Shown here: positions 1 to 64,000 of the stretch, piece after piece
How the letters are laid out: each line of letters starts with the position of its first letter
Position numbering within the stretch: the first letter of the stretch is position 1
Virus record (IMG/VR): IMGVR_UViG_3300029998_000014
Length of the DNA stretch: 64,000 nt
Reading direction: 5' to 3' (one strand)
Source of the DNA: a virus
Taxonomy: Duplodnaviria; Heunggongvirae; Uroviricota; Caudoviricetes
Notes under the pieces: generated by a model
Seen by the model: only the letters and a program-made list of their open reading frames with translations
Told to the model about the DNA's origin: nothing
Database searches by the model: none
Translations under genes and position numbers: made by a program

Positions 1-24
1 CAATTACGCCATTGGGGAATTTAG

Positions 25-113
25 TGGGGGCGGAGGGCTTCGAACCCCCATGTCTCACGACCGCTATGGTCTAACCTATATTTAGCTGCGGCTACCAATT
101 TCGCCACACCCCC
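25..113 (-). tRNA. Type II tRNA with long variable arm. The anticodon loop reads AUAUAGG, so the apparent anticodon is AUA (Tyr-like, unusual A34).
   Basis: Reverse complement folds as follows: acceptor GGGGGTG/CGCCCCC; 3-bp D stem with loop containing GG; anticodon stem CTAA/TTAG with 7-nt loop ATATAGG; 22-nt variable arm with CCAT/ATGG stem; T arm GGGGG-TTCGAAG-CCCTC; discriminator A. No encoded CCA. Confidence 0.6.
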
Positions 114-129
114 GATTGTTTTTTTTTTG

Positions 130-202
130 TGATCTGACTGGGATTTGAACCCAGAACCCCCGCCTTAAAAGGGCGATGCTCTACCAGTTGAGCTATCAGA
201 TC
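130..202 (-). tRNA. tRNA-Lys(TTT)
   Basis: Reverse complement GATCTGA TA GCTC AACTGGTA GAGC A TCGCC CTTTTAA GGCGG GGGTT CTGGG TTCAAAT CCCAG TCAGATC A. Perfect cloverleaf; anticodon TTT. Confidence 0.85.
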
Positions 203-356
203 TTGTAAATAACCACTTGGTTGTAGCGACACTACCAAGTGGTTTGTTGCCGAAACAACAACGGTCCTAAACCGTAAGTGGACTCTGTTGGTTTTGATCC
301 AACCTCTCATGCTCTTCAGGCATACGCTTTCACCAGATTAGCTTAGAGTCCTTAAA

Positions 357-1100
357 TTATATTTTATCCCATTCATCATCAGACAAACTATTTATTTCTT
401 TCTTTGAAGAAGGTATATTAAAATGTTTACACCATTTTCTAATAGCATTATCTGATCTATTGTATAATTTACCAATATTAATAAATGTTTCTGTGCGAAC
501 TAAAGTTTTTAAATATTCACGAGTTATACCAAGTTCATCGTAAAAATCATTAGCTATTCGTTTAGCAGAACAACTTAAACATAAACCACTTACAGAAGAA
601 CTTGTTATAGTATTACCACAAGAATTACAATATAATGCATCTATAACTTTATCTTTAACATTTTTACCTTTATAATTATCAGTAAAAGCATGACAGTTTG
701 GACATAATAATTTAAGATTATTTAATTCATTATTAGTTTTAATACCATCTATGTGGTGTGTTTCTAATGGAATAGGTTCTCCCATTCATTTAGTATTATC
801 ACAACATTCACATTTATGTTCTTTTAGATTATTTTTTAATAATTTATCTCTTAACTTACTTGTTTGTGTATATGCTGAATCTTTACAAAAGATTGTATCT
901 AAAGTGTACACATTCTTAGTTTCATTTGAAGAATTTCTTTTAAAATGAATTGTGCTAATTTGATGTTTTTTTATCTTAGTTTGAATTGTTTCATAATTAC
1001 CAGCAGTTAAAGGCAACCCATAATATCTACACACATCTGCAAAAGAATAACTTTCTTTTACAATTTTTTCTAAATTTTCTTTTGAATATTTGTTTTCCAT
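357..1100 (-). CDS. HNH endonuclease with CxxC zinc finger. Continuous only if the in-frame TGA at 786-788 is read as sense.
   Basis: Track ORFs 786..1136 and 357..785 lie in the same frame and are separated only by TGA (plus-strand tca at 786-788). The joined protein reads ...KCECCDNTK-W-MGEPIPLETHHIDGIKTNNELNNLKLLCPNCHA, i.e. the HNH motif spans the TGA. Likely start at MENKYSKE (1100). Confidence 0.7.
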
Positions 1101-1206
1101 AAATTGAACTATTATATTAATAGTACAAAGATACAAAAAATTTTCGAAAGTGCAAAATATATTTAGTTAAATATTGTTAATAGCAGAAAGAAACCACCGA
1201 AGTGGT

Positions 1207-1743
1207 TTATTCAAATAATCCTGAAGGTGTATTATGAAATTTATTATATAAAACATCTAATGTATAGGATTCATTATCTTTATTAACAAATAATAATTCT
1301 TCATCAATTATTGTCGGAGTGTAATTCTCCTTTAATACTTGTAAAAATGATTTAGTTCTTGTTACTGTGCCCCCAAATCTTGGATCATCTCCATAATTAA
1401 TGATATAAGTTCCTGACGATGGTGTCATACTAGCAAGAACATCATTATGAACATATTCTGATCTACCATCATGAGTTATTGTTTGACTAAATTCTTCAAG
1501 TAAACCTCTAATCATATCATTACTGATATTAAATTCATTAGCTCCTGATATTTTATATTTATCCTCATCATTCATAGATTGACTACTCATAGTAATTGTT
1601 TGAACTTTTCCAAACAATCTACGCATGCTTTCAACAACTCCAAAAAGAGGTCTTGGACCTCGTCCATTTAATGCATCTTCAAACCATTCTAAAGACTGCA
1701 TTAATACTTTATCACCTACTTTATATCGCTCTGTACCTCTCAT
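1207..1743 (-). CDS. Paralog family A, member 1 (unknown function)
   Basis: Shares N-terminal KVGDxVxxxSLxWF, mid FNISNDMIxG and C-terminal ENYTPxIDxxxLxFxxxDNxSYTL motifs with the next three ORFs. Confidence 0.6.
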   Translation of the reverse strand: MRGTERYKVGDKVLMQSLEWFEDALNGRGPRPLFGVVESMRRLFGKVQTITMSSQSMNDEDKYKISGANEFNISNDMIRGLLEEFSQTITHDGRSEYVHNDVLASMTPSSGTYIINYGDDPRFGGTVTRTKSFLQVLKENYTPTIIDEELLFVNKDNESYTLDVLYNKFHNTPSGLFE

Positions 1744-2098
1744 ATATTTCTTTTAAACTATATGCATCATTATTATCATTTATAAAATACAATCCACCTT
1801 CATCAATAAGTGGTGTATAATTCTTTTCTACATATTCAGGAAAAGATGAAGCTATTCCTTCAATCATATCATTACTAAAATTCCAATGACGTGGATCATC
1901 TACTAAGTGATATAAAGGTATATATGCATAACCTGCTTCATTATTTGAAATTACTTGTTCTTTACCAAAAAACTGACGCATATCATAAATTAATCCACCT
2001 TCAACAGCTACATGATTTTCCATCATTTCATCAAACCAAGCTAATGATTTTAGTCTAACAACATCACCAATTTTATACTTCTTTAAAGAACTCATCAA
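1721..2098 (-). CDS. Paralog family A, member 2
   Basis: KIGDVVRLKSLAWFDE ... WNFSNDMIEGI ... KNYTPLIDEGGLYFINDNNDAYSLKEIYERY. Overlaps neighbours by about 25 nt. Confidence 0.6.
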   Translation of the reverse strand: MMSSLKKYKIGDVVRLKSLAWFDEMMENHVAVEGGLIYDMRQFFGKEQVISNNEAGYAYIPLYHLVDDPRHWNFSNDMIEGIASSFPEYVEKNYTPLIDEGGLYFINDNNDAYSLKEIYERYRAI

Positions 2099-2531
2099 AT
2101 ATTTCTTTTAAAGTAAATGAATTATTATCTTTATCAGTAAATGTTAAAGTTTCACCATCAAGAAATGGAGTATAATTCTTTTCAAGATGTTCAGGAAATT
2201 TATTTGGAGTAATAACATCCCATGAATATTGATCAGGATCAATTATATTTTCATGTCTATGTATTAATTCAGAAGTTTTTATATTATCAATCATTTGATC
2301 AGTATACGTATATTCATTATCACTACCACCACTGCAACCTGCTAAAACATATCCACAATAATTTGTATCAACATGAGTAATAACTTGAATTGTTCCAAAA
2401 TAAGGTCTCATATCACTAGCTAAACCTAATCTAACATCACCTCTATCGTCATGTACATCAAACCAATCTTTAGATTTCAAATGTACACATTGTCCTACTT
2501 TATACTTAACTGTTGGTAGTGAATCTCTCAT
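2073..2531 (-). CDS. Paralog family A, member 3
   Basis: KVGQCVHLKSKDWFD ... YTDQMIDNI ... KNYTPFLDGETLTFTDKDNNSFTLKEIFDEF. Confidence 0.6.
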   Translation of the reverse strand: MRDSLPTVKYKVGQCVHLKSKDWFDVHDDRGDVRLGLASDMRPYFGTIQVITHVDTNYCGYVLAGCSGGSDNEYTYTDQMIDNIKTSELIHRHENIIDPDQYSWDVITPNKFPEHLEKNYTPFLDGETLTFTDKDNNSFTLKEIFDEFFKEV

Positions 2532-3075
2532 ATAACTGTGTTAAAGTAAATGAATTATTTTCATTATCTGTATAAGTTACAACTCCATCATAAGCAAATG
2601 GAACAAACTTCTCAACATATTGTATAAATGCTTTAACGTGAATTGAAAGACTGTTTGAAAAACCTAATAATCCACTAAAATCAGTAGTACCTCTCATTCT
2701 ACCTCTCAATTCTTGTAATGAAAGTTGTTCATACATACTTAAAGCACTTGACATACTTGAAGTACCTGAAGTTAAACTAGATCCTATGGTATTATACATA
2801 CTTACTAATCTATCATATCCATTAGTTGTAATTGGCATATCATAATACTTATCAACCATATCTATTGAGAAATACCAACCTTTAGAATCACTTTCAATAT
2901 TAAATAATTCAACACCTCTTAATTGAGATCCTCCAATTTTTACAGATTTTATAATATGTTCTTTACCAAAATATTGTTCCATATCATTAGTCAATATTGG
3001 CAAGAAATCTGCTTTTTTCTCATCATACCATTCTTTAGGTTTTAATAAAACCTTCATTCCTTGTTTTAAAATCAT
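2506..3075 (-). CDS. Paralog family A, member 4 (divergent, longer)
   Basis: GMKVLLKPKEWYDE ... FNIESD ... FVPFAYDGVVTYTDNENNSFTLTQLYERF. Confidence 0.55.
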   Translation of the reverse strand: MILKQGMKVLLKPKEWYDEKKADFLPILTNDMEQYFGKEHIIKSVKIGGSQLRGVELFNIESDSKGWYFSIDMVDKYYDMPITTNGYDRLVSMYNTIGSSLTSGTSSMSSALSMYEQLSLQELRGRMRGTTDFSGLLGFSNSLSIHVKAFIQYVEKFVPFAYDGVVTYTDNENNSFTLTQLYERFTTNS

Positions 3076-3128
3076 TTTCCATCTTCATTTAACTTGGGTA
3101 ATCATCCCAATTTTACCTAATTTATTTG

Positions 3129-3200
3129 TAAGAGCAGAGAGAATTGAACTCCCGACATCTTCCATGTAAGGGAAGCGTTCCACCACTGAACTATGCTCTC
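3129..3200 (-). tRNA. tRNA-Val(TAC)
   Basis: Reverse complement GAGAGCA TA GTTC AGTGGTG GAAC G CTTCC CTTACAT GGAAG ATGTC GGGAG TTCAATT CTCTC TGCTCTT A. G1-U72 wobble; anticodon TAC. Confidence 0.8.
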
Positions 3201-3258
3201 GGTTGTATTGTAGACAGTACTATCTTGTAGAACCAATACTAATTTTATATCTACTTTG

Positions 3259-3332
3259 TGTTCACAACAGGACTTGAACCTGTGACCCCCAACTTATCAG
3301 GCTGGTGCTCTAACCAACTGAGCTACGCAAAC
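3259..3332 (-). tRNA. tRNA-Ile(GAT)
   Basis: Reverse complement GTTTGCG TA GCTC AGTTGGTTA GAGC A CCAGC CTGATAA GTTGG GGGTC ACAGG TTCAAGT CCTGT TGTGAAC A. Anticodon GAT. Confidence 0.8.
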
Positions 3333-3424
3333 AGTTAAACAGTAACTATTCTTAGACTTTCGACATCCTTAATAGCTTTCCAATGATAACTAATTGCTGT
3401 TTACCAATTAGCTTCTTCGAAGAG

Positions 3425-3498
3425 TGGAATCTGTGGGTTTCGAACCCACCACCTATTGCTTGCAAAGCAATCGCTCTAGCCAAATGAGCTAAGACCCC
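3425..3498 (-). tRNA. tRNA-Ala(TGC)
   Basis: Reverse complement GGGGTCT TA GCTC ATTTGGCTA GAGC G ATTGC TTTGCAA GCAAT AGGTG GTGGG TTCGAAA CCCAC AGATTCC A. G3-U70 Ala identity pair present; anticodon TGC. Confidence 0.85.
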
Positions 3499-3663
3499 GA
3501 TTTAAAGTTTTTTGTGCCACGGTGATTGTATGCCAAACTGGTAAAAACTTAATAATACCCATGCGCCAAATACGATGCGCGAGACAAGTATGCATAAACT
3601 ATCAAACTTTCGTTATTAAGTTCCTAGGCCTTCTCAATCTACGTTCAGTTGTTCCTACTGGTT

Positions 3664-3879
3664 TTATTTAATTATTTCAAGTTCTTCTGGAGAATAACCA
3701 TATCTTAATTTAGAAGGTAACCATCTAACATTCCATTCATCACCTTCACCATCAGGATATACTAAATCTTCAACTATACCTATACACTTTCCAAATTCAT
3801 CAACATGATCTTTACAATCATTTGCAATTAATCCTCTTTTAAAGGATTTAGTCATTTTAACTATATCTCCTGATTTCAT
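3664..3879 (-). CDS. Hypothetical small protein (KOW-like GDIVKM and WNVRW motifs)
   Basis: The track ORF 3664..3954 overlaps tRNA-Cys. The internal ATG at 3877-3879 (MKSGDIVKMTKS...) avoids the overlap. Confidence 0.45.
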   Translation of the reverse strand: MKSGDIVKMTKSFKRGLIANDCKDHVDEFGKCIGIVEDLVYPDGEGDEWNVRWLPSKLRYGYSPEELEIIK

Positions 3880-3895
3880 AATTTTATTTATTTTG

Positions 3896-3968
3896 AGCCC
3901 ATACCAAGATTCGAACTTGGGCGTGCGATTTTTGCAGAATCGAATGTTAACCACTTCACCATACGGGC
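3896..3968 (-). tRNA. tRNA-Cys(GCA)
   Basis: Reverse complement GCCCGTA TG GTG AAGTGGTTAA CAT T CGATT CTGCAAA AATCG CACGC CCAAG TTCGAAT CTTGG TATGGGC T. Anticodon GCA; discriminator U73 as expected for Cys. Confidence 0.8.
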
Positions 3969-4448
3969 TTATCTATTATTAATAATATTACTAATGGTTC
4001 CTTTACTACTAATATTATATTTTTCCATAATTTCTTTATAAGTATGCCCTAAATTTCGGTATGCTTTAATTTCTAAAACTAATTCATCAGAATATTTTTT
4101 ATTAGCATTAGATGCAATTCTAATTCTTTCTTCTTTAGGTTTATCCATCATATTATCACTATATGATCCAATTTCAATATTATCCCAAGAATTATTTAAT
4201 CCGTTACCATCTAAATGTCTAACTACTATATCTTCGTTAAAAATAATTTCTCCAAATTTTTGATATGCTTGTAATCTATGTACTTTAACTGGAATATGTT
4301 TTTCATTTAATCTAATATTAAATTTTTTATAATTTTTATTATAAATAGTTCCTGTTAAAATTTTTTCTTTAGGATTTAAAATATCACCATTTATAGTTAT
4401 TTTATATCCTTTTTCAATTGCTAATAATTCATTTTTACTTCTTTCCAT
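3969..4448 (-). CDS. HNH_3/AP2-type homing endonuclease
   Basis: Motif VHRLQAYQKFGEIIFNEDIVVRHLDGNGLNNSWDNIEIGSYSDNMMD. The track ORF N-terminus overlaps a tRNA-like gene, so the start is placed at MERSKNELL (ATG 4446-4448). The gene sits between tRNA genes. Confidence 0.75.
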   Translation of the reverse strand: MERSKNELLAIEKGYKITINGDILNPKEKILTGTIYNKNYKKFNIRLNEKHIPVKVHRLQAYQKFGEIIFNEDIVVRHLDGNGLNNSWDNIEIGSYSDNMMDKPKEERIRIASNANKKYSDELVLEIKAYRNLGHTYKEIMEKYNISSKGTISNIINNR

Positions 4449-4452
4449 ATTG

Positions 4453-4529
4453 TACCTACTCCTGGGATTGAACCAGGCTGTCACCAAATAACCTTTCAAC
4501 AAGATATAAGCTTGAGGGTATAAGTAGGC
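4453..4529 (-). tRNA. Atypical tRNA-like gene; anticodon unresolved (candidate hairpin CAAG-CTTATAT-CTTG gives UAU). No normal D arm.
   Basis: Good acceptor (GCCTACT/AGTAGGT) and T arm (CCTGG-TTCAATC-CCAGG, 77 nt), but the internal region does not fold into a canonical D arm plus anticodon arm. Confidence 0.4.
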
Positions 4530-4559
4530 ATAAAAAATCTCTTTATTCACTTTAAGCAG

Positions 4560-4920
4560 AGTGGAATAATTATATTGACTTAGGTCATAACGAAGGCTTT
4601 TCTGCGAACACTAACCATATCATAACTACATTTACCAAAACATTCAACCACTGCTATGGTTTATAACCTACGTACTCAACTTTCGTCCTTACCCCTTATT
4701 GGGTTGGGTGTCTCCCCCTGGTTACCGTTTTGCTTCAATTAAAGAGATTTTATTTGTTCAACTTAGAGTAGTCACGGCTACCTCTGATCTCTAAGTCTAA
4801 TACTAACAGTGGCAAAATGTAGCTCGACCCTAGTTAGTTTTGTTAATTGGTATGGGCAATAACTTTATAAGTTAAGACTACAACCCCATCTTTGATGGTT
4901 TATTCTATCGTAGCTAATAA
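4560..4920. ncRNA. ORF-free, GC-richer block; candidate structured RNA of unknown class
   Basis: No ORF of 60 aa or more on either strand across ~360 nt in a densely coded genome. Local GC is clearly above the genome average, and tRNA genes flank the block. Confidence 0.25.
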
Positions 4921-4936
4921 TAAATAAACCTAGTTG

Positions 4937-5009
4937 TACTCCAAGCTGGACTTGAACCAGCGACCCTCGGTTTAGAAAACCGATGCTCTATCCACTGAGC
5001 TACTGGAGC
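4937..5009 (-). tRNA. tRNA-Arg(TCT)
   Basis: Reverse complement GCTCCAG TA GCTC AGTGGATA GAGC A TCGGT TTTCTAA ACCGA GGGTC GCTGG TTCAAGT CCAGC TTGGAGT A. Anticodon TCT. Confidence 0.8.
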
Positions 5010-5014
5010 ATTTT

Positions 5015-5500
5015 AAAAATGAGTAACGGGAGGGACAATTACACGCATGTTATCCACGGGACTACACCTACATCTTTTCGTTAGGGATATCTGGACTTAA
5101 TTCCTCATTCTAAGTCAGCATTGGGTTCCCCTCTTACCTGACTCACCGACCATTCTCGGATGTTACTCATTTAATTTTTAAAAATATTGATGTGCTATTA
5201 CGCCAAAGGGATTTCAGTCCTTACCAGTTACGGGGTGACCTCCAACTTACCTTACCACATTAAATTCCAACTTGAATTGGTTTATCAACGTAGTCTCGTC
5301 CCACTCTTTAGATGATTGCTGCTTCCAAGCCAACATTTCAATATTTTATATTTTAAAAAAGATATACTAATTGCGATTGTATATTATAGAAACATCATCG
5401 ACGATAATAAATTACCATTCTAGATATAACATTCACCAATACTTTAAATACGGAGGAATTCCAGAGTCACTTCCCTCATATACAATTAGAGCCCTCTGGA
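5015..5500. ncRNA. ORF-free, GC-richer block; candidate structured RNA of unknown class
   Basis: About 480 nt with no ORF on either strand, flanked by tRNA-Arg and a small membrane-protein gene; locally GC-rich segments are present. Confidence 0.25.
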
Positions 5501-5501
5501 C

Positions 5502-5717
5502 CTAGACTGTTTCTTCTTTTAATTTTTTATTCCATTTTAAAAATCCTCTAATATTTAAAACTGTAAATGCTAAATACATTATAACTATTGAAATCATATT
5601 CCAGAATAATATTATTCCAAGAATACTTCCAATTGCTCCAAGTATGAAGCCAATTATTCTCTTATTACTTATCAAATAATAAGCGTATAAGTTTAAAATC
5701 ATTAAAATCCAATCCAT
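5502..5717 (-). CDS. Small integral membrane protein (2 TM helices)
   Basis: 71 aa, hydrophobic; sequence ...IIGFILGAIGSILGIILFWNMISIVIMYLAF.... Confidence 0.5.
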   Translation of the reverse strand: MDWILMILNLYAYYLISNKRIIGFILGAIGSILGIILFWNMISIVIMYLAFTVLNIRGFLKWNKKLKEETV

Positions 5718-5920
5718 TATCTATTTGTTTAAGTTTTAAAAAGGGTTGGGTATATAGTAGAACTTTAATCAACTTATACGTTTATGAATTACACATAATT
5801 GCTATCTACCACCCTTTATTTTAACATCCCTCTCTGCCGCAATCAAGTTTCGGCTGTCTTGTGCTTTGTTTGAACCATTATCAATTGCCGATTTATGGTC
5901 ACAGAGTTGAGGATATTTAG

Positions 5921-5993
5921 TTGCGAAGGAGGGAATTGAACCCCCGACCTCAAGGTTATGAGCCTTGCGAGCTACCACTGCTACCACTTCGCG
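5921..5993 (-). tRNA. tRNA-Met(CAT), possibly initiator-type (C1xA72 mismatch)
   Basis: Reverse complement CGCGAAG TG G TAGC AGTGGTA GCTC G CAAGG CTCATAA CCTTG AGGTC GGGGG TTCAATT CCCTC CTTCGCA A. Anticodon CAT; 1-72 unpaired as in bacterial tRNA-fMet. Confidence 0.7.
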
Positions 5994-6003
5994 ATATATT
6001 TTG

Positions 6004-6076
6004 TATAGATGGTGAGACTCGAACTCACGACCCCTTGCTCCCAAAGCAAGAACGCTACCAACTGCGCCACATCTAT
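6004..6076 (-). tRNA. tRNA-Pro(TGG)
   Basis: Reverse complement ATAGATG TG GCGC AGTTGGTA GCGT T CTTGC TTTGGGA GCAAG GGGTC GTGAG TTCGAGT CTCAC CATCTAT A. Anticodon TGG. Confidence 0.8.
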
Positions 6077-6079
6077 ATT

Positions 6080-6298
6080 TTAATTATTGAATATTTCACA
6101 AATTAATTCTTCAGAAATCCATTCTTCAATTACATCTTTACTATCATTTTCAGTAATAAAAAATATTTCATGATCTTCTATAGCATCTTTTAAATATCTT
6201 GAAACTTTATTAAGATCTGATATGCTTGAAGACTTAAAAATAAGTCTTGGTGTTTCACGATTACTTATTCTAAGTAAATAATATTTTTTTTCTATCAT
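6080..6298 (-). CDS. Hypothetical protein
   Basis: 72-aa ORF co-directional with its block; no recognisable motif. Confidence 0.4.
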   Translation of the reverse strand: MIEKKYYLLRISNRETPRLIFKSSSISDLNKVSRYLKDAIEDHEIFFITENDSKDVIEEWISEELICEIFNN

Positions 6299-6318
6299 AA
6301 TTAATTTATCAATATTTT

Positions 6319-6391
6319 GTATTCGGACGGGGAATCGAACCCCGCTTGCTGGGATGAAAACCCAGATTACTAGCCGCTATAAGACCCGAAC
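6319..6391 (-). tRNA. tRNA-Glu(TTC)
   Basis: Reverse complement GTTCGGG TC TTA TAGCGGCTAG TAA T CTGGG TTTTCAT CCCAG CAAG CGGGG TTCGATT CCCCG TCCGAAT A. Glu-type D arm; anticodon TTC. Confidence 0.75.
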
Positions 6392-6510
6392 ATATATTTT
6401 TTATTGGGACTACAAAAGTACAACAATAAGAACAATAAAAACCCATAAATTATCAATTTATGATAAAATAATGATCTAACTGTTCTTATTGTTATATCTT
6501 TCAATAAATT

Positions 6511-6897
6511 TTACTTCACATCGATATCGTATATCTTATAAAGTAGTTGTGCATCTTGGTAAGTTAATGACATATAAATATCACCATTATTTAAAATAGT
6601 AATAGTCAGTTGTCCAACTTCTTTGTGGTGATTTATAAATTTTCCACTAAATATAGTACTTTCATTAAACTTTTTTATTTCTAATTGGTTATAACTAATA
6701 TACTGAATATCAGTAGAATAAATCGTAATCTTGTCTCTAACATTATCCCATACTAGAACAACATTAGATTTTTGCCATCCACCCCATTCTCCATTTAAAA
6801 CTTTAGCATTAAATAATTCAGTTTTAAACCGTTTAATTTCTGCTGAAGCTGAACATAGTGATATCAATAAGGCAATAATTACCAAGATTCTTTTCAT
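6511..6897 (-). CDS. Secreted/periplasmic protein with signal peptide
   Basis: N-terminus MKRILVIIALLISLCSASAEI. Confidence 0.5.
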   Translation of the reverse strand: MKRILVIIALLISLCSASAEIKRFKTELFNAKVLNGEWGGWQKSNVVLVWDNVRDKITIYSTDIQYISYNQLEIKKFNESTIFSGKFINHHKEVGQLTITILNNGDIYMSLTYQDAQLLYKIYDIDVK

Positions 6898-7136
6898 TAC
6901 TCAACTAATTTAGTAAGATTTTCGATAAATCGAGTGTTTTGAGCCTGAATAGATGAATGATCATCAATTTCTTTCAGAATAGCAGCGCGTTTGGCTTCTT
7001 TTTCATCAATACTTGCTTTTAATTCAGCGTCGAGTTTTTGAGCATCAGATAATGCTTTTGTAAAAGTTCCCATAATTTTAGCACGTTTAGCACCAAAATC
7101 AACTGACTTGAACAAGTTTGTAATAAATTTAAACAT
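6897..7136 (-). CDS. Hypothetical coiled-coil protein
   Basis: 79-aa ORF; K/E-rich helical sequence. Confidence 0.4.
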   Translation of the reverse strand: MFKFITNLFKSVDFGAKRAKIMGTFTKALSDAQKLDAELKASIDEKEAKRAAILKEIDDHSSIQAQNTRFIENLTKLVE

Positions 7137-7161
7137 TTTGTTAAATTTTTAAAAGTTAATA

Positions 7162-7500
7162 CTATTGAACGAAGTCATACTTAACTCCGAAACCTTCATC
7201 ATATCGATTGACATGAGATTTAAATCTTTGATCTTTCGACATAGATTTCCATTGAGCAGGTTTCTCCCAATGTGGACAGTCCGGTTTGTTCCATTCATTT
7301 ACCACTTCTTCAGAAATTCGCACTTTACGAACGCATTCCGAAGGATAGCGATCAGAGTGTTTGATTTTTCTGGAAATGAAATTTGGATGTTTTGCTCCAA
7401 CTTCTGAGACGTCAACAGTGACAATTTGATTGTCAACATGTTTTTGAAAACCCATAAGGTTTCCTTTAAGATTAACGGTTAATAATACACCTAAACCCAT
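7162..7500 (-). CDS. Hypothetical protein
   Basis: 112-aa ORF; no recognisable motif. Confidence 0.45.
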   Translation of the reverse strand: MGLGVLLTVNLKGNLMGFQKHVDNQIVTVDVSEVGAKHPNFISRKIKHSDRYPSECVRKVRISEEVVNEWNKPDCPHWEKPAQWKSMSKDQRFKSHVNRYDEGFGVKYDFVQ

Positions 7501-7897
7501 TTTGTTTTCTCATGCCCTTGAGATATTTTAATTAGTGGCCAAATTACAGTTCTTAATACTGTCAAGCACATGTGTTTTCATCTAGAGCTACTATTGTTCA
7601 CTCAAACACACAAAAGATCATTTTTCAGAATCTAGAAATTCATATGGTTCAGTATGATTATTAAATACTTCAATAATTTCAGCAATAATAACTTGATCAG
7701 AACCGGTCGCAATTATTTTATATTTGCGAAAGATTTTTAAAAGTTCTTCTTCCATATTTTATATATAAAGTCTTATTTCAAATTTACCAATCGCAAACTT
7801 ATATCCAATACACTGTATATTCATCATTTTTTCAAATCTGAACCATTTACCACCAATTAGATATTTTCTATTTACTATTCGAATTCGCATAAGATTA

Positions 7898-8140
7898 TTA
7901 TGGTACAAATGGTTTAAACGTTACGCTTACACATTTACCACTTTCCCAAACAGGAATCATTTCACTTAACTCTTCTTCTGAGTCTATGTAAACTACACGC
8001 ATGTCGGTAATTTCCTCAGAATCATTTATTTCAGTTAAAACATTCTCTGCATCATTTGTTACAGACATGTTTCCTAAATTTAAGTCGACAATATTAATGA
8101 TACCATCGGCGTTTGTGTATACGTAATCAGCTTTTACCAT
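7898..8140 (-). CDS. Hypothetical acidic protein
   Basis: 80-aa ORF. Confidence 0.4.
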   Translation of the reverse strand: MVKADYVYTNADGIINIVDLNLGNMSVTNDAENVLTEINDSEEITDMRVVYIDSEEELSEMIPVWESGKCVSVTFKPFVP

Positions 8141-8153
8141 TTTATTTTATTTG

Positions 8154-8561
8154 TTAATGAATTGTTTGTAATATACTCACACAATCAGCAGCTTCTTTTA
8201 AACCAAAACGTGATATTTCTTTAAGAATCTTTACAGCTGCAAGTTTAGAACCAGCATCAAATTCTGTTATTATTCTATCAAGTTCTTTATTATCAACACT
8301 ATAACCAAAATCAGTATTGACTTTTGTGATTTCTTTTCTTAATGCAGAACGTTTTGTAATACGTAAAGATAATACAGCATCAAGACCTGCGTCAACTTCA
8401 GGTTCTGTGTTATTAGCATTATTAGCTTCAGTTAAATCCAATGGAATTCCTGCAGCCATACCTTTAAGTAATGTGATTAATGCGGAATTAAATCCAACAT
8501 CCTTATCATTCTTAGGATTCGTAATCAACGCTCCTATTATATATTTCTCAATATCAGTCAT
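8154..8561 (-). CDS. Ribosomal protein L7/L12 (bL12)-like protein
   Basis: C-terminus ELDRIITEFDAGSKLAAVKILKEISRFGLKEAADCV resembles the bL12 C-terminal domain (EFDV...[27 protein letters not shown]). The N-terminal Ala/Gly-rich helix is also bL12-like. Confidence 0.5.
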   Translation of the reverse strand: MTDIEKYIIGALITNPKNDKDVGFNSALITLLKGMAAGIPLDLTEANNANNTEPEVDAGLDAVLSLRITKRSALRKEITKVNTDFGYSVDNKELDRIITEFDAGSKLAAVKILKEISRFGLKEAADCVSILQTIH

Positions 8562-8565
8562 TATT

Positions 8566-9066
8566 CTATTCTTTAGGGAATTCTAGTTCTTGTTGAACTT
8601 TTTTTGGTGGAACTTTATAGTTCATTGGCATCATTGTTATAATACCATTTCTTACATACATCTCAGCACAACGATTATCATCATCAAATGCCATAAGAAT
8701 GTCATACTCTTCTTGAAGCTTCTTTAAAGTAGCTTCTTTCGATAAATATGATTTAGTATAGTCTATACCTTGTTTCATGAATAATTTATATTCATCATCA
8801 TACAGAAGTCCTCCGTCTTCTAGTTTTTCAATTAACCATGCTTCGGTTTGAGGTCTTACTCGTTCAGGTCTCCCTGTAACAAGTAAAATCATATATCCTT
8901 GCATAGCTAGTGATTGCATTAGTTCACCAACACTTTTAATAAGCACGTCACCTGATAAATCACTCCAATCAAAAGGACTTCTGTTAGTATGATACAAAGT
9001 AGTAAGATCTAAATCAAAGATTACTGCTTTTTCTTTTTCCATAAGTTTTTTAAACTTGGTTTCCAT
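8566..9066 (-). CDS. HAD-superfamily phosphatase
   Basis: HAD motif I in FDLDLTT. Downstream LLVTGRP and FDDD are assigned here as HAD motifs III/IV (less certain than the DxDxT motif). Confidence 0.6.
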   Translation of the reverse strand: METKFKKLMEKEKAVIFDLDLTTLYHTNRSPFDWSDLSGDVLIKSVGELMQSLAMQGYMILLVTGRPERVRPQTEAWLIEKLEDGGLLYDDEYKLFMKQGIDYTKSYLSKEATLKKLQEEYDILMAFDDDNRCAEMYVRNGIITMMPMNYKVPPKKVQQELEFPKE

Positions 9067-9248
9067 TTAAATATTTTTGATATTGTAATAATGTAATAAA
9101 TACTAAAAATTACAACAATCCAACTCATGAAAGCCCAGGCAACTTCACATTTTTCATAATCATGATCACACAAATCATTAACAAATGATAACATGAATAT
9201 TGATAATATTACTCCGATAAAATACCAGATTAAAAATGTTATAAACAT
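9021..9248 (-). CDS. Small membrane protein
   Basis: 75 aa, two hydrophobic helices. Confidence 0.4.
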   Translation of the reverse strand: MFITFLIWYFIGVILSIFMLSFVNDLCDHDYEKCEVAWAFMSWIVVIFSIYYIITISKIFKWKPSLKNLWKKKKQ

Positions 9249-9297
9249 AATGTTAGTATAAAAATTACACTGGGAAATTAATCCCAGTGTAATTTAG

Positions 9298-10728
9298 TTA
9301 TTTACTTGTTTTTAAATCGGCTTCAAGATAACTCTTAGCAATAGTGCGAATTTCTGTCCAATGTTGATCTCTCATTAATTTACCATTACGATAAACTATT
9401 TCAAGTTCATCAGCATATCCATTATTAATACCATATTGTTCTTTAGAACTTTCGATAGTAATGAATTCTGATCCGGCTTTATGAAGTTTCAAAATACCAG
9501 CTTTTGAAGCTTTAGTCATATCTCCTTTAGGAGATTTACGAATATCTTTTGATTCTCCATCAATTACAGCGAAACAGCATTTTACTGCCCAACGATCTGT
9601 ATCTCTGGTCAATCCTTCAACAAGCAAACCACCACCTGAACCAACCGCAAAGTTTTCACAAGACCAACCAGTTTTAATGTATTCTGAATAAATATCAACG
9701 ATTGAATTTTCATTCATACCATCTCCTTGAATTAAGCCTACATTATGATTAATTACTCTGTAATCTACTTCATTTAAGTGATATCCAAAAATATTACCAA
9801 GCATTTCAGAATACTTAATCATATTTGTTAACGGAACACCAGAATCCGGACGTAAAATAGTTCTACCTGGACGTGCGATAATACGTTGTTTGATTGCTTC
9901 TGAACCAATAACATTTTTAATGAAATTAGTATCATCATAAGAATCAATAACAATTGATACCATAGCATCGTCACCAGCGCGATCAAATTGAGCATTGACA
10001 TAATCAAATTCTCCCTGACCAGGACCAAATACAGTTGCTACTGAGTGTTCAGTTGCCCATACAGATTTTCCTACGGTTGCATCTCCGTAATAGTCTTCAA
10101 TAAATTCCATTGCTGGAACATTATCAGAACCATCAGAAAAGATTAAAGCAGCAGAACCACCTAAACAAGCAGCTTCATGACCTTGAGCACCTCTTAATCC
10201 AAAATCATTAACTACATAATCCAACATAGCGTTGTTAGTAGAGATTTTGAATGATGGAGTAATACCTTTATGAATATTATACATACGAGTAGCAACGGCA
10301 ACTGGATACCAATTCCACATTAACCAAGGTTCGAAGTGACTAACCATTGGTGCAAACCACTCTTCAGTAGCTTCAATTGTATAACAAACATTACCAGTTG
10401 GAACAACAGTTCCTTCTTTTACAGCTTTGATTTCTAAAGGATAATATCCTAAATCGCGAACTTTTTCCCAAATTTCTTGAGGGAAATAACCAGGGTTACC
10501 AAAAGTATTTAAACTTCTACGAGCACCACGTTCAATATCTTCATTAGTGACAACAGTCATAAAATATTCTTTTATGAAATATTGTATACCATAGAAAACA
10601 ATATGAGAGTGTTGACCTCCTACACGAGGTTCTCCATAAGACATAAGTCTTGTCAATCCCGAAGGACGTTGCGTCCAATGCACAAATTTATATGCATCAG
10701 TTGCGGTTGTTGGATGAAATTTTGGCAT
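9298..10728 (-). CDS. nadV: Nicotinamide phosphoribosyltransferase (NAMPT/NadV)
   Basis: 476 aa. Motif DFGLRGAQGHEAACLGGSAALIFSDGSDNVPAM aligns with the NAMPT active-site region [33 protein letters not shown]. Confidence 0.85.
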   Translation of the reverse strand: MPKFHPTTATDAYKFVHWTQRPSGLTRLMSYGEPRVGGQHSHIVFYGIQYFIKEYFMTVVTNEDIERGARRSLNTFGNPGYFPQEIWEKVRDLGYYPLEIKAVKEGTVVPTGNVCYTIEATEEWFAPMVSHFEPWLMWNWYPVAVATRMYNIHKGITPSFKISTNNAMLDYVVNDFGLRGAQGHEAACLGGSAALIFSDGSDNVPAMEFIEDYYGDATVGKSVWATEHSVATVFGPGQGEFDYVNAQFDRAGDDAMVSIVIDSYDDTNFIKNVIGSEAIKQRIIARPGRTILRPDSGVPLTNMIKYSEMLGNIFGYHLNEVDYRVINHNVGLIQGDGMNENSIVDIYSEYIKTGWSCENFAVGSGGGLLVEGLTRDTDRWAVKCCFAVIDGESKDIRKSPKGDMTKASKAGILKLHKAGSEFITIESSKEQYGINNGYADELEIVYRNGKLMRDQHWTEIRTIAKSYLEADLKTSK

Positions 10729-11175
10729 TTATTTAAATTTATTTTTAAATTCTTCAATACTATTGTATAAAGGAATATTATATTTAGAACATACAATTTC
10801 TATATTACCTTTTCTCCAAAATCCTTCAGGACAAATTACATGTAACTTTTTAGAAGTTGCATATAAACCTAATTCTAATAAACTAATTGGAGACATAGTT
10901 TTAGGATCAAAATACATAATAATTATATCAGAAAAATCTAATGCGTGTAATTCCCAAGAAACTTGTTGAAAAAATTCAGGATTATCAAAAGATTGAACCC
11001 AAGAACTATCCCAATTATCTCTACGAGGATTAAATATATTAAAATCTTTTTCAAAATATTTTGTCATAGTATCTTGCCAATTTTCAGCTTGACCCATTTC
11101 AATACTACCTGCTAAAAACATAGAAGGTTTATGTATATCTCGTTGATTTATATTATTTGGAGCTTTAATTACCAT
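10729..11175 (-). CDS. Nucleoside 2-deoxyribosyltransferase-like (NDT/DNPH1 fold) protein
   Basis: N-terminal MFLAGSIEMG... motif typical of the NDT-fold family. Sits between nadV and natV. Confidence 0.55.
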   Translation of the reverse strand: MVIKAPNNINQRDIHKPSMFLAGSIEMGQAENWQDTMTKYFEKDFNIFNPRRDNWDSSWVQSFDNPEFFQQVSWELHALDFSDIIIMYFDPKTMSPISLLELGLYATSKKLHVICPEGFWRKGNIEIVCSKYNIPLYNSIEEFKNKFK

Positions 11176-11303
11176 TGTTTAAATATGATCGTTAATGTTT
11201 TTAATGAATGTACCTAATACAATTATTACAACGATACAAATACCTGTAAAAATTATACCTTCTTGTAAATTCATTGTAGTAATTGCGTTAAAGTACGTTT
11301 CCA

Positions 11304-11642
11304 TTATAGTTTTATTAATTTAATAAATTTTGAAGTGTCTTGTTTAATAACATCGTGTTGAAATCTTTCATAAAATTTAATATCAACTGCTTCAAATTCA
11401 TGAACAAACCATCCAAATTTTTGAAGTTTAATAATATCTGCTTTAGGAAACCATTGATATAAACCCTCTAATGATTCAGTAACTGATAACCAGCCTACTA
11501 ATTTAGGATCAAAATCCATTTCAAGTTTTGAATTTAAACAAAAATTAAAATCATTATGAATTAATCCTGTAAAAATACCTTTATAATCATACCATAAACC
11601 TTGATGGGTATTTATGTTACATACTCTGTAGTATTTTTTCAT
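11304..11642 (-). CDS. Hypothetical protein
   Basis: 112-aa ORF; overlaps natV by ATGA. Confidence 0.45.
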   Translation of the reverse strand: MKKYYRVCNINTHQGLWYDYKGIFTGLIHNDFNFCLNSKLEMDFDPKLVGWLSVTESLEGLYQWFPKADIIKLQKFGWFVHEFEAVDIKFYERFQHDVIKQDTSKFIKLIKL

Positions 11643-12538
11643 TTTTCAGTATTTTTTAATAAGTCAACTAATAACTTTTTATGTTCTCCAACCAAGATTT
11701 TGTCTAGCTCAGGACCGTATGGGAACCATTTTAAGGCAGCAATATCATCTTGAGGTTGTGGACTACCAAAAGTATATTTACATTTGTATAAATGCGTCAT
11801 AATTTTAGCATCATGTGAATTCTTATATCGCCAATCTTCTACACGTTTTGAACAAACGAATTCAAAGTCAGCAAGTTCAAGACCTGTTTCTTCTCTACCT
11901 TCACGACGAGCAGCAGCTTCATCGGATTCATCAGTAACATCAACAAATCCTCCAACAAAACACCATTCTTTTTCATCAGGTTTTTGACCTAATAGAATTT
12001 CACCTTTTTCATTAAAGATTGCAACATCAACTGTTGAAAATGAGCGGGGATATTGTGAAAAAACCGAATAAATTATACCAGCTCTGAAATCAGATGATGC
12101 TAATATACGTCCGGCAACTTTCTTTCTAATATCTGTTGCAGATATATAGACTTCTGGTTCAAGTTCAGTTGTTTTCCAATTTCCAGTATAATATGGAATA
12201 AACGAATCTTTACCTCCATAAAGAGTAACTGTTCCAGATGGAAAAATATCTCTTACTTTAGTACGAATTTGAGTAGACCATACTTCATTGGATTTACAAT
12301 CAGCAAGTGGTACAATTGAAGATATTCTATTTCTAAAATGTGCTTCGATCATAGCTTTACGGGTAATAAAATCCAATGGATTTCTTTGAGTACCCATTGC
12401 AGATGTAGTTCCTAAGAATAAAATTACCTTTTCGTGGTTTGCAAGAACATGTTCAATTAACTTGATATGTTCAGTATGCAATTCGTGTAGCTGAAATCTC
12501 CCGATAACAACTCCAATTTCTGTTTGAGTTTCGTTCAT
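11639..12538 (-). CDS. natV: Bifunctional NMN adenylyltransferase (NadM-type) + Nudix hydrolase (NatV-like)
   Basis: N-terminus GVVIGRFQLHELHTEH resembles the NadM nucleotidyltransferase motif (GRFQPxHxGH). The C-terminal half has the Nudix box REGREETGLE... Confidence 0.8.
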   Translation of the reverse strand: MNETQTEIGVVIGRFQLHELHTEHIKLIEHVLANHEKVILFLGTTSAMGTQRNPLDFITRKAMIEAHFRNRISSIVPLADCKSNEVWSTQIRTKVRDIFPSGTVTLYGGKDSFIPYYTGNWKTTELEPEVYISATDIRKKVAGRILASSDFRAGIIYSVFSQYPRSFSTVDVAIFNEKGEILLGQKPDEKEWCFVGGFVDVTDESDEAAARREGREETGLELADFEFVCSKRVEDWRYKNSHDAKIMTHLYKCKYTFGSPQPQDDIAALKWFPYGPELDKILVGEHKKLLVDLLKNTEK

Positions 12539-12906
12539 TATGGATTTAAAAATTGTTTTAGCAATTCATCATTTAATATTGTGTCTGAATTATTTGCATA
12601 AAATTCCGCAAAATCAAACATTTGTTGTTTAGTAAATTTAGGAATATTAATAAAATATAATTCTTTAAATTGTTCAAAAGTAATTTCTTCTCCTCTAAGT
12701 TGATCAAATATACCTTGTACAATATCTGATCCAGATCTCGCCTCAAGATTATTTACTACAATAGAAATATCATTACTATCTGAATGTTCTTTAATGTTAG
12801 TTGTGTGTGATCCTACCCATGAACAATTATTTTTAAATATTATTTCTTGAACAAATTTAAATTGATCCCTAGTAAGATGATGTATTTTAAAATTTTCGAT
12901 TATCAT
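12538..12906 (-). CDS. Paralog family B, member 1 (unknown function)
   Basis: N-terminus MIIENFKIHHLTRDQFKFVQEIIFKNNCSW; C-terminus FAEFYANN. Confidence 0.55.
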   Translation of the reverse strand: MIIENFKIHHLTRDQFKFVQEIIFKNNCSWVGSHTTNIKEHSDSNDISIVVNNLEARSGSDIVQGIFDQLRGEEITFEQFKELYFINIPKFTKQQMFDFAEFYANNSDTILNDELLKQFLNP

Positions 12907-13274
12907 AATTTTAAGAAGTCAGTTAATACATCATCTGGAGATGATGCGCCAACTATATTGTTAGTGTAATATTCAGCAAATGCAAGGATTTTCTCTCTAG
13001 ATATACGTAAAGTATTAGCATATTTTTCTTTAAATTGATCATATGTTAATTCTTCTCCTTCAAGACCATCAAATGTACTTTGGGTAACTACTACACCGGA
13101 TCTTAACATACCTTTAGATGTCATACATAAAGTAATAGTATTACTAGGACTAAACATTCTTAAATCTTTATCTAAGCTGCTTCCCCATCCACCACCATCG
13201 CGAAATACCATATTTTGAACAATTTTAGATTGTTCATTATCAAGATGATATATTTTAAAAGGTTTTATTTCCAT
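12903..13274 (-). CDS. Paralog family B, member 2
   Basis: MEIKPFKIYHLDNEQSKIVQNMVFRDGGGW ... FAEYYTNN. Confidence 0.55.
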   Translation of the reverse strand: MEIKPFKIYHLDNEQSKIVQNMVFRDGGGWGSSLDKDLRMFSPSNTITLCMTSKGMLRSGVVVTQSTFDGLEGEELTYDQFKEKYANTLRISREKILAFAEYYTNNIVGASSPDDVLTDFLKL

Positions 13275-13647
13275 TTTTTGGTTTTATAAAGTTATCAAAT
13301 AATTGTTCTATTGTTAATTCATCATTTAAATGATCCATACAATATTTAGCAAAATCAATACAAGTTTGTCTACTTGTTTCACCTTTACCAAAATATCTAA
13401 TTTTAAATTCTTCTAATGTTATTTCAGGATTATCATGATTATGAAAATATCCTCCAATAGTTGCATCACCAGTTATAGTATTATTTAAATAATGATATAA
13501 CCCTTTCCACGAACTACCTTGGCTATCAACAAGATTAACTTCTGATTTACCATTTCTCCATTTTGAACCATTTTGAAATAATAGTTTTTGAACAAATATG
13601 GACTCTTCTGGATTATTTACTCTTATTTTAAAATTCTCATTTATCAT
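13255..13647 (-). CDS. Paralog family B, member 3
   Basis: MINENFKIRVNNPEESIFVQKLLFQNGSKW ... FAKYCMDHLNDELTIEQLF. Confidence 0.55.
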   Translation of the reverse strand: MINENFKIRVNNPEESIFVQKLLFQNGSKWRNGKSEVNLVDSQGSSWKGLYHYLNNTITGDATIGGYFHNHDNPEITLEEFKIRYFGKGETSRQTCIDFAKYCMDHLNDELTIEQLFDNFIKPKNGNKTF

Positions 13648-14032
13648 TTTTCAGATTTAATATATATTCATCATATAATTCTTCAAATGTTTTTTCATCA
13701 TTTAAATGGTTCATACAATATTGTACAAACAAAACATATTTATTTTTTTCTGAATGAATAGAGTCAGTTACATATTTACTACAAAAATCTGCAAATGATA
13801 TTTCATTTTTATCATGTCTATTAAACGATGATGTAGAAGTTATATCAGTAAATCCTCCAATTTTTTTAGTTACAGAATTATATTCAAGTCCATTCCAATT
13901 TATATTTGGATTAGGTCCAAATAAAACTGTTTCTTGACCTTCTCTCCATTTAGCTCCATTAGAAAACAAAGTTTCTTGAACTATTTTATGTTCTCTTTCA
14001 TCTGCAATTTTAATTTTAAAACTTTCAATCAT
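13637..14032 (-). CDS. Paralog family B, member 4
   Basis: Start placed at MIESFKIKIADEREHKIVQETLFSNGAKW ... VQYCMNHLNDEKTFEELY. Confidence 0.55.
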   Translation of the reverse strand: MIESFKIKIADEREHKIVQETLFSNGAKWREGQETVLFGPNPNINWNGLEYNSVTKKIGGFTDITSTSSFNRHDKNEISFADFCSKYVTDSIHSEKNKYVLFVQYCMNHLNDEKTFEELYDEYILNLKNDK

Positions 14033-14393
14033 TTTTCCAATCTTTAAATAGTTCTTGTGGCGTTTTTTCATCATTAAGGTGATCCATGTAATATTCAATG
14101 AATTTAAACATGATATCAGTAGTAATTATAACATTTTTAGTTGAAACATTAAAAATATCATATTTTTCAATAAATTCATCATAAGTAATTTCTTTATGCT
14201 CATGATCATCAAAATGTACATTAGTATTTCCAAAACCAGTCATTTGTTTTGAATGATATCTATAACAAATTCCTTCATAATAAAATGAAGATAAAAATTT
14301 CTCTAATAAACCCATACTACTTAATATTCTCTGAACAGTTTTTATTTGATCAGGATTACTAACTTTCATCTTAAAATTTTCTACTATTTCCAT
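14025..14393 (-). CDS. Paralog family B, member 5
   Basis: MEIVENFKMKVSNPDQIKTVQRIL ... IEYYMDHLNDEKTPQELF. Confidence 0.55.
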   Translation of the reverse strand: MEIVENFKMKVSNPDQIKTVQRILSSMGLLEKFLSSFYYEGICYRYHSKQMTGFGNTNVHFDDHEHKEITYDEFIEKYDIFNVSTKNVIITTDIMFKFIEYYMDHLNDEKTPQELFKDWKND

Positions 14394-14408
14394 TTAATTT
14401 CAATTTAA

Positions 14409-14815
<407 letters not shown>

Positions 14816-14836
14816 GAGTATTTTAAAAAGAACAAC

Positions 14837-15109
14837 CTATCGGTTGTTCTCTCTATGTGCTAATTCTAATTCAAAAAAATCTTGAAGACTTTTATCACAT
14901 TTAATATCACCACGTTGCATTGCTGCAATAATGTTACTAACGTGTTTATCGTCTAAATCAGGAACTTTAACTTTTTTACCAGCTTTAGTTATCCAATTCA
15001 TACGATCTCTATCTTCTAGACTATAAGGTCCAACAGTACTAGCTGTTGCTACACCTTCGAGTAATATAATTTCTTTACTCATGTTCTTTGGATATGGTAA
15101 TAGTTTCAA
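14837..15109 (-). CDS. Hypothetical protein
   Basis: 90-aa ORF. Confidence 0.45.
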   Translation of the reverse strand: MKLLPYPKNMSKEIILLEGVATASTVGPYSLEDRDRMNWITKAGKKVKVPDLDDKHVSNIIAAMQRGDIKCDKSLQDFFELELAHRENNR

Positions 15110-15362
15110 TAGGTTTCTCTTTATTTACTTGTTTTACAAGTTCAATAGTATCATCGGAACCTTTTTTGTAACCTTCTTTATATCCTTTAAGATTCTCATT
15201 AACACCTAAAATAGCTAGTGCAATAGAAAGTACTATCCATCCGATTACATTTAACCAGTTTGGTGCAGAAACACTAAAAGGTTTAAATGATATTTTTAAT
15301 TCAGACATTAATACTAATGCTGCAACTGCTAAAATAATTGTAATAATTGTTCCCATTTTCAT
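15075..15362 (-). CDS. Membrane protein (2 TM helices)
   Basis: 95 aa, hydrophobic N-terminus. Confidence 0.45.
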   Translation of the reverse strand: MKMGTIITIILAVAALVLMSELKISFKPFSVSAPNWLNVIGWIVLSIALAILGVNENLKGYKEGYKKGSDDTIELVKQVNKEKPIETITISKEHE

Positions 15363-15363
15363 T

Positions 15364-15681
15364 TTAATGAAGTTTTAATTTAAGTGTATCCTTTTGTAAT
15401 TTTAACGTCTTGATTAATTCTTTATGACGTTGAATATTATCCCAAAGATCTTGGGATTCTCCATCACCCCAATAATACTGACGTTTAATTTTACATATGT
15501 ATATTTTTGCTTTAACGTATTTTTTCAACAATTCACAATAATCACAGTCGCAAAATTCATTGTGAGCATCTATCATTTTCAGATAGACGCCCACAATTAT
15601 TTCTTGTGACGATTTTTTAACGATAGCATCTACTTTTCGTTGTAAAGTCGCCAGTTTCATACTACTTTGATGCTTCCGCAA
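15364..15681 (-). CDS. Hypothetical Cys-containing protein
   Basis: 105 aa; contains CDCDYC. Confidence 0.45.
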   Translation of the reverse strand: MRKHQSSMKLATLQRKVDAIVKKSSQEIIVGVYLKMIDAHNEFCDCDYCELLKKYVKAKIYICKIKRQYYWGDGESQDLWDNIQRHKELIKTLKLQKDTLKLKLH

Positions 15682-16138
15682 GTTTGTTGTACGAGTCAGC
15701 TGTGTTAGCTGCTAAAGCAATTTCAATAGCTTTAGTAAGTTTTTCCAAACTTTCTTTAGCTTTTTTGATTTCTTTATAACGAGCTTCTGACATTTTAGTC
15801 TTTGGCTCGCCATCAACATATTCAGTAATATCATCATAATTGATTTTACTTAATGCGGCTTTAGCAGCATCTTGTTTTTCAATTGATTTAAACAAAATAT
15901 CAACACGTTTGTTAATTTCAGTATTAGCCATTTTGTCTATTACTGCGGCTGAGATAGTATCGTTACTTCCAGCAATTTTTTCTGCTACTTTTTCTTGAAT
16001 AGTCATCTTTTTTTGTTTTGATTTTTTAGAATGATAATGCGTAAGAACTTTTTGAAAGTTTAATTTCAACACCTTCAGCATATTTACAAACAACCACACC
16101 ATCAATAATAGAATATGGTCGTTCGAATAATTTAACAC
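15662..16138 (-). CDS. Hypothetical coiled-coil protein
   Basis: 158 aa; lysine-rich helical C-terminal half. Confidence 0.45.
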   Translation of the reverse strand: MLNYSNDHILLLMVWLFVNMLKVLKLNFQKVLTHYHSKKSKQKKMTIQEKVAEKIAGSNDTISAAVIDKMANTEINKRVDILFKSIEKQDAAKAALSKINYDDITEYVDGEPKTKMSEARYKEIKKAKESLEKLTKAIEIALAANTADSYNKLAEASK

Positions 16139-17045
16139 TGGTATAATCCGGCAATAATTTTGTCAATTCTTTTGGATAACCAGATTGATAATATGCAATA
16201 ATTACAGGGTTCTTACGATAATTTACAAATTGACCATCACATTTATAATCAGTTCCTTTATAAGTAACTGTAATATTGAAATATTCAGGTTCAGCGGTCA
16301 AGTTAAGGAACTTGGCGCATTCAAGAGCAGATTCATCAAATAAATTTACTTCCCGGATAATAGATGTAAGTACATCCATTGTCAACATATCAACAGTTTC
16401 AACAAATTTGTCAACTGAATCACGATATGCAGGTTTTTTAAGTAAATCATCAACAATTTCAGCAACTGTAGCGGCATCAAGTTTACTGTAAATTTTGTGA
16501 TATTTAACACGATTCAAACGATTTTTCAATTTGTTATTAATTGAAGAAGGATCGTTTGCAGTTAATAAGAAAATCAATTTAGTATGATACATACCATCCA
16601 TTAATGTCAATAATGAATTTGATTCTTCATCACGACGATATACTTTCTCAAATTCATCAATAAAGATAATAGAATCAGAAAAGTGTGGATCAGAAATGAA
16701 TGCTTCAAAACCGGGACCATTGTATGCTTCAGTGATAAAAATAACAGGTTTGTTCATTCTTTGACAGAATAACTGAGCAGCTACTGTTTTACCTGTTCCT
16801 TTTGTACCAGATAATAAAATACCAAGATTTTTAGCACTATTGTGTTCGTAAGATTTAATCCAACGATCAATAAAGTTGAAATCACCATAAAGTTTTGAAG
16901 GTAATTTAAAATCAATTTGTTGAGTAAGGAAAAATTGTTCATTACTTTCATTAAATTGTAAGGCATAATTACCAACGGGTAATTTATCGTGAGAACCAGT
17001 AATATTGCCTATAGTATAGACTTTATTATTTTGAATAATTGGCAT
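16026..17045 (-). CDS. AAA+ ATPase
   Basis: Walker A GTKGTGKT and Walker B IIFIDEFEK. Confidence 0.65.
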   Translation of the reverse strand: MPIIQNNKVYTIGNITGSHDKLPVGNYALQFNESNEQFFLTQQIDFKLPSKLYGDFNFIDRWIKSYEHNSAKNLGILLSGTKGTGKTVAAQLFCQRMNKPVIFITEAYNGPGFEAFISDPHFSDSIIFIDEFEKVYRRDEESNSLLTLMDGMYHTKLIFLLTANDPSSINNKLKNRLNRVKYHKIYSKLDAATVAEIVDDLLKKPAYRDSVDKFVETVDMLTMDVLTSIIREVNLFDESALECAKFLNLTAEPEYFNITVTYKGTDYKCDGQFVNYRKNPVIIAYYQSGYPKELTKLLPDYTSVKLFERPYSIIDGVVVCKYAEGVEIKLSKSSYALSF

Positions 17046-17078
17046 ATCTAATATTTTATTTGTTTTTGTTTTTGATTT

Positions 17079-17119
17079 AAAAAAGATCCGCTCTCACACA
17101 TAGGAGAGCAGATCTTTAC
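17079..17119 (-). terminator. Rho-independent terminator downstream of the SPFH gene
   Basis: Minus-sense sequence GATCTGCTCTCC-TATGTGT-GAGAGCGGATC followed by TTTTTT. Confidence 0.6.
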
Positions 17120-17136
17120 AATTTTTCAATTTATTA

Positions 17137-18012
17137 TTACTTCATTTGCATCATGAAGCTATTACCGGCAGCACCAGTAACATAAGTAGGAACGTGTGAA
17201 CCACCTTCTTGCCATGCTTCAATCCAACGCATTTGAACCAACAACGGAGTTAAAGTAGAATTCTTAAGTTTATTAGCTTCAGCTTCTGCACGTGCATTAG
17301 TAAGCATAGCTTCAGCATCACCTTGTGCTTTAGCTACTTTAATTTTAGCTTCTGCTTCGGCTTTAACAACCTCATTTTGCGCACGTTGCGCATCTTGTGT
17401 CATCTGAACTTTAGAATTCAACGCATCTTTAATAGATTGAGGTATACGTACTGATCCAATTAAAGATAGACGATCTACTACAATTCCATTAGGAGCGAGT
17501 TGAGCTTTAACAAGTTTTGATACTGTGTCAATTAGTAAACCTTTACCGTTACCATAAACAGATTCAACCGGCATATTACCAGCTACTCTATTCAAAGCAT
17601 CACGAATGGCATTACGAACTACAGTACCACGAATTTCTTCTACGCCTTTACGATAAGTTGTATACATTTTCGGCAATTTATCCATATCAAAGTGCATAGC
17701 AAGACCTAAATCTACTCCACATTCCATACCTTCTTTGGTTTGAAATGTAAATTCTTCATTAGTGTCAGAGCCTTCAGATTTGTCATGAGTAAATGTCCAG
17801 TTTACTTGGAAAGTAGGAAAATCGAAATAATCCTGACCAAAACCAGAGTAATAAGTACCGGGGCCTACTGGAACTGGTTGAACACCTTTGTCTGAACCAT
17901 AACGTTCATTAATTACAGAGGCATAACCCGGATCAGTTGTGTGCATACAAGAAGTTAAAGACATTGAGAGAACAGCAATTACGCAAATTGCTAAAAACTT
18001 GAAGTTTTTCAT
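17137..18012 (-). CDS. SPFH/Band-7 (prohibitin/HflK-like) lipoprotein
   Basis: Lipoprotein signal MKNFKFLAICVIAVLSMSLTSC; Ala/Glu-rich QDAQRAQNEVVKAEAEAKIKVAKAQGDAEA segment typical of the SPFH C-terminus. Confidence 0.6.
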   Translation of the reverse strand: MKNFKFLAICVIAVLSMSLTSCMHTTDPGYASVINERYGSDKGVQPVPVGPGTYYSGFGQDYFDFPTFQVNWTFTHDKSEGSDTNEEFTFQTKEGMECGVDLGLAMHFDMDKLPKMYTTYRKGVEEIRGTVVRNAIRDALNRVAGNMPVESVYGNGKGLLIDTVSKLVKAQLAPNGIVVDRLSLIGSVRIPQSIKDALNSKVQMTQDAQRAQNEVVKAEAEAKIKVAKAQGDAEAMLTNARAEAEANKLKNSTLTPLLVQMRWIEAWQEGGSHVPTYVTGAAGNSFMMQMK

Positions 18013-18023
18013 TTTTTGTTGTT

Positions 18024-18236
18024 TTAATTAAGAAATTGTTTAGAGAATTTTTGAATTGTTCTGATAATAGAATATAGCCAAAAAAACATTACTGCGATTG
18101 TGCCGATAAAACCGACAGCTACCAAAGTATTGCTTGGATAACTCACAAGAAAAGGTGCGACAATGCCGAACCACGCAAATAAAATAAGGAGATACCCTAT
18201 AATTTTTGCTACGAAAATAAAAATTAATTTTACCAT
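18024..18236 (-). CDS. Small membrane protein (possible NfeD-like partner of the SPFH protein)
   Basis: 70 aa, two TM helices, immediately downstream of the SPFH gene. Confidence 0.4.
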   Translation of the reverse strand: MVKLIFIFVAKIIGYLLILFAWFGIVAPFLVSYPSNTLVAVGFIGTIAVMFFWLYSIIRTIQKFSKQFLN

Positions 18237-18568
18237 TTTTTGTTTAAAAATTTAAGGATTCGACCTGGCTTGTAATAGATTTCTTCATCAAGTAATAACC
18301 TTATCAGCATATACATGAAAAAACATACTCCAAGAGTATTTATAATAGGAATAAATGTAATCACCATTCCTAATGCATAAAATCCTATTGTACCTTGAAC
18401 TTTTTCAAGATAATTAGGATCTTCATAAAGTTTTACTTTTACGATATACATTATATATATCATTAAAAGAATTGAAATAAAATAAATTAACCACATATAA
18501 TTAAATTTAGTTTGAATTTGAAGTTCCGTTTGGATTAATAAGATCGTCCATACGTTTAAGATCATCAA
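18230..18568 (-). CDS. Membrane protein
   Basis: 112 aa, multiple hydrophobic helices. Confidence 0.4.
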   Translation of the reverse strand: MMILNVWTILLIQTELQIQTKFNYMWLIYFISILLMIYIMYIVKVKLYEDPNYLEKVQGTIGFYALGMVITFIPIINTLGVCFFMYMLIRLLLDEEIYYKPGRILKFLNKKW

Positions 18569-18782
18569 TCTTTTTAGTCATTAATACAGCAGTTTCTGGA
18601 TTAGGTGCAATGTTTTTAGCCATGACTAATGAACATACTACTTCTAATCTTTTATAAGCTTGTGCTTTATCGGTTGCTGTTTTATACCCATTTAGAGCAC
18701 CATCAAGCAATTCAATAATTTTTTCTACAGACATAGTTGATGCTACCATCAATATTGTCTTTCCGTTATCGTTATTCGTCAT
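18507..18782 (-). CDS. Hypothetical protein
   Basis: 91-aa ORF. Confidence 0.4.
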   Translation of the reverse strand: MTNNDNGKTILMVASTMSVEKIIELLDGALNGYKTATDKAQAYKRLEVVCSLVMAKNIAPNPETAVLMTKKIDDLKRMDDLINPNGTSNSN

Positions 18783-19119
18783 CTTTTTCTTTAATTACTT
18801 TATAAATTTCTTTTAATACTTTCTGTAATTCAATTAATTGTTTTTTAGAACTAACTACTAAGTATGCTAATTCTCTTTTGTTAAAGATAGATTCAATCAA
18901 CTCTGTTTCTTCTGACAATGTTGAACAATCTATATCTTTTAATTTTGCAAACTTATCAGGTGATGGTTTTTCAACTCCACACCCTCTCAATGAACTATCT
19001 TCTTCATGATTATAAGGCTTGCTGTTTGCAATAAAATTTTCTAATGCTGTAATTAAATCATTATCAGTTGCTGATTGATTATCTAAAATTACATCAATTA
19101 ATTTAATTCTGTTTAACAC
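18772..19119 (-). CDS. Paralog family C, member 1 (unknown)
   Basis: The C-terminal motif IESIFNKRELAYLVVSS matches IEEIEKTLTKRELALCIAK (22729..23196) and VEQIEKTMTKRETAYALVCS (23623..23985). Confidence 0.5.
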   Translation of the reverse strand: MLNRIKLIDVILDNQSATDNDLITALENFIANSKPYNHEEDSSLRGCGVEKPSPDKFAKLKDIDCSTLSEETELIESIFNKRELAYLVVSSKKQLIELQKVLKEIYKVIKEKDDE

Positions 19120-19224
19120 GTATTACGCTCTTTAATATTTTTTTCATCTTTATCTATGTGTTTTTTAATTATTTTTGTTCCGCACCGTATTTCTACGGAT
19201 TGGAATCAAAAACAAAATGAAATG

Positions 19225-19283
19225 GAGGGATAGAGAGATTCAAACTCCCGACCCTAGGCTCTTTTCGGCTGAGCTATATCCCT
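19225..19283 (-). tRNA. Truncated tRNA-like element lacking an anticodon arm (pseudo-tRNA?)
   Basis: Perfect acceptor (AGGGATA/TATCCCT), D arm GCTC-AGCCGAAAA-GAGC and T arm GGGAG-TTTGAAT-CTCTC, but only 8 nt lie between the D and T arms. Confidence 0.3.
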
Positions 19284-19600
19284 CTTTTTAATTGATTCAC
19301 TAATGCATCAAAAGCACTAATACGTGGTTTAGCATTATGTACATCCCACCAATAAGTGATAGTTATTAACTGACACTTAGGTTCTTCGAAATTATACTGT
19401 GATGCTAATTTACACACGTTTTCATAAGTAAATGTTGGAAGAAAATCATCTATCTCAAAAATTGAGGATTTATAACCCTTATCTTTAAGAGTGATATTCA
19501 AACTCCAACACATACTACAGAAATTCAAAGCATTCTGATAGATTAAATACCTAGCTTTAGCTTCTTCAAATATTGCTATTTGATCATTTACGGGAATCAT
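19274..19600 (-). CDS. Hypothetical protein (3' end overlaps the tRNA-like element)
   Basis: 108-aa ORF. Confidence 0.4.
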   Translation of the reverse strand: MIPVNDQIAIFEEAKARYLIYQNALNFCSMCWSLNITLKDKGYKSSIFEIDDFLPTFTYENVCKLASQYNFEEPKCQLITITYWWDVHNAKPRISAFDALVNQLKRGI

Positions 19601-19931
19601 TCTTTTTTGGTTTAACGAGTTCTTTGTTTAAAAACTTACCAATAGGAGTAAATATAGTCGGTTTATCAAATTTACCAAATACTTCACTCCAACCTTCTAA
19701 TGATATTTGTACAGCCAACCAAATTAATGAAACGAATATACAAGCAACATTGGCAAAAGGTATAATTGATATGCTTACAATTAACATTAATGTCCAAACT
19801 TTTAAACCTATAGGTTTAAATTCATCTGGACTATAATAATCAAAATCATCTGCAACTTTGGGTACTCTTACGTACCAAATAAAATAAATAAGTGCGATAA
19901 ACGGAAATCCAAATAACATAAATACTCCCAT
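19584..19931 (-). CDS. Membrane protein
   Basis: 115 aa, 3 hydrophobic helices. Confidence 0.45.
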   Translation of the reverse strand: MGVFMLFGFPFIALIYFIWYVRVPKVADDFDYYSPDEFKPIGLKVWTLMLIVSISIIPFANVACIFVSLIWLAVQISLEGWSEVFGKFDKPTIFTPIGKFLNKELVKPKKNDSRK

Positions 19932-19944
19932 AACTTTTTAAATT

Positions 19945-20370
19945 TTAAAAACGTTCTTTTTTACGCACATTAAAACGTTCACCATCAGTAGACGCTAACG
20001 TGTGTTGAGCTTCTGCAGCAGTGTTATCTGATGCATCACCTTCACTACTGTCGTCATAAGGATCTCCCCCATTCAGACCTTCTAATTGTTCACGCGCTTC
20101 TTGAATTTTCCTCAAGAATTCTGACATATCGCCAACTCCACCTTTACCTGTACCTTCACCTTCTCCATCACCTTGTCCGTCTCCTTCCTCAGGTAAATGA
20201 ATATAGTCTCTTGTAATTGTAATTTTACGGGGGATAATAGCAATAACTTCTTCTACTTGTTCTTCAACAACATCTTCACTTTCAGATAAAGCAATTCCAT
20301 CATCTTGAACTATGACAGCAGGAAACGTATCAAACGTTTCAACTGCGTCATATACAACTTCTTCTTCCAT
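19945..20370 (-). CDS. Acidic hypothetical protein
   Basis: 141 aa; D/E-rich with a GDGEGEGTGKGG segment. Confidence 0.45.
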   Translation of the reverse strand: MEEEVVYDAVETFDTFPAVIVQDDGIALSESEDVVEEQVEEVIAIIPRKITITRDYIHLPEEGDGQGDGEGEGTGKGGVGDMSEFLRKIQEAREQLEGLNGGDPYDDSSEGDASDNTAAEAQHTLASTDGERFNVRKKERF

Positions 20371-20382
20371 AATTTTTACTTG

Positions 20383-21207
20383 TTAACGGAGCATGCCGAT
20401 TTTTAATATTTTACTTACTAAAGGTGATCCTTCTTGATGTCCAGCTTGATCTAACAAGATATTTCCACCAATAACATCATACATAGTACCTAAATCTCTG
20501 ATAATTCTACTTTGATCTAGGAATGTTCCAATACGTCTTTGATCTCCAGATGCCGAATATCCATTGAATAATGTCATTCTGAAGAATTCTCTATGAGATG
20601 CTGCTAAGATCTCCCGAAAGTTTAATTTTTCAGAAGATTTAGCAACATTTACCATAACGTAAGAAGCTTTGTTACCAATTGCTTGTGTATCTGAATCAAA
20701 CATATCAATGTTAACACTTATGTTCATTGCTTGACACATAAGAATGGTTTTCAAAATCTTAGTAAACGAACCACTATAGTTACCTCCAACGAAGGTACCT
20801 ACTTGGAATGCCATATTAAGAGTTTGTTTTTTAGCTCCAGGCATAGATTTCTTAAAAATCTTATCACAATTAGAAGCATAATGAGACATTGACAAATTAC
20901 CACTAAATTTATTTAAGTCGAACTTACGTTTCTGACTCTTACCTTTATAAACAAGTTCAAGAAATTCCTTGTCAATAGACAATTCTTTCTGAGCCTTATT
21001 TACAAGAGCTATTTTACTTTTAGTAAATGTCGCACGTTCTTCAAAATATCTCCTTGCCGATTCTGGTTCTTCTCTGACTGTACTCATACCTAAACCTCTA
21101 GGGTTTGTAGTAATATCGTCAAATTCAAAGATAGCTTGTAAAGATTCAAATCTTACAAAGTTAGCTCCAGATGGAAGTACTTTTGATACAAACTTTGGCG
21201 TACTCAT
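20383..21207 (-). CDS. Hypothetical protein
   Basis: 274-aa ORF; abuts the AAA ATPase gene. Confidence 0.5.
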   Translation of the reverse strand: MSTPKFVSKVLPSGANFVRFESLQAIFEFDDITTNPRGLGMSTVREEPESARRYFEERATFTKSKIALVNKAQKELSIDKEFLELVYKGKSQKRKFDLNKFSGNLSMSHYASNCDKIFKKSMPGAKKQTLNMAFQVGTFVGGNYSGSFTKILKTILMCQAMNISVNIDMFDSDTQAIGNKASYVMVNVAKSSEKLNFREILAASHREFFRMTLFNGYSASGDQRRIGTFLDQSRIIRDLGTMYDVIGGNILLDQAGHQEGSPLVSKILKIGMLR

Positions 21208-22463
21208 TATGCTACAACTTGCATTTCACGGTTAACAGCTTTTGCACCTTCTTCATCCATATCTTCCAATACCATCTTCAAAATAGTTTGAGTTGTTACA
21301 CCCGCTCTAATTAAGTTAGACATATCTTCAATATTTCTGGTAGATAAATAACTACCGGTCTTTTCTAATGATGCTCTCAATTTAGTTGCGAAATTATGAT
21401 GAGGTCCCATTAATTCTTTTTCAAGACTTAAGTGATACCCAACATGATGACGACAAAAACGGAACCTGTCCATTAATGCTAAATCTTGAAAGTCACGACC
21501 AGAATACTCGATAGACCCTTTACCCCAGGTATTACCACACATTACAAGATGGAAGTCTTTGTGTTTCTGTGCAATAGGTTTGTCATCGCGGTGAGGAATA
21601 GAAATAAACTTTGATGAATCTGCGATACCATTAAAGAATAAGGCCATATCACCTGACATTGCATCATACTCATCCACCAAGAAAATACCTCCATTTTCAT
21701 AAGCTTTCAAGAACGTAGTTTCCAAATATGTTTCAGATCTTGGTTGTTTATAACCAATCAAATCATGCACAGATGAATCTCTCGAACAAGAATACTTGTA
21801 AAAATCTAAGCCCATTCTATCGGATAAAGATGCAATCATATAAGTTTTACCAGTACCTGCAGGACCAACTAACATAGCTTTGTGGTGTAGGTTAAGTGAC
21901 TTAACTACATCAGCTAATACAGGGTGATCTGAATGCTGGATACTAACATCAACCATACCAGGCATAGTAATAGTGGTGTGACCACGTCTTACTTCAGCAA
22001 GTAAACTTGTTCTGATATCACGGAAAATAAGATCTACTTGATTCTTATATTCCTTTACTCGTTGTTCAGTGACTGTGTTTAAGTTAGTTGTTAACTCAAC
22101 ATATTTTTGGTCCGTTTCATCCAAACGTTCCGCAAACATTTCATCAATCTCTTTAGACAAGCGTTGTAAATCAAATTCAGGAACAGGGATAGATTCAATA
22201 GGACCTCTCACAGGTATATTCTGCCGTGCAGGTGGTCTTGATGAAACTTCTTCACCAACATAATACTTAGGTGTGATGGTCCAAGAGTCAAATCTAAAAG
22301 ATTGTCCTTGTTCACAAGACGTAATAAACGCACCATCAATGGTTTTACCCAATAAATAGTTCATTTTCTTTTGTCCATTCCATCCCACGGGAGTACCAGT
22401 TGTTGTTGCCCACAATCCTTCTCTCGTAAATTCTTCCTCTGTTTTAAATCTCCACTTTTTCAT
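21207..22463 (-). CDS. AAA (MoxR/AAA_5-like) ATPase
   Basis: Walker A LVGPAGTGKT and Walker B FLVDEYD. Confidence 0.6.
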   Translation of the reverse strand: MKKWRFKTEEEFTREGLWATTTGTPVGWNGQKKMNYLLGKTIDGAFITSCEQGQSFRFDSWTITPKYYVGEEVSSRPPARQNIPVRGPIESIPVPEFDLQRLSKEIDEMFAERLDETDQKYVELTTNLNTVTEQRVKEYKNQVDLIFRDIRTSLLAEVRRGHTTITMPGMVDVSIQHSDHPVLADVVKSLNLHHKAMLVGPAGTGKTYMIASLSDRMGLDFYKYSCSRDSSVHDLIGYKQPRSETYLETTFLKAYENGGIFLVDEYDAMSGDMALFFNGIADSSKFISIPHRDDKPIAQKHKDFHLVMCGNTWGKGSIEYSGRDFQDLALMDRFRFCRHHVGYHLSLEKELMGPHHNFATKLRASLEKTGSYLSTRNIEDMSNLIRAGVTTQTILKMVLEDMDEEGAKAVNREMQVVA

Positions 22464-22514
22464 TAATCTTCTTTCTTTTATTTATAATCATTATTTTTTC
22501 TGTTCATGTGATAA

Positions 22515-22727
22515 TCAGTCACATGTAATATTTGATGGGGGCATAAACCACCCTTTATACCTAAATCCTCCGAAACGTATATCATACTCAATAGTATCAT
22601 CAATAAGTTGTCCTATTAATGGATTCATAAGTTTTCTAATGTTCCAGTGTAAGGGAGTTTCATATTCATAGTTCCATAAACAATCTCGTATGAATTCCTC
22701 TTTAGTTTTAATTCTTATTATACTCAT
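22515..22727 (-). CDS. Hypothetical protein
   Basis: 70-aa ORF. Confidence 0.35.
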   Translation of the reverse strand: MSIIRIKTKEEFIRDCLWNYEYETPLHWNIRKLMNPLIGQLIDDTIEYDIRFGGFRYKGWFMPPSNITCD

Positions 22728-22728
22728 T

Positions 22729-23196
22729 TTAATTCAAATTGAAACCTTTAAATTTTGTACAAGTTGGTTTCTTTCTGCATTTCCAGCATTCAGAATCATC
22801 TTCTTCTTTACAGTCAGATGAAGAATTACGCGGTGTTCCAAACATTTTATCTTTACCTTCTCTTGAATTCATGATTTCAGATAAAAGTTGTTTTAGTTCT
22901 TCAGGCATATCATCTTCGTCAACTACAACTTTACAGTGTTCTTTTGCGATACAAAGTGCAAGTTCACGTTTGGTAAGAGTTTTTTCAATTTCTTCAATTG
23001 CATGTGTAATAGAACCTCTTGTTTCTAATTTAAGAATAATAGGTTCGTGTAATCCACATGACTCAAATCCAGGTTTATCACTATTGTGATCAAAAGGTCT
23101 AACTTTAGCTAATTCAGCTTCAATAGCCACAACTAGATCTTTACCTTCTAAACTTGAATTACATAGTTCGATAATTTTTTGTTTTTCTTTTGACAT
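22729..23196 (-). CDS. Paralog family C, member 2, with a C-terminal Cys cluster
   Basis: IEEIEKTLTKRELALCIAKEHC; the C-terminus carries CWKCRKKPTC. Confidence 0.5.
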   Translation of the reverse strand: MSKEKQKIIELCNSSLEGKDLVVAIEAELAKVRPFDHNSDKPGFESCGLHEPIILKLETRGSITHAIEEIEKTLTKRELALCIAKEHCKVVVDEDDMPEELKQLLSEIMNSREGKDKMFGTPRNSSSDCKEEDDSECWKCRKKPTCTKFKGFNLN

Positions 23197-23561
23197 TATA
23201 ATAATGTTTTAAGTTTATTATTTGGTGTGAAATCATATTTGTCTAATTCAACAATCATATCTTTAAGTATTTCAGAAGTTAAAGGTTCAGAACCAATAAC
23301 TTCTACAATACCTGCTTCTGCAGTATCAAACATAATATGCAGTTTTATTTTTAATTGTTGACTATGAACATACTTAGCAATCATATTGTTTTTCTTAGTA
23401 TATCCACAGAAATATAAACTTCCCATTATGATATAAAACGAACAACAGTTTTGGACACTTGTAAAACAAAAACAGCACCAAAGAAAGCAACCAATAAGAT
23501 TGGATATTTTTCTGGATGACATGCTGCAAATACAGTAATTAAGCCCATTAATAATGACCAA
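23196..23561 (-). CDS. Membrane protein
   Basis: 121 aa, Cys-rich hydrophobic N-terminus. Confidence 0.4.
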   Translation of the reverse strand: MVIINGLNYCICSMSSRKISNLIGCFLWCCFCFTSVQNCCSFYIIMGSLYFCGYTKKNNMIAKYVHSQQLKIKLHIMFDTAEAGIVEVIGSEPLTSEILKDMIVELDKYDFTPNNKLKTLL

Positions 23562-23622
23562 AATACTTCGATAATTTTAATTTTTGTTGTTGACATTTGT
23601 TTTATATTTAAAAAGTTAAATA

Positions 23623-23985
23623 CTATTCATCTCTAAAATCTTCACCATCTTCTTGTTGTGATTTCATAATCATTTTAACAAGTGGATGTTGTGATATTTT
23701 TGTTATTTGTGCAATTGAACAAACTAATGCATACGCAGTTTCACGTTTGGTCATTGTTTTTTCAATTTGTTCAACGGCAACTGAAAGTTTACCGGCAAAT
23801 TCACCTTGTGGTAAAACATTACGTAAATCACGAATACCTAATGCTTCTTCTGATTTTCGTTCTTCATGTTTAATTGGGTGAAGTTTTGTTAATTCTTTTT
23901 CAACTAATAATGTGAATTCATCAATTGGGGTTTCACATTCATGGGCTAATTTAATAACCTCTACTAAATTTGTTACATCATACAT
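23623..23985 (-). CDS. Paralog family C, member 3
   Basis: VEQIEKTMTKRETAYALVCSIAQ. Confidence 0.5.
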   Translation of the reverse strand: MYDVTNLVEVIKLAHECETPIDEFTLLVEKELTKLHPIKHEERKSEEALGIRDLRNVLPQGEFAGKLSVAVEQIEKTMTKRETAYALVCSIAQITKISQHPLVKMIMKSQQEDGEDFRDE

Positions 23986-24065
23986 TTCTTTTTATCATTT
24001 TGTGTTTAACCTACACGAATTGTGTAACGCACTAAGCTTAATAACTTTATACTCCCTTAGTGGAG

Positions 24066-24107
24066 TTAAAACGAGGATGCTATAGAATCGTGATCCCATA
24101 GCATCCC
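24066..24107 (-). terminator. Candidate rho-independent terminator
   Basis: Minus-sense GGATGCTAT-(14 nt loop)-ATAGCATCC followed by TCGTTTTAAC. Confidence 0.45.
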
Positions 24108-24115
24108 TATTCTAT

Positions 24116-26269
24116 TTAGATAATTGTTGAGATTTTCAACAACTTTTTCTTCTTATCAATACTTTTAAAAGCATTAGGTGATAACATTTCACAAGTTGTT
24201 CTATATAAACCACCTACTTTACGTAATTTCTCTAATTGAACTTTTAATTCTTCAGTAGATAAAACTGTGGTTGGCTCAAAAAAAGGTTTAATGTGCTTAA
24301 CTTCTTGTTTTTCATACTCATCTTTATTAATAAAGAAAGTTTGATTTCCAACAGATACTGGAATAGAATCTAAAGTTCTAGCAAAAGCTTCTGCTTCTCC
24401 TAAAGTTTTAAACCATTTTAATCCAATAGAATCTTTATTTCCAGACCAATTCACACCTTTAAGATGAATTGCTTTAGGAGAATCAAATTTAAAACATGAT
24501 TCACTAATACCAATTCCAATATCACCTTTTTTCATAATAGATACACCTACAGGATCATTATCAATTGCAACAAAATAACCAAATTCACTAAGTTTTTCAA
24601 TAATGATTTTATCAGGATGTTCTTTAGGAAGATATTGTTGAATTTCAGATAAATCAGTAATTAAAACTGGAGTATAATCTTTTAAACTTAAATATCCTTT
24701 TTTATCATGAAATTTAGAATCTGTATTTATATTTTCACCCCAAAACTGATAAGAATTTTCTAAATGTGAAAATTTACTAATCCAAACACCTAATTTATAC
24801 CATTTACCAACTTCAAATCTAGATACTTCTTTAGCCCAAACACCGTTATTAAATATCCTTGCACTAGCATTAGCACGTACAGGATTTGGATCAACAGGAA
24901 TATAAATTTGAGTACTTTTATTATTGAAACTAAGATTATAATTCTTAATATCAAAATCTAAAGTATTACGTAAATCAGTAAATCTTTTAAGAGGATATCT
25001 CTTTAGTATTTCTGTTTTAAATAACTCATGAGAATCATATTCAGAAGTTGGAATTAAACCTTCTTCAGAAAATCCTTCAGATTCAAACCATTGTCCTTTA
25101 TGAAATCCCCAAACAGAGTTTCTATGATACAAATGAACGATGTAATCTTTCTTTTTATACCATTGCCCCCAAGGTAAATCTTTTTTAATAGGTTCAACAA
25201 ATGGAGTAGTATCTTCAGGAATTTTTTCAGCCCATTTACCAGTATAAGCATTATAAATAATACCATTAGTGCCATTATCTTTAGTACCGATATTTCCACT
25301 ACTATTAAATTTAGGAATATCTTTAACACATATACCTGTAATTGAAACTAAACCTGAAGTTGCAGAATTAAATTTAGTACCAATAGGATATTCTTTAATG
25401 GCACGTTCTAATAATGCAATTTTTGGATCTATAGGTTTTTCATCAGTTAAACGAGAAACTAATTCAAATTCCTCAAAAAATGTAGATGAATCACCAGCAA
25501 AACTAATTTTTTTACATTTTGAAAAATCAATATCAATTGTAAGAATTTCTCCAATTTTACGAGAAACATATCCATTTACATTACCAATACATTTTACTTT
25601 ATCACCAATTTTAAGAGTTTCATACCATTTAGGTTTATTGACTGAATAATTATTCTCTTTACACCAAACTTCAAATGATAAAATTTCATAAGAACTAGCT
25701 TTATTAGAAGTACTAAAAAATGAATTATTAGGAGAATTAATATCAATAATATCACCACACTCTCTATAACCAACTTTATCAATTCTTTTGAGCTTTGAAG
25801 CAGCAAAATCCCATTGTTGTTGATTAGCACAGTGAACACCTTTAGGTTTATCAATAAATTCAGTAAGTTTACACATTTGTTCATAATTCATATCAAATTC
25901 AAACGTGTTGACACAAACTGCACCAATTCTTGTTTTATTACAAATACGAACATTAATTTGTTCCATTTTTATAAAAACAAACTCTCTTTTAAGATAATTG
26001 ATAATAACAATTGTTTTTTTGCTTTTTTCTTTTTCCCATTTTTTGATTGCTTTGTATTGTCCACGTCCAACAGTTATTCTTGGAATAACATCACAACCTT
26101 CTGGTGGAATAATATATAGCAGATCACAGCCCAACATCTGCTCATTAGGATCAGCAGGATCATATTCAAATACGAGACATCCTCTTTTTTTAAGAATGTC
26201 TCGTATAATTTGAACATTAATCGGATTAGCAGATTTGGATGCTGAAAGAAATACTTTCAACTGTCCCAT
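24116..26269 (-). CDS. Large protein of unknown function with repeated YPIGT-type modules (paralog of 37726..40383)
   Basis: 717 aa. Shares EYPIGTKF.../RYPIGTKY... and ...KWFKTLGEAEAFARTL / KWFATKSEAEAFAKTQ motifs with the 885-aa ORF. Confidence 0.6.
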   Translation of the reverse strand: MGQLKVFLSASKSANPINVQIIRDILKKRGCLVFEYDPADPNEQMLGCDLLYIIPPEGCDVIPRITVGRGQYKAIKKWEKEKSKKTIVIINYLKREFVFIKMEQINVRICNKTRIGAVCVNTFEFDMNYEQMCKLTEFIDKPKGVHCANQQQWDFAASKLKRIDKVGYRECGDIIDINSPNNSFFSTSNKASSYEILSFEVWCKENNYSVNKPKWYETLKIGDKVKCIGNVNGYVSRKIGEILTIDIDFSKCKKISFAGDSSTFFEEFELVSRLTDEKPIDPKIALLERAIKEYPIGTKFNSATSGLVSITGICVKDIPKFNSSGNIGTKDNGTNGIIYNAYTGKWAEKIPEDTTPFVEPIKKDLPWGQWYKKKDYIVHLYHRNSVWGFHKGQWFESEGFSEEGLIPTSEYDSHELFKTEILKRYPLKRFTDLRNTLDFDIKNYNLSFNNKSTQIYIPVDPNPVRANASARIFNNGVWAKEVSRFEVGKWYKLGVWISKFSHLENSYQFWGENINTDSKFHDKKGYLSLKDYTPVLITDLSEIQQYLPKEHPDKIIIEKLSEFGYFVAIDNDPVGVSIMKKGDIGIGISESCFKFDSPKAIHLKGVNWSGNKDSIGLKWFKTLGEAEAFARTLDSIPVSVGNQTFFINKDEYEKQEVKHIKPFFEPTTVLSTEELKVQLEKLRKVGGLYRTTCEMLSPNAFKSIDKKKKLLKISTII

Positions 26270-26271
26270 AA

Positions 26272-26619
26272 CTACTCAGCTTTAGGTGCTTTTTCTTTAC
26301 CTTCTGAAAACCAATTTGTATAAGTTTTCTTAGCGACTTTCAAGTCAACTTCAGCGGCAAGTAATTCCACTTCAAGATCGTGAAGTTCAGCAGCCCATTT
26401 TTCTGCGTTGAAACCTGGTTTTACAACTTGTAGAGATAAAGTTGTTTCCGGTGATAAATCAGATAATTGAGTAATTTGACGTTTGATGTCACGAACTTTC
26501 TTTTCGTTGGCACGTACGATTTCTTCAGTAGCGATTTTACAATCTTCTGCTACGTCTTTGGCTCTTTGAGCTTGAATTGCTTCTGGCTTACCAGCCAACA
26601 TTGCTTCAAATTTATTCAT
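26272..26619 (-). CDS. Hypothetical coiled-coil protein
   Basis: 115-aa ORF. Confidence 0.45.
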   Translation of the reverse strand: MNKFEAMLAGKPEAIQAQRAKDVAEDCKIATEEIVRANEKKVRDIKRQITQLSDLSPETTLSLQVVKPGFNAEKWAAELHDLEVELLAAEVDLKVAKKTYTNWFSEGKEKAPKAE

Positions 26620-26628
26620 TGTTTTTAA

Positions 26629-27561
26629 TTATTTAAGAGAATTAATAATGTTTTCTTTTTTCGATTTAAACACTTGTTCTGTGTGATCAGATGTAAATCC
26701 GTATTCAGCAACTAAGTGAGGACATTTCATAACCTTATTATACAAATTGTTAGGAAATGTATCTAACATAATATTGTTAGCTGCGGCAATAGTTTGACAT
26801 TCTTTTTCAAGATTAAAATAGCCTTCACGTTGAGATTCAATAAAGTTACTTAGGTCTACATAGAATCGAGTAAATTGATCATAAGGAATTTGTTGATTTT
26901 CTTGCATCCATTTCCAGGTTACATTTTGACCATCTTTACGATTTTCCATAATGATTTTAGTTACTTGAATGAACATATCTTTGTCCATACCGGTAATCTT
27001 TTCTTTAGTTGAATAAGTTTTCCACATTTTATCAAAAAAACCTTTCTTTTCTTTAACCTTTTGGTCAAGAGCGTGTGTATAAGTTACATTTTGATTATAA
27101 ACAACGGATGCTTTTTCAAAGTGACCATAAGCGATAGTACCAATCCAATATAGACCAAATATAATCACTAAACCAATAAAGTATTTCTTAACTGAAAACT
27201 TTTTATCGGGAACATCATCATCATCATCTTCAATTATATTATCTGTAAACGGTCCATCTTCACCTGTTCCATTACAGATCAGTTGAATTACATACAACAT
27301 ACAAGCAACACCTGAGAAGATGTACCAAACGATGTTAAACATGATATGAAATGCCCCAAAGGAACCATTTAAATCATGAGGGAATTCCATGTAATAAGTT
27401 AAACACGAAATAAAAAGAATCACTGAACATATCAATCCACCTAATAAGGCAAATTGACCTTTTGTAAATTTTGTTTTCATTGTTTTTGTTTTGTTTTGTT
27501 TTGATTTAAAAATTGAAATGCATTCCATAGCCTTACATAGTGGCAGTATAAAGAGTTTCAC
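26629..27561 (-). CDS. Integral membrane protein
   Basis: 310 aa; 4 or more hydrophobic helices in the N-terminal half. Confidence 0.5.
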   Translation of the reverse strand: MKLFILPLCKAMECISIFKSKQNKTKTMKTKFTKGQFALLGGLICSVILFISCLTYYMEFPHDLNGSFGAFHIMFNIVWYIFSGVACMLYVIQLICNGTGEDGPFTDNIIEDDDDDVPDKKFSVKKYFIGLVIIFGLYWIGTIAYGHFEKASVVYNQNVTYTHALDQKVKEKKGFFDKMWKTYSTKEKITGMDKDMFIQVTKIIMENRKDGQNVTWKWMQENQQIPYDQFTRFYVDLSNFIESQREGYFNLEKECQTIAAANNIMLDTFPNNLYNKVMKCPHLVAEYGFTSDHTEQVFKSKKENIINSLK

Positions 27562-27631
27562 CTATATACCAAACCATCCACTATTCAGAGGGTTCCTATA
27601 TGCTAACCGAGAGTTACGCGCTTCCTTTCAA

Positions 27632-28374
27632 TTAAATTTCGACAGCTAAATACATATTAAGTAAGGATTGATGTCCATTACCTAATGATCCAACTGGTCG
27701 TGTATTATTTTGTAAATCAATATACGAGAATTTACCGGATGTTTCATCATATAATAATGATACAATGTTTAATCCATCTTCTTTAAGTTTTTCAGTTAAT
27801 CCTGCTGAAAGATCTTTAACAGTCATTGCAAAATTCTGAATAGTAAGACAATGAAGTAAATCAAATAACATACAATGTTTAAGAATTTCACCTTTTGGTA
27901 ATACTTTAAATAATGTAAGAATTGATTCCATTGCAGTAAATAATCGAGTTGTGGTTGACATGTATTTTGGATAGGTGCCCTCTTTAACATCAGCATTATA
28001 TGTTACAAGAAGTTCTTTAACTTTGCCTTCTACAATACGACAACTAAATGTTCCATTTTCAAAAACACAGTCATTTTACCTGATATTTCTTCAGGATTAA
28101 TAAACGTATGATTGAATATAAATTGACACAAATCTTCACCAGTTTCACCAATATAACCTAAGTCAGCAAACATTCCTGAATACTTACCTAAATCAATAAA
28201 TGTAAACATTGAAGAAAAATATACAATTTTATTAATCATTGTTTTACCTGAACCATTTTCACCACACATTAAAGACAATGATCTTAATTCCATTGTACTT
28301 ATATGCATTTTTAATGGTTGATCAAGCTCGCATTCAATGTTACGAGCTTGACCTAATGCTGTTTTGTCAACCAT
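27632..28374 (-). CDS. Walker-A NTPase split across two frames (candidate -1 frameshift or homopolymer error at the T5 run near 28050-28060)
   Basis: The upstream ORF (28030..28374) has GENGSGKT. The downstream ORF (27632..27961) continues in the -1 frame, which is open back to 28075. The two frames overlap at GTG TTT TTG AAA. Confidence 0.45.
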
Positions 28375-28748
28375 TACTTACGTAATTTTTCCAATTCTTC
28401 AATTGAAAGACCTTCACGAGCTTCACCTTGTTTCTTAGCAATAAGGGCATCGATTTCAGCATTATGTTTTTTGACATCAGCAGCAGTTTTACGTGCTTCT
28501 TGTTCTGCAACAAGGGTATCAAGAACATCGCTTACAATAGCTAATTTCAATTTTAAAATTTCAGTATCTTTTGATTTAACTTGAGTAGCTCTACGAGAGG
28601 TCTTTTCAAGTTTTGATACTTCTTCTTGAAGTAATTCTTCTGTGTTAATAAGGTCATTAACATTAGCAGACCATAACTGCTCAACTGATAATAAACCTAC
28701 GCCAATAACGGCGATACGTAATTTTGCTTTACTCGCTTGTTTGTACAT
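28374..28748 (-). CDS. Coiled-coil protein
   Basis: 124-aa ORF. Confidence 0.45.
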   Translation of the reverse strand: MYKQASKAKLRIAVIGVGLLSVEQLWSANVNDLINTEELLQEEVSKLEKTSRRATQVKSKDTEILKLKLAIVSDVLDTLVAEQEARKTAADVKKHNAEIDALIAKKQGEAREGLSIEELEKLRK

Positions 28749-28937
28749 AAGCTTTTTTGTTTTAATTAATAATTGTGTATTTTAAAAAATGGTGTGTATT
28801 TTCACTCACATCTAATATAACCCTAAGAAGATTACTAAGTTAATGTGTGAGTATCGATCAATTGTTTCCAATTGGCTGAATCCAGCAGCGACGTCTTCCC
28901 GTTTTATACACATACGCGTTTTTACCATTTTATTTTG

Positions 28938-29023
28938 TATGGATAAAAGGATTTGAACCTCCGACCTCCGGCTAATGTTTTTGTCTTGCTGCCGACGCTC
29001 TAACCAGGCTGAGCTATATCCAA
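28938..29023 (-). tRNA. tRNA-like gene with a normal D arm, T arm and acceptor but an 18-nt anticodon loop (decoding unresolved)
   Basis: Reverse complement TTGGATA TA GCTC AGCCTGGTTA GAGC G TCGGC [AGCAAGACAAAAACATTA] GCCGG AGGTC GGAGG TTCAAAT CCTTT TATCCAT A. Confidence 0.4.
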
Positions 29024-29192
29024 AGGGTTTTTATGCTTCAGAGTACTTCTTACCCATTTGTACCATAAGTACGCAATCGGTATTAGTTACTCCATTAGCA
29101 ATCGCGTGAGCGGATACATTAGATCCTGATGCAACATATGCATTGTAAAAATCAACTAATTGTTTTTTCATTTGTTTGAATTATTTTAGAAT

Positions 29193-29483
29193 TTAATTTT
29201 TAAGTTCACTATATGTTGCAACTCCATCTTTAATGGTTACTACAACTTTAATATCAATTCCTCTTACTCCTTCTTCAGTAGTAAGTTCGTAATTTTTGCC
29301 ATTGAATTTAATATCAATAACATAACCACCCCAAGTTCCACTATAAATTCCATCAGGAAGTGTTACTTCCTGTGGAACTTTTACTGTTATTTTTGTGATT
29401 TTTCCCATCTTAAAACTTAATTTTAAGCATACGTTTAAATGAACCTTGTACTTTGACAATAAGTTCATCACGAACAGTTGCAT
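29193..29483 (-). CDS. Hypothetical protein
   Basis: 96-aa ORF. Confidence 0.4.
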   Translation of the reverse strand: MQLFVMNLLSKYKVHLNVCLKLSFKMGKITKITVKVPQEVTLPDGIYSGTWGGYVIDIKFNGKNYELTTEEGVRGIDIKVVVTIKDGVATYSELKN

Positions 29484-31566
29484 TGAAACCTAAACCAGAT
29501 AACTGCTTATCTGCCGGTGCTATCATAGTGGTGTTACCCAATACTTCAAGTACTTTACGATGTTCTGCTAATTCAGGTATTAAGTTCTCTGCGTGGAAAC
29601 TACGAATAGAAGATGGAGATTTACATTTGTCTAACATGAAGAAGTAATGTTTGTTTCCAACATTATTATCTCCCCAATGATTCGGACTCAAGCAAACTAA
29701 GTTTACTTTATGAAATTCATTGGTTTGTATATTGTAAAGTTCTCTTGAACCATTAACTGGTTCAATTTTATGATCAATAGTAAATTTACCATTTTTCAAT
29801 GTAACTTCAGCAATAGTAACCCATTGATGACATTTAGTTGCAGGATATTCATATTGAAAGATTTCTCCATCAAATTCAATTTCTGCTTTACCACGACCAC
29901 CTGTTGTTCTAAAATTCCAATTATGAATTTTACAAATATACTTACCTTCTGGCATTTTGTTAATGTCAGGAAAAGTAATATTCTCAACAGGAATATATCC
30001 TGCTGGGGCTGCTGAAGTATAATCAACATCTTGAACGCCACCAGATTGACTATCAGTACGATTATTCCAACCAACACGTCGTCCAGAACCATATGTATTA
30101 TGAACAATATCATCGGCACGATGAGAATTACCAGGCATGAATACATGTAAATCCATTAATGATTGATTAGGTTCTAGTTCATTCCAAGAATGACTAAAAC
30201 GAAATACACCATCAACACGACCACCTGATGCAGAAACTGCTTCACGTAACTGAGATTTACCAGCTAAATTACCATTGAACGTCCAACTATAGTTGTTATC
30301 CCATTTAAATATTGACTTAGAATCCGGATTATTAGCAGTAGTTAATGACACCATATTACCACCGTGATTGTTTGCTAAGAAAGCTTCAACTGATATACAA
30401 GCAGGAAGGATATCCTTCATAAATGATTCAATAGATACTTCTTTAACATCATCAAACTCGCTACGTTTGTGACGAGTTGACACAGCCGGTTTAACAGAAT
30501 CAAAAATTGATACAGATGGAATACTACCATCACCTACATTACTATGGAGAATTTCAGCAACTTTGATGTCGTCGAGAATTGCAAAACGTCGATTAAACGA
30601 TTCAGTGTATCCGTTATTTTCCACAAACTTTTGAGCTTCCTCAATTTGTTTCTTAGTAATAGGTGCGACAGCTTTCATATAGTTAGCCGGATCAACACGT
30701 TTGTTCCAAGATTGGACAGCAGCATTTAACTCTTTACCTTCTGATAACTCCGAGCATAACACTCCAAGTAACTCATTTCTGAATTTTGCAATAGGTAAAT
30801 TGTAAGATTTTATCCAACACCATGCAGCACGTTTGTTAGCAGCAAGAGCATCATATTCTTTTTTCAAAGGTATGAATTGCTCAACTTTATACAAATGTGT
30901 TTGACCATCAAGTAATGAACCTTGAATAATCAAATCTTTTACAAGATTCAATGTATCAATGTGAATTTCTTGCATGGCGCGTTCAAATACTTCTTTCGAA
31001 GATCTGAAATCAGCCATAATTGTTGCACTTGACTTACCAGTCTTATCAACATACATAGCTGGAATATCCAGGTGCATATGATTGAATGTAACTACTTCGT
31101 TAGGTTTAACAACACCGAATTTTTCAGCTTCTTCTCTGGTATAACGTTTATCGTTTTTGTCAATACCTAAACGAAACTTAGTAAGAGTTTTCTTACATTG
31201 TTCATAAGGTAATGAATTCAATTCATCATACGTTTCCGTGAAAATGTTTGCTATTGGAGCTTTACTTAAAGCAGCAGACAACGCGATTGTTACAGGTAAG
31301 AATTCACCAGGGCCTTCAAAATCAAATAATGAAAGAATTCCATTAGCTGGTGTGATTGCTACGATATTACCGTAACGACGAAGGAAATTCTTACACAAAT
31401 TACAATTGTGTTCAGAACTTTCCGGATCTCTAAACATAGGATCATCTTCAAATGATTTGAGATATAAATCCCACACTTGATCACCCGTCATTTCAGACCT
31501 GAAAAGTTTACCCACTTCACACATTAGTGCAAGTTGGGCTTGAAGTTGTTTGTTAAAATTTAACAT
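29410..31566 (-). CDS. Large hypothetical protein
   Basis: 718-aa uninterrupted ORF; no motif recognised by eye. Confidence 0.6.
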   Translation of the reverse strand: MLNFNKQLQAQLALMCEVGKLFRSEMTGDQVWDLYLKSFEDDPMFRDPESSEHNCNLCKNFLRRYGNIVAITPANGILSLFDFEGPGEFLPVTIALSAALSKAPIANIFTETYDELNSLPYEQCKKTLTKFRLGIDKNDKRYTREEAEKFGVVKPNEVVTFNHMHLDIPAMYVDKTGKSSATIMADFRSSKEVFERAMQEIHIDTLNLVKDLIIQGSLLDGQTHLYKVEQFIPLKKEYDALAANKRAAWCWIKSYNLPIAKFRNELLGVLCSELSEGKELNAAVQSWNKRVDPANYMKAVAPITKKQIEEAQKFVENNGYTESFNRRFAILDDIKVAEILHSNVGDGSIPSVSIFDSVKPAVSTRHKRSEFDDVKEVSIESFMKDILPACISVEAFLANNHGGNMVSLTTANNPDSKSIFKWDNNYSWTFNGNLAGKSQLREAVSASGGRVDGVFRFSHSWNELEPNQSLMDLHVFMPGNSHRADDIVHNTYGSGRRVGWNNRTDSQSGGVQDVDYTSAAPAGYIPVENITFPDINKMPEGKYICKIHNWNFRTTGGRGKAEIEFDGEIFQYEYPATKCHQWVTIAEVTLKNGKFTIDHKIEPVNGSRELYNIQTNEFHKVNLVCLSPNHWGDNNVGNKHYFFMLDKCKSPSSIRSFHAENLIPELAEHRKVLEVLGNTTMIAPADKQLSGLGFNATVRDELIVKVQGSFKRMLKIKF

Positions 31567-31570
31567 GATT

Positions 31571-31777
31571 TTACTTGTTACGAGTTAATCGATTTTTTAA
31601 CGTTTCAAGTTCTTTTTGAATACGTGCACGATCAGCATCAGTAAGTGGTACAATACCAGCAGTTTTAGTTTGCTTAGTACCAGCTTTTAACTGTGTTTCC
31701 AATCTTTCGATTACTGATTTGCGACGTATAATTACTTTCAACTCCATTGAGTGGTTAACTCCATTCTTCTTCTTCAT
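31571..31777 (-). CDS. Small basic protein (ribosomal-protein-like?)
   Basis: 68 aa, K/R-rich. Confidence 0.4.
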   Translation of the reverse strand: MKKKNGVNHSMELKVIIRRKSVIERLETQLKAGTKQTKTAGIVPLTDADRARIQKELETLKNRLTRNK

Positions 31778-31861
31778 AAGAACTTCTTTGTTAATTTATT
31801 AATAATATTGATTTGTTTTGAAAAAACCTATTAGCACAAAGTCCTTTCGGTATCTCTGACT

Positions 31862-31948
31862 TCAAAGACAGGCTAGGACTCGAACCTATATCTCACTTTC
31901 ATGTATGCTATTGTAGCGACTCTACAGCTACTCCATTTACTTAACCAC
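31862..31948 (-). tRNA. tRNA-like element (T arm GG-TTCGAGT-CC) with no canonical acceptor pairing found
   Basis: Contains ATAGG-TTCGAGT-CCTAG and the hairpin GTAGC-TGTAGAGTC-GCTAC, but no complementary 5' acceptor strand. Confidence 0.25.
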
Positions 31949-32159
31949 ATGCCCAACTAATAAGTTTAAAAAAAGAATTGTCAATCCTTTCCAAAGAGAT
32001 TGAAATTATATTAACCATAAAAATAATATATCTATAACTCTAATATTTGATCTATGGAATTAATGAACTCATACCATTTCAAGTATAATGCTAAGGTGAG
32101 GACTTTGGTTTCTCACAATATTTATTCACGATCAACTAATTAGCAATTCTCTTATTTGT

Positions 32160-33266
32160 TTACTGAATGATATGAGGTACAAAATACGACATGTTGTCAG
32201 TAATTCTTGACGATGTTTCACGGATACCAAAACCACAAGACTCTCCACCAATAACCCACGATCCTAAGATCGGATACATTCCATCAAAAGACGGTATATC
32301 AACAAGTTCTTGGAAGATAAATCCTTCTTCTCCATATTCACCTTCAGTTTCTTCAAGAACTTCACCATTTTTTACAAGGGTTACGTTAGCACCTTCTCTT
32401 GAGAATATTGGTTTTTTACAATAGTTACCAGGAAGCGGTTGATCAGAAGCTTTTAATACGTATGGAGAATTAGGAAACAATTTGGCTACAATAGTAAGTA
32501 AATACTTGTTGCTCATAACGGCTTTCCAAAGAGGTTCGATGAATGTTGTTGCACATACAGGAATAGTTTTTCCAAACTCTTCGTTGAACATCCATTCATA
32601 TGGATACAATTTAAAAAGAACATCAAGGTTATTACCATCAGCGTCAGTAAACAATTCATCATTCGAATGAATTTCTTCAACATCCATCAACGTTACATTC
32701 AATCCAGCTTCAGCAGCAGTTGATAGTATGTATGCAGTGGTAGTATGATCTTCAAGATTTTCTTTACCACATGCAAAATAATACATATCCGATTGATATT
32801 GTGTATGAATGTCTTTCCAACTTTGAATAAGGGCTTCATGAATTGAATTGAACTGATCATTACCAGGATATACTTCTTCTTTCCACATCCATTGTACAAT
32901 GGCTGCTTCAAATAGAGATGTCGGGGTATCAGCATTAAATTCAAGACATTTTGGAACACCATTGATAAATGCAAAATCAAAGCGACCATACAGTGACAAT
33001 TCATCACTATTCCACGAGTCAACGATTACTGGAATCATTTCAGCGGGGATATGTAATTTGTCCCAAAGATTATTATCAATAACATGTTGTACGGCAGCAC
33101 AATACATTTGATAACATTCAACAGTTGCTTTTTCAATTTCTTCAATTTCTTTTGATGAAAAAGAATACACGGCATTTTCGAGCCAATAGTTTTCATTGAA
33201 TTCGAAACCTAAATCAGATAATTTTTGTTTATAATCTGATCTAGGATTTATTTTAAGTCTAATCAT
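32160..33266 (-). CDS. Glutathionylspermidine synthase-like (GspS family) ATP-grasp enzyme
   Basis: Motif RFDFAFINGVPKCLEFNADTPTSLFEA (GspS family hallmark E(Y/F)NADTPT). Confidence 0.6.
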   Translation of the reverse strand: MIRLKINPRSDYKQKLSDLGFEFNENYWLENAVYSFSSKEIEEIEKATVECYQMYCAAVQHVIDNNLWDKLHIPAEMIPVIVDSWNSDELSLYGRFDFAFINGVPKCLEFNADTPTSLFEAAIVQWMWKEEVYPGNDQFNSIHEALIQSWKDIHTQYQSDMYYFACGKENLEDHTTTAYILSTAAEAGLNVTLMDVEEIHSNDELFTDADGNNLDVLFKLYPYEWMFNEEFGKTIPVCATTFIEPLWKAVMSNKYLLTIVAKLFPNSPYVLKASDQPLPGNYCKKPIFSREGANVTLVKNGEVLEETEGEYGEEGFIFQELVDIPSFDGMYPILGSWVIGGESCGFGIRETSSRITDNMSYFVPHIIQ

Positions 33267-33342
33267 TTTATGTTTTGTAAATGTTTTTGTTAAATAATTG
33301 AGGGATTTAACAATGTAAATCCCTCATTTTCTTTATCGAAAA

Positions 33343-33753
33343 TCAACCACCGAAACCGTGACCACCACCGAAGCTATGACCTGATGATCCAAATCCACCT
33401 GAGCGAGATGATGAACCAGTACTATGTGAACCACTGAACATTGATGAACGAGTTGGTGCTGCAGTACGGAAAGCCGGTACAGATGACGGACGAGTAATTA
33501 CATGATTTGCAGAATTACGATAAGTTCCAGAAGAAGGATAATAATGGGTTACACCTGAAGGACGACCGTTCATAGATGAATAAATCATCCAATAACCAGC
33601 GCTATTCCATACAGAGCGATTACCACTTTCATCATAGTATTCTTGCCCCGCTGTTGGTGACATAGGATACCCTGAATTTCTTCTACAAGAAGTTGCGCTT
33701 CCTGCTACCGCTAAAGCTACTAAAGCGGCAAAAATTGCATGCGTTTTTTTCAT
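33343..33753 (-). CDS. Secreted Gly/Ser-rich protein
   Basis: Signal peptide MKKTHAIFAALVALAVAGSATSC; C-terminus GGFGSSGHSFGGGHGFGG. Confidence 0.5.
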   Translation of the reverse strand: MKKTHAIFAALVALAVAGSATSCRRNSGYPMSPTAGQEYYDESGNRSVWNSAGYWMIYSSMNGRPSGVTHYYPSSGTYRNSANHVITRPSSVPAFRTAAPTRSSMFSGSHSTGSSSRSGGFGSSGHSFGGGHGFGG

Positions 33754-33784
33754 AAAAACTTTATTTAATTAAACTTAGAATTTT

Positions 33785-34921
33785 TTATTTAATAATGAAA
33801 AGATCACATCGTCTATTAGGACGATATTTCATTTTTGGATCATTAAGTTTACCACGTCCATCAGTACAAATCCTTTTAGGATCTATTCTCCAGATTTCAA
33901 CCAACTCTTTTTTAACACGAGCAACACGTTTGTCACTTAGTTTAAAATTGTAAGGTTCGTTACCAATATAATCACAATAACCTAAAATATCAACTTTAAA
34001 TTTAGGATTATCTTGTAGAATTTCTGCAAATTTAGATATAGTAATAAGAGCCCAATCATCAAGATCAGCTTTATCAAAATCAAAATATACTGCGGGAATG
34101 TCTTCAACAAGAATATTAGTATCTTTGATACAAGTATTTTCTGTCCGGTTTAACACATAAGAAGTTAAAGTATCCAATTTATCCGATTGTTTTTTAACCT
34201 TTTTATTAAGATCATAAACACGTGCAGATACTTTTGATAATTCTAATTGTAATGTATTATCTTTAACAGGATAACGTTTAGGGTTAAATTTATATGAAAT
34301 AAATATAGTTCCTAAACCTACTCGGTCATTAGTAACACCTTTCCATCCATGTAATCCTTCTAAGTTATCTTTATTAAAACATATATAAGATACCTTAGCG
34401 CCAACATCAATCCGATCTGAAGCATTATACTTCAGAGAAATTGATGTTGGCATGGTAACGGCATTGCCGTATGAATCAGGTAATGAATGAAATCCATATT
34501 TATAATATGCATAACCAATTCCTATAGACCCATTAACAGTCCATTTAGTTTTAGTATATGGAAACATTAAATGTGTAAAATCAACAGTACCATTAATAGC
34601 TATTGTAGATATTTTAGTTGTAACATTAATCAAAGAACTTTGAGCTAATGGTATAATATAATATTGAGTATTAGCATTAATAGGTACATAATATCCATTT
34701 AAACTTAAACCATATACTGGAGTTAGTTTATATTCAATATTACCACCAATTGTAGGATTCCAATTTGAGGTTGGAAATGTGTTTACAAGAGCTTGATTGA
34801 TGTCACCATCAAAACGATTAACACCAGCTTCTACTGTTGCAGTCCATTTGGAATACATTGGTTTAAAAGCGAACATACTCATACTTAATGAGAGTAATAC
34901 AATGATTAAAACTTTTTTCAT
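33785..34921 (-). CDS. OmpA-family outer-membrane protein (beta-barrel N-terminal domain + OmpA C-terminal domain)
   Basis: Signal peptide MKKVLIIVLLSLSMSMFA; C-terminus FDFDKADL...ILGYCDYIGNEPYNFKLSDKRVARVKKEL matches the OmpA_C peptidoglycan-binding motif. Confidence 0.65.
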   Translation of the reverse strand: MKKVLIIVLLSLSMSMFAFKPMYSKWTATVEAGVNRFDGDINQALVNTFPTSNWNPTIGGNIEYKLTPVYGLSLNGYYVPINANTQYYIIPLAQSSLINVTTKISTIAINGTVDFTHLMFPYTKTKWTVNGSIGIGYAYYKYGFHSLPDSYGNAVTMPTSISLKYNASDRIDVGAKVSYICFNKDNLEGLHGWKGVTNDRVGLGTIFISYKFNPKRYPVKDNTLQLELSKVSARVYDLNKKVKKQSDKLDTLTSYVLNRTENTCIKDTNILVEDIPAVYFDFDKADLDDWALITISKFAEILQDNPKFKVDILGYCDYIGNEPYNFKLSDKRVARVKKELVEIWRIDPKRICTDGRGKLNDPKMKYRPNRRCDLFIIK

Positions 34922-35200
34922 TTATTTTGTATTTTTAGGCCAAGTTAAGGCTGTTAGAATTGCTTTTAATTTTTCTTCGGTTAATAAACCATCATGATCA
35001 AAATTATGAATACAAATTAAATCTGTAATCTTTTTAGGATCTTTATGATCAGAAGAACAAATCCATATCATTTCATTTGCTTCACCAACACATCCTAATG
35101 ACAGATGCCTATCACGACCTAAGTCATAGATTAAAGCACCTGTTATTGTAAAATGTGGGAGTGGATTAAATCCTAAAGCTATTGCTTCGTCTTTAGTCAT
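34922..35200 (-). CDS. Hypothetical protein
   Basis: 92-aa ORF. Confidence 0.4.
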   Translation of the reverse strand: MTKDEAIALGFNPLPHFTITGALIYDLGRDRHLSLGCVGEANEMIWICSSDHKDPKKITDLICIHNFDHDGLLTEEKLKAILTALTWPKNTK

Positions 35201-35202
35201 TA

Positions 35203-35427
35203 TTAAGAAAATTTATATTGTTTATTAAGAAAATTATTTAAATCATTTAAAGAAATATTATTATCTTTATAAGGAAATGCTAAACCTTGTCTTTCATCTT
35301 CAATATAATAATTTCCTAACCAAAGAATTCCATTAATCCATTTATATTGAACATAAGTTTGTTCAACAATTCCTGTTTCAATTGCTTCAATTTCTTTTAA
35401 AGCAAGTATTACTTCATCTTTGGACAT
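35203..35427 (-). CDS. Hypothetical protein
   Basis: 74-aa ORF. Confidence 0.4.
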   Translation of the reverse strand: MSKDEVILALKEIEAIETGIVEQTYVQYKWINGILWLGNYYIEDERQGLAFPYKDNNISLNDLNNFLNKQYKFS

Positions 35428-36100
35428 AATTTAAAATTTTTGAATAAAACATATATCATAGCTAAAGCTACTAGTATGAAAATACCATCACCAACAGGTA
35501 CACCTGGAGGACAATCTTCATAAACATATTCCCAATATCCATCAACCCAATGTTTACCTTGACATCCCCACCAATAACTCCAATAACCTTCATGCCAAAC
35601 CCAACGACCACAATCTTGTGAATGATCGTTACATCTTTGAGCTATGTTCAATGCTTCTACTTTATCTTCAGATTTAGTTTCTGATAAAGATACAGCTGAT
35701 TCAGTAGGAGTAGATTGTGACATAGATTGACTATGTGAAGTATTAGTTAATAAGGGAATATTTGGATAATTTGGAGATGTTACAGAAGTATTTTCATGAC
35801 TATAGTTTGAAACACTTTGTTGTTGTGTTGAAACTTGTGATGAAGTAGAATTCATATGTGAAGTTATATTAGATACATTCACATTAGATGTTTGAATAGG
35901 TTCAGCTTGATATTCTACAGTAGTACTAGCTTTATAATTTAAACCAGCACTTGAGGGCAATGCTTCATACTTTGGAGTATGATAAGTAATCGTATGAGAA
36001 TCCGATTGGTAATTCGAAGGACTACCAATTGGTGAGTATAATATTACAAGTAAAATAATACTTAATAAAATACCTAAAATAGTTAAGAGTTTTTTCATAT
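35409..36100 (-). CDS. Ser/Thr-rich membrane-anchored protein with a Cys/Trp-rich C-terminal domain
   Basis: Start placed at MKKLLTILGILLSIILLV (ATG 36098-36100). Long S/T/Q low-complexity segment, then CNDHSQDCGRWVWHEGYWSYWWGCQGKHW and a C-terminal TM helix. Confidence 0.5.
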
Positions 36101-36598
36101 TATTTTGTATCAGGTTCGTAATAAACTTTGTCTGGAGTTGATGGTCCACTAAAGATTTTAACCGCAGCAAAGCCAAATACAAGTGCACCAAGTGCTACTA
36201 ATACTATAAACAGAAAAGAGTAAACAGATTTCTTTTTAAATTTTGTCATGATTAATTAGTTTTAAAAGTAAAACGGGGTGAAGATTTTATTGCCATTGTT
36301 ATTTAATTCATTCAATGCATGGACTTATATCTTCACCCCTCAATAGTTTAATAAACAACCTACGCTTAGGTTGAGTGAACTTCAAAGCTACCAACTTTTT
36401 TATATTCAAATAATGTCTTTACTCTTAAAGACCAATTTCTGAACTTTTTAGCACCCTTTTCATTAGCTACATACTTTATCAGTGTACTGCTTATGAAGTT
36501 AGGGTCTTGCTGAGAACTTCCAATAGTTTAATAGTTGCATATCTCATACAGCAACATCTATTCTTTATATTACTATAAAGTTTCTAATCAGGATTTAG

Positions 36599-37009
36599 TT
36601 ATTTATATCGAGGTAAATCTTGTTTAATTTTACTATATTCATTTCCTCCAATCATTAATCCATTTTTGTAAGCATGAATTTTATTTTCAGAATCAGTACA
36701 CCATTCAAGATTTACTAATGAATTATTTAATTTATTTCCATCTATATGATTTACTTGTAAATTTTCAAAGATTGGTCTAAATGTTAACATTACTATTCTA
36801 TGAACATGTAATGTTTTTATTCCATTTCTATTTTCAGCAGTAAATCTTAAATATCCAAATTTATTAGGAGATAATTTTAATATTTTCCCTTTTAATTTTC
36901 TTCCAATTTTAGATATTCTATTTAAACTTCTTATTCTTCCTAAATTAGAAACTTGATATATTTCTTCATATTCAGGAATGTCTTTTCAGATTTCTTCTAT
37001 TTCTTGCAT
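36599..37009 (-). CDS. HNH_3/NUMOD4 homing endonuclease with in-frame TGA at codon 8
   Basis: Minus-sense ATG CAA GAA ATA GAA GAA ATC TGA AAA GAC ATT CCT GAA TAT ... gives MQEIEEI-W-KDIPEYEEIYQVSNLGRIRSL...HVHRIVMLTFRP...NHIDGNKLNNSLVNLEWCTDSEN. Stops with TAA. Confidence 0.65.
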
Positions 37010-37216
37010 AATTATTATTTCAGGAGGTATCCTGTATGTTTTATTTAAATGTATAAGCAGTATCCTTGTGCAAAGGGCTGGTGATATACATCGAGAATAT
37101 ATTAACGACATGCCTTATGGCGGAATCGAATATACTATCTCATATAGCTTCATACGCTATACTACCTATTTATACACTGTATGAACGAGTATTTATCAGG
37201 ATTTTTTGTTGTATTT

Positions 37217-37675
37217 TTAAACTAATTCGCTAATTTTAGCGATCCGGGCTTCATACTTAGCGATTTTTTCTTGACGATTTTTCAATTCTTCGTCATAAGC
37301 TTCTTGTTTAGCTTTCATGGTTTCTTTCAAAGCTGTAATATCATCTTCTTTCGATTTGATATTATTCCAATAAATATCGGAAAATGCTTTGATCGCATCA
37401 TTCGAACTGATTTCATCCGGCTTAATAGCAAGATAAGCTTCTTCCAATGCTTCTTCAGCATCTTCTAAAGCATCGGCATGTTTGTCGGTAATTAGCGCGA
37501 ATTGAGTTTTGGCAGATGACATGTTTTGTTCAACTGCTTTGATTTTGTCGCGGAACATTTTGATTTGTTTATCAAAGAACTTGTCAACACGACCACTGTC
37601 GTCTAACTTCAAAAATGCCATTACTTTGGCTACTACTTTTTTCAATACTGGAGCTGATTCTTGTTGTTCACTCAT
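37217..37675 (-). CDS. Coiled-coil protein
   Basis: 152 aa, E/K-rich heptad-like. Confidence 0.45.
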   Translation of the reverse strand: MSEQQESAPVLKKVVAKVMAFLKLDDSGRVDKFFDKQIKMFRDKIKAVEQNMSSAKTQFALITDKHADALEDAEEALEEAYLAIKPDEISSNDAIKAFSDIYWNNIKSKEDDITALKETMKAKQEAYDEELKNRQEKIAKYEARIAKISELV

Positions 37676-37725
37676 AACTTTAATTTTTAAAAATTTAATT
37701 GATTTATTTTAATTATTTTTATTTG

Positions 37726-40383
37726 TTAATCTTCTGAAAGATAAATAAAATCGATTTCATCATCAAAATTCTTTGATGCTATAACAGAATGTTCTGATGC
37801 AAATTTATAAGGAATATTCAATAATTTATTCATTTCATTGTGGATTAAATTACCAATCTCTTCAGATGTAGCTTTACGAACGCAACTATTTTTAAGCATG
37901 TGATCTAAAGACCAACCACCATCACCAGCTTCAATATGACAATCGAAACCGTCTATTTTAATTCTAGTAATTTTTGCTGTAAATGGATATGATACTTTAG
38001 TAAGTAGATTTTTACGATTACAACGACTTGACCACAATTTAGGTTCTCTAGTAATTGTAATATAATCACCAACAGTATAACCTTCATATAATTTTGATTT
38101 AGGTTCAGTTCGTGAAATATGATCATTAATAATCTTATTAACAACTTCCATATCAGCTAAATGCGGAGTATCCCAATAAGTATGTGCTGAATCTTTTTTC
38201 CATACTCCACGATTAATACATTCATCATATTCAAAATGATCTGTATGAACCTTAAAACATTTACGAAAATTCTTAGCATTTCCACTAGCATCTTGCGAAT
38301 ACCATTTACTTACTTCGAATTTTGATGGTGTTTCAGATTTTGGTTGAGTATATATCTTACAATACAATTCAGAATAATCACGTTTTACTGTTTCAAATGG
38401 AACTCGTTCACATACAGTTATATCTTTTAAATAAATAAATCCACCGTTCTCAAGACATTTTTTATTACAACAATCATAATAAATTATTGTATCTATTCTT
38501 TCTTTTTCTAATTTTGCATCAGTAAATAGAAAGATATAACTATACTTTGATAAAGTTACCCTATAAAATTCATTATGTTGAAAATTCAAATTAGGTGATG
38601 TACTTTCTGGTTTATAATCCTTTGGTAACACTTCAAAATCAGATGAAGTAGAATTGTTTGTTGTATAAGTCCAACCTTTTTCAATTTGATAAGAAACAAG
38701 TGAAAATTGATCAAGAATTTTAATAATATCACCTTTTTTTAATGATGTACTTTGTGGATGATCCACAGTTGCTCTTAAATATCGACCGGTTAAATCGTCT
38801 TCTGTTGACATAGGTTCTTCAAATTGAGTTTTTGCAAATGCTTCAGCTTCAGATTTAGTAGCAAACCATTTAGCTTCACTAGCTTTAGATAAATTACAAT
38901 AATCAGTTCCATTATAAGGAAGTGATACTTTAACAGTTACTGGACCATTATCTCTTATTATTTTATCAATAGTTCCTTTAGGATGTCCACCATAATCTTT
39001 TAAAAGCACAACATAAGTGCCAACAGACCATTTTTCAGGTTGAGTTTCTTTAACAATTTCTGCCCAAGTATTTTTATCAAAGTCAAATAATGTAACTTTT
39101 TTGTCACCATCTGTTATAACTCTTTTATTTTCTTTAAAAAATGCAGGAGTTTTTAAAACAGTATATTTATCATTTGAAACCACAGGAGACATAACAATAG
39201 TACCAATAGGATAACGACGAATTGCTTCGTCTAAAACTTCTTGAGTATCACGTTCATTCCAATCTTTTTTCGCTAATTCAACTATTTCAGCCCATTTACC
39301 ACAAAGAAATACATGACATTGTCTAGCTTCATCACATACATTATTTCTTGGATCAATTGTTAATTTAGATCCTAATGTATATATTGATCCAGTTGGTTTA
39401 TTTCTGTATTTAGTTCCAATAGGATACCTTTTATTAGCTTCAGCAAGAAGTTCTTCTTTAGAAACTTTAGTCCAATCCTTTTCTGTATTAGTTGAAGTTT
39501 CTTTCAAAACATATTGTTTGAATTGAGTAAAAGTTATTTCTTCATATTCACTAAGCTTATCAGTATTTTTTGACAAACTATTAAACTTACCAGGACTTAT
39601 ACATAACCAATAATTTTGTACATTACTGTTAGTCCACCCTTTTGATTTAAATAATTCATTAGCATAAGGAATAAGAAGTTTACCTTCAGCTTCAGAAGTA
39701 GCTATAACACGCCATTTTAATGGTAATGTGAATTCTTTAGGTTTAAATACCCATTTTTTAAACTGATCCATTGTGAGTTCAGGAACTTCTAAATGATTTA
39801 TATTATTCCAAGCACCATCTTCAAATAAATAACCGGCAGTTCCTCTATATTCATCATCATAACGAGATGTTTTTTTTCGCCATTCACTAATCAATTCAAA
39901 ATCAGGCATAAGTTTATTAACAGCAATACACCATTTTTTAGGTAATGAAGTTAATTCAGAATTCCATAAATCATAAAGAATTTGAGCTCTTTCTTTAGGA
40001 TTACTTCCTTTTAATTTTAAATAAACTTCTTCATATGGACAAGTTGCACCTAATGAAATATGATTTTCTAATCCGTATAAAGAAAATGATCTTTCTTTGG
40101 TTTCTTTAAGCCACCTTTCTAATAAATCATCAGAAACAAATGGATCATAACCTAAAAGTTCTTGAATAGTTATTTCTGTTTTATTATTACTATTATGTCT
40201 TGAATAAAATTCTTTTTCTCTAGTATTAACTATATAAGGCCATGTTCCTCCACTAAATTGACGATATAAAGTATCTTTAGGAACAGAAGTATTCCATCCT
40301 TGACCTATTAATTTATCATATACTTTTTCAAATATTTCAAAAGTAATAGACGGATTATATTTTAAATATTTATTCTTTAACAT
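37726..40383 (-). CDS. Very large protein with repeated YPIGT modules (paralog of 24116..26269)
   Basis: 885 aa; RYPIGTKYRNKPTGSIYTLG, RRYPIGTIVMSPV, KWFATKSEAEAFAKTQ. Confidence 0.6.
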   Translation of the reverse strand: MLKNKYLKYNPSITFEIFEKVYDKLIGQGWNTSVPKDTLYRQFSGGTWPYIVNTREKEFYSRHNSNNKTEITIQELLGYDPFVSDDLLERWLKETKERSFSLYGLENHISLGATCPYEEVYLKLKGSNPKERAQILYDLWNSELTSLPKKWCIAVNKLMPDFELISEWRKKTSRYDDEYRGTAGYLFEDGAWNNINHLEVPELTMDQFKKWVFKPKEFTLPLKWRVIATSEAEGKLLIPYANELFKSKGWTNSNVQNYWLCISPGKFNSLSKNTDKLSEYEEITFTQFKQYVLKETSTNTEKDWTKVSKEELLAEANKRYPIGTKYRNKPTGSIYTLGSKLTIDPRNNVCDEARQCHVFLCGKWAEIVELAKKDWNERDTQEVLDEAIRRYPIGTIVMSPVVSNDKYTVLKTPAFFKENKRVITDGDKKVTLFDFDKNTWAEIVKETQPEKWSVGTYVVLLKDYGGHPKGTIDKIIRDNGPVTVKVSLPYNGTDYCNLSKASEAKWFATKSEAEAFAKTQFEEPMSTEDDLTGRYLRATVDHPQSTSLKKGDIIKILDQFSLVSYQIEKGWTYTTNNSTSSDFEVLPKDYKPESTSPNLNFQHNEFYRVTLSKYSYIFLFTDAKLEKERIDTIIYYDCCNKKCLENGGFIYLKDITVCERVPFETVKRDYSELYCKIYTQPKSETPSKFEVSKWYSQDASGNAKNFRKCFKVHTDHFEYDECINRGVWKKDSAHTYWDTPHLADMEVVNKIINDHISRTEPKSKLYEGYTVGDYITITREPKLWSSRCNRKNLLTKVSYPFTAKITRIKIDGFDCHIEAGDGGWSLDHMLKNSCVRKATSEEIGNLIHNEMNKLLNIPYKFASEHSVIASKNFDDEIDFIYLSED

Positions 40384-40622
40384 GTCTTTTTAGATTTAAT
40401 TAATAACTCTGGTACATAATACCGTTGAATACACGCATGAAATTGATTTCTACTATTAGATACTCGAGCAAGATCAGCTTCATTACAATTAAATTGCAAC
40501 ATAACATAATCAGGCAAAAGTTCTAAGTTCTGTAACTGACGACACACTATTTGGGATAACGGAGCAACAGCTTCGTCAGTCCAAATAGCATTAGTGTCAT
40601 TAAATGTTATGAGTTTTATCAT
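40377..40622 (-). CDS. Hypothetical protein
   Basis: 81-aa ORF. Confidence 0.4.
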   Translation of the reverse strand: MIKLITFNDTNAIWTDEAVAPLSQIVCRQLQNLELLPDYVMLQFNCNEADLARVSNSRNQFHACIQRYYVPELLIKSKKTC

Positions 40623-40624
40623 AT

Positions 40625-41041
40625 TTAAAAATTATCGTACCACCATTTTTTGGTGAACACATGACTACCACAAATTAACCACAATAAAGTTATTCCAAAT
40701 AAAAGTATAGATGATATAATACCACATATATAAGAACATTTAAAAATAATTGGAAGTTCTATCTCTTTGGTTTTATTACCAATATATGAATCTTTAAGTT
40801 TTATTTTATTAAATTCTTTACGAGGAACATCAATAAATTCACCAAAATCATCTTTATATGTAACAAAAATTTGTAAATCATTGTCACCAAGATCCCACAT
40901 TCCAGTAACAGTACCTTTTTGATGAATAATCGTACCTTGACAACTTGGATTATAACAAAAATATCCAAATGAAAAACACATAAAAAAGAATATTGCAATA
41001 AATATTCCTTGTCTTACGTAATCTAATATTTTAATTATCAT
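40625..41041 (-). CDS. Membrane protein
   Basis: 138 aa, N- and C-terminal TM helices. Confidence 0.45.
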   Translation of the reverse strand: MIIKILDYVRQGIFIAIFFFMCFSFGYFCYNPSCQGTIIHQKGTVTGMWDLGDNDLQIFVTYKDDFGEFIDVPRKEFNKIKLKDSYIGNKTKEIELPIIFKCSYICGIISSILLFGITLLWLICGSHVFTKKWWYDNF

Positions 41042-41121
41042 ACTATCTAGATTTAATGATGTTAGTTATCATCACTGCAGCTATCGCTACAATGATGATG
41101 ATTCCTAAGGATAATTGCATG

Positions 41122-41442
41122 TTACAATTTATTAATGAATTTGTAATAAGAATCAAAATTAGAATTACCTCGATCAGGAGACATATATTCACATTCCCAA
41201 CCAGCTTTGTGATAAAGAGATTCGAAATCTAAATATTTTTTATCATATAAATGTCTTTCAAATGATGAACGATTTTCATATTCAGTTTGATCCGGATGAT
41301 TAAAAGCTTTAGTAATGATTTCTTTCTTTGTAATTGTAAAAGACCCACCATTATATCTTTCTTCAATCAATTGATTCACTGAATCAATGATATAATCAGG
41401 TAAAATACGTTTAACCTGATTTGGTCTAATTGGTTCAATCAT
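41122..41442 (-). CDS. Hypothetical protein
   Basis: 106-aa ORF. Confidence 0.45.
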   Translation of the reverse strand: MIEPIRPNQVKRILPDYIIDSVNQLIEERYNGGSFTITKKEIITKAFNHPDQTEYENRSSFERHLYDKKYLDFESLYHKAGWECEYMSPDRGNSNFDSYYKFINKL

Positions 41443-41595
41443 TTTACTTGTAAGATATTAAAGTATCAGACTTTGCATTCCATGCTTTACGCATAATTTG
41501 CTTTTCATTTTGAGATGAGGTTAATATTTTACCTGCTTTAACCTTTTTGTGTTTAGTAACCACTTCGGATAATACAATAGTTTTTTCCATTTTTA

Positions 41596-41665
41596 ATTTG
41601 TTTTGAGTTTATACATAATGTGTTTCGTCCAGCCTCTTCAGTAAACTTTTTAGCCTCTTCTGGAT
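41596..41665 (-). promoter_or_regulatory. Conserved upstream element, copy A (putative phage promoter/leader)
   Basis: Plus strand TTTTGAGTTT...TTTCGTCCAGCCTCTTCAGTAAACT; lies 5' of a small minus-strand ORF (ATG 41593). Confidence 0.45.
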
Positions 41666-41671
41666 GAGGTG

Positions 41672-41706
41672 AATAAAAACGCAGCGGACGTTATAACCGC
41701 TGCGTT
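41672..41706 (-). terminator. Candidate rho-independent terminator
   Basis: Minus-sense CGCAGCGG-TTATAACGT-CCGCTGCG followed by TTTTTATT. Confidence 0.45.
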
Positions 41707-41795
41707 TAAATCAAATAATAATACTAATATACTTCACATTTCACAATGTTCTGTATAAATCCAATAAAAATTTACAAATACTAACTATGGCTTAA

Positions 41796-42284
41796 TTATT
41801 TTAAGAGAATTTTAGCAAATGATGTATCATTCTTCATTTTCTCAATGAGTTCTTTAGAAGACATTTTCTTGGCTTCATCAAGTAATTTATTTTGTTGATC
41901 GACAACACCTAAGCTTGTTTTAGCATCCGCAGACATTGCTTTTAATTCGGATATAACAAATGTACTTAGTTCTTTAGGAATTTGTTTACATGTTGAATCA
42001 GTTGTAACATAATTCATAGCAGTTCCACCACCAATGATTAACAACGTATCTTTTTTACTTGGTATGAATGCATGAGCAAGTAAACAAATTGAGAATATTG
42101 GAATTATCCAACGTAAAGGTTTACTACAACGATCATTTAAATCTTCATCACTTTCGATAAATGAAACCAGCTTCAATATAACATTGAGTGCTAAAAGAAT
42201 TCCGAAGATAATTAATACTCCTAAAAGTACATGTTTGAAACCATCGACTACTGTGAGCCAATAAAAGAGTTTAATATAATCCAT
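41796..42284 (-). CDS. Membrane protein
   Basis: 162 aa, two N-terminal TM helices. Confidence 0.45.
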   Translation of the reverse strand: MDYIKLFYWLTVVDGFKHVLLGVLIIFGILLALNVILKLVSFIESDEDLNDRCSKPLRWIIPIFSICLLAHAFIPSKKDTLLIIGGGTAMNYVTTDSTCKQIPKELSTFVISELKAMSADAKTSLGVVDQQNKLLDEAKKMSSKELIEKMKNDTSFAKILLK

Positions 42285-42291
42285 TTTGTTT

Positions 42292-42600
42292 TTATTTATT
42301 TAATAATTTATTCATATATAAATCAAAATTTTCTTTACATGAAGTGAGAACTCCAACTTGATATGGTAATTCATTAGAAATATGAATATTATAATTTTTA
42401 TCTTCTATTTTTAATAGTTCAGAATTTATAAATTCAGCAATACCTTTTGGAAGCCAAGCAGATGCTCTAATATGAGGTTTATCTTTAAATAAAACTTCAC
42501 CTACAATTTGATCACTTTCAGGTACATTTGGATTTTGTGATTCATATACTCTAATTAATATATCACATTCATAACTTTTATTTAATGTAATTTTATTCAT
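42292..42600 (-). CDS. Hypothetical protein
   Basis: 102-aa ORF. Confidence 0.45.
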   Translation of the reverse strand: MNKITLNKSYECDILIRVYESQNPNVPESDQIVGEVLFKDKPHIRASAWLPKGIAEFINSELLKIEDKNYNIHISNELPYQVGVLTSCKENFDLYMNKLLNK

Positions 42601-43020
42601 ATTTTAAGTTTTGAAATAAGTGTGAAAGGTTGCACCTTTTATAAGAATTACCAACTGTAGCGCGTACACCTAATGTACCTATCTTACACACTAATTAGAT
42701 TAAAAGAGTTTCCTCCCCATATTTCTATGGTTTGGAAACTCGAAAGAGTTTACTTTAAATAAAGACCGGTTAACATAGCAAATACAAACATTACTTCACA
42801 AAAATGAAATAATCCTATAAATATTACGAAAATCTCGAATTCTTTAAGTACGACACGATGTAACCAATTAAATAAATGGGTTATTATTGTATGAGCGATA
42901 ACAATCAACAATACTCCAAATGCGGGTTCGAATGTGATATGCATTATTTAAATAGTGTTAAGATAAATAATCCAACTGACACACACATTATTACAATAGC
43001 AATAGCTTTAAATAGTTTCA

Positions 43021-43197
43021 TTACTTACAAGTTTTAGTACGATAAATTGCACATGTTTTACCTAACATATCAAAGTTTTCTTCGGATGTAGCAAGCTCTC
43101 TTCTTTGATAAGCTGCTTGTCTTGGAGTTAAACCTGATATTATTTCTACTTTTACATTGTTACCTGTTATGGCGATGATTGATTTAGTTTTTGACAT
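43021..43197 (-). CDS. Small hypothetical protein
   Basis: Start placed at MSKTKSIIAITG (ATG 43195-43197), immediately downstream of conserved element copy B. Confidence 0.4.
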   Translation of the reverse strand: MSKTKSIIAITGNNVKVEIISGLTPRQAAYQRRELATSEENFDMLGKTCAIYRTKTCK

Positions 43198-43280
43198 AAT
43201 CTTATTTGTTTTTGAGTTTGATATGTTTAAACATATTTCGTCCAGTCTCATCAGAAACTATTTTATACTCTACTGGTTGA
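43198..43280 (-). promoter_or_regulatory. Conserved upstream element, copy B
   Basis: GTTTTTGAGTTTG...TTTCGTCCAGTCTCATCAGAAACTATTTTATACTCT. Confidence 0.45.
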
Positions 43281-44738
43281 GTTAATAAAAAAGAGAGTAC
43301 ACACTATATGTCCAAATGCGACGATGTGTACTCCCTTAGTGTTTGTTATCAAAATTAATATGATAACCATTGTTTACTTCGCGGTACATCACCGATAAAA
43401 TCGGTGAATCTAACCGGGAAGCATTCTTTCGTAATAAAGAGCTTCACCCTTTTGCTCCCATAGCCAGTTTCAGGACGATATTACGTTGGCTTGTTTTTGA
43501 CACCAGCAATTAGCACGGCATCGGTTTTAGTATACCTATCTTTTATTAATTTGTCTTCAAGGATTGACAGAATGGATGCTATTTGTACATATAGCCGTTA
43601 TACCTTACACTCGGAAGTTCCACACTTTCATCGGAGGATTGCGCACAGGTTTTCATTATACTTATTTGCAGTTAGTATTATACTGTTTAAAGGCATCAAA
43701 CCACCATACTGAATCTCTTCTTGATTAGTTATTCAGATATGCTTCTTATATAAGAGATTATATTATTTATAACGTTATTATATAGAGAATATACATATCC
43801 AACCGTTTATCTGATGAAAGTTGCTTGATGCTAAGAGTTTAAAGTATATTTACAATAATTGCAGCTAATAAAAATCCAGCTGCGGCAGCATATAAATGCG
43901 ACATAATATGATTTTCTTTATCAAAACATATTAATCCCATAAATATATCAAATGCTAAACATAGACTGAGTATAATTACCATTAGCTTATGTATTTAAAC
44001 ATTAATATTCCACAATCAATAAGTAAAGAAAGCATTACATATCCCATTCGTGATTCTTCTTGCCATTTGATAATATTGAATTGTAGTCCAATAAATGAAC
44101 CTAACAAGTAAAAGATAATCCATGGTGCAATGTATAATAGAGTTTTTTCAGTTTTAGTCATGTTTTTTGATTTTACATTCTATTGATATAAACATTGCAC
44201 ACAATTCTACAAATAAATAGAAGATTAAGAACGGTGATAAACAAATTACTATTGCTTGAGTTTTAGTTAACATTATAGATCTTCATTTTTAAATTTGGTG
44301 ATGAAATTATCTAACCATTTAAATCGGATATTAAAGCGAACTCTTTTTATGAGTTTATCGCATAACATACAGATAAAAACAATTAATAATAATCCAATCA
44401 TAAATATCACTATTAATGTATTTATTCCAGGAATAAACCACATAAAATCACATTCAGCTTCATATTTACTAAATATATCTAAATACTTCGGAGATGCAAT
44501 TCTATATAAGACACTACACAGAACAATGGATAATAAATATCCAACAATTAATAAGAATAGTACCATGATTATTGTAATGGAATGTGAAACTTAATACACA
44601 ACATAAGTACAATCCCACACATTATAAATCCACACGCAAAACCTCCAAGTAATACACCTGTAAGATCTTTTTCAATATAATATTTTCTTGTTAGAAATAT
44701 ATCGAAACATAATAAAAGTAATAATAATATTATCATGA

Positions 44739-45011
44739 TTATTTGATTTTAAATTTATCAATTGGATACTCGTACGATGTTATATCATCATCATACACAT
44801 AAACCTTGATTTTATCCCGAGATTTAATGTGTGTGATGTAATATGTGTAAACCAATTTATGTTTTGGTTTAGTTATTGATTCAACTTGTGTAGCAATTGT
44901 GGGTTTTGTAGCTTGATGCATATGCCCACTTCTTGCTTCACAAGATGTTAATACTCGTAAAAGAATAATAACCAAAACTATTACAATAATATTAACAATA
45001 ATTTTAATCAT
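44739..45011 (-). CDS. Small membrane/lipoprotein-like protein
   Basis: 90 aa; N-terminal TM/signal ending in a Cys (LTSC). Confidence 0.4.
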   Translation of the reverse strand: MIKIIVNIIVIVLVIILLRVLTSCEARSGHMHQATKPTIATQVESITKPKHKLVYTYYITHIKSRDKIKVYVYDDDITSYEYPIDKFKIK

Positions 45012-45280
45012 TATTCTTTAGGTCTAATTGAGTTAACACTAATACTATCGAATCCAACAAACGTTTGTTCTTTAAGTATTTGTACAGCTTCAATTGGAGT
45101 ACGAGCACTAATGAATGTAGAACGTTTTAGAAACTTACCAGAAAGATATCCTTTGTAAGTTATTGTGTAAGTTTTTGATAATACTGGAGCATGTCTTCTT
45201 GATTGAGAATTACATGCAGTAAAAGAAACAATTAATACTATTGCTACAACAATATTAATAATAAAGATTTTTAATTTCAT
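45011..45280 (-). CDS. Small lipoprotein-like protein
   Basis: 89 aa; N-terminus MKLKIFIINIVVAIVLIVSFTAC. Confidence 0.4.
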   Translation of the reverse strand: MKLKIFIINIVVAIVLIVSFTACNSQSRRHAPVLSKTYTITYKGYLSGKFLKRSTFISARTPIEAVQILKEQTFVGFDSISVNSIRPKE

Positions 45281-45281
45281 T

Positions 45282-45503
45282 TTAAACTGATTTTTCTAAA
45301 TGAATAGCAATGTTAACAATTAATAATAGTATTATAATACCATATAATATACATATCTTTGGTAATTTAAAGTATGTAAATACATCAACTATAAGAGCTA
45401 CTAAAATTGCAACCATTACCACTATTAAAATGATAACGATTGTAATTAATATTATGTTTAGCATTTGATTAATTTTTATGAATATTAGATGCAATATGAT
45501 CAA
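45282..45503 (-). CDS. Small membrane protein
   Basis: 73 aa, two TM helices. Confidence 0.4.
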   Translation of the reverse strand: MIILHLIFIKINQMLNIILITIVIILIVVMVAILVALIVDVFTYFKLPKICILYGIIILLLIVNIAIHLEKSV

Positions 45504-45687
45504 ATAAAAATATTGCCATTATTATTAAACCTATTGGTCAAATTAATGATGTTGTAAAAATGCTCCGATATTTTGACCGTTATTTAAATACATACTACCA
45601 GGAAAATTATATTCTAATACAAGTAATAATATTGGACATAATATTAATCCAATAATATAAATAATGATTAATGTTATCATAATAAAT

Positions 45688-45780
45688 AAGTTTTTGAGTT
45701 TGACGGGAGTGATGAGCTCCCCGTTTCGTCCTAGTCTCTTCAGAAACTGATGTTATACTCTCCTAGGCTGAGTCATATTG
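45688..45780 (-). promoter_or_regulatory. Conserved upstream element, copy C
   Basis: TTTTTGAGTTTG...TTTCGTCCTAGTCTCTTCAGAAACTGATGTTATACTCTCC. Confidence 0.45.
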
Positions 45781-46047
45781 TTCTTACATCACTGTAATAC
45801 TAAATATAGTTGGGATAGAAATAATGATAATTAGAAAGAAATACAGACTGATGAGGAATGTATATTGTAAAAAAGACTCATGATAGGCTCCGGACTATTA
45901 TGCACCGTATGCAACACCGTCGGACGACGGTTAATCAAATCATAAGTCTTTTATGAAAGTAAACATAATTGAACCCGGGATATCTGTACCGTACTAAAAA
46001 CCATCAGATCTAATGATTTTTTCAATTATGTTTATGAGAGAGTATTG

Positions 46048-46275
46048 CTACTTTTTATGTTTATCTATAGTATTTATCATTTGATAAAACTTATAATAGA
46101 TTATACCTATTGATGCAACAAATAATACAAATGGCCAAAATAATGACATCATTCCATAACCCAATGCATAATCAGCAGGATCATCACATTCTAAAACATT
46201 TGGAAAGAACTTTGTGAAAAGCATAATAATGAATGGGAATAACGGAATTCCAATGAGATAAATTGTTATTATCAT
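46048..46275 (-). CDS. Small membrane protein
   Basis: 75 aa, two TM helices. Confidence 0.4.
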   Translation of the reverse strand: MIITIYLIGIPLFPFIIMLFTKFFPNVLECDDPADYALGYGMMSLFWPFVLFVASIGIIYYKFYQMINTIDKHKK

Positions 46276-46339
46276 AATTTAATAAGTTTAATAAATCTCC
46301 TAATCACCTTACGGCTTTCGGAGACTCAAAAGTGTGTGA

Positions 46340-46669
46340 TTAAATACCTAATTCTTTTAGTTTACGATAAACTGTTCGTTCACTTAATCCAAGTTTTTCA
46401 GCAATTACTTTATTTGTATAATAACCTAGACTCTTAAGAATTATAATATTCTCAGATTCAGTTCTAACACCTGTAATTTCAAGCTTATTTATTGAACTAA
46501 TTATTGTAAAACTTGAAAGATCAACAGCATTTGTAATAGCTAATAACTCTTTTACAGTTATATTAGATATAATCTCTAAAGTTTGTGATTTGAAATCAAC
46601 CTTAATTTTTTCCATTATTACCTGGTTTATAAGATTTATAAACTTTGTGTAATGTGTGACGTGCATCAC
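46340..46669 (-). CDS. HTH DNA-binding protein
   Basis: C-terminus KVIAEKLGLSERTVYRKLKELGI (helix-turn-helix). Confidence 0.5.
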   Translation of the reverse strand: MMHVTHYTKFINLINQVIMEKIKVDFKSQTLEIISNITVKELLAITNAVDLSSFTIISSINKLEITGVRTESENIIILKSLGYYTNKVIAEKLGLSERTVYRKLKELGI

Positions 46670-46689
46670 TAGATGATGCTAAATATACA

Positions 46690-46800
46690 GTTTTATTCAT
46701 TGTGATATGTGTTTTGAGTTTTACGAGAGTTTTAGAGTTTCCTCTTATTCTCTCGTTTCGTCTAGATCTCATCGGAAACCAATGTTATACTCTCTCTAGC
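46690..46800 (-). promoter_or_regulatory. Conserved upstream element, copy D
   Basis: GTTTTGAGTTTT...TTTCGTCTAGATCTCATCGGAAACCAATGTTATACTCTCTC. Confidence 0.45.
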
Positions 46801-46874
46801 TGAGTTGTATGTTATCATTTTACAATGACTAATACCAACGTTCAAAATTACTTAAATGAATAATATATATTGTT

Positions 46875-47168
46875 TTATTTTTTAGAATTATGATTATAAA
46901 CTTGTTGCATTTTCATAGCTTTATCAAGTTCTTTTTGAATAATTCCATAATATATTGGTTGAGTTGTAGTAAATATATATTTACCTCGTGATATATTTGT
47001 GATTAATTCACAAGATTTGAGAAGATTAAATATACTTGACGAATAAGGACATTTAGTTTCTTTTAAAATTTTTGTTAATTCAATTTTACTAAAAGAATCA
47101 ATTTCTTTTGATATGATATTATTAACACATGATATAACTAATTTAGCATTTTCTTCAGATGTTTTCAT
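46875..47168 (-). CDS. Hypothetical protein
   Basis: Start placed at MKTSEEN (ATG 47166-47168), directly 3' of conserved element copy E (partial, 47169-47230). Confidence 0.4.
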   Translation of the reverse strand: MKTSEENAKLVISCVNNIISKEIDSFSKIELTKILKETKCPYSSSIFNLLKSCELITNISRGKYIFTTTQPIYYGIIQKELDKAMKMQQVYNHNSKK

Positions 47169-47728
47169 TATGATGTTTTTGAGTTTGAGCATCGCGTAGG
47201 ACCTAAACTTATACCAATTGTATAAATCTATTGTAACTGAATTGTTACAATATGCACTCTGTTAATAATATTACATAATCAATCCAAATATGTTTTGTCA
47301 TATGTAGGGTTTTCAATGTAAAATTTGGTTGGAATGATTATTGGGATTATTTTTGGAGTGGTTGAGAGTCGTTGTCAGTGCTCGTTTACTCTCAATCAAC
47401 CCAAATATTTTTTTAAATAATCATCTCTATCTTAATACCACATTAGTTATGATATCATTTCGTGTTTGGATATAGCATTCTATGGGGAAAAATGGCTCAT
47501 ATTCTTCTAATCTCATCTTGTATGGATATACTTTATGTTCATGTCCAAAGACATCTTCGAACTTATTGCATGATATCCAAGTGCCTTTCATACATTTCCA
47601 TGTGCTCACAATTATACTCAATATTTGGTAATACATAATTATACTAAGTTGAATACTATAATATATAATTACGTAGTAAAAAAAAGAGAAGTACAAAAAT
47701 GTACTTCTCTTATAACATTGTTAAAATG

Positions 47729-48226
47729 TTATTTCTTTTTGGCTGGTTTAGCCGTATCAACTGTAACATCCTCAGTATCAACTGATTCGTTAACAAGTTC
47801 AAAGATAGGCATATTTTTTGCAACCTCTTTGATTTCTTTACCCTCGGCGATTTCGTCAGCAGTACGGAAAGCATTAACAGTTACAGTTTCGTGGTCTACA
47901 ACTTTGATAGTTTTACCTAACAAGTCCTTAACACTCAAATTTAAACCGTTGTCAATCACGGCACGTTTTGATTGTTCGCCACTTGTGAAATAAATTCCCA
48001 TTAACGTATTAGCACCAACCACGGCAACTGAACCGTTAACAAGTGCAGAGATACCGAGCCACGGTTTTCCACCCTGTGAAATAGCTTCCATTTCAACAAC
48101 GGCGTCCAATTCAATTACAGTATCTTTCGCATAAGTATCGCCACCAATTGAGGCAAAACGAGCAGGAATTTCTGAGGTTGTTAAAATACGTTTACAACCT
48201 GGAATTTGTCTTTTTTCAATATTCAT
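47729..48226 (-). CDS. Hypothetical protein; first gene of the minus-strand block next to the divergent region
   Basis: 165-aa ORF with Lys-rich C-terminus. Confidence 0.5.
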   Translation of the reverse strand: MNIEKRQIPGCKRILTTSEIPARFASIGGDTYAKDTVIELDAVVEMEAISQGGKPWLGISALVNGSVAVVGANTLMGIYFTSGEQSKRAVIDNGLNLSVKDLLGKTIKVVDHETVTVNAFRTADEIAEGKEIKEVAKNMPIFELVNESVDTEDVTVDTAKPAKKK

Positions 48227-48299
48227 AATGATAGAGTTTTGTTTGTTAGTAGTTTACTTTCCATTCAAGACCTGCTGGGGGTAGAAGAGATGACTGTCC

Positions 48300-48766
48300 A
48301 CCCACTCGATTCATAAAAATAAAAAAATTTTTTCAAAAAAAATTATTCAGAACTTCCTAAAAATTATTTTCAATACTTTTTATATCTTCTACCTTTTAAT
48401 AAAATTAATTTTACTACGCGCGCGTTCGTATATATAGTAAACTTTTGCGTTTGATACAACAAATTTTGCGTATCAATATGTAAAGTTTTACGGACAGCCA
48501 CATTAAGTATAGAATTATTAAGTATATATTAAGTATATGGAAACCTTGTAATTCACTGTGTCACAATAACTTAACCGTTTTCATACAAACTCGAGCGTAT
48601 CATTTGAAAATTCCGACGTATCATTTGAGATTTTTTGCGTATCATTTGGAGTTATCTTATTGACTATTAACCGATTACAAATGATATGCTCGAAGTAATT
48701 GTATATCAGTGACTTAACATTTTTTAACTATGTGTATAGTATTTTTGTCACACAAATTTCTTATCT
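48300..48766. promoter_or_regulatory. Divergent intergenic region with A/T tracts and iteron-like repeats (candidate origin / early promoters)
   Basis: ATTAAGTATA x3 (48502-48540). GCGTATCATTTG x3 direct (48595-48648), one inverted copy (48678-48689), and further GTATCA/TGATAC copies at 48450-48475. A8/T8 tracts at 48310-48345. Confidence 0.45.
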
Positions 48767-48787
48767 TTGTGTATCAAATTTAATACG

Positions 48788-49561
48788 ATGAGTGAAGAAA
48801 AAGAAAAGAAAACAAATAGACACGTCCAAGTGCCAAACTCTGTCGCTAACAATGTAGACAGTGATAAGAAATCTAAATACAAAAAGCACTATACTGATGT
48901 CTTAGTTTATGGTTTTCTTCGAAAAAATATGGACGGAAAAACAATGGTGGCATTTATATCCTTAAAAATTATAGCAGACTCGATTGACATGTCGGTCGGT
49001 GGTGTATCAGCTGCAATTAAAAGATTAGAAGAAGCAGGAGATGTAACAAAAATTAAAATGGAAGGTGGACGAAATCAAAATGGATATAAATTTAATCCAC
49101 ATTCCGACAAGTTTGAAATGTATGATTTAAGTTTCCTCGAAAATAAAGAACTTAATAGTTTACAGAAATCATATTATATGATTATGCAACCTTATTTATA
49201 TATTGATAAAGAAACTGGAATAGGTAAAACTACTTATAGTGATATTGAAATTTCAGAAATAACAGGTATATCTAAAACAGTAGCACAAGAACGTAGACGA
49301 GAATTAGAATCACTTGGTTTTATAAACAGAAGAACAACTACAGATATGGAAGGTAACTCTTGTGAAGCACTTGAATTTAATCTTCCTAAGTTTGGACAAT
49401 TTGTTATGTGTAAAATTAAAGAACACGATGTTGCAATAACTGATTTAAATATAAAAGTAAATCAATTAGAACAAGAACTAAATCATCTAAGAAAACAAAT
49501 GAAACTTAAAGGAGAATATACTCCTTACGAAGAAAACACTAATAACGAAATAACATTATAA
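48788..49561 (+). CDS. DNA-binding protein with two winged-helix-like domains (candidate replication initiator or early regulator)
   Basis: First gene right of the iteron region; ISLKIIADSIDMSVGGVSAAIKRLEEAGDV and SDIEISEITGISKTVAQERRRELESLGFI resemble wHTH recognition helices. Start at MSEEKEK. Confidence 0.5.
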   Translation: MSEEKEKKTNRHVQVPNSVANNVDSDKKSKYKKHYTDVLVYGFLRKNMDGKTMVAFISLKIIADSIDMSVGGVSAAIKRLEEAGDVTKIKMEGGRNQNGYKFNPHSDKFEMYDLSFLENKELNSLQKSYYMIMQPYLYIDKETGIGKTTYSDIEISEITGISKTVAQERRRELESLGFINRRTTTDMEGNSCEALEFNLPKFGQFVMCKIKEHDVAITDLNIKVNQLEQELNHLRKQMKLKGEYTPYEENTNNEITL

Positions 49562-49872
49562 TGTCTGGAAAAGAATTAACAATAGAAATAATAAATAAAT
49601 TAAATAATATTCAAACTAAATATAATCCAACTAATTATAAATTTGAATTGAAAGAATATAATGATACAGATAAAAAGCAAATATATGCAAAAATAGTTCA
49701 TTATAATCACGATGAAGAAATCATTGTTGTAAATGCATTAATATATTATAAAGAGTATGATGATACTGTACATAAACTTTTATATGAGGAATTAAATTCA
49801 AGTTTATTTAATAAATTATTATTTACAAATATATTTAAAAATACTATAGCAACTATAGATTTATTAAAATAA
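49561..49872 (+). CDS. Hypothetical protein
   Basis: 103-aa ORF. Confidence 0.45.
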   Translation: MSGKELTIEIINKLNNIQTKYNPTNYKFELKEYNDTDKKQIYAKIVHYNHDEEIIVVNALIYYKEYDDTVHKLLYEELNSSLFNKLLFTNIFKNTIATIDLLK

Positions 49873-50244
49873 ATGGAAGTAATACAACACTTCGTTCGTA
49901 ATGACGACCATGATGAATTATACATTATGGAAATTGAAGGGAAAGCTTATGCTAGGATGTATTGATTCCATGATGATCCAAAATCAGTTTACTTAAACTC
50001 TTTAAGTGTTGAGAATAACGAAAGAGAACAAGGACTTGGAACTAAAATGCAGGAACTAAGAGAGAAAATAGGAATAGAACTCGGAGCTACACAATCCTTT
50101 TTATGAGTTAAACGGGATAGTTGAATGTATGAATGATATACCCGAAGAGGTTATAACGATTTCTCAGATTACACAGATGATGATAGTATGATATGAATGA
50201 TTAAAATGTTAAATGATAACAATACTAAATACAAAGAAGACTAA
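49873..50244 (+). CDS. GNAT-family N-acetyltransferase containing 5 in-frame TGA codons (read as Trp) and no TGG
   Basis: ATG 49873, TAA 50242. The translation with TGA=W reads MEVIQHF...YIMEIEGKAYARMYWFHDDPKSVYLNSLSVENNEREQGLGTKMQELREKIGIELGATQSFLWVKRDSWMYEWYTRRGY...SMIWMIKML. The Q/RxxGxG/A GNAT motif (QGLGTKM) is present. This gene is absent from the standard-code ORF track. Confidence 0.7.
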
Positions 50245-50499
50245 ATCTACAATAACATTATTTCTATCTAATTATCAAGAAATAATAATTACAAGATCAA
50301 CTCCAGAGAATGATGAATATTATATAAATAAATGGACTAATTTTTACAAAGAATATGGACAAACAATTAAAGAGAACTCTCAAGAAGCTTAACAATTATA
50401 AGATTAGATTACTTATCGAATTAGAATGTGATCCAGATCTTAATGTTAACGATGCATTACGTAAACTAAATAAAGTAGACAAACTAATAAATAAATTAA

Positions 50500-50721
50500 A
50501 TGGAGAATAACTTAGACAAAGCAACAGTACAACACTATAATAAACTAACAGTAGAAGATGTAGAAAAAGTTCTAGCTTCTATGCCAGATAATCCATTCGA
50601 CTATCCTAAGTATTTGGGAGAAGGAATCTATGAAATATCCAAAGGATGTTTCACAGGACAAAGAGGAATGGAAGAATTTAATAAATCACTAACAGACCAC
50701 ATAAAACAATGGCACTTATAA
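50500..50721 (+). CDS. Hypothetical protein
   Basis: 73-aa ORF. Confidence 0.4.
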   Translation: MENNLDKATVQHYNKLTVEDVEKVLASMPDNPFDYPKYLGEGIYEISKGCFTGQRGMEEFNKSLTDHIKQWHL

Positions 50722-50972
50722 AAGAAGATCTAACAGCAGAGGTTAGACTATATGAACTAACAGATGATATACTAGATAAAATATATAATATTGATTGTAT
50801 ACTTTCTAAAGTTAGATCAGAAATGACAAGACTATCAGAAGCAAGTCTTATTGATTTAGACTTATCTACAAAAGATGTAAACAAACTATATAAATTTAAA
50901 CAAGTAACAGATAGTTTATATGCAGCACTCCAAGAACTTCGAGGAGAAATAGAAGAATTTAATAATGAATAA
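50709..50972 (+). CDS. Hypothetical protein
   Basis: 87-aa ORF. Confidence 0.4.
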   Translation: MALIKEDLTAEVRLYELTDDILDKIYNIDCILSKVRSEMTRLSEASLIDLDLSTKDVNKLYKFKQVTDSLYAALQELRGEIEEFNNE

Positions 50973-51402
50973 TAAATATTATACACCAAAAGTAGAAGAA
51001 TTTCATGTAGGATTTGAATACGAAGAATTTATAAATTTTGATATGTTACTTATTAGATCAATAGATCATGAAGATGATATTATATGGATTAAAACACATC
51101 TTGATGTAAATATGACTTTTGAATTTATGGAGATTCCATTTAAAATAATGAGAGATTGTATAAGAGTTAAATACTTAGATAAAGAAGATATAGAAGATTT
51201 AGGGTTTAAATTTCATGAACATTTATACGGAGCATCTCAATATTTTTATAAAGATATAAAATTACATGATAGAGGATTTGGATTAAGTATATATTCATCT
51301 AAACATATAATAGATGCATCACAAGATGAATGTTTATTTAATGGACTAATTAAAAATAAATCGGAACTAAAAGTATTACTTAAACAATTAAATATTTCTT
51401 AA
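50965..51402 (+). CDS. Hypothetical protein
   Basis: 145-aa ORF. Confidence 0.45.
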   Translation: MNNKYYTPKVEEFHVGFEYEEFINFDMLLIRSIDHEDDIIWIKTHLDVNMTFEFMEIPFKIMRDCIRVKYLDKEDIEDLGFKFHEHLYGASQYFYKDIKLHDRGFGLSIYSSKHIIDASQDECLFNGLIKNKSELKVLLKQLNIS

Positions 51403-51507
51403 ATGCAAAACGATCTTAAAAACTTTTACGACAACTGGTACTTCTACCAAGAATATAAAGATAAACCGCACTACCCTGGTGCACACACAATTATATATAA
51501 ATAAACT

Positions 51508-51873
51508 ATGGAAATAATTTCTTATCAAAACTACACAACAGTTGCACGATTAAATTCGATACTAAAAGAAGTTGGTATTAATGATAGATTCTTACTAGAA
51601 CCTATTGAAACACTAAACGAACTTGGTGTAAAAATTACAATCCCATCATTAATCACAAACAAAGCTCCTTATTCTATTGAGATTAAGTTAGATTATAAAC
51701 AAAATAGTTTAACCGTTTCACAAATAATAGGGTCTATAAACAAAGATTTATCCGACTTACTTAGATCTATTAAACCATCACTTACTAGTTTACTAACTCT
51801 ACAAAAAGCAATAAATGGTATAGTAACTATAACAGACATTAACATTACAAACGAAAACTTTAATGCAAACTAA
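51508..51873 (+). CDS. Hypothetical protein
   Basis: 121-aa ORF. Confidence 0.45.
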   Translation: MEIISYQNYTTVARLNSILKEVGINDRFLLEPIETLNELGVKITIPSLITNKAPYSIEIKLDYKQNSLTVSQIIGSINKDLSDLLRSIKPSLTSLLTLQKAINGIVTITDINITNENFNAN

Positions 51874-52324
51874 ACTTAAACTAATTACATTATACGCAGT
51901 ACTTAAAGAAGCTTCTAAAATTGGAGGAGCAAAATTCAGATATGCAGTTCTTAAGAATTTAAAAAGTATTGATAGTGAAATCGAATCACTTAAAACAATT
52001 GAGAAAGATATTGAAGAAATTATTAAAGATTTCAATGAAGCTAAAAATATTATCATTATGGAACACGGAACTCCAGATGAAAAAGGTATACACGTAGTTA
52101 AACCAGGTGACGAGAACTTTGAACTAGTTAATAAGAAAATTAAAGATCTAGTTAAAACTCATGAAACTTCTCTAGATCTTTATAGACTTAAACGAGAAGA
52201 GTATGAAAAACTTTTAAAAGAAGATGCTGAATTTGATTTTAATTTATTTGAAATCAATATTGATAATATTCCAGATGAGTTAAAAGATCTAGAAATCTTA
52301 ATGGACTTCGAGATAGTAAAATAA
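51863..52324 (+). CDS. Hypothetical protein
   Basis: 153-aa ORF. Confidence 0.45.
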   Translation: MQTKLKLITLYAVLKEASKIGGAKFRYAVLKNLKSIDSEIESLKTIEKDIEEIIKDFNEAKNIIIMEHGTPDEKGIHVVKPGDENFELVNKKIKDLVKTHETSLDLYRLKREEYEKLLKEDAEFDFNLFEINIDNIPDELKDLEILMDFEIVK

Positions 52325-52429
52325 TAAACATAAAATTACATATACTGCTAATTTTCAATAATATTTATATTATAGATTTTTATTGAATTTTTAGCAGTAT
52401 CTTTGTAGTATAGAAAATGAGAATGATAT

Positions 52430-52858
52430 ATGGAAGAAATACTAAAGAAATTTAATTACAAACCCACAGAAGAAAATACTTGGGTTAAAGGTGAATGGAC
52501 TGTTAGATTTGATGATGAACTCGTCGAAGTTTTTAACGATCCTAATAAAAGTGCAGGCGAATATTATAGTTCACCAATTGCAACAGTAGATTTAGAATTA
52601 ATATTAATGGAAGTTGATAGGAAAAATCGCTGACCAATCGTTACTATGGTTACTGATATGATTACCGATGTAAATGCAGAATCAGAAAATGCAACTGGAA
52701 ATACTTATATAATGTTTACTCCTCATAGAGTATGGTTAAAAGATTGGTTAAGGTTATGGGGTCAAGAAGAAAATGGAAGTTATTCTATTACAGGTAACAA
52801 TATCTTTGTTGTTGATTCAACACTAAGTAAAGTAATAGATATTACAAAACTAATATAA
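52430..52858 (+). CDS. Hypothetical protein, continuous through TGA at 52631-52633
   Basis: Track ORFs 52430..52633 and 52646..52858 are in the same frame, separated by TGA plus 4 sense codons (...EVDRKNR-W-PIVTMVTDMI...). Confidence 0.45.
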
Positions 52859-52887
52859 AAGTTAGAGGTTCTTTAAAACCTCATCAT

Positions 52888-52960
52888 ACCTTTGTAGTGT
52901 AATGGTTAGCACACAAATCTTCAAAATTTGTAAGTGTGAGTTCGAGTCTTACCAAGGGTG
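52888..52960 (+). tRNA. Opal-suppressor tRNA, anticodon UCA, tRNA-Trp-derived (tRNA-Trp(UCA))
   Basis: ACCTTTG TA GTGT AATGGTTA GCAC A CAAAT CTTCAAA ATTTG TAAGT GTGAG TTCGAGT CTTAC CAAGGGT G. The anticodon loop is C-U-UCA-A-A. A1-U72, G73, the D loop and the T loop UUCGAGU match the E. coli tRNA-Trp architecture. Confidence 0.9.
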
Positions 52961-52978
52961 CAAAATGATAGAATAAAT

Positions 52979-53545
52979 ATGAATAGAACAAGTAAAGAAG
53001 AATTAGAAAAACTAATATTAATAGATAAGTTATCATATGCTGAAATAGCAAGAACATTTGGTGTATCTGATGTTACTATTAGAACCTGGGCAATTAAACT
53101 AGGGATAAATATTCCTAGCCGAAAAAAAATATTGGAAAATAAGATATGTTTAAATTGTAATAATGAATTTAAACCATCTGGAACTACAAATAAATATTGT
53201 AGTCAACAATGTTCAAATGAACATAAAATAATTTTAAATTATGAAAAATATAAATTAGATAATTCCATACTTTATGGACAATCTAATATGTCAAATTATA
53301 AAAAACATTTTTTAAAAGAACAAGATTATAAATGTACAATTTGTGGAAATCCGAATACTTGGAATGATAAAGAATTGGTATTTGTTTTAGATCACATTGA
53401 TGGTAATGCTGATAATAATGAACGTAGCAATTTAAGGTGTATATGTCCTAATTGCGATAGTCAACTTGATACATTTAAATCTAAAAATAAAAATAGTGCT
53501 AGAGCAAAATACAGACAAACTTTAAAGGTGGAGGAATGTGTATAA
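52979..53545 (+). CDS. HNH homing endonuclease with N-terminal HTH
   Basis: LDHIDGNADNNERSNLRCICPNCDSQ (HNH) and LSYAEIARTFGVSDVTIRTWAIKLGI (HTH). The track ORF starts at GTG 52958 inside the tRNA; the ATG at 52979 is preferred. Confidence 0.75.
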   Translation: MNRTSKEELEKLILIDKLSYAEIARTFGVSDVTIRTWAIKLGINIPSRKKILENKICLNCNNEFKPSGTTNKYCSQQCSNEHKIILNYEKYKLDNSILYGQSNMSNYKKHFLKEQDYKCTICGNPNTWNDKELVFVLDHIDGNADNNERSNLRCICPNCDSQLDTFKSKNKNSARAKYRQTLKVEECV

Positions 53546-53724
53546 TGACCGAACTAGAACAAAAAATAATAGAATTAAGAAAAGAAGGATTAAGTTATAG
53601 AAATATTCAAATAAAATTAGGTAATCCTTCTAAAAAATTTATAAGAGAAACACTTTTACAATACACTCCGGATTTAGTTGGAGATATAGTAAAAAATTAT
53701 AATAAACTAGAACCTAAATGGTAA
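53536..53724 (+). CDS. Small HTH protein (sigma-70 region-4/LuxR-like)
   Basis: ELRKEGLSYRNIQIKLGNPSKKFIRETL. Confidence 0.45.
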   Translation: MCIMTELEQKIIELRKEGLSYRNIQIKLGNPSKKFIRETLLQYTPDLVGDIVKNYNKLEPKW

Positions 53725-53800
53725 CTAAGAAATAGTGTAAGGTATATGACAACAGGGATTCTATATCCATTAAATGATAATCTCATATCAACCAAGCACC

Positions 53801-53832
53801 AAGCCCATTATCAAAAGTAGTGGGCTTTTTTA
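53801..53832 (+). terminator. Rho-independent terminator
   Basis: AAGCCCA-TTATCAAAAGTAG-TGGGCTT followed by TTTTT. Confidence 0.6.
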
Positions 53833-53892
53833 ATAATTAAATAAACAATTAGAGGAAACAAACAGAAACTCTTAATTAAAATTAAACAAAGA

Positions 53893-56157
53893 ATGAACGC
53901 AGGAAAGAAATTTTTGAGTGACTTAAAACTTCACTCTGACTACTTAAAGTGGAGACCAGAAGAAGGTCGATACGAAACATGGAATGAAGCATGTGAGTCT
54001 ATAATCAATGGTCATAAAGATCATTATGCAGATGTAGACCTAAGTAAAGAATTAGAATACGCATTGAAATATATGCAATCTAAAACGGTACTAGCTTCAC
54101 AACGAAATCTACAGTATAGAAATGAGCAGATCGAACGTAACAATGCAAGACTTTATAATTGTTCATCTATGTATGCTGCTAGAAATAAAATATTCCAAGA
54201 AGTATTTTACTTAGCATTAAGTGGTTGTGGTGTAGGATTAGGATTACTTATTCCTTTTGTGAATAACATTTCACAAGTAAATAAAAGAACTAAAGGGACT
54301 AAAACATTTATTGTTCCCGATTCAATTGAAGGATGGTCTGATGCATTTGGTGTATTGATGTCATCATTCTTCATTGATAAACAACCTTTTCCAGAGTATG
54401 CAGGATACGAAATTAAATTTGACTATTCAGAAGTAAGAGAAAAAGGTGCATTCATTAGTGGAGGATTCAAAGCTCCAGGACCTGATGGTTTAAAACAATC
54501 ATTTGAAAAGATCGAAGAGTTCTTAAATAAATGGATTACATCAGAAGGCACTAAACTAAGACCAATCGCTGTATGTGATATTCTATGTCACATCTCAGAC
54601 GCAGTATTATCAGGTGGAGTTAGACGTTCTGCTCTTAACATGATTGTTGATCCAAATGATGATGAAATGATTAATGCTAAAGTTGGTAACTGGAGAACTA
54701 ATAACCCACAACGTGGAAGAACAAATAATTCGGTGTTACTTCTTAGAAGTTTAACCGGAAAAGAAGAATTTGAAAAGCTTGTTAAAATGAATGATGGATA
54801 TTCTGACATTGGTTTTGCATTTGCTAACTCATGGTTTGATATGTTCAATCCTTGTTTCGAAATTCTTAAACACCCAATTCTTCATTCAAAAATTAGTACA
54901 AAAATAAATGATGTATCTTATGATAAGATAGAAGAATTTATTAGAGATAATGAAGACAAACTAGGTGTAGCATTCTGTAATCTTTGTGAGATTAATGCAG
55001 AACAATGTGATATAGTTGAGAATTTTTATTCTGCGTGTATTGCTGGTGCAATCATTGGAACACTACAAGCAGGTTATACATCATTTCCTTATCTTGGAGA
55101 AACCACTGAAAAGATTGTAAGACAAGAAGCTCTATTAGGAGTATCTGTTACAGGATGGATGAATAACCCAATGTTGTTTAACACCGACATTTTAAAACAT
55201 GGTGCATCTTTAGTTAAAGAAACAAACAAGACAATAGCTGAAAAGATTGGAATTAATCAAGCTGCTAGAACGACATGTGTTAAACCATCGGGTAATGCAT
55301 CTGTAGTATTGGGAACTGCGTCAGGTATTCATCCTGAACATTCTCAAAAGTATTTTAGAATCATGCAACTAAACAAAGAAAACGATACAGCCAAATGGTT
55401 GAACAAACATATGTCTTATCTTTTAGAAGAAAGTGTTTGGTCAAGTACTGGATCTGATTATGTTGTATTTGTTCCTATTGAGAATCCTATTGAGGGATTA
55501 TATAAGAAAGACGTAAAAGGTGTTAAACATCTTGAACTAATAAAACTAGTACAATTAAATTGGGTAAATGAGGGAACTAATCGCGATCTATGTGCATATC
55601 CTGATGTGAATCATAATACATCTAATACTGTTATTGTTGATGATCAAAAAGCTGTTATAGATTATATTTGGAATAACAAACATGACTTTACAGCAGTATC
55701 CTTTATATCTGATTACGGAGATAAAGATTTTACACAAGCTCCATTCACATCTGTATCTTCATTAGATCAACTAATGAGTGACTATGGAAAAGGTGCATTA
55801 TTCGCATCTGGATTAATTGTTGATGGACTACATTATTTTAACGACAATCTTTGGATTGCTTGTGATATGATTAAAGATAAATCAGTTCCTATTACTGGAA
55901 CAAGAGAACAAGTAATGCTTAAGAAATATTGGTTGGCTAGAGCAAAGAAATTTGCTAACAACTTCTTTGGAGGAGATTTACAAAAGACTGTATATTGTTT
56001 AAAAGATGTACATCTATTTCATAAATGGGAAGTAATTAATAGACAATTTAAACCAGTTGACTTTGGAGAGATTCTAAACAAGCCAACATATAAAGACATT
56101 AGTGACACAGCGGCCCAAGCTTGTAGCGGAGGTTCATGTGAGATCACTAGATTATAA
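53893..56157 (+). CDS. nrdJ: Ribonucleotide reductase, class II (adenosylcobalamin-dependent, NrdJ-like)
   Basis: 754 aa. Thiyl-radical motif FCNLCEINAEQC (compare SNLCTEI in class I/II RNRs). C-terminal redox Cys pair ACSGGSCEI. 14 Trp, all TGG, and no in-frame TGA. Confidence 0.7.
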   Translation: MNAGKKFLSDLKLHSDYLKWRPEEGRYETWNEACESIINGHKDHYADVDLSKELEYALKYMQSKTVLASQRNLQYRNEQIERNNARLYNCSSMYAARNKIFQEVFYLALSGCGVGLGLLIPFVNNISQVNKRTKGTKTFIVPDSIEGWSDAFGVLMSSFFIDKQPFPEYAGYEIKFDYSEVREKGAFISGGFKAPGPDGLKQSFEKIEEFLNKWITSEGTKLRPIAVCDILCHISDAVLSGGVRRSALNMIVDPNDDEMINAKVGNWRTNNPQRGRTNNSVLLLRSLTGKEEFEKLVKMNDGYSDIGFAFANSWFDMFNPCFEILKHPILHSKISTKINDVSYDKIEEFIRDNEDKLGVAFCNLCEINAEQCDIVENFYSACIAGAIIGTLQAGYTSFPYLGETTEKIVRQEALLGVSVTGWMNNPMLFNTDILKHGASLVKETNKTIAEKIGINQAARTTCVKPSGNASVVLGTASGIHPEHSQKYFRIMQLNKENDTAKWLNKHMSYLLEESVWSSTGSDYVVFVPIENPIEGLYKKDVKGVKHLELIKLVQLNWVNEGTNRDLCAYPDVNHNTSNTVIVDDQKAVIDYIWNNKHDFTAVSFISDYGDKDFTQAPFTSVSSLDQLMSDYGKGALFASGLIVDGLHYFNDNLWIACDMIKDKSVPITGTREQVMLKKYWLARAKKFANNFFGGDLQKTVYCLKDVHLFHKWEVINRQFKPVDFGEILNKPTYKDISDTAAQACSGGSCEITRL

Positions 56158-56173
56158 ACTTAACAAACAATTT

Positions 56174-56884
56174 ATGGGAAAAGGCACACGAGAAAAGCGT
56201 ACTGAGAAACGCGAGAAAAACAGATTACCCGAAAAACAATCTAACTTAGTAAATGATTTCAAACCAAAGAATGAGAAACAACAAGAGTTTATTAACCTTA
56301 TAAATGATAGAGAGATTATCATTGCTACAGGTCCTGCTGGAACAGGTAAGACATATGTAACATTAGCAACAGCTTTATCATTATTAGGTTCAATCTATAA
56401 AAAGGTTATTCTTGTAAAGTCAGTAACTACTATTCCCGGAGAAGAAATAGGATTCCTTAAAGGTGGAATGGAACAGAAAATGGAACCATTTATAATGTCT
56501 TATATGTGAAATATTGATAAGATCTGCGGAGATAAATCTGCACAGAACTTACTTGATAAAAAAATAATTGAAGTATTACCACTAGCTTTTATTAGAGGTT
56601 TATCAATTGATAATGCTATTGTAATAATCGATGAAGCACAAAACATAGATAATCATACTTTTAAAACAATGATGACTAGAATTGGAGAAAACTCAAAATA
56701 CATTCTTCTTGGAGATAGTGAACAAATAGATAGACGTAAGAAAAGCGAATCGTGTTTAGCGAAAGTTATTGAGATATTTACTGATTCAGATATTATTGGA
56801 TCAATAGAATTTAAAGATGAGGATTGTGTGAGAAATCCAATCATTCCTATAATTTTATCTAAACTAAGAGAGAACGGAATCTAA
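56174..56884 (+). CDS. phoH: PhoH-like ATPase with one in-frame TGA (56507-56509)
   Basis: ATGPAGTGKTYVTLATA (Walker A) ... LAFIRGLSIDNAIVIIDEAQN (PhoH signature). The frame is continuous only if TGA is sense (...FIMSYM-W-NIDKICGDKS...). Start at MGKGTREKR. Confidence 0.85.
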
Positions 56885-56890
56885 GTTATA

Positions 56891-56918
56891 AGGGAGCATG
56901 TAAATGCTCCCTTTTTTC
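56891..56918 (+). terminator. Rho-independent terminator after phoH
   Basis: AGGGAGCAT-GTAA-ATGCTCCCT followed by TTTTTT. Confidence 0.7.
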
Positions 56919-57102
56919 TGTATATACTAAAATGTGATTTGTGAGATATATCTTACAATTTTATTTTAAATTTATACATGGTTATTATTTTTATGACAAA
57001 AATTATTAATACCTTTGTACAAATATAATGGAGATATGAATATGTATAAATGAAAAATTAAAGTTAAAGACAAACAATTTATTACATAAATAAAGATTAA
57101 AA

Positions 57103-57561
57103 ATGACAGAATTACTAGTAGGCGGTGCAGTAACAATTGCAGTATCAGCATTTACTTTCCTTTTAGGAAAGGGTAAAAATCAAGCTGAAACAGAAAAGCT
57201 TGAAAAAGAAACAGAGAAAATAGAAATCGAGACTAAGTTCGATGAGGTTAAATTACTTAAAGAAATTAATCAAAACTTATCAGATCAATACGAAAAAAAT
57301 GATAAGAGATGGACTGAACGTTACGCCGAAATGGAAAAAAAGTGAATGACTATTGTAAGCCAATATGAAGTTTATAAAACTCAAACTGAAAAACGTATTT
57401 GTGAACTTGAAGAAATTGTAAAGAATCAAGATAGAGATAAATGTTTAGGTGATTTATGTCCTACTAAAATAGAATATAATAAGATCCTAGCAAAAAGATT
57501 AGAGAGAAAAAGAAACTCCGCTATGAAAAAATTTAATCAAAGCGGTACAAAACAGGAATAA
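57103..57561 (+). CDS. N-terminal TM + coiled-coil protein, continuous through TGA at 57343-57345
   Basis: Track ORFs 57103..57345 and 57346..57561 are in the same frame (...EMEKK-W-MTIVSQYEV...). TM helix LLVGGAVTIAVSAFTFLLG. Confidence 0.45.
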
Positions 57562-57565
57562 GAAT

Positions 57566-58492
57566 ATGGATAATGCGAATGTAAAATTTAATGAATTGAA
57601 AGTAGATAAGGAAGATAGCTGCGTAATGTATAATGACGAGCTCCACAAATATTGGACAAAGAAAACCAATCAAGCGTGTATATCAGCAACTACACTAATC
57701 CATAAATTTGGAACATTCGATCCAATCTTCTGGAGTGCTTATAAAACATTAGAATCACTCATAACAGAAGATGAATTTAAAACAATTAAACCAACTCTTT
57801 TAGATAGAAAAAATTTTAAAGATGAACACTACGAATCCTTTGGTATAACTAAGGAAACGTTTGAAGAAAGAAAAGCCGAAATTCTAAAAGAATGGGATAG
57901 AAAACGAGATGAGTCTTGTATAAGAGGTACAGCAATCCATAAGCAAATGGAAGATGGACACTTAGATGGAAAGACTGCTGAGTTACAATATTTAAATTTG
58001 GGAGGTTCGTTTAAAACAGACATTACTAACAATCTAAAACCTGGAGAACAAGGTGTTTATCCAGAATTACTTTTAAGTAGAGTATCCGATGATGGGGAAC
58101 TTAGAATTGCAGGTCAAGCAGATTTAATAATAGTAGACGGATATGATGTCTACATTTTAGATTATAAGACTGGAAAGAAGATGGATACTAAATCTTATTT
58201 CGACCGTAAATTAAAGAGATCATCTAAAATGAAATATCCTTTAAACAACCTTGATGATTGTAACTTCATGCATTATTCTATGCAATTAAGTTTATATGCT
58301 TGGATGATTCAAAAAGCTAATCCTCTTTTTAATATAAAGATGCTCTTACTTATTCACATTGATCACGACGGTAATGTAAAAAACTATGAGTGCGATTATT
58401 TAAAAGCAGATGTGGAAAGAATGCTTGGATATTATAAAACCCAAATTAAAAATGAAGAATTTAAAAAATCCAGAGAAAAAATTGTATTTTAA
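57566..58492 (+). CDS. PD-(D/E)XK nuclease (RecB/YqaJ/lambda-exonuclease-like)
   Basis: Motif AGQADLIIVDGYDVYILDYKTGKK (D...(D/E)xK). Confidence 0.6.
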   Translation: MDNANVKFNELKVDKEDSCVMYNDELHKYWTKKTNQACISATTLIHKFGTFDPIFWSAYKTLESLITEDEFKTIKPTLLDRKNFKDEHYESFGITKETFEERKAEILKEWDRKRDESCIRGTAIHKQMEDGHLDGKTAELQYLNLGGSFKTDITNNLKPGEQGVYPELLLSRVSDDGELRIAGQADLIIVDGYDVYILDYKTGKKMDTKSYFDRKLKRSSKMKYPLNNLDDCNFMHYSMQLSLYAWMIQKANPLFNIKMLLLIHIDHDGNVKNYECDYLKADVERMLGYYKTQIKNEEFKKSREKIVF

Positions 58493-58823
58493 AATAGCCG
58501 TCGGAATTTTTGTATTCCTATTGGTGTGTATAGCATTCTCAATACAGAACGACAAATACAAAGTCTTAGATAATAATTATAAGATTGAACAATTAAAGGT
58601 TGACAGTTGTAATAAGAAAATAAAAGCATATGAATTATTGAACAGAAAAGCAGATAGCACTATATGAGTACTAGAGAAAAAGAATGATTCTCTTGGAGAT
58701 ATAAAACCAATAATATTAATGTACTATGATAAGAAAATTAAAAGTATTAACAGTGCTTCTGCTTATGAGCACGCTCGTTGGATGGACTCAATCGTCACCA
58801 AAGTGAACAGTATGAAAAAGTAA
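58410..58823 (+). CDS. Small TM protein, continuous through TGA at 58665-58667
   Basis: ...KADSTI-W-VLEKKNDSLGDIKPIILMYYDKK...ARWMDSIVTKVNSMKK, then TAA. TM helix FKIAVGIFVFLLVCIAF. Uses both TGG and TGA. Confidence 0.4.
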
Positions 58824-58863
58824 TCCTGATACTATTATTACTTACAATTACACAAAAACTGAT

Positions 58864-59178
58864 TTGACTAACGTTAGATTATATGTTACTGGATTGGAAG
58901 AAACTCGAGAGTTATATAACATCGAAATACAACAATCTAAAATAAAGGATTCTATAATTATTGAAAAAAATAAAAAATTAGATAACTTTAAAAATATAGT
59001 AATAGAAAAAGATTCTATTATAGGTTATACTGTTACAGAGTTTAATAAAGCAGACAAATGGGGAAAATCTCAAGAAGTCTTAAAAACTAAATATAAAAAA
59101 CAAGCTGCAAGAACTCCATTATTTATGGGTATTAGTAGTGCAATAGGATTTATATTATGTCTATTATCAATAAAGTAG
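58864..59178 (+). CDS. Hypothetical protein with C-terminal TM anchor
   Basis: 104 aa; C-terminus TPLFMGISSAIGFILCLLSIK. Confidence 0.45.
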   Translation: MTNVRLYVTGLEETRELYNIEIQQSKIKDSIIIEKNKKLDNFKNIVIEKDSIIGYTVTEFNKADKWGKSQEVLKTKYKKQAARTPLFMGISSAIGFILCLLSIK

Positions 59179-59429
59179 CACAAGGGTTCTTCAATGAACT
59201 AATGAATAAAGAAGCAGAAACACACACCAAACGAATGATTCATTGTAAACAATGTAAATTGTTATATAATGATAGTTTGTTTGGAGAAACATGTAATTCT
59301 GAATTATATGTAAATCCGGAAACAAATGAAGTTTCTACAACAGATAAACCAGGATTTAAGAATGGATGCGGATGTATCCTTAGATCCAAGACACGAGTAC
59401 CAGATGCACACTGCCCTTTAGGCAAATGA
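59157..59429 (+). CDS. Cys-rich zinc-finger-like small protein
   Basis: CKQCK ... CNSE ... CGC ... HCP. Confidence 0.4.
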   Translation: MSIINKVAQGFFNELMNKEAETHTKRMIHCKQCKLLYNDSLFGETCNSELYVNPETNEVSTTDKPGFKNGCGCILRSKTRVPDAHCPLGK

Positions 59430-59445
59430 TAACAATGAAAATGTA

Positions 59446-60894
59446 ATGATAATGAAAAATGTTTTATTTAATGGAGATGCAAAAGACATCTTAATTGAAG
59501 GAGTGAATTTAATAGGCGATGCTGTGTCAACAACATTCGGACCTAATGGAAAAAATGTTATAATCAAAGGACTCTCAGGAGTGTATATAACAAAGGATGG
59601 AGCAACCGTTGCAAAATATGTAAACGATGATGATCCATTTATTAGTACAGGTATTGAACTTATAAAAGGTATTGCAACTAAAACAGCAACTGATGTTGGA
59701 GATGGTACAACCACTGCAACTATTCTTGCTCAAACTTTAGTTAATACTTTAAAAGATAAGACTGAAAATCCAATTGCTATAAGTAGAGAGTTAGATAAAG
59801 AACTCAAACAAGTTATAGAATATTTGGAAAAGAATAAAAGAACAATCACAAGTGTAGAAGACTTAATTAAAGTTGCCACAGTATCTACAAATAATGATAT
59901 TGAACTTGGTAAACTTGTAGCTGAAACTTATTTTAAAGTTACAAAAGATGGAGTAGTAACTATAGAAGATTCACAAGATACACATAATTCAGTTGTGTTT
60001 TCACAAGGAGTTAAAATTGAATCAGGATATAACTCACCATACTTTGTTAATACAACTAAGAGTACATGTGAACTAGAAAATGTATTAATTGCAGTTTTTA
60101 GAATACCTTTAACTGAGATTAAAGATATTGACGAAGTATGTAGTAGAGCTATGAGAGAAAAGAAAGCACTTCTTATTATTGCTCCAAAAATGGAATCCAC
60201 AATACTAAGAACTCTAGTACATAATAATAATACAGGAAATCTAAAGTCTTGTTTTATTAGTTCACCCGGACATGGTATCTATAGAGAAACTTTACTTGAT
60301 GATATCGAATGTATTGCTTCTACTTCAGTTTGTGAAAAAATTATAGTATCAAAAGATACTACATATCTAATAGGATGTGAATCTAACCAATCGGTTATTG
60401 ATGCTAAAATATTAGAAGTAAAAAATACACTTAGTTGTAGTACAACTGAGTTTGAAATGACGTTTCAAAGAAAGAGATTAGCTAATTATATTGGTGGTAT
60501 AGCTACTATATTTGTTGGTGGATATTCTCAAGTTGAAATACAAGAAAAGAAAGATAGATTAGAAGATGCTATTTGTGCGGTTAGAGCTGCTATGACAGAT
60601 GGTATATTACCTGGTGGAGGTTTCTCATTACTTAGAGCTGCTAAACTTTTAGACTTAAAATATTTAAGTAAAGTATTGGTAATGCCTAATTTAATACTAT
60701 CTGAGAATAAAGCAGATGGTATAGATATTTTCAATTTCTGGGAAGGTAAAGACTATAAGACTAGACAAATTGGAGACATGTATGAAATGGGAATCGTAGA
60801 TCCTTTCCTAGTAACAAAGATAGCTTTAGAAAATGCAGTATCAGTAGCATCACTGATCTTAACTAATGGATGCACAATATTAAATATAAATTAA
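59446..60894 (+). CDS. groL: GroEL-like chaperonin (Cpn60)
   Basis: TTFGPNGKNVIIKG...ITKDGATVAK...ATKTATDVGDGTTTATILAQTL matches the GroEL equatorial ATP-binding motifs; 482 aa. Confidence 0.85.
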   Translation: MIMKNVLFNGDAKDILIEGVNLIGDAVSTTFGPNGKNVIIKGLSGVYITKDGATVAKYVNDDDPFISTGIELIKGIATKTATDVGDGTTTATILAQTLVNTLKDKTENPIAISRELDKELKQVIEYLEKNKRTITSVEDLIKVATVSTNNDIELGKLVAETYFKVTKDGVVTIEDSQDTHNSVVFSQGVKIESGYNSPYFVNTTKSTCELENVLIAVFRIPLTEIKDIDEVCSRAMREKKALLIIAPKMESTILRTLVHNNNTGNLKSCFISSPGHGIYRETLLDDIECIASTSVCEKIIVSKDTTYLIGCESNQSVIDAKILEVKNTLSCSTTEFEMTFQRKRLANYIGGIATIFVGGYSQVEIQEKKDRLEDAICAVRAAMTDGILPGGGFSLLRAAKLLDLKYLSKVLVMPNLILSENKADGIDIFNFWEGKDYKTRQIGDMYEMGIVDPFLVTKIALENAVSVASLILTNGCTILNIN

Positions 60895-60897
60895 AAA

Positions 60898-61254
60898 ATG
60901 ACAATGATTATGGAAAAAGAAATTATGCCCCTTGGATTAAATATATTTGTACAGCCTTATGCTGTTAATCCTTATTTGCAAGTAGTATCTGCTGGTGGAC
61001 TACAATTAACTAATGGAGAGTTTCAAAATCCTGATAGTGGAGAAGTTGAACAACTAACATCACATATTAAATGTGGAATAGTTTTAGAAGTTGGAAAAGA
61101 TTGTAAACAAGTAAAAGTTGGAGATGATGTATTTTATAATGCGCATACAACTACACCAATTCCTTTTATGGGAAGGGGTTTTATACTAACACACGAACCT
61201 GGTGTTATGTGTATTATAAATGAAGGGTTAAAAGAAAGATTTAAAAACAATTAA
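60898..61254 (+). CDS. groS: GroES-like co-chaperonin (Cpn10/gp31-like)
   Basis: VVSAGGLQLT...GIVLEVGKD...VKVGDDVFYN parallels GroES SAGGIVLT...GEVLAVG...VKVGDIVIFN. Sits immediately after groL. Confidence 0.55.
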   Translation: MTMIMEKEIMPLGLNIFVQPYAVNPYLQVVSAGGLQLTNGEFQNPDSGEVEQLTSHIKCGIVLEVGKDCKQVKVGDDVFYNAHTTTPIPFMGRGFILTHEPGVMCIINEGLKERFKNN

Positions 61255-61279
61255 ACTATACAATTATGTATAATAATGA

Positions 61280-61555
61280 ATGATTACAATTTGTAATAAT
61301 GCAAAAAGAAACACTATGATTAATGAACAACGAAACAACGATAAGCAGTTTTTCCTACCTGGAGATGTAGTAAGTCTTAGACAAGATGTACCAAATAAAC
61401 CCACTATGATTGTGGTAAAAAAAGTTACTAAAACTATTAGAACTTCTGATGTAAAGAATGATTTCTTCCAAGGAATTCAATGTATGTGATTCACAACAAC
61501 TGGGGAGATTGTAAAAGATACTTTTAATACTAAAGATCTTTTGAAAATACAATAA
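61280..61555 (+). CDS. Hypothetical protein, continuous through TGA at 61487-61489
   Basis: ...GIQCM-W-FTTTGEIVKDTFNTKDLLKIQ, then TAA. Confidence 0.35.
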
Positions 61556-62151
61556 TGAGATCTGGAATATATTTAATTAGAAATATAAATAACAATAAAT
61601 GTTATATTGGAAGTTCTAATAATTTAGAGTATAGAAAATGTATGCATTTTTCTAAATTAAAACATAATAAACATATAAATCAACATCTTCAAAATTCATA
61701 TAATAAATATGGAAAAGAATCTTTTATATTTACTATTATTGAAGAATGTGAATGTATGAAAGAAATTCTATTAGATAGAGAACAATATTATATTAATACA
61801 ATGAATCCTGAATATAATATTTTAAAAATTGCAGGAAGTACATTAGGTTTTAATCATTCTATTGAAACTAAACTTAAAATTAGTAATTCTACAATAGGTA
61901 TTAAAAAATCTAAAGAACATTGTGAAAATATAAAAAATTCTCAAAAAGGTAAAACTTTAACAGATGAACATAAACAAAAATTATCAGAATCTGCAAAAAA
62001 TAGAACTAAACAAGGACATACTACTAAAATAAATATAGATGGAATTAACTATGATTCTTTAAAAGAAGCATCAGAGTTATTAGGAATAAAATATAACACT
62101 CTTCAAAGAAGATTAGTTAATCCTAATTTTCTAAATTACATTAAATTATAA
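61555..62151 (+). CDS. GIY-YIG homing endonuclease with NUMOD3 repeats
   Basis: GIYLIRNINNNKCYIGSS...R...H (GIY-YIG); ETKLKISNSTIG / HKQKLSESAKN NUMOD3-like repeats. Confidence 0.8.
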   Translation: MRSGIYLIRNINNNKCYIGSSNNLEYRKCMHFSKLKHNKHINQHLQNSYNKYGKESFIFTIIEECECMKEILLDREQYYINTMNPEYNILKIAGSTLGFNHSIETKLKISNSTIGIKKSKEHCENIKNSQKGKTLTDEHKQKLSESAKNRTKQGHTTKINIDGINYDSLKEASELLGIKYNTLQRRLVNPNFLNYIKL

Positions 62152-62167
62152 TCACTAAACAATTAAA

Positions 62168-63355
62168 ATGACCGACGAAAAGAAACAAGAATTATTTCCG
62201 TATTTCGCTTACACTTATTCTAAACAAATAAATCCAGAGAAATACGGAAATTTATCTTCTGATGAATGACAAACTGTAATACAGGATAGTCCAGAAGATA
62301 TAGATCAGATTAGCCAGGCTGCTGGACAACTTGCAGATGAAGATTGAGATGCACTCGATCAACAATACTCTCAAGAACAACCTCAAGAAAATCAAGCGCA
62401 ATATGCTGCAAAAGGAGCCAAAATTAAAAAACTAAAATCTATGAAATGTGGATGTGGTTGTAATATGGTTACTGTTAAAGAAGAAGGTGGTAAAATGTCA
62501 TCTAAATGTGCTTGTAAATGTGGAGGTAAAATTAAACATCAAAAAGGTGGAAATGTTATACCATTAAAAAATGATGCAACAACTATAGCAAAAAATAAAG
62601 AAAGAATTAAATCACGTCCTGCTATTGCAACTAAAGATAGTACAGATGAATTATCTGAAAATTTAGCACATTTATCAATGGATAGTTATACAAGTTCTGG
62701 AGATTTAAAAAATCAATATGATAAAAAATTTGATGCAACTGCTTCTGCTTTAACTCGTCAAAAAAATAAAGGAAAATCTGGCTTTGATGCTAATGGATTT
62801 CCTAAAAAACAAAATGGTGGAATAATAAACAATAAAAAATCAAACAACATGAAAGAAAATTTAGGATCTATTCAAAGTATATTAGATTCATTTAAAAAAG
62901 GTGGTAAAATGAAATGCCAAAATGGTGGAGATCTAAGTCCTAAATCAGCAATAGTTGCTAAGAATGGTTCTAAAGCTCCTAAAAGAATTACAACAGAAAA
63001 TAAATCTGTTGAAATAGAAACCGCTAAATGTGGAAAAAAATTAGCTAAGAAACAAGTTGGTGGTAAAGTTAAAGCATCTATTAATACTGCTGCTTCTGCA
63101 ACTAGTAAATTACCAAAAATGAATTCTCAAAGTGGAGCTAATTCAAGTACTGTGCCAACAAATCCTGATGGATCTGCAAAAGCTCCAGCAAGAATTAAAA
63201 AAGGACAAACTGGAATTACAGCACCAGCACCCAAAAAAAATAAATTGCCAATTGTAAATGGTAAAAAAGTTCCTGATGATGGAGCTGACTACTCTGTACA
63301 AGGTCCAGCAAATAAATCTGAAAAGGTAAAAAAATCTTTTTCTCCTAAAAAATAA
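62168..63355 (+). CDS. Lys-rich low-complexity protein with repeated K-x-(Q/K)-GG modules and 2 in-frame TGAs
   Basis: ATG 62168 is in frame with track ORF 62441..63355. TGAs at 62267-62269 and 62342-62344 (...SSDE-W-QTVIQ..., ...ADED-W-DALDQQ...). Repeats KHQKGG, KKQNGG, FKKGGK, CQNGG, KKQVGG. Confidence 0.55.
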
Positions 63356-63360
63356 AAATT

Positions 63361-63936
63361 ATGAAATTTTTTGTATATGATAATGTAAATGGAAATGTAT
63401 CTCTCGAAGACACAAGTATACTTTTAATAAAGGAATTTGAAGCTTTGTTAGAAGATAATAGAAATAAAAGTAGTGCCGACAAAACGGGTAAAAAACGGTT
63501 GAGAGCATTTAAAGAATTTAAATTTATATATCTGTTCTTTGATTGAGAAAGTCCTTATTTTCAATATACAGAACAAGATAAACATGCAGAGGCTATGAAA
63601 GATTCAGGATTGTCAGACGAAGAGTTTGACGATCCTAAATTTAGAATGGCGTGTCAAAAATATGATGAAATCCAAAATTCATCATTAGACATAAAATTAT
63701 TAAAGGCGGCAATGAATGCTGTTGATAATCAAATATTTTATTTAAGTAATGTAGATTTACAAGAAAGAGATCCTATTACGGGAAAACCAATCTTTAAAAG
63801 TAAAGACTTAATTGCTGAGATTAAAGGCTGTAAAGATTTAATATCTACTTTACGTGAATTACAAGTTCAAGTTAAGAAAGGATTAGAAATTGAAAGTAAC
63901 GTAAGAGGTAATACTGAAATTGGATTATTCGATTAA
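63361..63936 (+). CDS. Hypothetical protein, continuous through TGA at 63544-63546
   Basis: Track ORFs 63361..63546 and 63595..63936 share a frame (...FIYLFFD-W-ESPYFQYTEQDKHAEAMKDSGL...). Confidence 0.45.
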
Positions 63937-63937
63937 T

Positions 63938-64000
63938 TATGAAAGGATTTATATATAAATTAATATCACCAAGTGGTAAATGTTATGTTGGACAAACAGT
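63938..64000 (+). CDS. GIY-YIG endonuclease (5' fragment; runs off the window)
   Basis: MKGFIYKLISPSGKCYVGQT. Confidence 0.5.

Follow-up and report, generated by a model that had tools for sequence, protein, structure and literature searches.

The window (the whole 64 kb stretch of viral DNA analyzed) carries five minus-strand sites, designated A-E, at which a repeated element directly adjoins the 5′ side of a gene start. All five had been listed in the original prediction at coordinates that were off by a few bases only, and both the position next to a gene start and the proposed conserved leader were borne out, since the 3′ end of the repeat (AAACUCAAAAAC...) is a conserved mRNA leader. Four sites (A-D) contain full copies, whereas the supposed fifth copy, E, has only the last ~14 nt in common with them. 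The 12-mer AAACTCAAAA[AC][AC] has five exact occurrences in the 64 kb window, all at A-E and all on the minus strand, and the similarity among the repeats is far above chance. A common core CTGA(A/T)GAG...CGAAA had been described as well; it is found in A, B and C, but D instead reads CCGATGAG. The copies are placed between blocks of small accessory genes, all read leftward, in an uncultivated jumbo phage. The ORF following C was also called as a gene by JGI, and the ORF following D overlaps the start of a 91-aa HTH protein (46615-46340). The elements are listed in Table 1.

Table 1. Predicted RNA elements, leaders and start codons. E-values are for the whole window against 4227 Rfam families; the gathering threshold of RF03152 is 56.3 bits. 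Cuts are predicted.
Feature	Position	Strand	Score	Details
Element E	47259-47173	minus		two predicted hairpins, then GGUCCUACGCGAUGCUC-AAACUCAAAAAC, 6 nt, ATG 47168
Hammerhead D	46805-46717	minus	RF03152, 36.2 bits, E 0.026, below gathering score	5′ hairpin 46805-46789; core CCGAUGA 46775-46769 (C, not U, at position 4); stem III 46756-46723, long, 7 bp plus inner hairpin; pseudoknot CUAGA with UCUAG; A17 = 46722; cut between 46722 and 46721
Leader after D	46721-46701	minus		AAACUCAAAACACAUAUCACA, 21 nt, then ATG 46700 of 32-aa ORF
Hammerhead B	45773-45697	minus	RF03152, 59.4 bits, E 2e-07, above gathering score	5′ hairpin 45773-45757; core CUGAAGA 45743-45737; stem II loop GACUAGGAC 45736-45728; stem III 45724-45703, 6 bp; pseudoknot CCUAG with CUAGG; C17 = 45702; cut between 45702 and 45701
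Leader after B	45701-45681	minus		AAACUCAAAAACUUAUUUAUU, 21 nt, then ATG 45680 of 45-aa hydrophobic ORF
Structured non-coding stretch	43845-43284	minus		~560 nt, conserved; fold z-score -3.19
Terminator-like hairpin and U-run	43335-43287	minus		GGGAGUACACA...UGUGUACUCUC, dG -17.7 kcal/mol; ends 5 nt before A
Hammerhead A	43282-43215	minus	RF03152, 67.6 bits, E 3.1e-09, above gathering score	5′ hairpin 43282-43267 (ACUC/GAGU); stem I AGUUU 43259-43255 with AAACU 43219-43215; core CUGAUGA 43254-43248; one-bp stem II and loop GACUGGAC 43247-43240; GAAA 43239-43236; stem III 43236-43221, 7 bp; C17 = 43220; cut between 43220 and 43219
Leader after A	43219-43198	minus		AAACUCAAAAACAAAUAAGAUU, 22 nt, then ATG 43197 of 58-aa ORF
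Terminator-like hairpin and U-run	41707-41675	minus		AAACGCAGCGG...CCGCUGCGUUU, dG -14.8 kcal/mol; ends 6 nt before C
Hammerhead C	41669-41606	minus	RF03152, 50.0 bits, E 2.3e-05, below gathering score	5′ hairpin CCUC/GAGG 41669-41654; stem I 6 bp (AGUUUA/UAAACU); core CUGAAGA 41641-41635; stem III 41623-41613, 3 bp only; A17 = 41612; cut between 41612 and 41611
Leader after C	41611-41591	minus		UAAACUCAAAACAAAUUAAAA, 21 nt, then ATG 41590 of 48-aa ORF
Pistol ribozyme	24066-24005	minus	RF02679, 41.6 bits, gathering score 34.5	hairpin and U-run at ~24110-24068; cut between G24010 and U24009, 24 nt ahead of ATG 23985 of the next long ORF

The body of the repeat (~65-90 nt) had been taken for a phage-specific promoter. 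Instead, it fits the curated model of a self-cleaving ribozyme, the RAGATH-1 hammerhead (RF03152), and evolves under base-pairing constraint. The name RAGATH-1 reportedly goes back to work of Weinberg et al. in Nat Chem Biol in 2015. All four copies consist of a 5′ hairpin, stem I, the core, a one-bp stem II, GAAA, stem III and a 5-bp pseudoknot. Stem I has 5-6 bp, stem II is a single G-C pair, and stem III is closed by A15.1-U16.1 in every copy, with a residue other than G at position 17. The stem III sequences of A-D are unrelated, yet every one of them pairs. The 5′ module of the family is also present, with a 4-bp hairpin, a loop of 8-9 nt and a UAUAAAAU-type linker. The hammerhead core residues C3-U4-G5-A6-N7-G8-A9 and G12-A13-A14 are conserved in A, B and C, where only N7 varies, as the consensus allows; D deviates by a C at the position of U4. 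The predicted fold is that of a type-I hammerhead, in which the loop of stem II forms the 5-bp pseudoknot with the loop of the small 5′ hairpin, and this pseudoknot provides the tertiary contact by which stems I and II of a hammerhead are aligned.

Copies A and B pass the gathering threshold, and C and D fall short of it. For C, this is likely due to the short stem III and a variant linker (CUAAAAAG), and for D to a misplaced end and the C4 substitution. The RF03152 match to D stops at 46736, within the long stem III of the full parse, and its 3′ end was probably misplaced at an internal AAACU. In C, the base of the hairpin is C-G instead of A-U, a compensatory change. On the basis of anatomy and orthologs, we accept C and D as predicted, divergent members of RAGATH-1. 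Core position 4 is sensitive in classical hammerhead mutagenesis, so the activity of D may be low or absent; the same C4 variant is also seen at L107:9814-9899, a copy in an unrelated phage.

Covariation was analyzed in 34 family members. Of the hairpin and pseudoknot cells, 99.3% are paired, and eight of the nine pairs change on both sides, which was matched in none of 500 shuffles. The pseudoknot alone is paired in 100% of the sequences, with both-side changes in all five pairs, and sliding of the pairing partners lowers pairing to 25-42%. The hammerhead fold did not emerge from minimum-free-energy folding, and A, B and C had unremarkable z-scores, which is expected for pseudoknotted ribozymes but lends no support to the assignment.

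The copies were also compared with related sequences. In the related phage L118, where the neighboring protein is 73% identical, the aligned region has four RAGATH-1 copies in matching order; A is identical there, and B (L118:3350-3426, 61 bits) and C (L118:8103-8166, 49 bits) are nearly unchanged. Another ortholog of C is found at L123:1935-1997 (51.9 bits). Orthologs in L118, L123 and L124 that pass the RF03152 threshold score 57.7-67.6 bits, and in these three relatives A with its leader and ATG is 100% identical to the copy in the window, whereas the flanking coding DNA is only 72-86% identical. The D ortholog (L118:1722-1803, 57.7 bits) has the canonical core with U4; its pseudoknot is changed (UUCCAG/CUGGAA) and its 9-bp stem III is unrelated, with the same fold kept. 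Where the window and L118 differ by an inserted or deleted gene, the breakpoints are exactly the junctions of terminator with ribozyme and of leader with gene. No hammerhead was found in the corresponding neighborhoods of L119 (49% protein identity) and L122 (42%), which indicates that the arrangement is not deeply conserved.

The distance from the predicted cut to the ATG is 21-22 nt in four of four copies. The leaders are A-rich, begin with AAACUCAAAA and lack a Shine-Dalgarno motif. The ORFs of this phage are in general without such motifs (6/88, background 9%), and their upstream regions are A-rich (47% A as compared with a window average of 35%). In other phages, an ORF starts 20-35 nt past the cut in 14 of 34 non-redundant RAGATH-1 copies versus 6.4% of random positions (binomial p = 8e-9), with a family spacing peak at 21-31 nt, these statistics being derived with our own parser from partly related sequences. 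On the upstream side, the terminator-like hairpin before A is the 3′ end of the structured stretch, in which at least one compensatory change was found; directly before B and D there is no hairpin. Among 72 family members, 12 have a hairpin and T-run directly upstream, about 10-fold more than the 1.6% at random positions. The Pistol ribozyme has the same layout as the hammerheads, i.e., hairpin with U-run, ribozyme, leader and ATG.

Element E shares with the ribozymes only UC-AAACUCAAAAAC (motif at 47186-47175) and an AGTTT upstream. Neither a CUGAnGA nor a GAAA core is present, and there is no Rfam match when the window is searched against the 4227 families. Lacking a catalytic core, E is a non-ribozyme by every test applied. 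Its fold z-score is -2.67, and it is 92% identical to L118:1420-1506, with a double change from U-A to C-G in the first hairpin and a different gene downstream.

The best reading of the ribozymes is probably that they process transcripts between genes and insulate these from upstream RNA. We estimate a probability of about 0.8 that the repeat represents four copies of the known self-cleaving RAGATH-1 hammerhead with such a processing or insulator role. Each ribozyme would fold as the long RNA emerges and cleave on the 3′ side of residue 17. By standard hammerhead chemistry, the upstream piece would end in a 2′,3′-cyclic phosphate and the downstream piece would begin with a 5′-OH; the predicted 5′-OH ends, including that of the Pistol ribozyme, are 43219, 45701, 41611, 46721 and 24009. 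The cut would separate the next gene block from whatever RNA precedes it, which may be another cistron, a large structured RNA or a terminator-type hairpin, and this block would keep a short, uniform and unstructured leader that begins with AAACUCAAAA and has no Shine-Dalgarno motif. The ribozymes would thereby act as natural insulators at gene-cassette junctions, splitting a long transcript into separately translated pieces. The data show the family identity, the fold elements, their covariation, the conservation in relatives and the spacing to start codons, and from these we infer both that cleavage takes place and that it affects translation and RNA stability. Since in Bacillus RNase J1 acts on the 5′-OH product of glmS ribozyme cleavage, any benefit of a 5′-OH would depend on the host.

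A promoter combined with a conserved leader or translation signal, recognized by a phage factor, as first proposed, now seems very improbable. A gene does follow every copy and GAGTATAAAAT resembles a -10 box, but the -10-like TATAAAAT is the family-wide linker of RAGATH-1, conserved in unrelated phages and in bacteria, and the ribozyme covariance model accounts for the body of the repeat. The compensatory pair changes fit selection on RNA pairing and not on a DNA motif. The candidate motif TAGTATAAT is not enriched, and sigma-70-like sites are not above chance (57 versus 54 ± 7.5 in shuffles of 41000-48300), in a scan that covers the sigma-70 type, as distinct from Bacteroidota-type and phage-polymerase promoters. 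Moreover, A and C begin 5-6 nt past a hairpin with T-run, leaving no space for a promoter of their own. A separate promoter is conceivable only at E, which retains the leader without a ribozyme core and is conserved in L118, and where a promoter or a processing site is possible. Another explanation, unlikely but deserving somewhat more weight, is that the ribozymes mainly serve the upstream RNA, either an upstream mRNA or the ~560-nt non-coding RNA before A, by trimming read-through to a defined, hairpin-protected 3′ end, the position of the downstream ATG being secondary. The terminator-like hairpins adjoining A, C and the Pistol ribozyme, the hairpin enrichment upstream of family members and the structured, conserved stretch before A all agree with this. 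However, B and D lack such hairpins, the 3′ end after cleavage would be the ribozyme and not the hairpin, and the fixed ATG spacing, together with the family peak, argues for coupling to the downstream gene. Trimming of upstream RNA is compatible with the processing and insulator role and does not exclude it.

A reading in which the copies have no present function, as inactive relics or as selfish repeats between genes, would agree with the non-consensus core of D, the weak stem III of C and the resemblance of E to a copy that lost its core. We consider it highly unlikely, because A and its leader are fully conserved in three relatives amid more divergent coding DNA, the counterpart of D in L118 keeps every pairing despite its sequence divergence, and an intact core is present in three of the four copies here and in all four of L118. 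The stem I that is common to all copies (AGUUU/AAACU) raises a different option, since the 5′ end of a released segment could dock at the ribozyme at its own 3′ end; other multi-copy phages have a separate stem I for each copy. Rejoining of cleaved segments by the reverse reaction or by an RtcB-type ligase, giving circular or spliced RNAs, was raised as a possibility by Perreault et al. (PMC3088659), who sought such products but found none. A constraint on translation explains the common leader more simply, and of the explanations weighed here we give rejoining the least credence. In a related form, the stem I and the leader junction, UC followed by AAACUCAAAA, that all ribozymes and E have in common in this phage lineage would allow a 5′-OH end to dock in the 3′ ribozyme of the same or another segment. 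The segments measure ~1.0 kb from D to B, ~2.5 kb from B to A and ~1.6 kb from A to C, and their circularization or trans-joining would amount to programmed RNA rearrangement instead of simple cutting, a prospect that we regard as very doubtful.

This locus offers a clean natural test case for what self-cleaving ribozymes do in phages: one genome has four predicted hammerheads and one predicted Pistol ribozyme, all in the same slot, with a gene end or a hairpin on the upstream side and the next start codon 21-24 nt further on. Initiation without Shine-Dalgarno motifs and cassette swaps exactly at the ribozyme junctions make the natural insulator idea directly testable. For annotation, a probable mislabel as promoter or repeat can be replaced by assignment to a known RNA family, to which the four copies, as predicted ribozymes, are additions.

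The copies resemble other RAGATH-1 members in the 4-bp 5′ hairpin, the UAUAAAAU linker, a 5-bp stem I, CUGAnGA, the one-bp stem II, GAAA and stem III, as well as in the pairing of the stem II loop with the hairpin loop, the predicted cut after residue 17 and the phage or prophage setting. They differ in the sub-threshold scores of C and D and in the C4 and unusually long stem III of D. Furthermore, the single stem I and leader common to all copies are not seen in other multi-copy RAGATH-1 genomes. A processing role for clustered phage hammerheads has already been proposed: in prophages, they flank single genes or short blocks and were suggested to divide the long RNAs of the phage into mRNAs of gene length (Perreault et al., 2011; PMC3088659). 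Cleavage in vitro was seen for such gene-flanking clusters, and HHphage, the hammerhead of haloviruses HF1/HF2, lies 13 nt before a start codon, with a mapped 5′ end that coincides with its cleavage site (PMC3088659). Those cases are mostly type II with other tertiary contacts, whereas here we find predicted type-I hammerheads with a hairpin-loop pseudoknot, a fixed spacing of 21-22 nt and a uniform leader.

Similar arrangements exist outside this family. Some RNA viruses of fungi and plants have type-I hammerheads in their 5′ UTRs, where self-cleavage was reported to be necessary for translation of the downstream ORF (bioRxiv 10.1101/2024.05.16.594327), although eukaryotic hosts, cap-independent initiation and RNA genomes set these systems apart from the phage. 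The Pistol ribozyme (RF02679; PMC4604425) occupies the same slot and likewise has a 4-bp hairpin with a pseudoknot-forming loop, followed by AUAAA, but it is a separate ribozyme class with another catalytic core and a cleavage site between G and U in a linker. In RiboJ, a hammerhead just upstream of the translation start strips variable RNA and standardizes the 5′ leader, which in E. coli raises protein abundance 2-10 fold and transcript ~2-fold (PMC6206723). RiboJ is a synthetic element that goes back to a plant satellite RNA and has a designed hairpin and a Shine-Dalgarno site downstream of it, whereas the leaders described here are natural, A-rich and without Shine-Dalgarno motifs, so that the likeness is one of function and not of family membership.

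The repeat lies on the minus strand, and the original prediction had its positions right to within a few bases; of the five copies proposed there, four (A-D) are full and the fifth, element E, is partial. The window (64 kb) has exactly five occurrences of a 12-mer, AAACTCAAAA[AC][AC], all of them at repeat sites and on the minus strand. The copies have in common the string CUGA(A/U)GAG...CGAAA, which constitutes the hammerhead catalytic core; only core position 7 varies in it, as the hammerhead consensus permits. When the whole window was scanned with Rfam 15, A and B scored above the gathering score (56.3 bits) of RAGATH-1 (RF03152), a type-I hammerhead with a pseudoknot whose name reportedly goes back to Weinberg et al. 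in 2015. A more permissive scan of the whole window added C and D and gave zero matches at the fifth site. The picture was unchanged when the scan was limited to 42550-47750.

Features of the window, with Rfam scores and predicted cleavage positions
Feature	Coordinates	Strand	Score	Predicted cut
Copy A	43283-43215	(-)	RF03152, 67.6 bits, above gathering score 56.3	between 43220 and 43219
Copy B	45774-45697	(-)	RF03152, 59.4 bits, above gathering score 56.3	between 45702 and 45701
Copy C	41670-41607	(-)	RF03152, 50.0 bits, E 2.3e-05 (more permissive scan)	between 41612 and 41611
Copy D	46806-46736	(-)	RF03152, 36.2 bits, E 0.026 (more permissive scan)	between 46722 and 46721
Element E	47173-47259	(-)		
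Pistol ribozyme	24066-24005	(-)	41.6 bits, gathering score 34.5	between G24010 and U24009
Non-coding stretch upstream of A (~560 nt)	43284-43845	(-)		
Non-coding stretch upstream of B	45775-45959	(-)		
Region with small ORF	~47427-47640	(-)		
tmRNA	14407-14815	(-)	107 bits	
Cluster of 11 tRNA genes	24-6391	(-)		
tRNA with anticodon UCA	52888-52960	(+)	Rfam tRNA, 62.9 bits	

Each full copy has the same order of elements: 5' hairpin, linker, 5' strand of stem I, core, stem II, GAAA, stem III, residue 17 and 3' strand of stem I. The 5' hairpin has 4 bp (ACUC/GAGU, or CCUC/GAGG in C), the linker is of the type UAUAA(A/C)AU, and the strands of stem I are AGUUU and AAACU. The core, CUGAnGA, is followed by a stem II consisting of one G-C pair around a loop of 6-7 nt, and then by GAAA. 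Stem III is a hairpin closed by A15.1-U16.1, with a non-G residue 17, and it pairs in all copies (7, 6, 3 and 7 bp in A, B, C and D, respectively) despite unrelated sequences. The pseudoknot, 5 bp between the loops of stem II and the 5' hairpin, likewise differs per copy, i.e., CCAGU/ACUGG in A, CCUAG/CUAGG in B, UCCAG/CUGGA in C and CUAGA/UCUAG in D. When copies were folded singly by minimum free energy, the hammerhead fold was not recovered, and z-scores were unremarkable for A, B and C.

Copy D deviates in core position 4, which is C rather than U, and in an unusually long stem III that contains an inner hairpin. Since the Rfam match of D ends inside this long stem, its 3' end is probably misplaced, at an internal AAACU, which would account in part for the low score. 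The core CCGAUGA, with C at position 4, is present in two unrelated RAGATH-1 copies (46769-46775, minus strand, in the window and 9814-9899, plus strand, in viral contig L107) and therefore may represent natural variation that is tolerated, instead of marking a dead copy.

Matches to a loose core pattern (GTTTCTGANGAG...ACGAAA) were mostly due to chance and located within coding DNA. With an architecture-specific pattern, 75 loci were found in IMG/VR viral contigs, nearly all with the same layout; the family statistics derive from our own parser. In a MAFFT alignment (A1) of 34 copies, 99.3% of the cells in the 5' hairpin and pseudoknot are standard pairs, and 8 of the 9 pairs have changed on both sides. 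None of 500 shuffles matched the observed values, and sliding the partners by 1-3 columns lowered the pairing to 25-42%. This covariation test is independent of the Rfam score because the covariance model is unable to encode a pseudoknot. It covers the 5' hairpin and the pseudoknot, since the length-variable stem III is not alignable by MAFFT; for stems I and III we relied on the parser and on ortholog comparison.

Nine contigs (L060, L065, L071, L081, L096, L102, L103, L109 and L112) have a perfect RAGATH-1 5' half and core, after which the GAAA is followed by a conserved terminator-like hairpin (aauccacuugcuugugaaaguagguggauuuuuu) without obvious stem III or stem I closure. This subgroup may represent a variant or split architecture. 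In the genome collection, filter-passing RAGATH-1 copies were found in Alistipes, Parabacteroides, Lachnospiraceae and a few other assemblies.

Among GenBank phages the window has neither a DNA nor a protein relative, and IMG/VR and metagenome scans with an 885-aa neighbouring protein as query returned nothing, or the same phage only. Near-identical copies of the window are present in JGI metagenomes; samples 3300037257 and 3300030294 come from sites with this phage. Its genes include NAMPT, ribonucleotide reductase, a GroEL-like chaperonin, glutathionylspermidine synthase, a tmRNA and many tRNAs, one of its proteins also occurs on a 213-kb contig, and the source looks like a jumbo phage. The tmRNA has the tag peptide GNKTISFARTAFMAAA. 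The tRNA with anticodon UCA, labelled 'SeC' by ARAGORN, may be an opal (UGA) suppressor, which would point to possible stop-codon recoding in part of the phage.

Related contigs were found through homologues of a 162-aa protein encoded between A and C. One of them, L118, in which this protein is 73% identical, has four RAGATH-1 hammerheads in matching order along the aligned region, and contigs L123 and L124 have hammerheads as far as their short sequences reach; contigs L119 (49%) and L122 (42%) contain none. The sequence of copy A, leader and ATG included, is unchanged (100% identity) in L118, L123 and L124, with flanking coding DNA at 72-86%. At the position of D, L118 has a canonical CUGAAGA core; its pseudoknot (UUCCAG/CUGGAA) differs from that of D and its stem III, of 9 bp, is unrelated, and the fold and leader are as in D. 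Because the sequence at this site has turned over with the pairing kept, the comparison indicates that selection acts on RNA structure. Gene gain or loss between the window and L118 maps exactly to the junction of terminator and ribozyme C (a 243-aa and a 118-aa gene, which carry their own hairpin, again adjoining the ribozyme) and to that of leader C and gene (a 100-aa gene).

The copies are indeed placed directly 5' of gene starts, as originally predicted, with all four predicted cuts 21-22 nt ahead of the first ATG. The downstream genes encode small proteins of unknown function and one HTH protein. The leaders that A-D would release are A-rich and all begin with (U)AAACUCAAAA; a scan of IMG/VR for other hammerheads with a AAACUCAAAA leader gave chance matches only. 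An ORF of at least 40 codons starts 20-35 nt past the cut in 14 of 34 RAGATH-1 copies from other phages, counted after removal of the window's copies and collapse of near-duplicates, vs 6.4% of random positions (binomial p = 8e-9, which is optimistic because the sequences are partly related). Shine-Dalgarno motifs precede 6 of 88 window ORFs (background 9%), and the 20 nt ahead of ORF starts contain 47% A vs 35% overall; the sequence suggests initiation without Shine-Dalgarno pairing, in a host such as Bacteroidota.

Membership of A and B in RF03152, the full set of fold elements in A-D, covariation, purifying selection and fixed spacing are firm results, and the four copies are very probably hammerhead ribozymes. 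By hammerhead chemistry, co-transcriptional self-cleavage would leave a 2',3'-cyclic phosphate on the upstream piece and a 5'-OH on the downstream piece. From the context, the cut would detach each gene block from the hairpins, structured RNA or cistrons that lie upstream and leave it with a standard, short, unstructured leader. The influence of a 5'-OH on RNA stability depends on the host. Taken by itself, a role in processing and insulation is slightly favoured; our overall confidence of 0.8 is a blend of that in hammerhead identity and that in this role.

The phage-specific promoter of the original prediction lacks support, since sigma-70-type sites are not enriched and the -10-like TATAAAAT is a structural linker found family-wide. 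There is also no promoter room before A and C, where a GC-rich hairpin with a T-run ends 5-6 nt upstream; such a hairpin and T-run directly precede 12 of 72 family copies vs 1.6% of random positions. For another candidate phage promoter, a TAGTATAAT motif near 47.6 kb, the 25 occurrences vs 23 expected amount to no enrichment, and we rejected it. That the copies are relics or selfish repeats conflicts with the conservation pattern. Possibly the ribozymes mainly mature the 3' end of the upstream RNA, which is compatible with processing and insulation. Circularisation or trans-joining of the cleaved segments, an unlikely reading, is hinted at by the stem I common to every copy in this lineage, other multi-copy phages having no shared stem I, but Perreault et al. 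sought circular or joined products and found none (PMC3088659).

Element E retains AGUUU, the UC junction and the leader AAACUCAAAAAC, with 18 unrelated nucleotides in place of core and stem III. None of the tests made here marks it as a decayed or alternative ribozyme: it has no core and matches no Rfam family, also in the scan of 42550-47750. It is 92% identical to its L118 counterpart, although the gene that follows is not the same in the two phages. Two conserved predicted hairpins lie ahead of the shared leader, and the first differs from L118 by one double change (U-A to C-G) and one change from G-C to G-U; these changes fit an RNA structure on the minus strand. E is missing from a more distant relative, and L118 is the one informative relative in all. 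E may be a processing site or 5' UTR giving the same leader by another route.

Nearby non-coding DNA is also conserved. The ~560-nt stretch directly upstream of A has strongly conserved counterparts in L118 (4760-5700), L123 (340-900) and L124 (1-635). It is structured (z = -3.19; none of 100 shuffles folds equally well), and at least one double change in it is compensatory (GUUAUCA/UGAUAAC to GUCAUCA/UGAUGAC). In L118, ~330 nt are inserted in it, beside a duplicated ACAGU..ACUAACUG.AAAUAAGU motif. Recurrent partial matches to another family, RAGATH-7 (20-30 bits vs a gathering score of 111.8), were too weak for membership, and the stretch may represent a large phage RNA not described so far. 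Upstream of B, the non-coding stretch shares 91% identity with L118, vs 72-86% for coding flanks, and has a long hairpin (AAAAGACUUAUGAU...AUCAUGAGUCUUUU) with a U-run after it (fold z-score -2.2). What looks like an intergenic region beyond the terminator at 47711-47684 contains a small ORF (~54 aa, KCMKGTWISCNKFEDVFGHEHKVYPY...) that is absent from JGI gene calls and conserved at the protein level in L118 and contigs L126 and L127.

The window also contains a Pistol ribozyme, preceded by a hairpin and T-run (~24110-24068) in a layout like that of the window's hammerheads. Its predicted cut, at a position that we take from the Rfam consensus linker and known pistol structures, lies 24 nt upstream of the ATG (23985) that begins the next long ORF. 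The 5' module, ACUC-loop-GAGU-AUAAA, is very similar to the RAGATH-1 5' hairpin and linker. In Pistol ribozymes, the nucleophile is supplied by a G (PMC4604425).

Clustered hammerheads that flank phage genes and cleave in vitro were described by Perreault et al. (2011), who proposed that long phage transcripts are processed to gene-length mRNAs. The same paper mentions a functional hammerhead whose one-bp stem II is stabilised by a pseudoknot, as well as a halovirus hammerhead located 13 nt ahead of a start codon, with a mapped 5' end at its cleavage site (PMC3088659). With this precedent and RAGATH-1 being curated in Rfam, the locus adds members only to a known kind of element. Modestly beyond the published descriptions consulted are the invariant spacing of 21-22 nt with a family-wide peak (21-31 nt), two ribozyme classes in the same slot of one genome, and a common stem I and leader specific to the lineage, along with the core-less E. 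With the engineered insulator RiboJ, downstream expression in E. coli goes up 2-10 fold (PMC6206723), and by analogy the window ribozymes may be a natural counterpart of such insulators.

Follow-up and report, generated by a model that had tools for sequence, protein, structure and literature searches.

The window, by which we mean the whole 64,000-nucleotide stretch of phage DNA that was analysed, contains on its plus strand a reading frame that starts with an ATG at 49873, runs through 123 sense codons and ends with a TAA at 50242-50244. The frame holds five in-frame TGA, at codons 31, 78, 84, 88 and 108 (starting at positions 49963, 50104, 50122, 50134 and 50194, respectively), and contains no TGG, no TAG and no internal TAA. 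Residues 53-59 of its translation form the motif QGLGTKM. The length, the five TGA, the lack of TGG and the motif had been described in a first-pass annotation of the same DNA, and they proved exact when the frame was rechecked. The frame comes third among the cistrons of a compact unit, and the features at the head of this unit and downstream of it are as follows.

48788..49561, plus strand: gene for an HTH (HTH_24/HTH_36) protein of 257 aa, the first gene of the plus-strand block; no Trp codons
49561..49872, plus strand: 103-aa gene; no Trp codons; its TAA directly abuts the ATG of the GNAT gene
49873..50244, plus strand: gene for a predicted acetyltransferase of minimal GNAT fold; 123 sense codons and a TAA stop, five TGA (Trp), no TGG
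50214..50354, plus strand: segment of about 141 bp, specific to the window and missing in contigs L001, L003 and L004; carries the present GNAT stop
52888..52960, plus strand: tRNA with anticodon UCA (opal suppressor type); placed by ARAGORN at 52888-52961; 62.9 bits with the Rfam tRNA model

The stop codon of the HTH gene overlaps the start of the next gene (TAATG at 49559-49563), and the TAA/ATG junction between the 103-aa gene and the GNAT gene lies at 49870-49875. The order HTH, 103-aa gene, GNAT is kept in the related contig L002, where the first two genes are likewise free of Trp codons. Lacking Trp codons, these two genes are translatable under either code. At the 3′ end of the GNAT gene, the ancestral tail GQTIKENSQEA is now out of frame at 50360-50392, beyond the 141-bp insert, of which no repeat was found elsewhere in the window.

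Under the standard code the GNAT gene disappears. Translation with table 11 from 49873 gave only a 30-aa stub, the frame fell into pieces of at most 46 codons, and ORFs of at least 60 aa were lacking across 49873-50244, in agreement with the earlier description of the gene as invisible to standard gene calling. The length of the frame by itself is insignificant in DNA of 30% GC, where well over 100 frames of at least 70 codons were free of TAA and TAG and carried TGA; most of these TGA-bearing open frames were antisense shadows, and their coding scores were negative. The case for a gene therefore rests on other evidence. The codon-usage score was positive in all six of the segments that the TGA codons delimit in the GNAT frame. 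Together with a Pfam match and, above all, the comparative evidence given below, these scores evidently place the frame above chance.

When the code-4 translation was used as query, four full-length proteins were retrieved, with amino-acid identities of 89, 82, 74 and 60%. They are encoded on short AT-rich metagenome contigs that are syntenic with the window at 48.5-52.9 kb. All four relatives kept the reading frame, with no frameshifts, and all four have TGA at codons 78, 84, 88 and 108. Codon 31 is TGG in L002, the most distant of the four, whose gene has six TGA and three TGG in total. Synonymous changes were frequent among the codon differences: between the window and L001, for example, 16 synonymous and 15 non-synonymous codon differences were counted. 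The recoded clade as a whole uses 26 TGA and 3 TGG (90% TGA). As judged from this conservation, 49873-50244 is an intact gene under selection, and the initial observation is confirmed.

Searched with a profile of the family, 1.8 billion representative sequences yielded 364 family members at E≤1e-10. Fifty-five distant homologs, a subset of the profile matches with 30-53% identity, were aligned with the window protein. Trp occupied the columns corresponding to codons 31, 78, 84, 88 and 108 in 27, 34, 52, 54 and 51 of the 55 sequences, respectively. Gly was present in at most two of the 55 at position 31 and in none at positions 84, 88 and 108. Since some of the distant homologs could themselves be code-4 calls, the underlying DNA was checked where it was obtainable. 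Homologs read under the standard code had TGG at five of five aligned positions in L008, L015 and L017, at four of five in ORF-154 of the cultured Tenacibaculum phage PTm1 and at three of five in L005. One true homolog (L008) emerged when metagenomes were scanned with a TGR-degenerate pattern, the other four matches being due to chance, and no relatives of the GNAT protein were found in IMG/VR with protein patterns, with the tRNA sequence or with the neighbouring HTH protein. The contigs that bear homologs are phage-like: one carries ThyX, primase and prohead protease genes, and a second carries arrays of small genes with RNase H, ClpP and helicase. From these alignments, TGA in the GNAT gene evidently stands for Trp. 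The suggestion that the frame is a GNAT-family gene readable only with TGA as Trp was thus upheld, both by the Pfam match and by the conserved in-frame TGAs of its homologs.

Translated under code 4, the window protein matched Pfam Acetyltransf_1 (PF00583, clan CL0257) above the gathering cutoff, though marginally (22.3 bits against 20.7), with the match beginning at profile position 30. The homologs P0041 and P0011 gave unmarked matches to PF00583, and the family profile matched GNATs of the PDB with an E-value of 5.8e-10. Motif A of GNATs is the loop Q/R-x-x-G-x-G/A between beta4 and alpha3, which binds the pyrophosphate of acetyl-CoA. In the window protein this R-x-x-G-x-G loop corresponds to R51-E-Q-G54-L-G56, and of the 55 distant homologs 53 keep the R, 51 the first G and 51 the second. 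The structure modelled was that of P0001, which is 89% identical and serves as a proxy for the window protein. In the AF2 model (pLDDT 92.9) four strands come first, followed by a helix, a further strand, a second helix and a final pair of strands. Foldseek gave 353 PDB matches at E≤1e-3 with this model; the best 50 of them were all GNAT acetyltransferases, with query-normalised TM-scores of about 0.6-0.69, and no specific GNAT subfamily was prominent among these 50. No helix precedes residue 55 in the model, so the canonical N-terminal arm (alpha1-alpha2 after beta1) is missing. In GNATs this arm usually shapes the acceptor site, but it is variable and not strictly defining. Reduced in this way to about 115-125 aa, the protein is described as a minimal GNAT. 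On the basis of profile and model, the product is a minimal GNAT-fold protein and predicted acetyltransferase, from a family that is widespread in phages.

GC skew and gene orientation both switch at about 48.3 kb, dividing the window into a minus-strand block (1-48.2 kb) and a plus-strand block (48.8-64 kb). The genes of the plus block other than the GNAT gene in which sense TGA codons were found are listed below.

52430..52858, plus strand: 142-aa gene; one sense TGA (codon 68), five TGG
56174..56884, plus strand: PhoH gene; one sense TGA (codon 112) in the interval between Walker A and Walker B; no TGG
57103..57561, plus strand: 152-aa gene; mid-gene TGA (codon 81), assigned from coding potential on both sides only
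58726..59178, plus strand: gene for a 150-aa signal-peptide protein; TGA at codons 27 and 30, two TGG; codon 27 is TGA in L018
61280..61555, plus strand: 91-aa gene; TGA at codon 70, which is TGG in L019 and L084 and TGA in L018
62168..63355, plus strand: gene for a 395-aa Lys-rich protein; TGA at codons 34 and 60, no TGG
63361..63936, plus strand: 191-aa gene; TGA at codon 62, no TGG; TGG in L018, L019 and L084

As a whole the plus block contains 14 in-frame TGA and 31 TGG, 14 of the latter in the RNR gene. Coverage of the block by long ORFs was 75% under code 11, 92% under code 4 and 81% under code 15. The TGA of the PhoH gene lies inside a single continuous match to Pfam PhoH (E 2.4e-57), and this codon is TGG in L019 and L084 and TGA in L018. 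The two TGA sites of the 395-aa gene are TGG in L019, TGA in L084, and one TGG and one TGA in L018. Taken together, 17 comparisons of the TGA codons of the PhoH, 91-aa, 395-aa, 191-aa and 150-aa genes with the syntenic contigs L018, L019 and L084 gave TGG or TGA at the aligned position in 16 cases. In L004 the TGA at codon 68 of the 142-aa gene is conserved and W102 and W110 are encoded by TGA, giving two TGG/TGA interchanges relative to the window. Three TGG codons of the window's RNR gene correspond to TGA in L018. L018 is more recoded, while L019 has a tRNA(UCA) and yet uses TGG at all five Trp positions compared. The functions seen in the recoded block are RNR, PhoH, GroEL/ES, nucleases and GNAT; neither block of the window showed recognisable genes for structure or lysis. 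By these comparisons the plus block evidently tolerates TGA as Trp. The GNAT gene had been put forward as the strongest single piece of evidence for recoding. It is strong evidence and the most striking case, but the PhoH gene, the 142-aa gene, an HNH gene and five more genes of the plus block are equally direct.

The minus block follows another pattern. Its 61 genes have 0 in-frame TGA against 180 TGG, and the contrast with the plus block (14/31 against 0/180) is significant by Fisher's test (p about 3e-10). No code-4-specific gain in ORF coverage was seen. Six genes of this block terminate at TGA, with 0-11 non-coding codons between this TGA and the next TAA or TAG, and in two of the six the stop and the start of the following gene overlap as ATGA. 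These genes, and the sole gene of the block with a sense TGA, are as follows.

357..1136, minus strand: HNH endonuclease gene, with a sense TGA
11639..12538, minus strand: NMNAT/NUDIX-like gene with a TGA stop and an ATGA overlap with the next gene
12903-13274, minus strand: TGA-ending gene
13637-14098, minus strand: TGA-ending gene
19584-19931, minus strand: TGA-ending gene
22515-22727, minus strand: TGA-ending gene
33343-33753, minus strand: TGA-ending gene

The TGA of the HNH gene aligns with a TGG Trp codon of a paralogous HNH gene at 52979-53545. With the HNH gene excepted, the minus block follows the standard code, with TGG as the only Trp codon and TGA as stop. Judged from the annotated frames, TGA is thus both a stop codon and a Trp codon in one genome, split by block.

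The tRNA(UCA) gene is located 2.6 kb downstream of the GNAT gene on the same strand. Its 73 nt fold as a type I cloverleaf in which the acceptor stem has 7 bp and the variable loop is short; the anticodon loop reads CUUCAAA. ARAGORN labelled it "SeC" from the anticodon only. A tRNA of the Sec type was considered and rejected, since that type has a long variable arm and an extended acceptor stem and this molecule has 73 nt and a short variable loop. A1-U72, G73 and U20 are features like those of tRNA-Trp, and by established tRNA identity rules they are presumably compatible with recognition by TrpRS. The A20 present in both aligned tRNA-Arg sequences is absent, and the D-arm is shared with a phage tRNA-Trp. 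In its anticodon stem, however, the molecule does not differ from a Vibrio phage tRNA-Arg(UCU), and BLAST gave weak matches to a mix of tRNA-Arg and tRNA-Trp. Because an Arg-identical anticodon stem occurs alongside Trp-like features, the ancestry of the tRNA, from Arg or from Trp, is ambiguous. At the same slot upstream of RNR, L018 and L019 carry a long-arm type II tRNA(UCA) and the window a type I molecule. No genes for RF1 or TrpRS, which could tilt the competition with RF2, were found among the larger ORFs of the window that were scanned.

The closest relatives of a 718-aa protein of the window and of its RNR were found in an uncultured 462-kb phage, in the Cellulophaga phages phi17:2 and phi4:1 and in many contigs of IMG/VR, as long as 334 kb. 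From these protein relationships, the genome evidently belongs to a large AT-rich phage of a lineage related to the jumbo phages of Bacteroidota. A crAss-like origin, suggested by the first DNA matches, was rejected, since at the protein level the relatives come from Bacteroidota phages of jumbo or huge size; the sole similarity of the window to crAss phages is one HNH gene with 77% nucleotide identity. A mobile tRNA(UCA)-HNH cassette common to crAss-like phages was also considered and rejected, the HNH gene of cr53_1 having no adjoining suppressor tRNA.

We propose that the five UGA codons of the GNAT message would be decoded as Trp by the phage's own tRNA(UCA), which would presumably be charged by the host TrpRS. 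Full-length GNAT would then be made only after tRNA(UCA) has accumulated. With the UGAs contested by RF2, the yield would go roughly as f^5, where f is the per-codon suppression efficiency, and would rise steeply. The all-TGA state of the gene would be accounted for most simply by AT-biased drift from TGG to TGA where TGA is costless, and the delay of GNAT would then be a by-product of this drift and not necessarily a selected switch. This explanation as a whole, namely a real GNAT gene with UGA read as Trp through the phage tRNA(UCA), block-wise coding and drift as the simplest origin, is in our judgement very probably correct.

Synonymous codon usage bears on the question of drift. In the purine-ending codon pairs of K, E, Q, L and R, 84-95% of codons end in A in both blocks. 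The use of TGA at five of five Trp positions is therefore the neutral expectation (about 85-95% TGA) once TGA is readable. It is the TGG retained elsewhere that needs explaining, by constraint on genes read before or without suppression. The GNAT gene is nevertheless more recoded than the rest of the plus block (5/0 against 9/31 TGA/TGG, Fisher p = 0.0016), so that pure drift must invoke a lower constraint on GNAT; the extra recoding could reflect either lower constraint or selection. The first-pass annotation had proposed a translational timing switch. The dependency at its core is sound, the five UGAs being impassable without a suppressor. As an adaptation it is weakened, since TGA-only use needs no selection, and the idea is that of a published model (Borges et al., bioRxiv 10.1101/2021.08.26.457843). 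The timing proposal is plausible, and the data do not require it. Promoter scans did not help in ordering the genes in time: neither the sigma-70 consensus nor the Bacteroidota-type promoter pattern TTTG...TAnnTTTG gave more matches than shuffled sequence. The annotated functions, likewise, point to neither an early nor a late class for either block.

Several other accounts of the five TGA codons were weighed. Read with the standard code, the frame breaks into short pieces, as a former GNAT gene decaying through five nonsense mutations would; but the nonsense codons are all TGA, with no TAA or TAG, they all fall in Trp columns, and these positions, the frame, the motifs and a synonymous-rich pattern of change are kept down to 60% identity. 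The "SeC" label of the tRNA and the existence of code-25 phages would speak for TGA as selenocysteine or as glycine. The tRNA, being of type I and short in its variable loop, argues against selenocysteine, five selenocysteines at Trp positions of the hydrophobic core would be implausible, and standard-code homologs have Trp, not Gly or Cys, at the aligned sites. The conserved TGAs of the relatives and the TGG codons of these homologs together exclude decay as well as glycine and selenocysteine, and we leave virtually no probability to either account. Recent horizontal transfer of the gene from a fully code-4 donor would explain why GNAT is more recoded than its neighbours, and the region is mosaic, with a window-specific 3′ insert and homing endonucleases nearby. 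However, the synteny of the HTH, 103-aa and GNAT genes is conserved down to 60% identity, which indicates that GNAT has long been resident; its GC content of 0.32 is within the range of its neighbours, and the closest standard-code homologs are phage-borne as well. Such a transfer is very improbable. We give just as little credence to the view that the whole phage and its host use code 4 in the manner of Mycoplasma, with no code switch and GNAT as an ordinary gene. Although TGA as Trp is well supported in many genes of the plus block and the genome is AT-rich like those of code-4 organisms, that view has to face a minus block with 0 TGA against 180 TGG despite the 84-95% A-ending usage elsewhere, the six minus-block genes that end at TGA, two of them with ATGA overlaps, the 14 TGG retained by RNR and the fact that the nearest cultured relatives infect standard-code Bacteroidota.

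A more serious competitor to drift is selection for the delay itself. In the model of Borges et al. the standard code is used early and the alternative code late in translation (bioRxiv 10.1101/2021.08.26.457843). Applied here, exclusive TGA usage would have been kept so that GNAT, co-transcribed with Trp-free early genes, awaits a threshold of suppressor. The excess of recoding over the rest of the block (p = 0.0016), the persistence of the TGAs down to 60% amino-acid identity, the tight operon with GNAT behind two conserved Trp-free genes, the downstream tRNA(UCA) on the same strand and the TGA-preferring gene families reported in recoded phages are all in line with this. On the other side, the TGA share of the clade (26/29) equals the neutral A-ending share of 84-95% and shows no excess, one of the five sites in L002 is TGG, by reversion or by retention, with three TGG in its gene overall, and the GNAT family works in standard-code phages with TGG. 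We regard selection for the delay as doubtful, although it has a real chance of being right. A more elaborate version, in which codon choice would act as a delay or threshold device within the operon, with the Trp-free genes first and the five-suppression GNAT later, and in which suppressors would have been exchanged repeatedly at a fixed slot upstream of RNR, is speculative and clearly less likely again. If it were true, recoding in this jumbo-phage clade would have proceeded stepwise, with non-structural genes first. Drift in a block where TGA is readable remains our preferred origin of the TGA-only gene.

The case is a clean new example of the phage stop-codon recoding already described, and it reveals no new mechanism. 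TGA-to-Trp recoding with suppressor tRNAs is known from gut phages of the Jade and Agate clades, in which recoding is partial (26-71% of genes affected), very close relatives differ in code, the suppressor was gained before recoding, TGA stops are depleted in AT-rich relatives, and some gene families, including a homing endonuclease, prefer TGA (Borges et al., bioRxiv 10.1101/2021.08.26.457843). Published examples typically have their structural and lysis genes recoded. Like the Jade and Agate phages, the present one is AT-rich, has in-frame TGA at Trp sites together with a phage tRNA(UCA), is partially recoded and rarely uses TGA as stop; its close relatives show TGG/TGA interchange, L019 has a suppressor tRNA with TGG at the five compared sites, and some families prefer TGA. 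Unlike them, it belongs to a lineage tied by the 718-aa protein and RNR to the jumbo phages of Bacteroidota, its recoded block in the window consists of RNR, PhoH, GroEL/ES, nucleases and GNAT with no recognisable structural or lysis genes, and neither RF1 nor TrpRS was found among the larger ORFs of the window. What is specific to this case is therefore the Bacteroidota-type jumbo-phage lineage, the non-structural nature of the recoded genes and the contrast between L019 and L018. The relatives can be read as intermediate stages, L019 with a suppressor and TGG only, and L018 and L084 with mixed TGG and TGA.

The use of UGA as Trp, a tRNA with anticodon UCA and an AT-rich genome are shared with Mycoplasma and Spiroplasma. 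In those organisms code 4 operates genome-wide, with UGA read by tRNA-Trp(UCA) and RF2 absent; in the phage, recoding is confined to one portion of the genome, and in the remainder TGA still serves as a stop. The presence of TGA as stop and as Trp in one genome makes this phage a good system for testing the proposed code switch during infection. Block-wise dual coding has been described in crAss-like phages (Yutin et al. 2021, PMC7886860), and a gene caller for it, Mgcod, exists (10.1101/2022.06.29.495998). The arrangement is alike, with contiguous blocks of which one uses the standard code and one a reassigned code (opal, or amber, in the crAss-like phages); the present phage, in contrast, is not crAss-like. 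In a survey of jumbo phages, a small percentage of the genomes were reported to show stop-codon recoding and to carry suppressor tRNAs. Gene calling with the standard code hides real phage genes in such genomes: in the window, GNAT, PhoH and at least six others were fragmented or missed.

A cultured counterpart of the GNAT protein is ORF-154 of the jumbo phage PTm1 (BBI90546.1). It belongs to the same family, with 39% identity over its full length, about 115 aa, the R-x-x-G-x-G loop and the conserved Trp residues. PTm1, whose ORF-154 carries no functional annotation, differs from the phage of the window in being a cultured phage annotated with the standard code, in which these Trp residues are encoded by TGG.

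L018 and L019 (the latter IMGVR_UViG_3300021166_000109), two syntenic plus-block relatives, carried the two nearest relatives of the RNR gene in IMG/VR. In both, a tRNA(UCA) gene was located immediately upstream of RNR, the same slot as that of the suppressor tRNA(UCA) in the window.

L018, 3564-3655: tRNA(UCA), type II, long variable arm
L019, 8540-8633: tRNA(UCA), type II, long variable arm

These two tRNAs are type II and 92-94 nt in size, whereas the tRNA(UCA) of the window (52888-52960) is type I and 73 nt; A1-U72 and G73 are common to all three. TGA was mostly aligned with Trp in L018, despite its type II tRNA(UCA). L019 contained the tRNA(UCA), yet TGG was found at 5/5 of the window-TGA positions compared, which were in the plus-block genes PhoH, p91, p395 (two positions) and p191. 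The TGA-to-Trp recoded phages of Borges et al. include a stage with the suppressor before recoding. With its tRNA(UCA) and TGG codons L019 looks like an example of that stage, 'suppressor first, recoding later'. The alignment of L004 (Logan SRR19631087 contig), which is syntenic with the GNAT region, ended together with the contig at window 52887, immediately ahead of the first base of the tRNA(UCA) gene; the locus could be variable and the assembly broken there.

Two HNH endonuclease genes were found in the window, and they are paralogs.

357-1136 (-): HNH endonuclease gene, adjoining tRNA genes
52979-53545 (+): HNH endonuclease gene, adjoining tRNA genes

In the minus block, a sense TGA was found in the minus-strand copy and in no other gene. 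The plus-strand copy is placed between tRNA(UCA) and RNR and was missing in L018. Its DNA showed 77% identity to HNH genes of the crAss-like phages cr53_1 and cr116_1.

The C-terminal tail of the GNAT acetyltransferase was replaced in the window by the following segment.

50214-50354: window-specific segment of ~141 bp, not in the syntenic contigs L001, L003 and L004

The coding sequence of the ancestral tail (GQTIKENSQEA) was still present at 50360-50392, out of frame. No repeat of the segment was found elsewhere in the window.

Two genes ended in tandem TGA-TAA, where suppression would add a single Trp only.

12903-13274 (-): gene ending in TGA-TAA
59157-59429 (+): gene ending in TGA-TAA

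At the remaining minus-block TGA stops, read-through tails would be short because TAA or TAG follows 2-11 codons further on. Trp was strikingly scarce in the genes beside the divergent intergenic region (43021-52324, both strands, GNAT left out of the count), where it accounted for 6 of 1822 codons (0.33%) versus 1.0-1.6% across the blocks overall (Poisson P ~1e-6, assuming a 1.5% rate). Several of these genes had zero Trp codons, and such genes can be read by either code.

Other RNAs were detected with Rfam and ARAGORN. The three ribozymes were intergenic in the minus block, at gathering level.

43215-43283 (-): RAGATH-1 hammerhead ribozyme, Rfam 67.6 bits
45697-45774 (-): RAGATH-1 hammerhead ribozyme, Rfam 59.4 bits
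24005-24066 (-): Pistol ribozyme, Rfam 41.6 bits
14407-14815 (-): tmRNA, Rfam 107 bits; tag peptide GNKTISFARTAFMAAA (ARAGORN)
28938-29023 (-): tRNA, 86 nt, Rfam 47.5 bits, not called by ARAGORN
24-113: tRNA 'Tyr', anticodon ATA, 90 nt, ARAGORN only
3895-3968: tRNA Cys, ARAGORN only
6319-6391: tRNA Glu, ARAGORN only

The last three were not among the Rfam gathering-level matches. The anticodon loop region of the 86-nt tRNA is 18 nt, possibly a small intron or insertion. A phage-encoded tmRNA is noteworthy in a genome that also reads through a stop codon.

NAD-related genes formed a cluster at 9298-12538 (-), possibly a module for NAD+ salvage or for counter-defence.

9301-10728 (-): nicotinamide phosphoribosyltransferase
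10732-11175 (-): nucleoside 2-deoxyribosyltransferase-like gene
11639-12538 (-): cytidylyltransferase/NUDIX fusion

Further protein genes were as follows.

32163-33266 (-): glutathionylspermidine synthase
59446-61254 (+): GroEL and GroES
62168-63355 (+): Lys-rich low-complexity protein, 395 aa, two TGA Trp codons

For codon usage, the 395-aa gene scored highest of all in the window (0.62 bits per codon).

Follow-up and report, generated by a model that had tools for sequence, protein, structure and literature searches.

A tRNA gene with anticodon UCA was located at positions 52888–52960, on the plus strand, of the 64,000-nt stretch of phage DNA analyzed in this study (the window). Its product is very probably a working phage tRNA by which UGA is read as tryptophan, in a genome written in two dialects whose recoding would time or gate the late genes. 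The phage is a fresh case of a code-4 phage system already published in 2021–2022, not a new kind.

ARAGORN called a tRNA with anticodon TCA at 52888–52961(+), and the Rfam general tRNA model RF00005 matched 52888–52960 from end to end (62.9 bits against a gathering score of 29; E = 2.7e-11; model positions 1–71 of 71). The tRNA-Sec model RF01852 had no match in the window. Reading of the sequence showed an acceptor stem ACCUUUG/CAAGGGU with A1-U72 (A52888-U52959) and a single G-U pair, a D arm GUGU-AAUGGUUA-GCAC with a 4-bp stem, an anticodon arm CAAAU-CUUCAAA-AUUUG with the anticodon at 52921–52923, a variable loop of 5 nt, a T arm GUGAG-UUCGAGU-CUUAC, and the discriminator G73 at position 52960. 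The gene carries no encoded CCA, and its trailer is CAAAAUG. The cloverleaf is the minimum-energy fold; the folding-energy z-score of −1.07 was unremarkable, as is usual for tRNAs, and hence uninformative. The initial annotation of this DNA had described a 73-nt plus-strand cloverleaf with the loop CU-UCA-AA, A1-U72 and G73, all of which proved correct by ARAGORN, Rfam and sequence reading; ARAGORN, which it had suggested as a check, returned a tRNA with the anticodon TCA. Based on ARAGORN, RF00005, the fold, and the covariation and diagnostic positions given below, the gene was assigned to a 73-nt class I, Trp-type tRNA decoding UGA, designated tRNA(UCA).

Codon comparisons show TGA to denote Trp in this phage. 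The terminase gene just beyond the window has 10 in-frame TGA codons. With these masked as X, alignment with 42 homologues gave 420 cells holding W in 337, F in 43, Y in 37 and other residues in 3, the background of W in this comparison being 1.9%. Translation by code 4 restored long terminase and portal ORFs, and translation by codes 11 and 15 did not. In L004, one of the two closest relatives, the ribonucleotide reductase (RNR) gene contains three TGA codons, located at Trp residues invariant in 75–77 of 77 homologues. The in-frame TGA codons of portal, PhoH and RNR in relatives align with Trp, the same Trp sites swap between TGA and TGG from one relative to another, and conserved Trp columns carry TGA in terminase, RNR, PhoH, NUMOD4 and HNH proteins. 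Decoding of TGA is required within the window by PhoH, by two HNH endonucleases and by five or more other genes. The earlier proposal that this tRNA supplies the decoding capacity for TGA-containing genes is thus supported by the TGA codons at conserved Trp columns.

The determinants recognized by bacterial TrpRS are G73, A1-U72, C34, C35, A36 and U31-A39, with G73 as a major one (PMC9976931). Five of these, G73, A1-U72, C35, A36 and U31-A39, are present in tRNA(UCA). Position 34 is U instead of C, a change that permits UGA reading and weakens one TrpRS determinant, so charging may be inefficient. From these positions we infer that tRNA(UCA) is charged with Trp. Comparison with 65 phage tRNA-Trp(CCA) sequences showed agreement at C32U33 in 61, at A37A38 in 62, at G73 in 63 and at A1-U72 in 29. 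Positions 32–33 and 37–38 fit the Trp(CCA) consensus and not that of tRNA-Gln, and none of the three most frequent states at 37–38 in 48 Gln tRNAs was AA. Whole-sequence similarity failed to separate Trp from Gln ancestry (of 70 positions, 55 and 54 matched for UCA, 53 for CCA and 52 for UUG), and BLAST with tRNA(UCA) alone gave mixed matches to phage tRNA-Arg and tRNA-Trp that were not decisive. No close parent with a CCA anticodon was found; the phage's own tRNA-Trp(CCA), 81 nt long with an extended variable arm, is a different molecule. The initial annotation had also placed Trp identity elements in the tRNA backbone. A1-U72 and G73 stand, and the "Trp-like" D loop turned out not to be diagnostic: an anticodon-free control found the same D arm mostly in phage tRNA-Gln, which rules out this arm as a mark of Trp identity. 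Neither the D loop nor the T loop establishes Trp identity.

It is extremely unlikely that UGA encodes a residue other than Trp, with the gene being a Sec tRNA, a Gly-inserting (code 25) tRNA or one derived from Arg or Gln tRNA. Such a reading could draw on the name "tRNA-SeC" printed by ARAGORN, the phage tRNA-Arg genes among the BLAST matches, the D arm common to tRNA-Gln, and the tRNA(UCA) of relative L005, which just reaches the Rfam tRNA-Sec threshold. The ARAGORN label, however, derives from the anticodon alone. Bacterial tRNA-Sec has 8/5 acceptor/T geometry, a 6-bp D stem and a long variable arm, whereas tRNA(UCA) has 7/5 geometry, a 4-bp D stem and a 5-nt variable loop and matches the general model, not the Sec model. 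The tRNA-Gly of code 25 has a body with U73 and G1-C72; here, G73 and A1-U72 were found, with 0 Gly in the 420 terminase cells. The 10 terminase TGA columns are likewise free of Cys, Arg and Gln (337 W, 80 F or Y, 2 P and 1 S). ArgRS uses A20, whereas D-loop position 20 of tRNA(UCA) is U. Moreover, G73, C35 and A36 together form the TrpRS signature, in which A36 separates Trp from Arg recognition (PMC9976931). Readings of UGA as Sec, as Gly (code 25) or as Arg are excluded.

Five distinct orthologues of tRNA(UCA) were found upstream of RNR/PhoH in related phages. All of their 105 stem cells were paired (105/105), and 12 of the 21 pairs showed compensatory change on both sides; none of 500 shuffles reached this covariation, and slid controls paired at 38–50%. 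The CUUCAAA loop, G73 and U31-A39 are invariant in 5/5, while the invariance of the D arm was partly forced by the search pattern through which three of the five sequences were found. Two of the five carry C1-G72, so the clade can dispense with A1-U72. Chance does not account for the feature, which is a natural phage gene kept by selection. The tRNA(UCA) pattern is phage-specific: a search of genomes from 185,579 species gave only 2 contigs with it. A megablast search of the 48–60 kb region against deposited phages gave no match, and the exact anticodon-arm pattern in IMG/VR gave 1 chance match that is not a tRNA. Every syntenic relative is TGA-recoded, and in all recoded relatives with the upstream region covered, a tRNA(UCA) adjoins RNR/PhoH right after the same small ORF. 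Of 80 loci retrieved by RNR, 76 share RNR only and not the gene order, and because of this the missing tRNA at these 76 loci is uninformative.

This conservation bears on the possibility that tRNA(UCA) is decayed or a bystander and that UGA is read by the near-cognate tRNA-Trp(CCA), by another suppressor or through context-dependent read-through. A tRNA-Trp(CCA) is indeed present in the tRNA array, the analysis covered about 81 kb out of at least 175 kb of genome, and suppressor tRNAs are found in only about 35% of code-4 phages (10.1101/2021.08.26.457843), so other mechanisms may exist. Nevertheless, compensatory changes have kept the cloverleaf of the orthologues perfect, their UCA loop is invariant, their place beside RNR/PhoH and behind the same small ORF is constant wherever it is covered, and a gene with 10 TGA codons would need efficient cognate decoding. 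A bystander role is thus very unlikely, and tRNA(UCA) is preferred as the UGA decoder.

The small ORF preceding the tRNA (52430–52633, plus strand; code-4 tblastn) encodes 67 aa of unknown function, had no PHROG match, and lies directly upstream of tRNA(UCA) in every clade relative examined. Its residues 1–63 match the ORFs upstream of the tRNA in L004, L005, L091, L118, L173 and L204, and the code-4 tblastn alignments end before its TGA, which is a genuine stop. A single TGA-containing gene at 52430–52858 was rejected; two genes are present instead, the first ending at the TGA stop. Between the tRNA and RNR, the plus-strand ORF at 52979–53545 is predicted to encode an HNH homing endonuclease, based on a Pfam HNH_3 match (E = 3.7e-4) below the curated cut-off and a clear CxxC...HIDGN...CPNC motif. 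L004 is without an HNH ORF here, its tRNA being 145 nt upstream of RNR. The RNR gene of the window (53893–56157, plus strand; PHROG 367) has 0 TGA and 14 TGG codons. The tRNA thus lies, as originally annotated, upstream of HNH-like and RNR genes.

Downstream of RNR, the PhoH-like ATPase gene (56174–56884, plus strand; Pfam PhoH, E = 2.4e-57) has an in-frame TGA at 56507–56509, between Walker A and Walker B, and the Pfam match is unbroken across it. Independent assemblies break the gene at this codon, where relatives have TGA or TGG. Five further plus-strand genes contain in-frame TGA. Relatives align through 58665–58667, a non-conserved position in the ORF at 58410–58823. In a predicted membrane or secreted protein (58726–59178), alignment of the relatives showed Trp at 58804–58806 and a variable site at 58813–58815. 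Either TGA or TGG was found in relatives at 61487–61489 in a small ORF (61280–61555), at 62267–62269 and 62345–62347 in a Lys/Gly-rich protein (62168–63355), and at 63544–63546 in the ORF at 63361–63936, the last gene before a module of homing endonuclease, terminase and portal. The candidates 49873–50244 (5 TGA) and 57103–57561 (1 TGA) had no homologues in relatives.

Two TGA-containing genes lie in the early block, on the minus strand. The HNH homing endonuclease gene at 357–1100 has an in-frame TGA at 786–788, which falls on the Trp position of the CxxC...W...HH motif; the paralogue at 52979–53545 has TGG-Trp at the same position. A strain variant, L087, supposed to have TGG in this gene was found to have TGA, the intact call reflecting a code-4 gene caller. 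The NUMOD4-HNH homing endonuclease gene at 36599–37009 has an in-frame TGA at 36986–36988. Its read-through protein matched Pfam NUMOD4 (2.2e-17) and HNH_3 (6.9e-11). The first residue of the NUMOD4 match is the one encoded by TGA, at the place of the conserved Trp of the family. The region 2506–3186 was rejected as a TGA-containing gene, its extension running over tRNA-Val.

The use of Trp codons changes along the genome, which has a G+C content of 30%. TGA:TGG was 2:193 in the minus block (13,119 codons), up to 14:32 in the plus block within the window and 25:6 just beyond it, the TGA share rising from 1% to as much as 30% and then to 81% in the terminase/portal module. Both TGA-Trp codons of the minus block are in mobile endonuclease genes. 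In 7 minus-block genes, TGA lies within the last 12 codons (joint chance under uniform placement, approximately 9e-9), and TGA is still a stop in these early genes. The standard code fits the minus-strand early/metabolic block, with TGG as Trp and TGA terminating some genes. The early/late split is graded and has no sharp border, because PhoH, usually not a late gene, contains TGA and RNR, downstream of the tRNA, has none. The main tRNA array lies on the minus strand, with 11 tRNAs of its right-hand part in the window (24–6391) and 13 more just to the left. These 24 include the tRNA-Trp(CCA), 67–147 nt beyond window position 1. tRNA(UCA) is outside this array. It is encoded on the late-gene strand, all validated plus-strand TGA genes lie downstream of it, and it has the trailer N73-CAAA in common with the other tRNAs of the phage.

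The terminase is crAss-like, with 27–30% identity to Crassvirales, and all named hosts among the matches are Bacteroidota. The host is accordingly predicted to be a standard-code member of Bacteroidota, with the standard code indicated indirectly by the named hosts and the codon usage of the early block. A sigma-70 promoter scan of the phage was at background level and no promoter was assigned, a result not surprising if the host belongs to Bacteroidota. If the host itself read UGA as Trp (code 4, as in Mollicutes and some endosymbionts), tRNA(UCA) would merely supplement the supply. TGA is clearly Trp in many genes and the nearly complete tRNA set of the phage is compatible with general codon supply, but an AT-rich genome adapted to code 4 would use TGA throughout, while the minus block has 193 TGG against 2 TGA, both in mobile endonucleases, and 7 genes ending at TGA. 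The Bacteroidota hosts named for the terminase relatives and the virtual absence of the tRNA(UCA) pattern from bacterial genomes also argue against a code-4 host, which is highly improbable.

For a standard-code host, the following course is proposed. tRNA(UCA) would be transcribed with the plus-strand block, processed like the other tRNAs of the phage at the N73-CAAA trailer, given its CCA after transcription, and charged by the host TrpRS through G73, A1-U72, C35 and A36; it probably also reads UGG by wobble. Its build-up would permit translation of the late genes and also of the homing endonucleases lying within early regions; early genes ending in TGA would gain only 0–11 extra residues. 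Recoding would in this way be a timer or gate on late functions. The sequence comparisons establish the tRNA gene, its conservation, the placement of TGA at Trp sites, the codon gradient from block to block and the joint occurrence of tRNA and recoding; the charging by TrpRS, the timing of expression and the regulatory role are inferred.

A possible but less favored explanation is that the tRNA works and the recoding has no regulatory role, having arisen by TGG-to-TGA drift in an AT-rich genome or as a defense against competing elements or host translation. At 30% G+C, TGG to TGA follows mutation pressure, and recoding is graded and differs between close relatives: the RNR of L004 has 3 TGA and that of the window 0, and terminase TGA:TGG varies from 7:4 to 13:1 among relatives. 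On the other hand, drift alone explains neither why the 13,119 minus-block codons are free of internal TGA except in the two homing endonuclease genes nor why the tRNA is located apart from the array on the late-gene strand. A timer or gate thus remains the preferred reading.

Code-4 phages with TGA suppressor tRNAs have been described in the Agate, Jade and related clades (Borges et al., 10.1101/2021.08.26.457843). The phage in this study resembles them in having terminase TGA codons aligned with Trp, a phage-encoded tRNA(UCA), recoding that falls mostly on structural/late genes and leaves replication and metabolic genes in the standard code, a host predicted to use the standard code, homing endonucleases in early regions that prefer TGA, and an extent of recoding that differs between close relatives. 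It differs from the phages of Borges et al. in belonging to a crAss-like lineage with contigs of at least 175 kb, about 25 tRNAs and a tmRNA, and in having a conserved tRNA site at which relatives carry structurally different UCA tRNAs. A motif search of the ORFs in about 81 kb revealed no GGQ, KMSKS or TrpRS motifs, and hence no phage release factor or TrpRS and no RF1/TrpRS "code-change operon"; such accessory genes occur in some code-4 phages only and are not defining (10.1101/2021.08.26.457843). The crAss-like and Lak phages that read TAG as Gln with tRNA(CUA) (PMC9523058; Borges et al.) follow the same strategy, a suppressor tRNA with recoded late genes, and have crAss-like terminases and Bacteroidota hosts. 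The phage here differs from them in using TGA and not TAG, Trp and not Gln, and another synthetase, and code 15 restores none of its ORFs.

The tRNA-Trp(UCA) of Mollicutes, which decodes UGA (and UGG) as Trp, resembles tRNA(UCA) in being of class I and in its anticodon, G73 and A1-U72. In Mollicutes, however, the genome of the whole cell is in code 4, whereas here only part of a virus genome is recoded, presumably in a standard-code cell, and TGA stops early genes. Laboratory suppressors that are charged with Trp in E. coli include tRNA-Trp(UCA), and in work by Rogers et al. in PNAS in 1992, a tRNA-Gln(UCA) opal suppressor was reportedly switched to Trp identity. In laboratory opal suppressors, the UCA anticodon plus G73 suffices for TrpRS on different tRNA bodies, which would explain why the UCA tRNAs of the clade have little in common apart from these positions; those suppressors are mutants of cellular tRNAs, whereas tRNA(UCA) is a natural phage gene under selection. 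Selenocysteine tRNA and allo-tRNAs (PMC5389517) have the UCA anticodon and G73 in common with tRNA(UCA), which differs in its 7/5 geometry, its short variable loop and the occurrence of TGA at Trp, not Sec, Cys or Ser, positions.

With its TGA codons, the phage needs mixed-code gene calling; code 11 fragments terminase, portal, PhoH and several endonucleases, and has already done so in public gene calls. The genome is an unusually legible two-dialect one, with the decoder gene at the border and apart from the general tRNA array. Because the decoder lies at this border and mobile early endonucleases carry TGA, the phage is suited to testing the proposal that stop-codon recoding times the expression of late genes and homing endonucleases. 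With this phage, TGA-to-Trp recoding now reaches a large crAss-related lineage recurring in many metagenomes.

The UCA tRNAs of the relatives fall into structurally different types. A plain class I tRNA(UCA) is found in the window phage and in four relatives. In the two closest relatives (L004 and L005) and 18 other phage contigs, tRNA(UCA) has a long variable arm forming a covarying hairpin, the 7-nt loop of which copies the anticodon loop of tRNA-Trp ([C/G]UCCAAA). In L005, this tRNA combines 8/4 geometry with a long variable arm and scores at the borderline of the Rfam tRNA-Sec model. No description of UCA tRNAs with a Trp-anticodon-loop variable arm was found in the searchable literature. 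We suggest tentatively, as a less than even possibility, that the site is a hot spot at which UGA-reading tRNAs have been swapped and that the CCA loop of the variable arm serves as a handle for TrpRS or a modification enzyme, restoring the recognition lost by the C34-to-U change. If confirmed, tRNAs of this type would bear on the retention of synthetase identity in suppressor tRNAs and could inform the design of engineered opal suppressors. As a hot spot, the site would comprise the small conserved ORF, tRNA(UCA) and RNR/PhoH, with structurally unrelated tRNAs replacing one another and a minimal TrpRS signature being kept (G73, C35, A36 and usually A1-U72). If the variable arm is such a handle, the plain tRNA(UCA) of the window would either be ancestral or have become streamlined and able to do without the arm.

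The gene for a tRNA with a UCA anticodon was confirmed. A TCA-anticodon tRNA was called by ARAGORN at 52888-52961(+), and the general tRNA model of Rfam gave a full-length match to 52888-52960 with 62.9 bits (gathering score, 29); the Rfam tRNA-Sec model gave no match to it. Read from the sequence, it is a canonical class I cloverleaf, which is also the minimum-energy fold, having an acceptor stem ACCUUUG/CAAGGGU with A1-U72 as the first pair, U8 A9, a D arm GUGU-AAUGGUUA-GCAC, an anticodon arm CAAAU-CUUCAAA-AUUUG (anticodon at 52921-52923, plus strand), a variable loop UAAGU, a T arm GUGAG-UUCGAGU-CUUAC, and the discriminator G73 at 52960(+), with no encoded CCA. The coordinates, length, anticodon loop and acceptor features given in the initial annotation were all correct. 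A perfect 7-bp hairpin (GAGGUUC-UUUA-GAACCUC, 52865-52882) ends 6 nt 5′ of the gene and may serve as a processing signal or as the terminator of the preceding gene.

Genes needing UGA to be decoded, as had been claimed, were found both in the window (PhoH and two HNH endonucleases) and beyond it (terminase, portal and a GIY-YIG endonuclease). In the PhoH ATPase gene, the TGA (56507-56509) lies between Walker A and Walker B; the Pfam domain is continuous across it (E=2.4e-57), and independent assemblies split the gene at this codon. The two HNH endonucleases, both of the minus-strand block, have TGA at a Trp position of their family, in the NUMOD4 motif of the first and, in the second, at a site that is TGG in a paralogue of the same genome. 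The ORFs just past the window were restored by code 4 (TGA to Trp) and fragmented under codes 11 and 15; they encode the terminase (702 aa, 10 in-frame TGAs), portal (731 aa, 2), GIY-YIG endonuclease (5), and unassigned proteins of 204 aa (4) and 243 aa (5). The 10 terminase TGAs were masked as X, so that no amino acid was presupposed, and 42 homologues (57-94% identity) were aligned. Of the 420 cells in the masked columns, 337 contained W, 43 F, 37 Y and 3 other residues, against a background W frequency of 1.9%. The RNR of L004, one of the two closest relatives, has 3 TGAs at Trp positions invariant in 75-77 of 77 homologues, and among relatives TGA and TGG interchange at identical Trp sites like synonymous codons. 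The Trp columns and this exchange indicate that TGA is read as Trp, and the codon evidence excluded Gly, Sec, Cys, Arg and Gln.

The amino-acid identity of the tRNA was also considered from its own sequence. The D loop had been described as Trp-like; once the anticodon was left free in the pattern search, most tRNAs with this D arm were phage tRNA-Gln(UUG), with His, Met, Arg and Glu tRNAs among the others. Trp and Gln are hardly distinguished by overall similarity, but they are by the diagnostic positions. The window tRNA has CU at positions 32-33 (61/65 in the Trp(CCA) group, 23/48 in the Gln(UUG) group), AA at 37-38 (62/65; outside the three commonest states in Gln), G73 (63/65 and 20/48) and A-U as pair 1-72 (29/65 and 6/48). 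In a classic result of 1992, Rogers et al. reportedly found that a UCA anticodon shifts a tRNA-Gln body to Trp identity. Bacterial TrpRS recognizes its tRNA through G73, the anticodon bases and the first pair, and U31-A39 is a further, predicted determinant (PMC9976931). From the tRNA positions and the codon evidence, Trp is by far the best assignment, and the tRNA is presumably charged with it. The proposed reading of UGA as Trp is supported by the Trp columns at TGA codons together with the diagnostic positions, and the tRNA is very probably a functional UGA-to-Trp decoder.

Syntenic relatives were L004, L005, L070, L089, L091-93, L118, L173, L182 and L204 (phage contig loci). All those with informative genes were TGA-recoded, and in all those with the upstream region covered, tRNA(UCA) follows the same small ORF and adjoins RNR/PhoH. 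A comparison of five distinct class I versions (those of the window, L118, L173, L182 and the L091 type) showed that every base pair was kept, both partners having changed in 12 of 21 pairs, and that the CUUCAAA loop, U31-A39 and G73 were invariant. This conservation is strong evidence that the tRNA is functional and its UCA anticodon selected. Locus L091 also carries, on the other strand, a tRNA(UCA) gene distinct from the first (1667-1742(-)), with loop AUUCAGC and discriminator C73. A tRNA derived from the host, or a host using the same code, is argued against by the near-absence of the tRNA(UCA) pattern from bacteria, where genomes from 185,579 species yielded 2 contigs with it.

The gene lies on the plus strand within the plus-strand block, as initially annotated. 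The main array contains 24 tRNAs on the minus strand, 11 in the window and 13 just left of it; tRNA(UCA) is outside this array, 46 kb off, on the opposite strand, in the block running into the late genes. In a crude code-aware gene model, the minus-strand block (1-48.3 kb) had 78 genes and 13,119 codons, with 193 TGG and 2 internal TGA, both in homing endonucleases; the plus-strand block in the window had 24 genes, 4,709 codons, 32 TGG and up to 14 internal TGA; and the five genes just past the window had 2,158 codons, 6 TGG and 25 internal TGA. Seven minus-block genes had TGA in the last 12 codons, and the joint probability of approximately 9e-9 under uniform placement indicates that these TGAs truly act as stops. 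Alignment with relatives validated 8 internal TGAs in 7 genes of the plus block. Every validated plus-strand TGA gene is downstream of tRNA(UCA), and the small conserved ORF directly upstream of it (52430-52633) terminates at a real TGA stop. Two candidate ORFs, 49873-50244(+) with 5 TGAs and 57103-57561(+) with 1 TGA, exist only if TGA is read; their codon scores were good, and no homologues were found among the relatives. The former, if a real gene, would place in-frame TGAs upstream of tRNA(UCA). Two tandem sets of paralogous small genes were also observed, an FK(I/M)...VQ...(F/L)...G..W family at 12565-15000(-) (five copies, three ending at TGA stops) and a YK(V/I)GD...W(F/Y) family at 1207-4610(-) (four or five copies).

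In the code-4 phages of Borges et al., TGA occurs at terminase Trp columns, recoding is concentrated in late genes, approximately 35% of the phages have suppressor tRNAs, close relatives differ in recoding, and an early-region homing endonuclease prefers TGA and is thus made only late in infection (10.1101/2021.08.26.457843). The window phage shows the same pattern, and its tRNA belongs with these published systems. Their gating model, in which recoding would time late-gene expression, was adopted as the likeliest function of the recoding, and a timing role of tRNA(UCA) is plausible. For this regulatory part, drift alone, giving recoding without a regulatory role, is a serious rival.

The two closest relatives have different UCA tRNAs at the same site, one of 92 nt with a long variable arm (L004, 3564-3655(+)) and one of 93 nt with 8/4 acceptor/T geometry, just at the Rfam tRNA-Sec threshold (L005, 8540-8633(+)). 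Genes for tRNA(UCA) of 93-97 nt, often beside an ordinary tRNA-Trp(CCA), were found in 18 further phage contigs (IMG/VR loci L096, L098, L108, L109, L114, L119, L123, L125, L129, L134, L139, L153, L164, L169, L178, L180, L185 and L205). In L005 and these 18 contigs (19/19), the variable arm is a hairpin with a covarying stem (94.7% paired, double changes in 4 of 5 pairs, 25 covarying cells against 8.7 expected), and its 7-nt loop, [C/G]UCCA(A/U)A, is the tRNA-Trp anticodon loop (19/19); the L004 loop, CUUCCAACC, has the same core. No description of such a copy was found in Borges et al., in Mukai et al. (PMC5389517) or in the full-text literature searched. These long-arm tRNAs lie outside the window and are not needed to explain its plain tRNA. 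They suggest that these phages are under a real constraint to retain TrpRS identity once C34 has changed to U.

Among the phage's own tRNAs, no recent paralogue of tRNA(UCA) was found (identity of 46/73 positions at most). The phage's tRNA-Trp(CCA), in the main array, is 81 nt long (11811-11891 of L084, a contig extending left of the window; 67-147 nt left of window position 1) and has A1-U72, G73, a CAAA trailer and an extended variable arm with a closing GAAA tetraloop. None of the window tRNAs (129-6391(-) and 52888-52960(+)) encodes CCA. An N73-CAAA trailer follows 8 of 11 tRNAs, including tRNA(UCA) and its versions in relatives; it may be a shared 3′ processing signal, and common processing is suggested. 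Three unusual genes were noted. An 86-nt tRNA-like gene at 28938-29023(-) (Rfam, 47.5 bits; absent from the ARAGORN calls) has an anticodon region enlarged to approximately 18 nt and is possibly a pseudo-tRNA or a tRNA carrying a small insert. ARAGORN, but not the Rfam tRNA model, called a 90-nt "tRNA-Tyr" at 24-113(-) whose anticodon, AUA, is unusual; a normal tRNA-Tyr(GUA) is located further left. Between this AUA gene and tRNA-Trp(CCA), a tRNA-shaped gene (L084 11726-11804; 18-96 nt left of window position 1, window minus strand) has a UUCG tetraloop hairpin in place of the anticodon loop (ARAGORN "tRNA-???"; Rfam, 28.2 bits).

The window has 30% G+C and encodes NAMPT, NMN-adenylyltransferase/Nudix, glutathionylspermidine synthase, RNR, PhoH, GroEL/GroES, AAA ATPases and several homing endonucleases, along with a tmRNA, hammerhead and pistol ribozymes and 11 tRNAs. 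Identical sequence was present in 88.7-kb and 175-kb contigs from independent metagenome assemblies, and one block of the collection includes a contig of >0.2 Mb. The terminase just past the right edge is crAss-like, with 27-30% identity to Crassvirales terminases and 40-44% to uncultured human-gut phages, and the named hosts among its matches are all Bacteroidota; another large protein was nearest to a huge uncultured phage and Cellulophaga phages. Motifs of RF1, TrpRS and CCA-adding enzyme were absent from the 81 kb examined. Translation-related genes besides tRNAs are present to the immediate left of the window (L084 12831-13775), namely those for a methionyl-tRNA formyltransferase and a YqeY-like protein. 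An NAD salvage cluster (9298-12538(-)) comprises NAMPT, a nucleoside deoxyribosyltransferase-like gene and NMNAT-Nudix. The tmRNA (14407-14815(-); Rfam, 107 bits) has the tag peptide GNKTISFARTAFMAAA; in a stop-reassigning phage it is suggestive, as it could free ribosomes that stall at UGA codons left unread. Two RAGATH-1 hammerhead ribozymes (43215-43283(-) and 45697-45774(-)) and one pistol ribozyme (24005-24066(-)), above Rfam gathering scores, are located in a gene-poor stretch at approximately 42.3-47.7 kb and beside a 719-aa ORF. The right ends of contig loci L002 and L003, two independent assemblies, break at the equivalent of window position ~74.9 kb, approximately 2.8 kb past the sequence examined, and this points to either a repeat or the physical end of the genome there.
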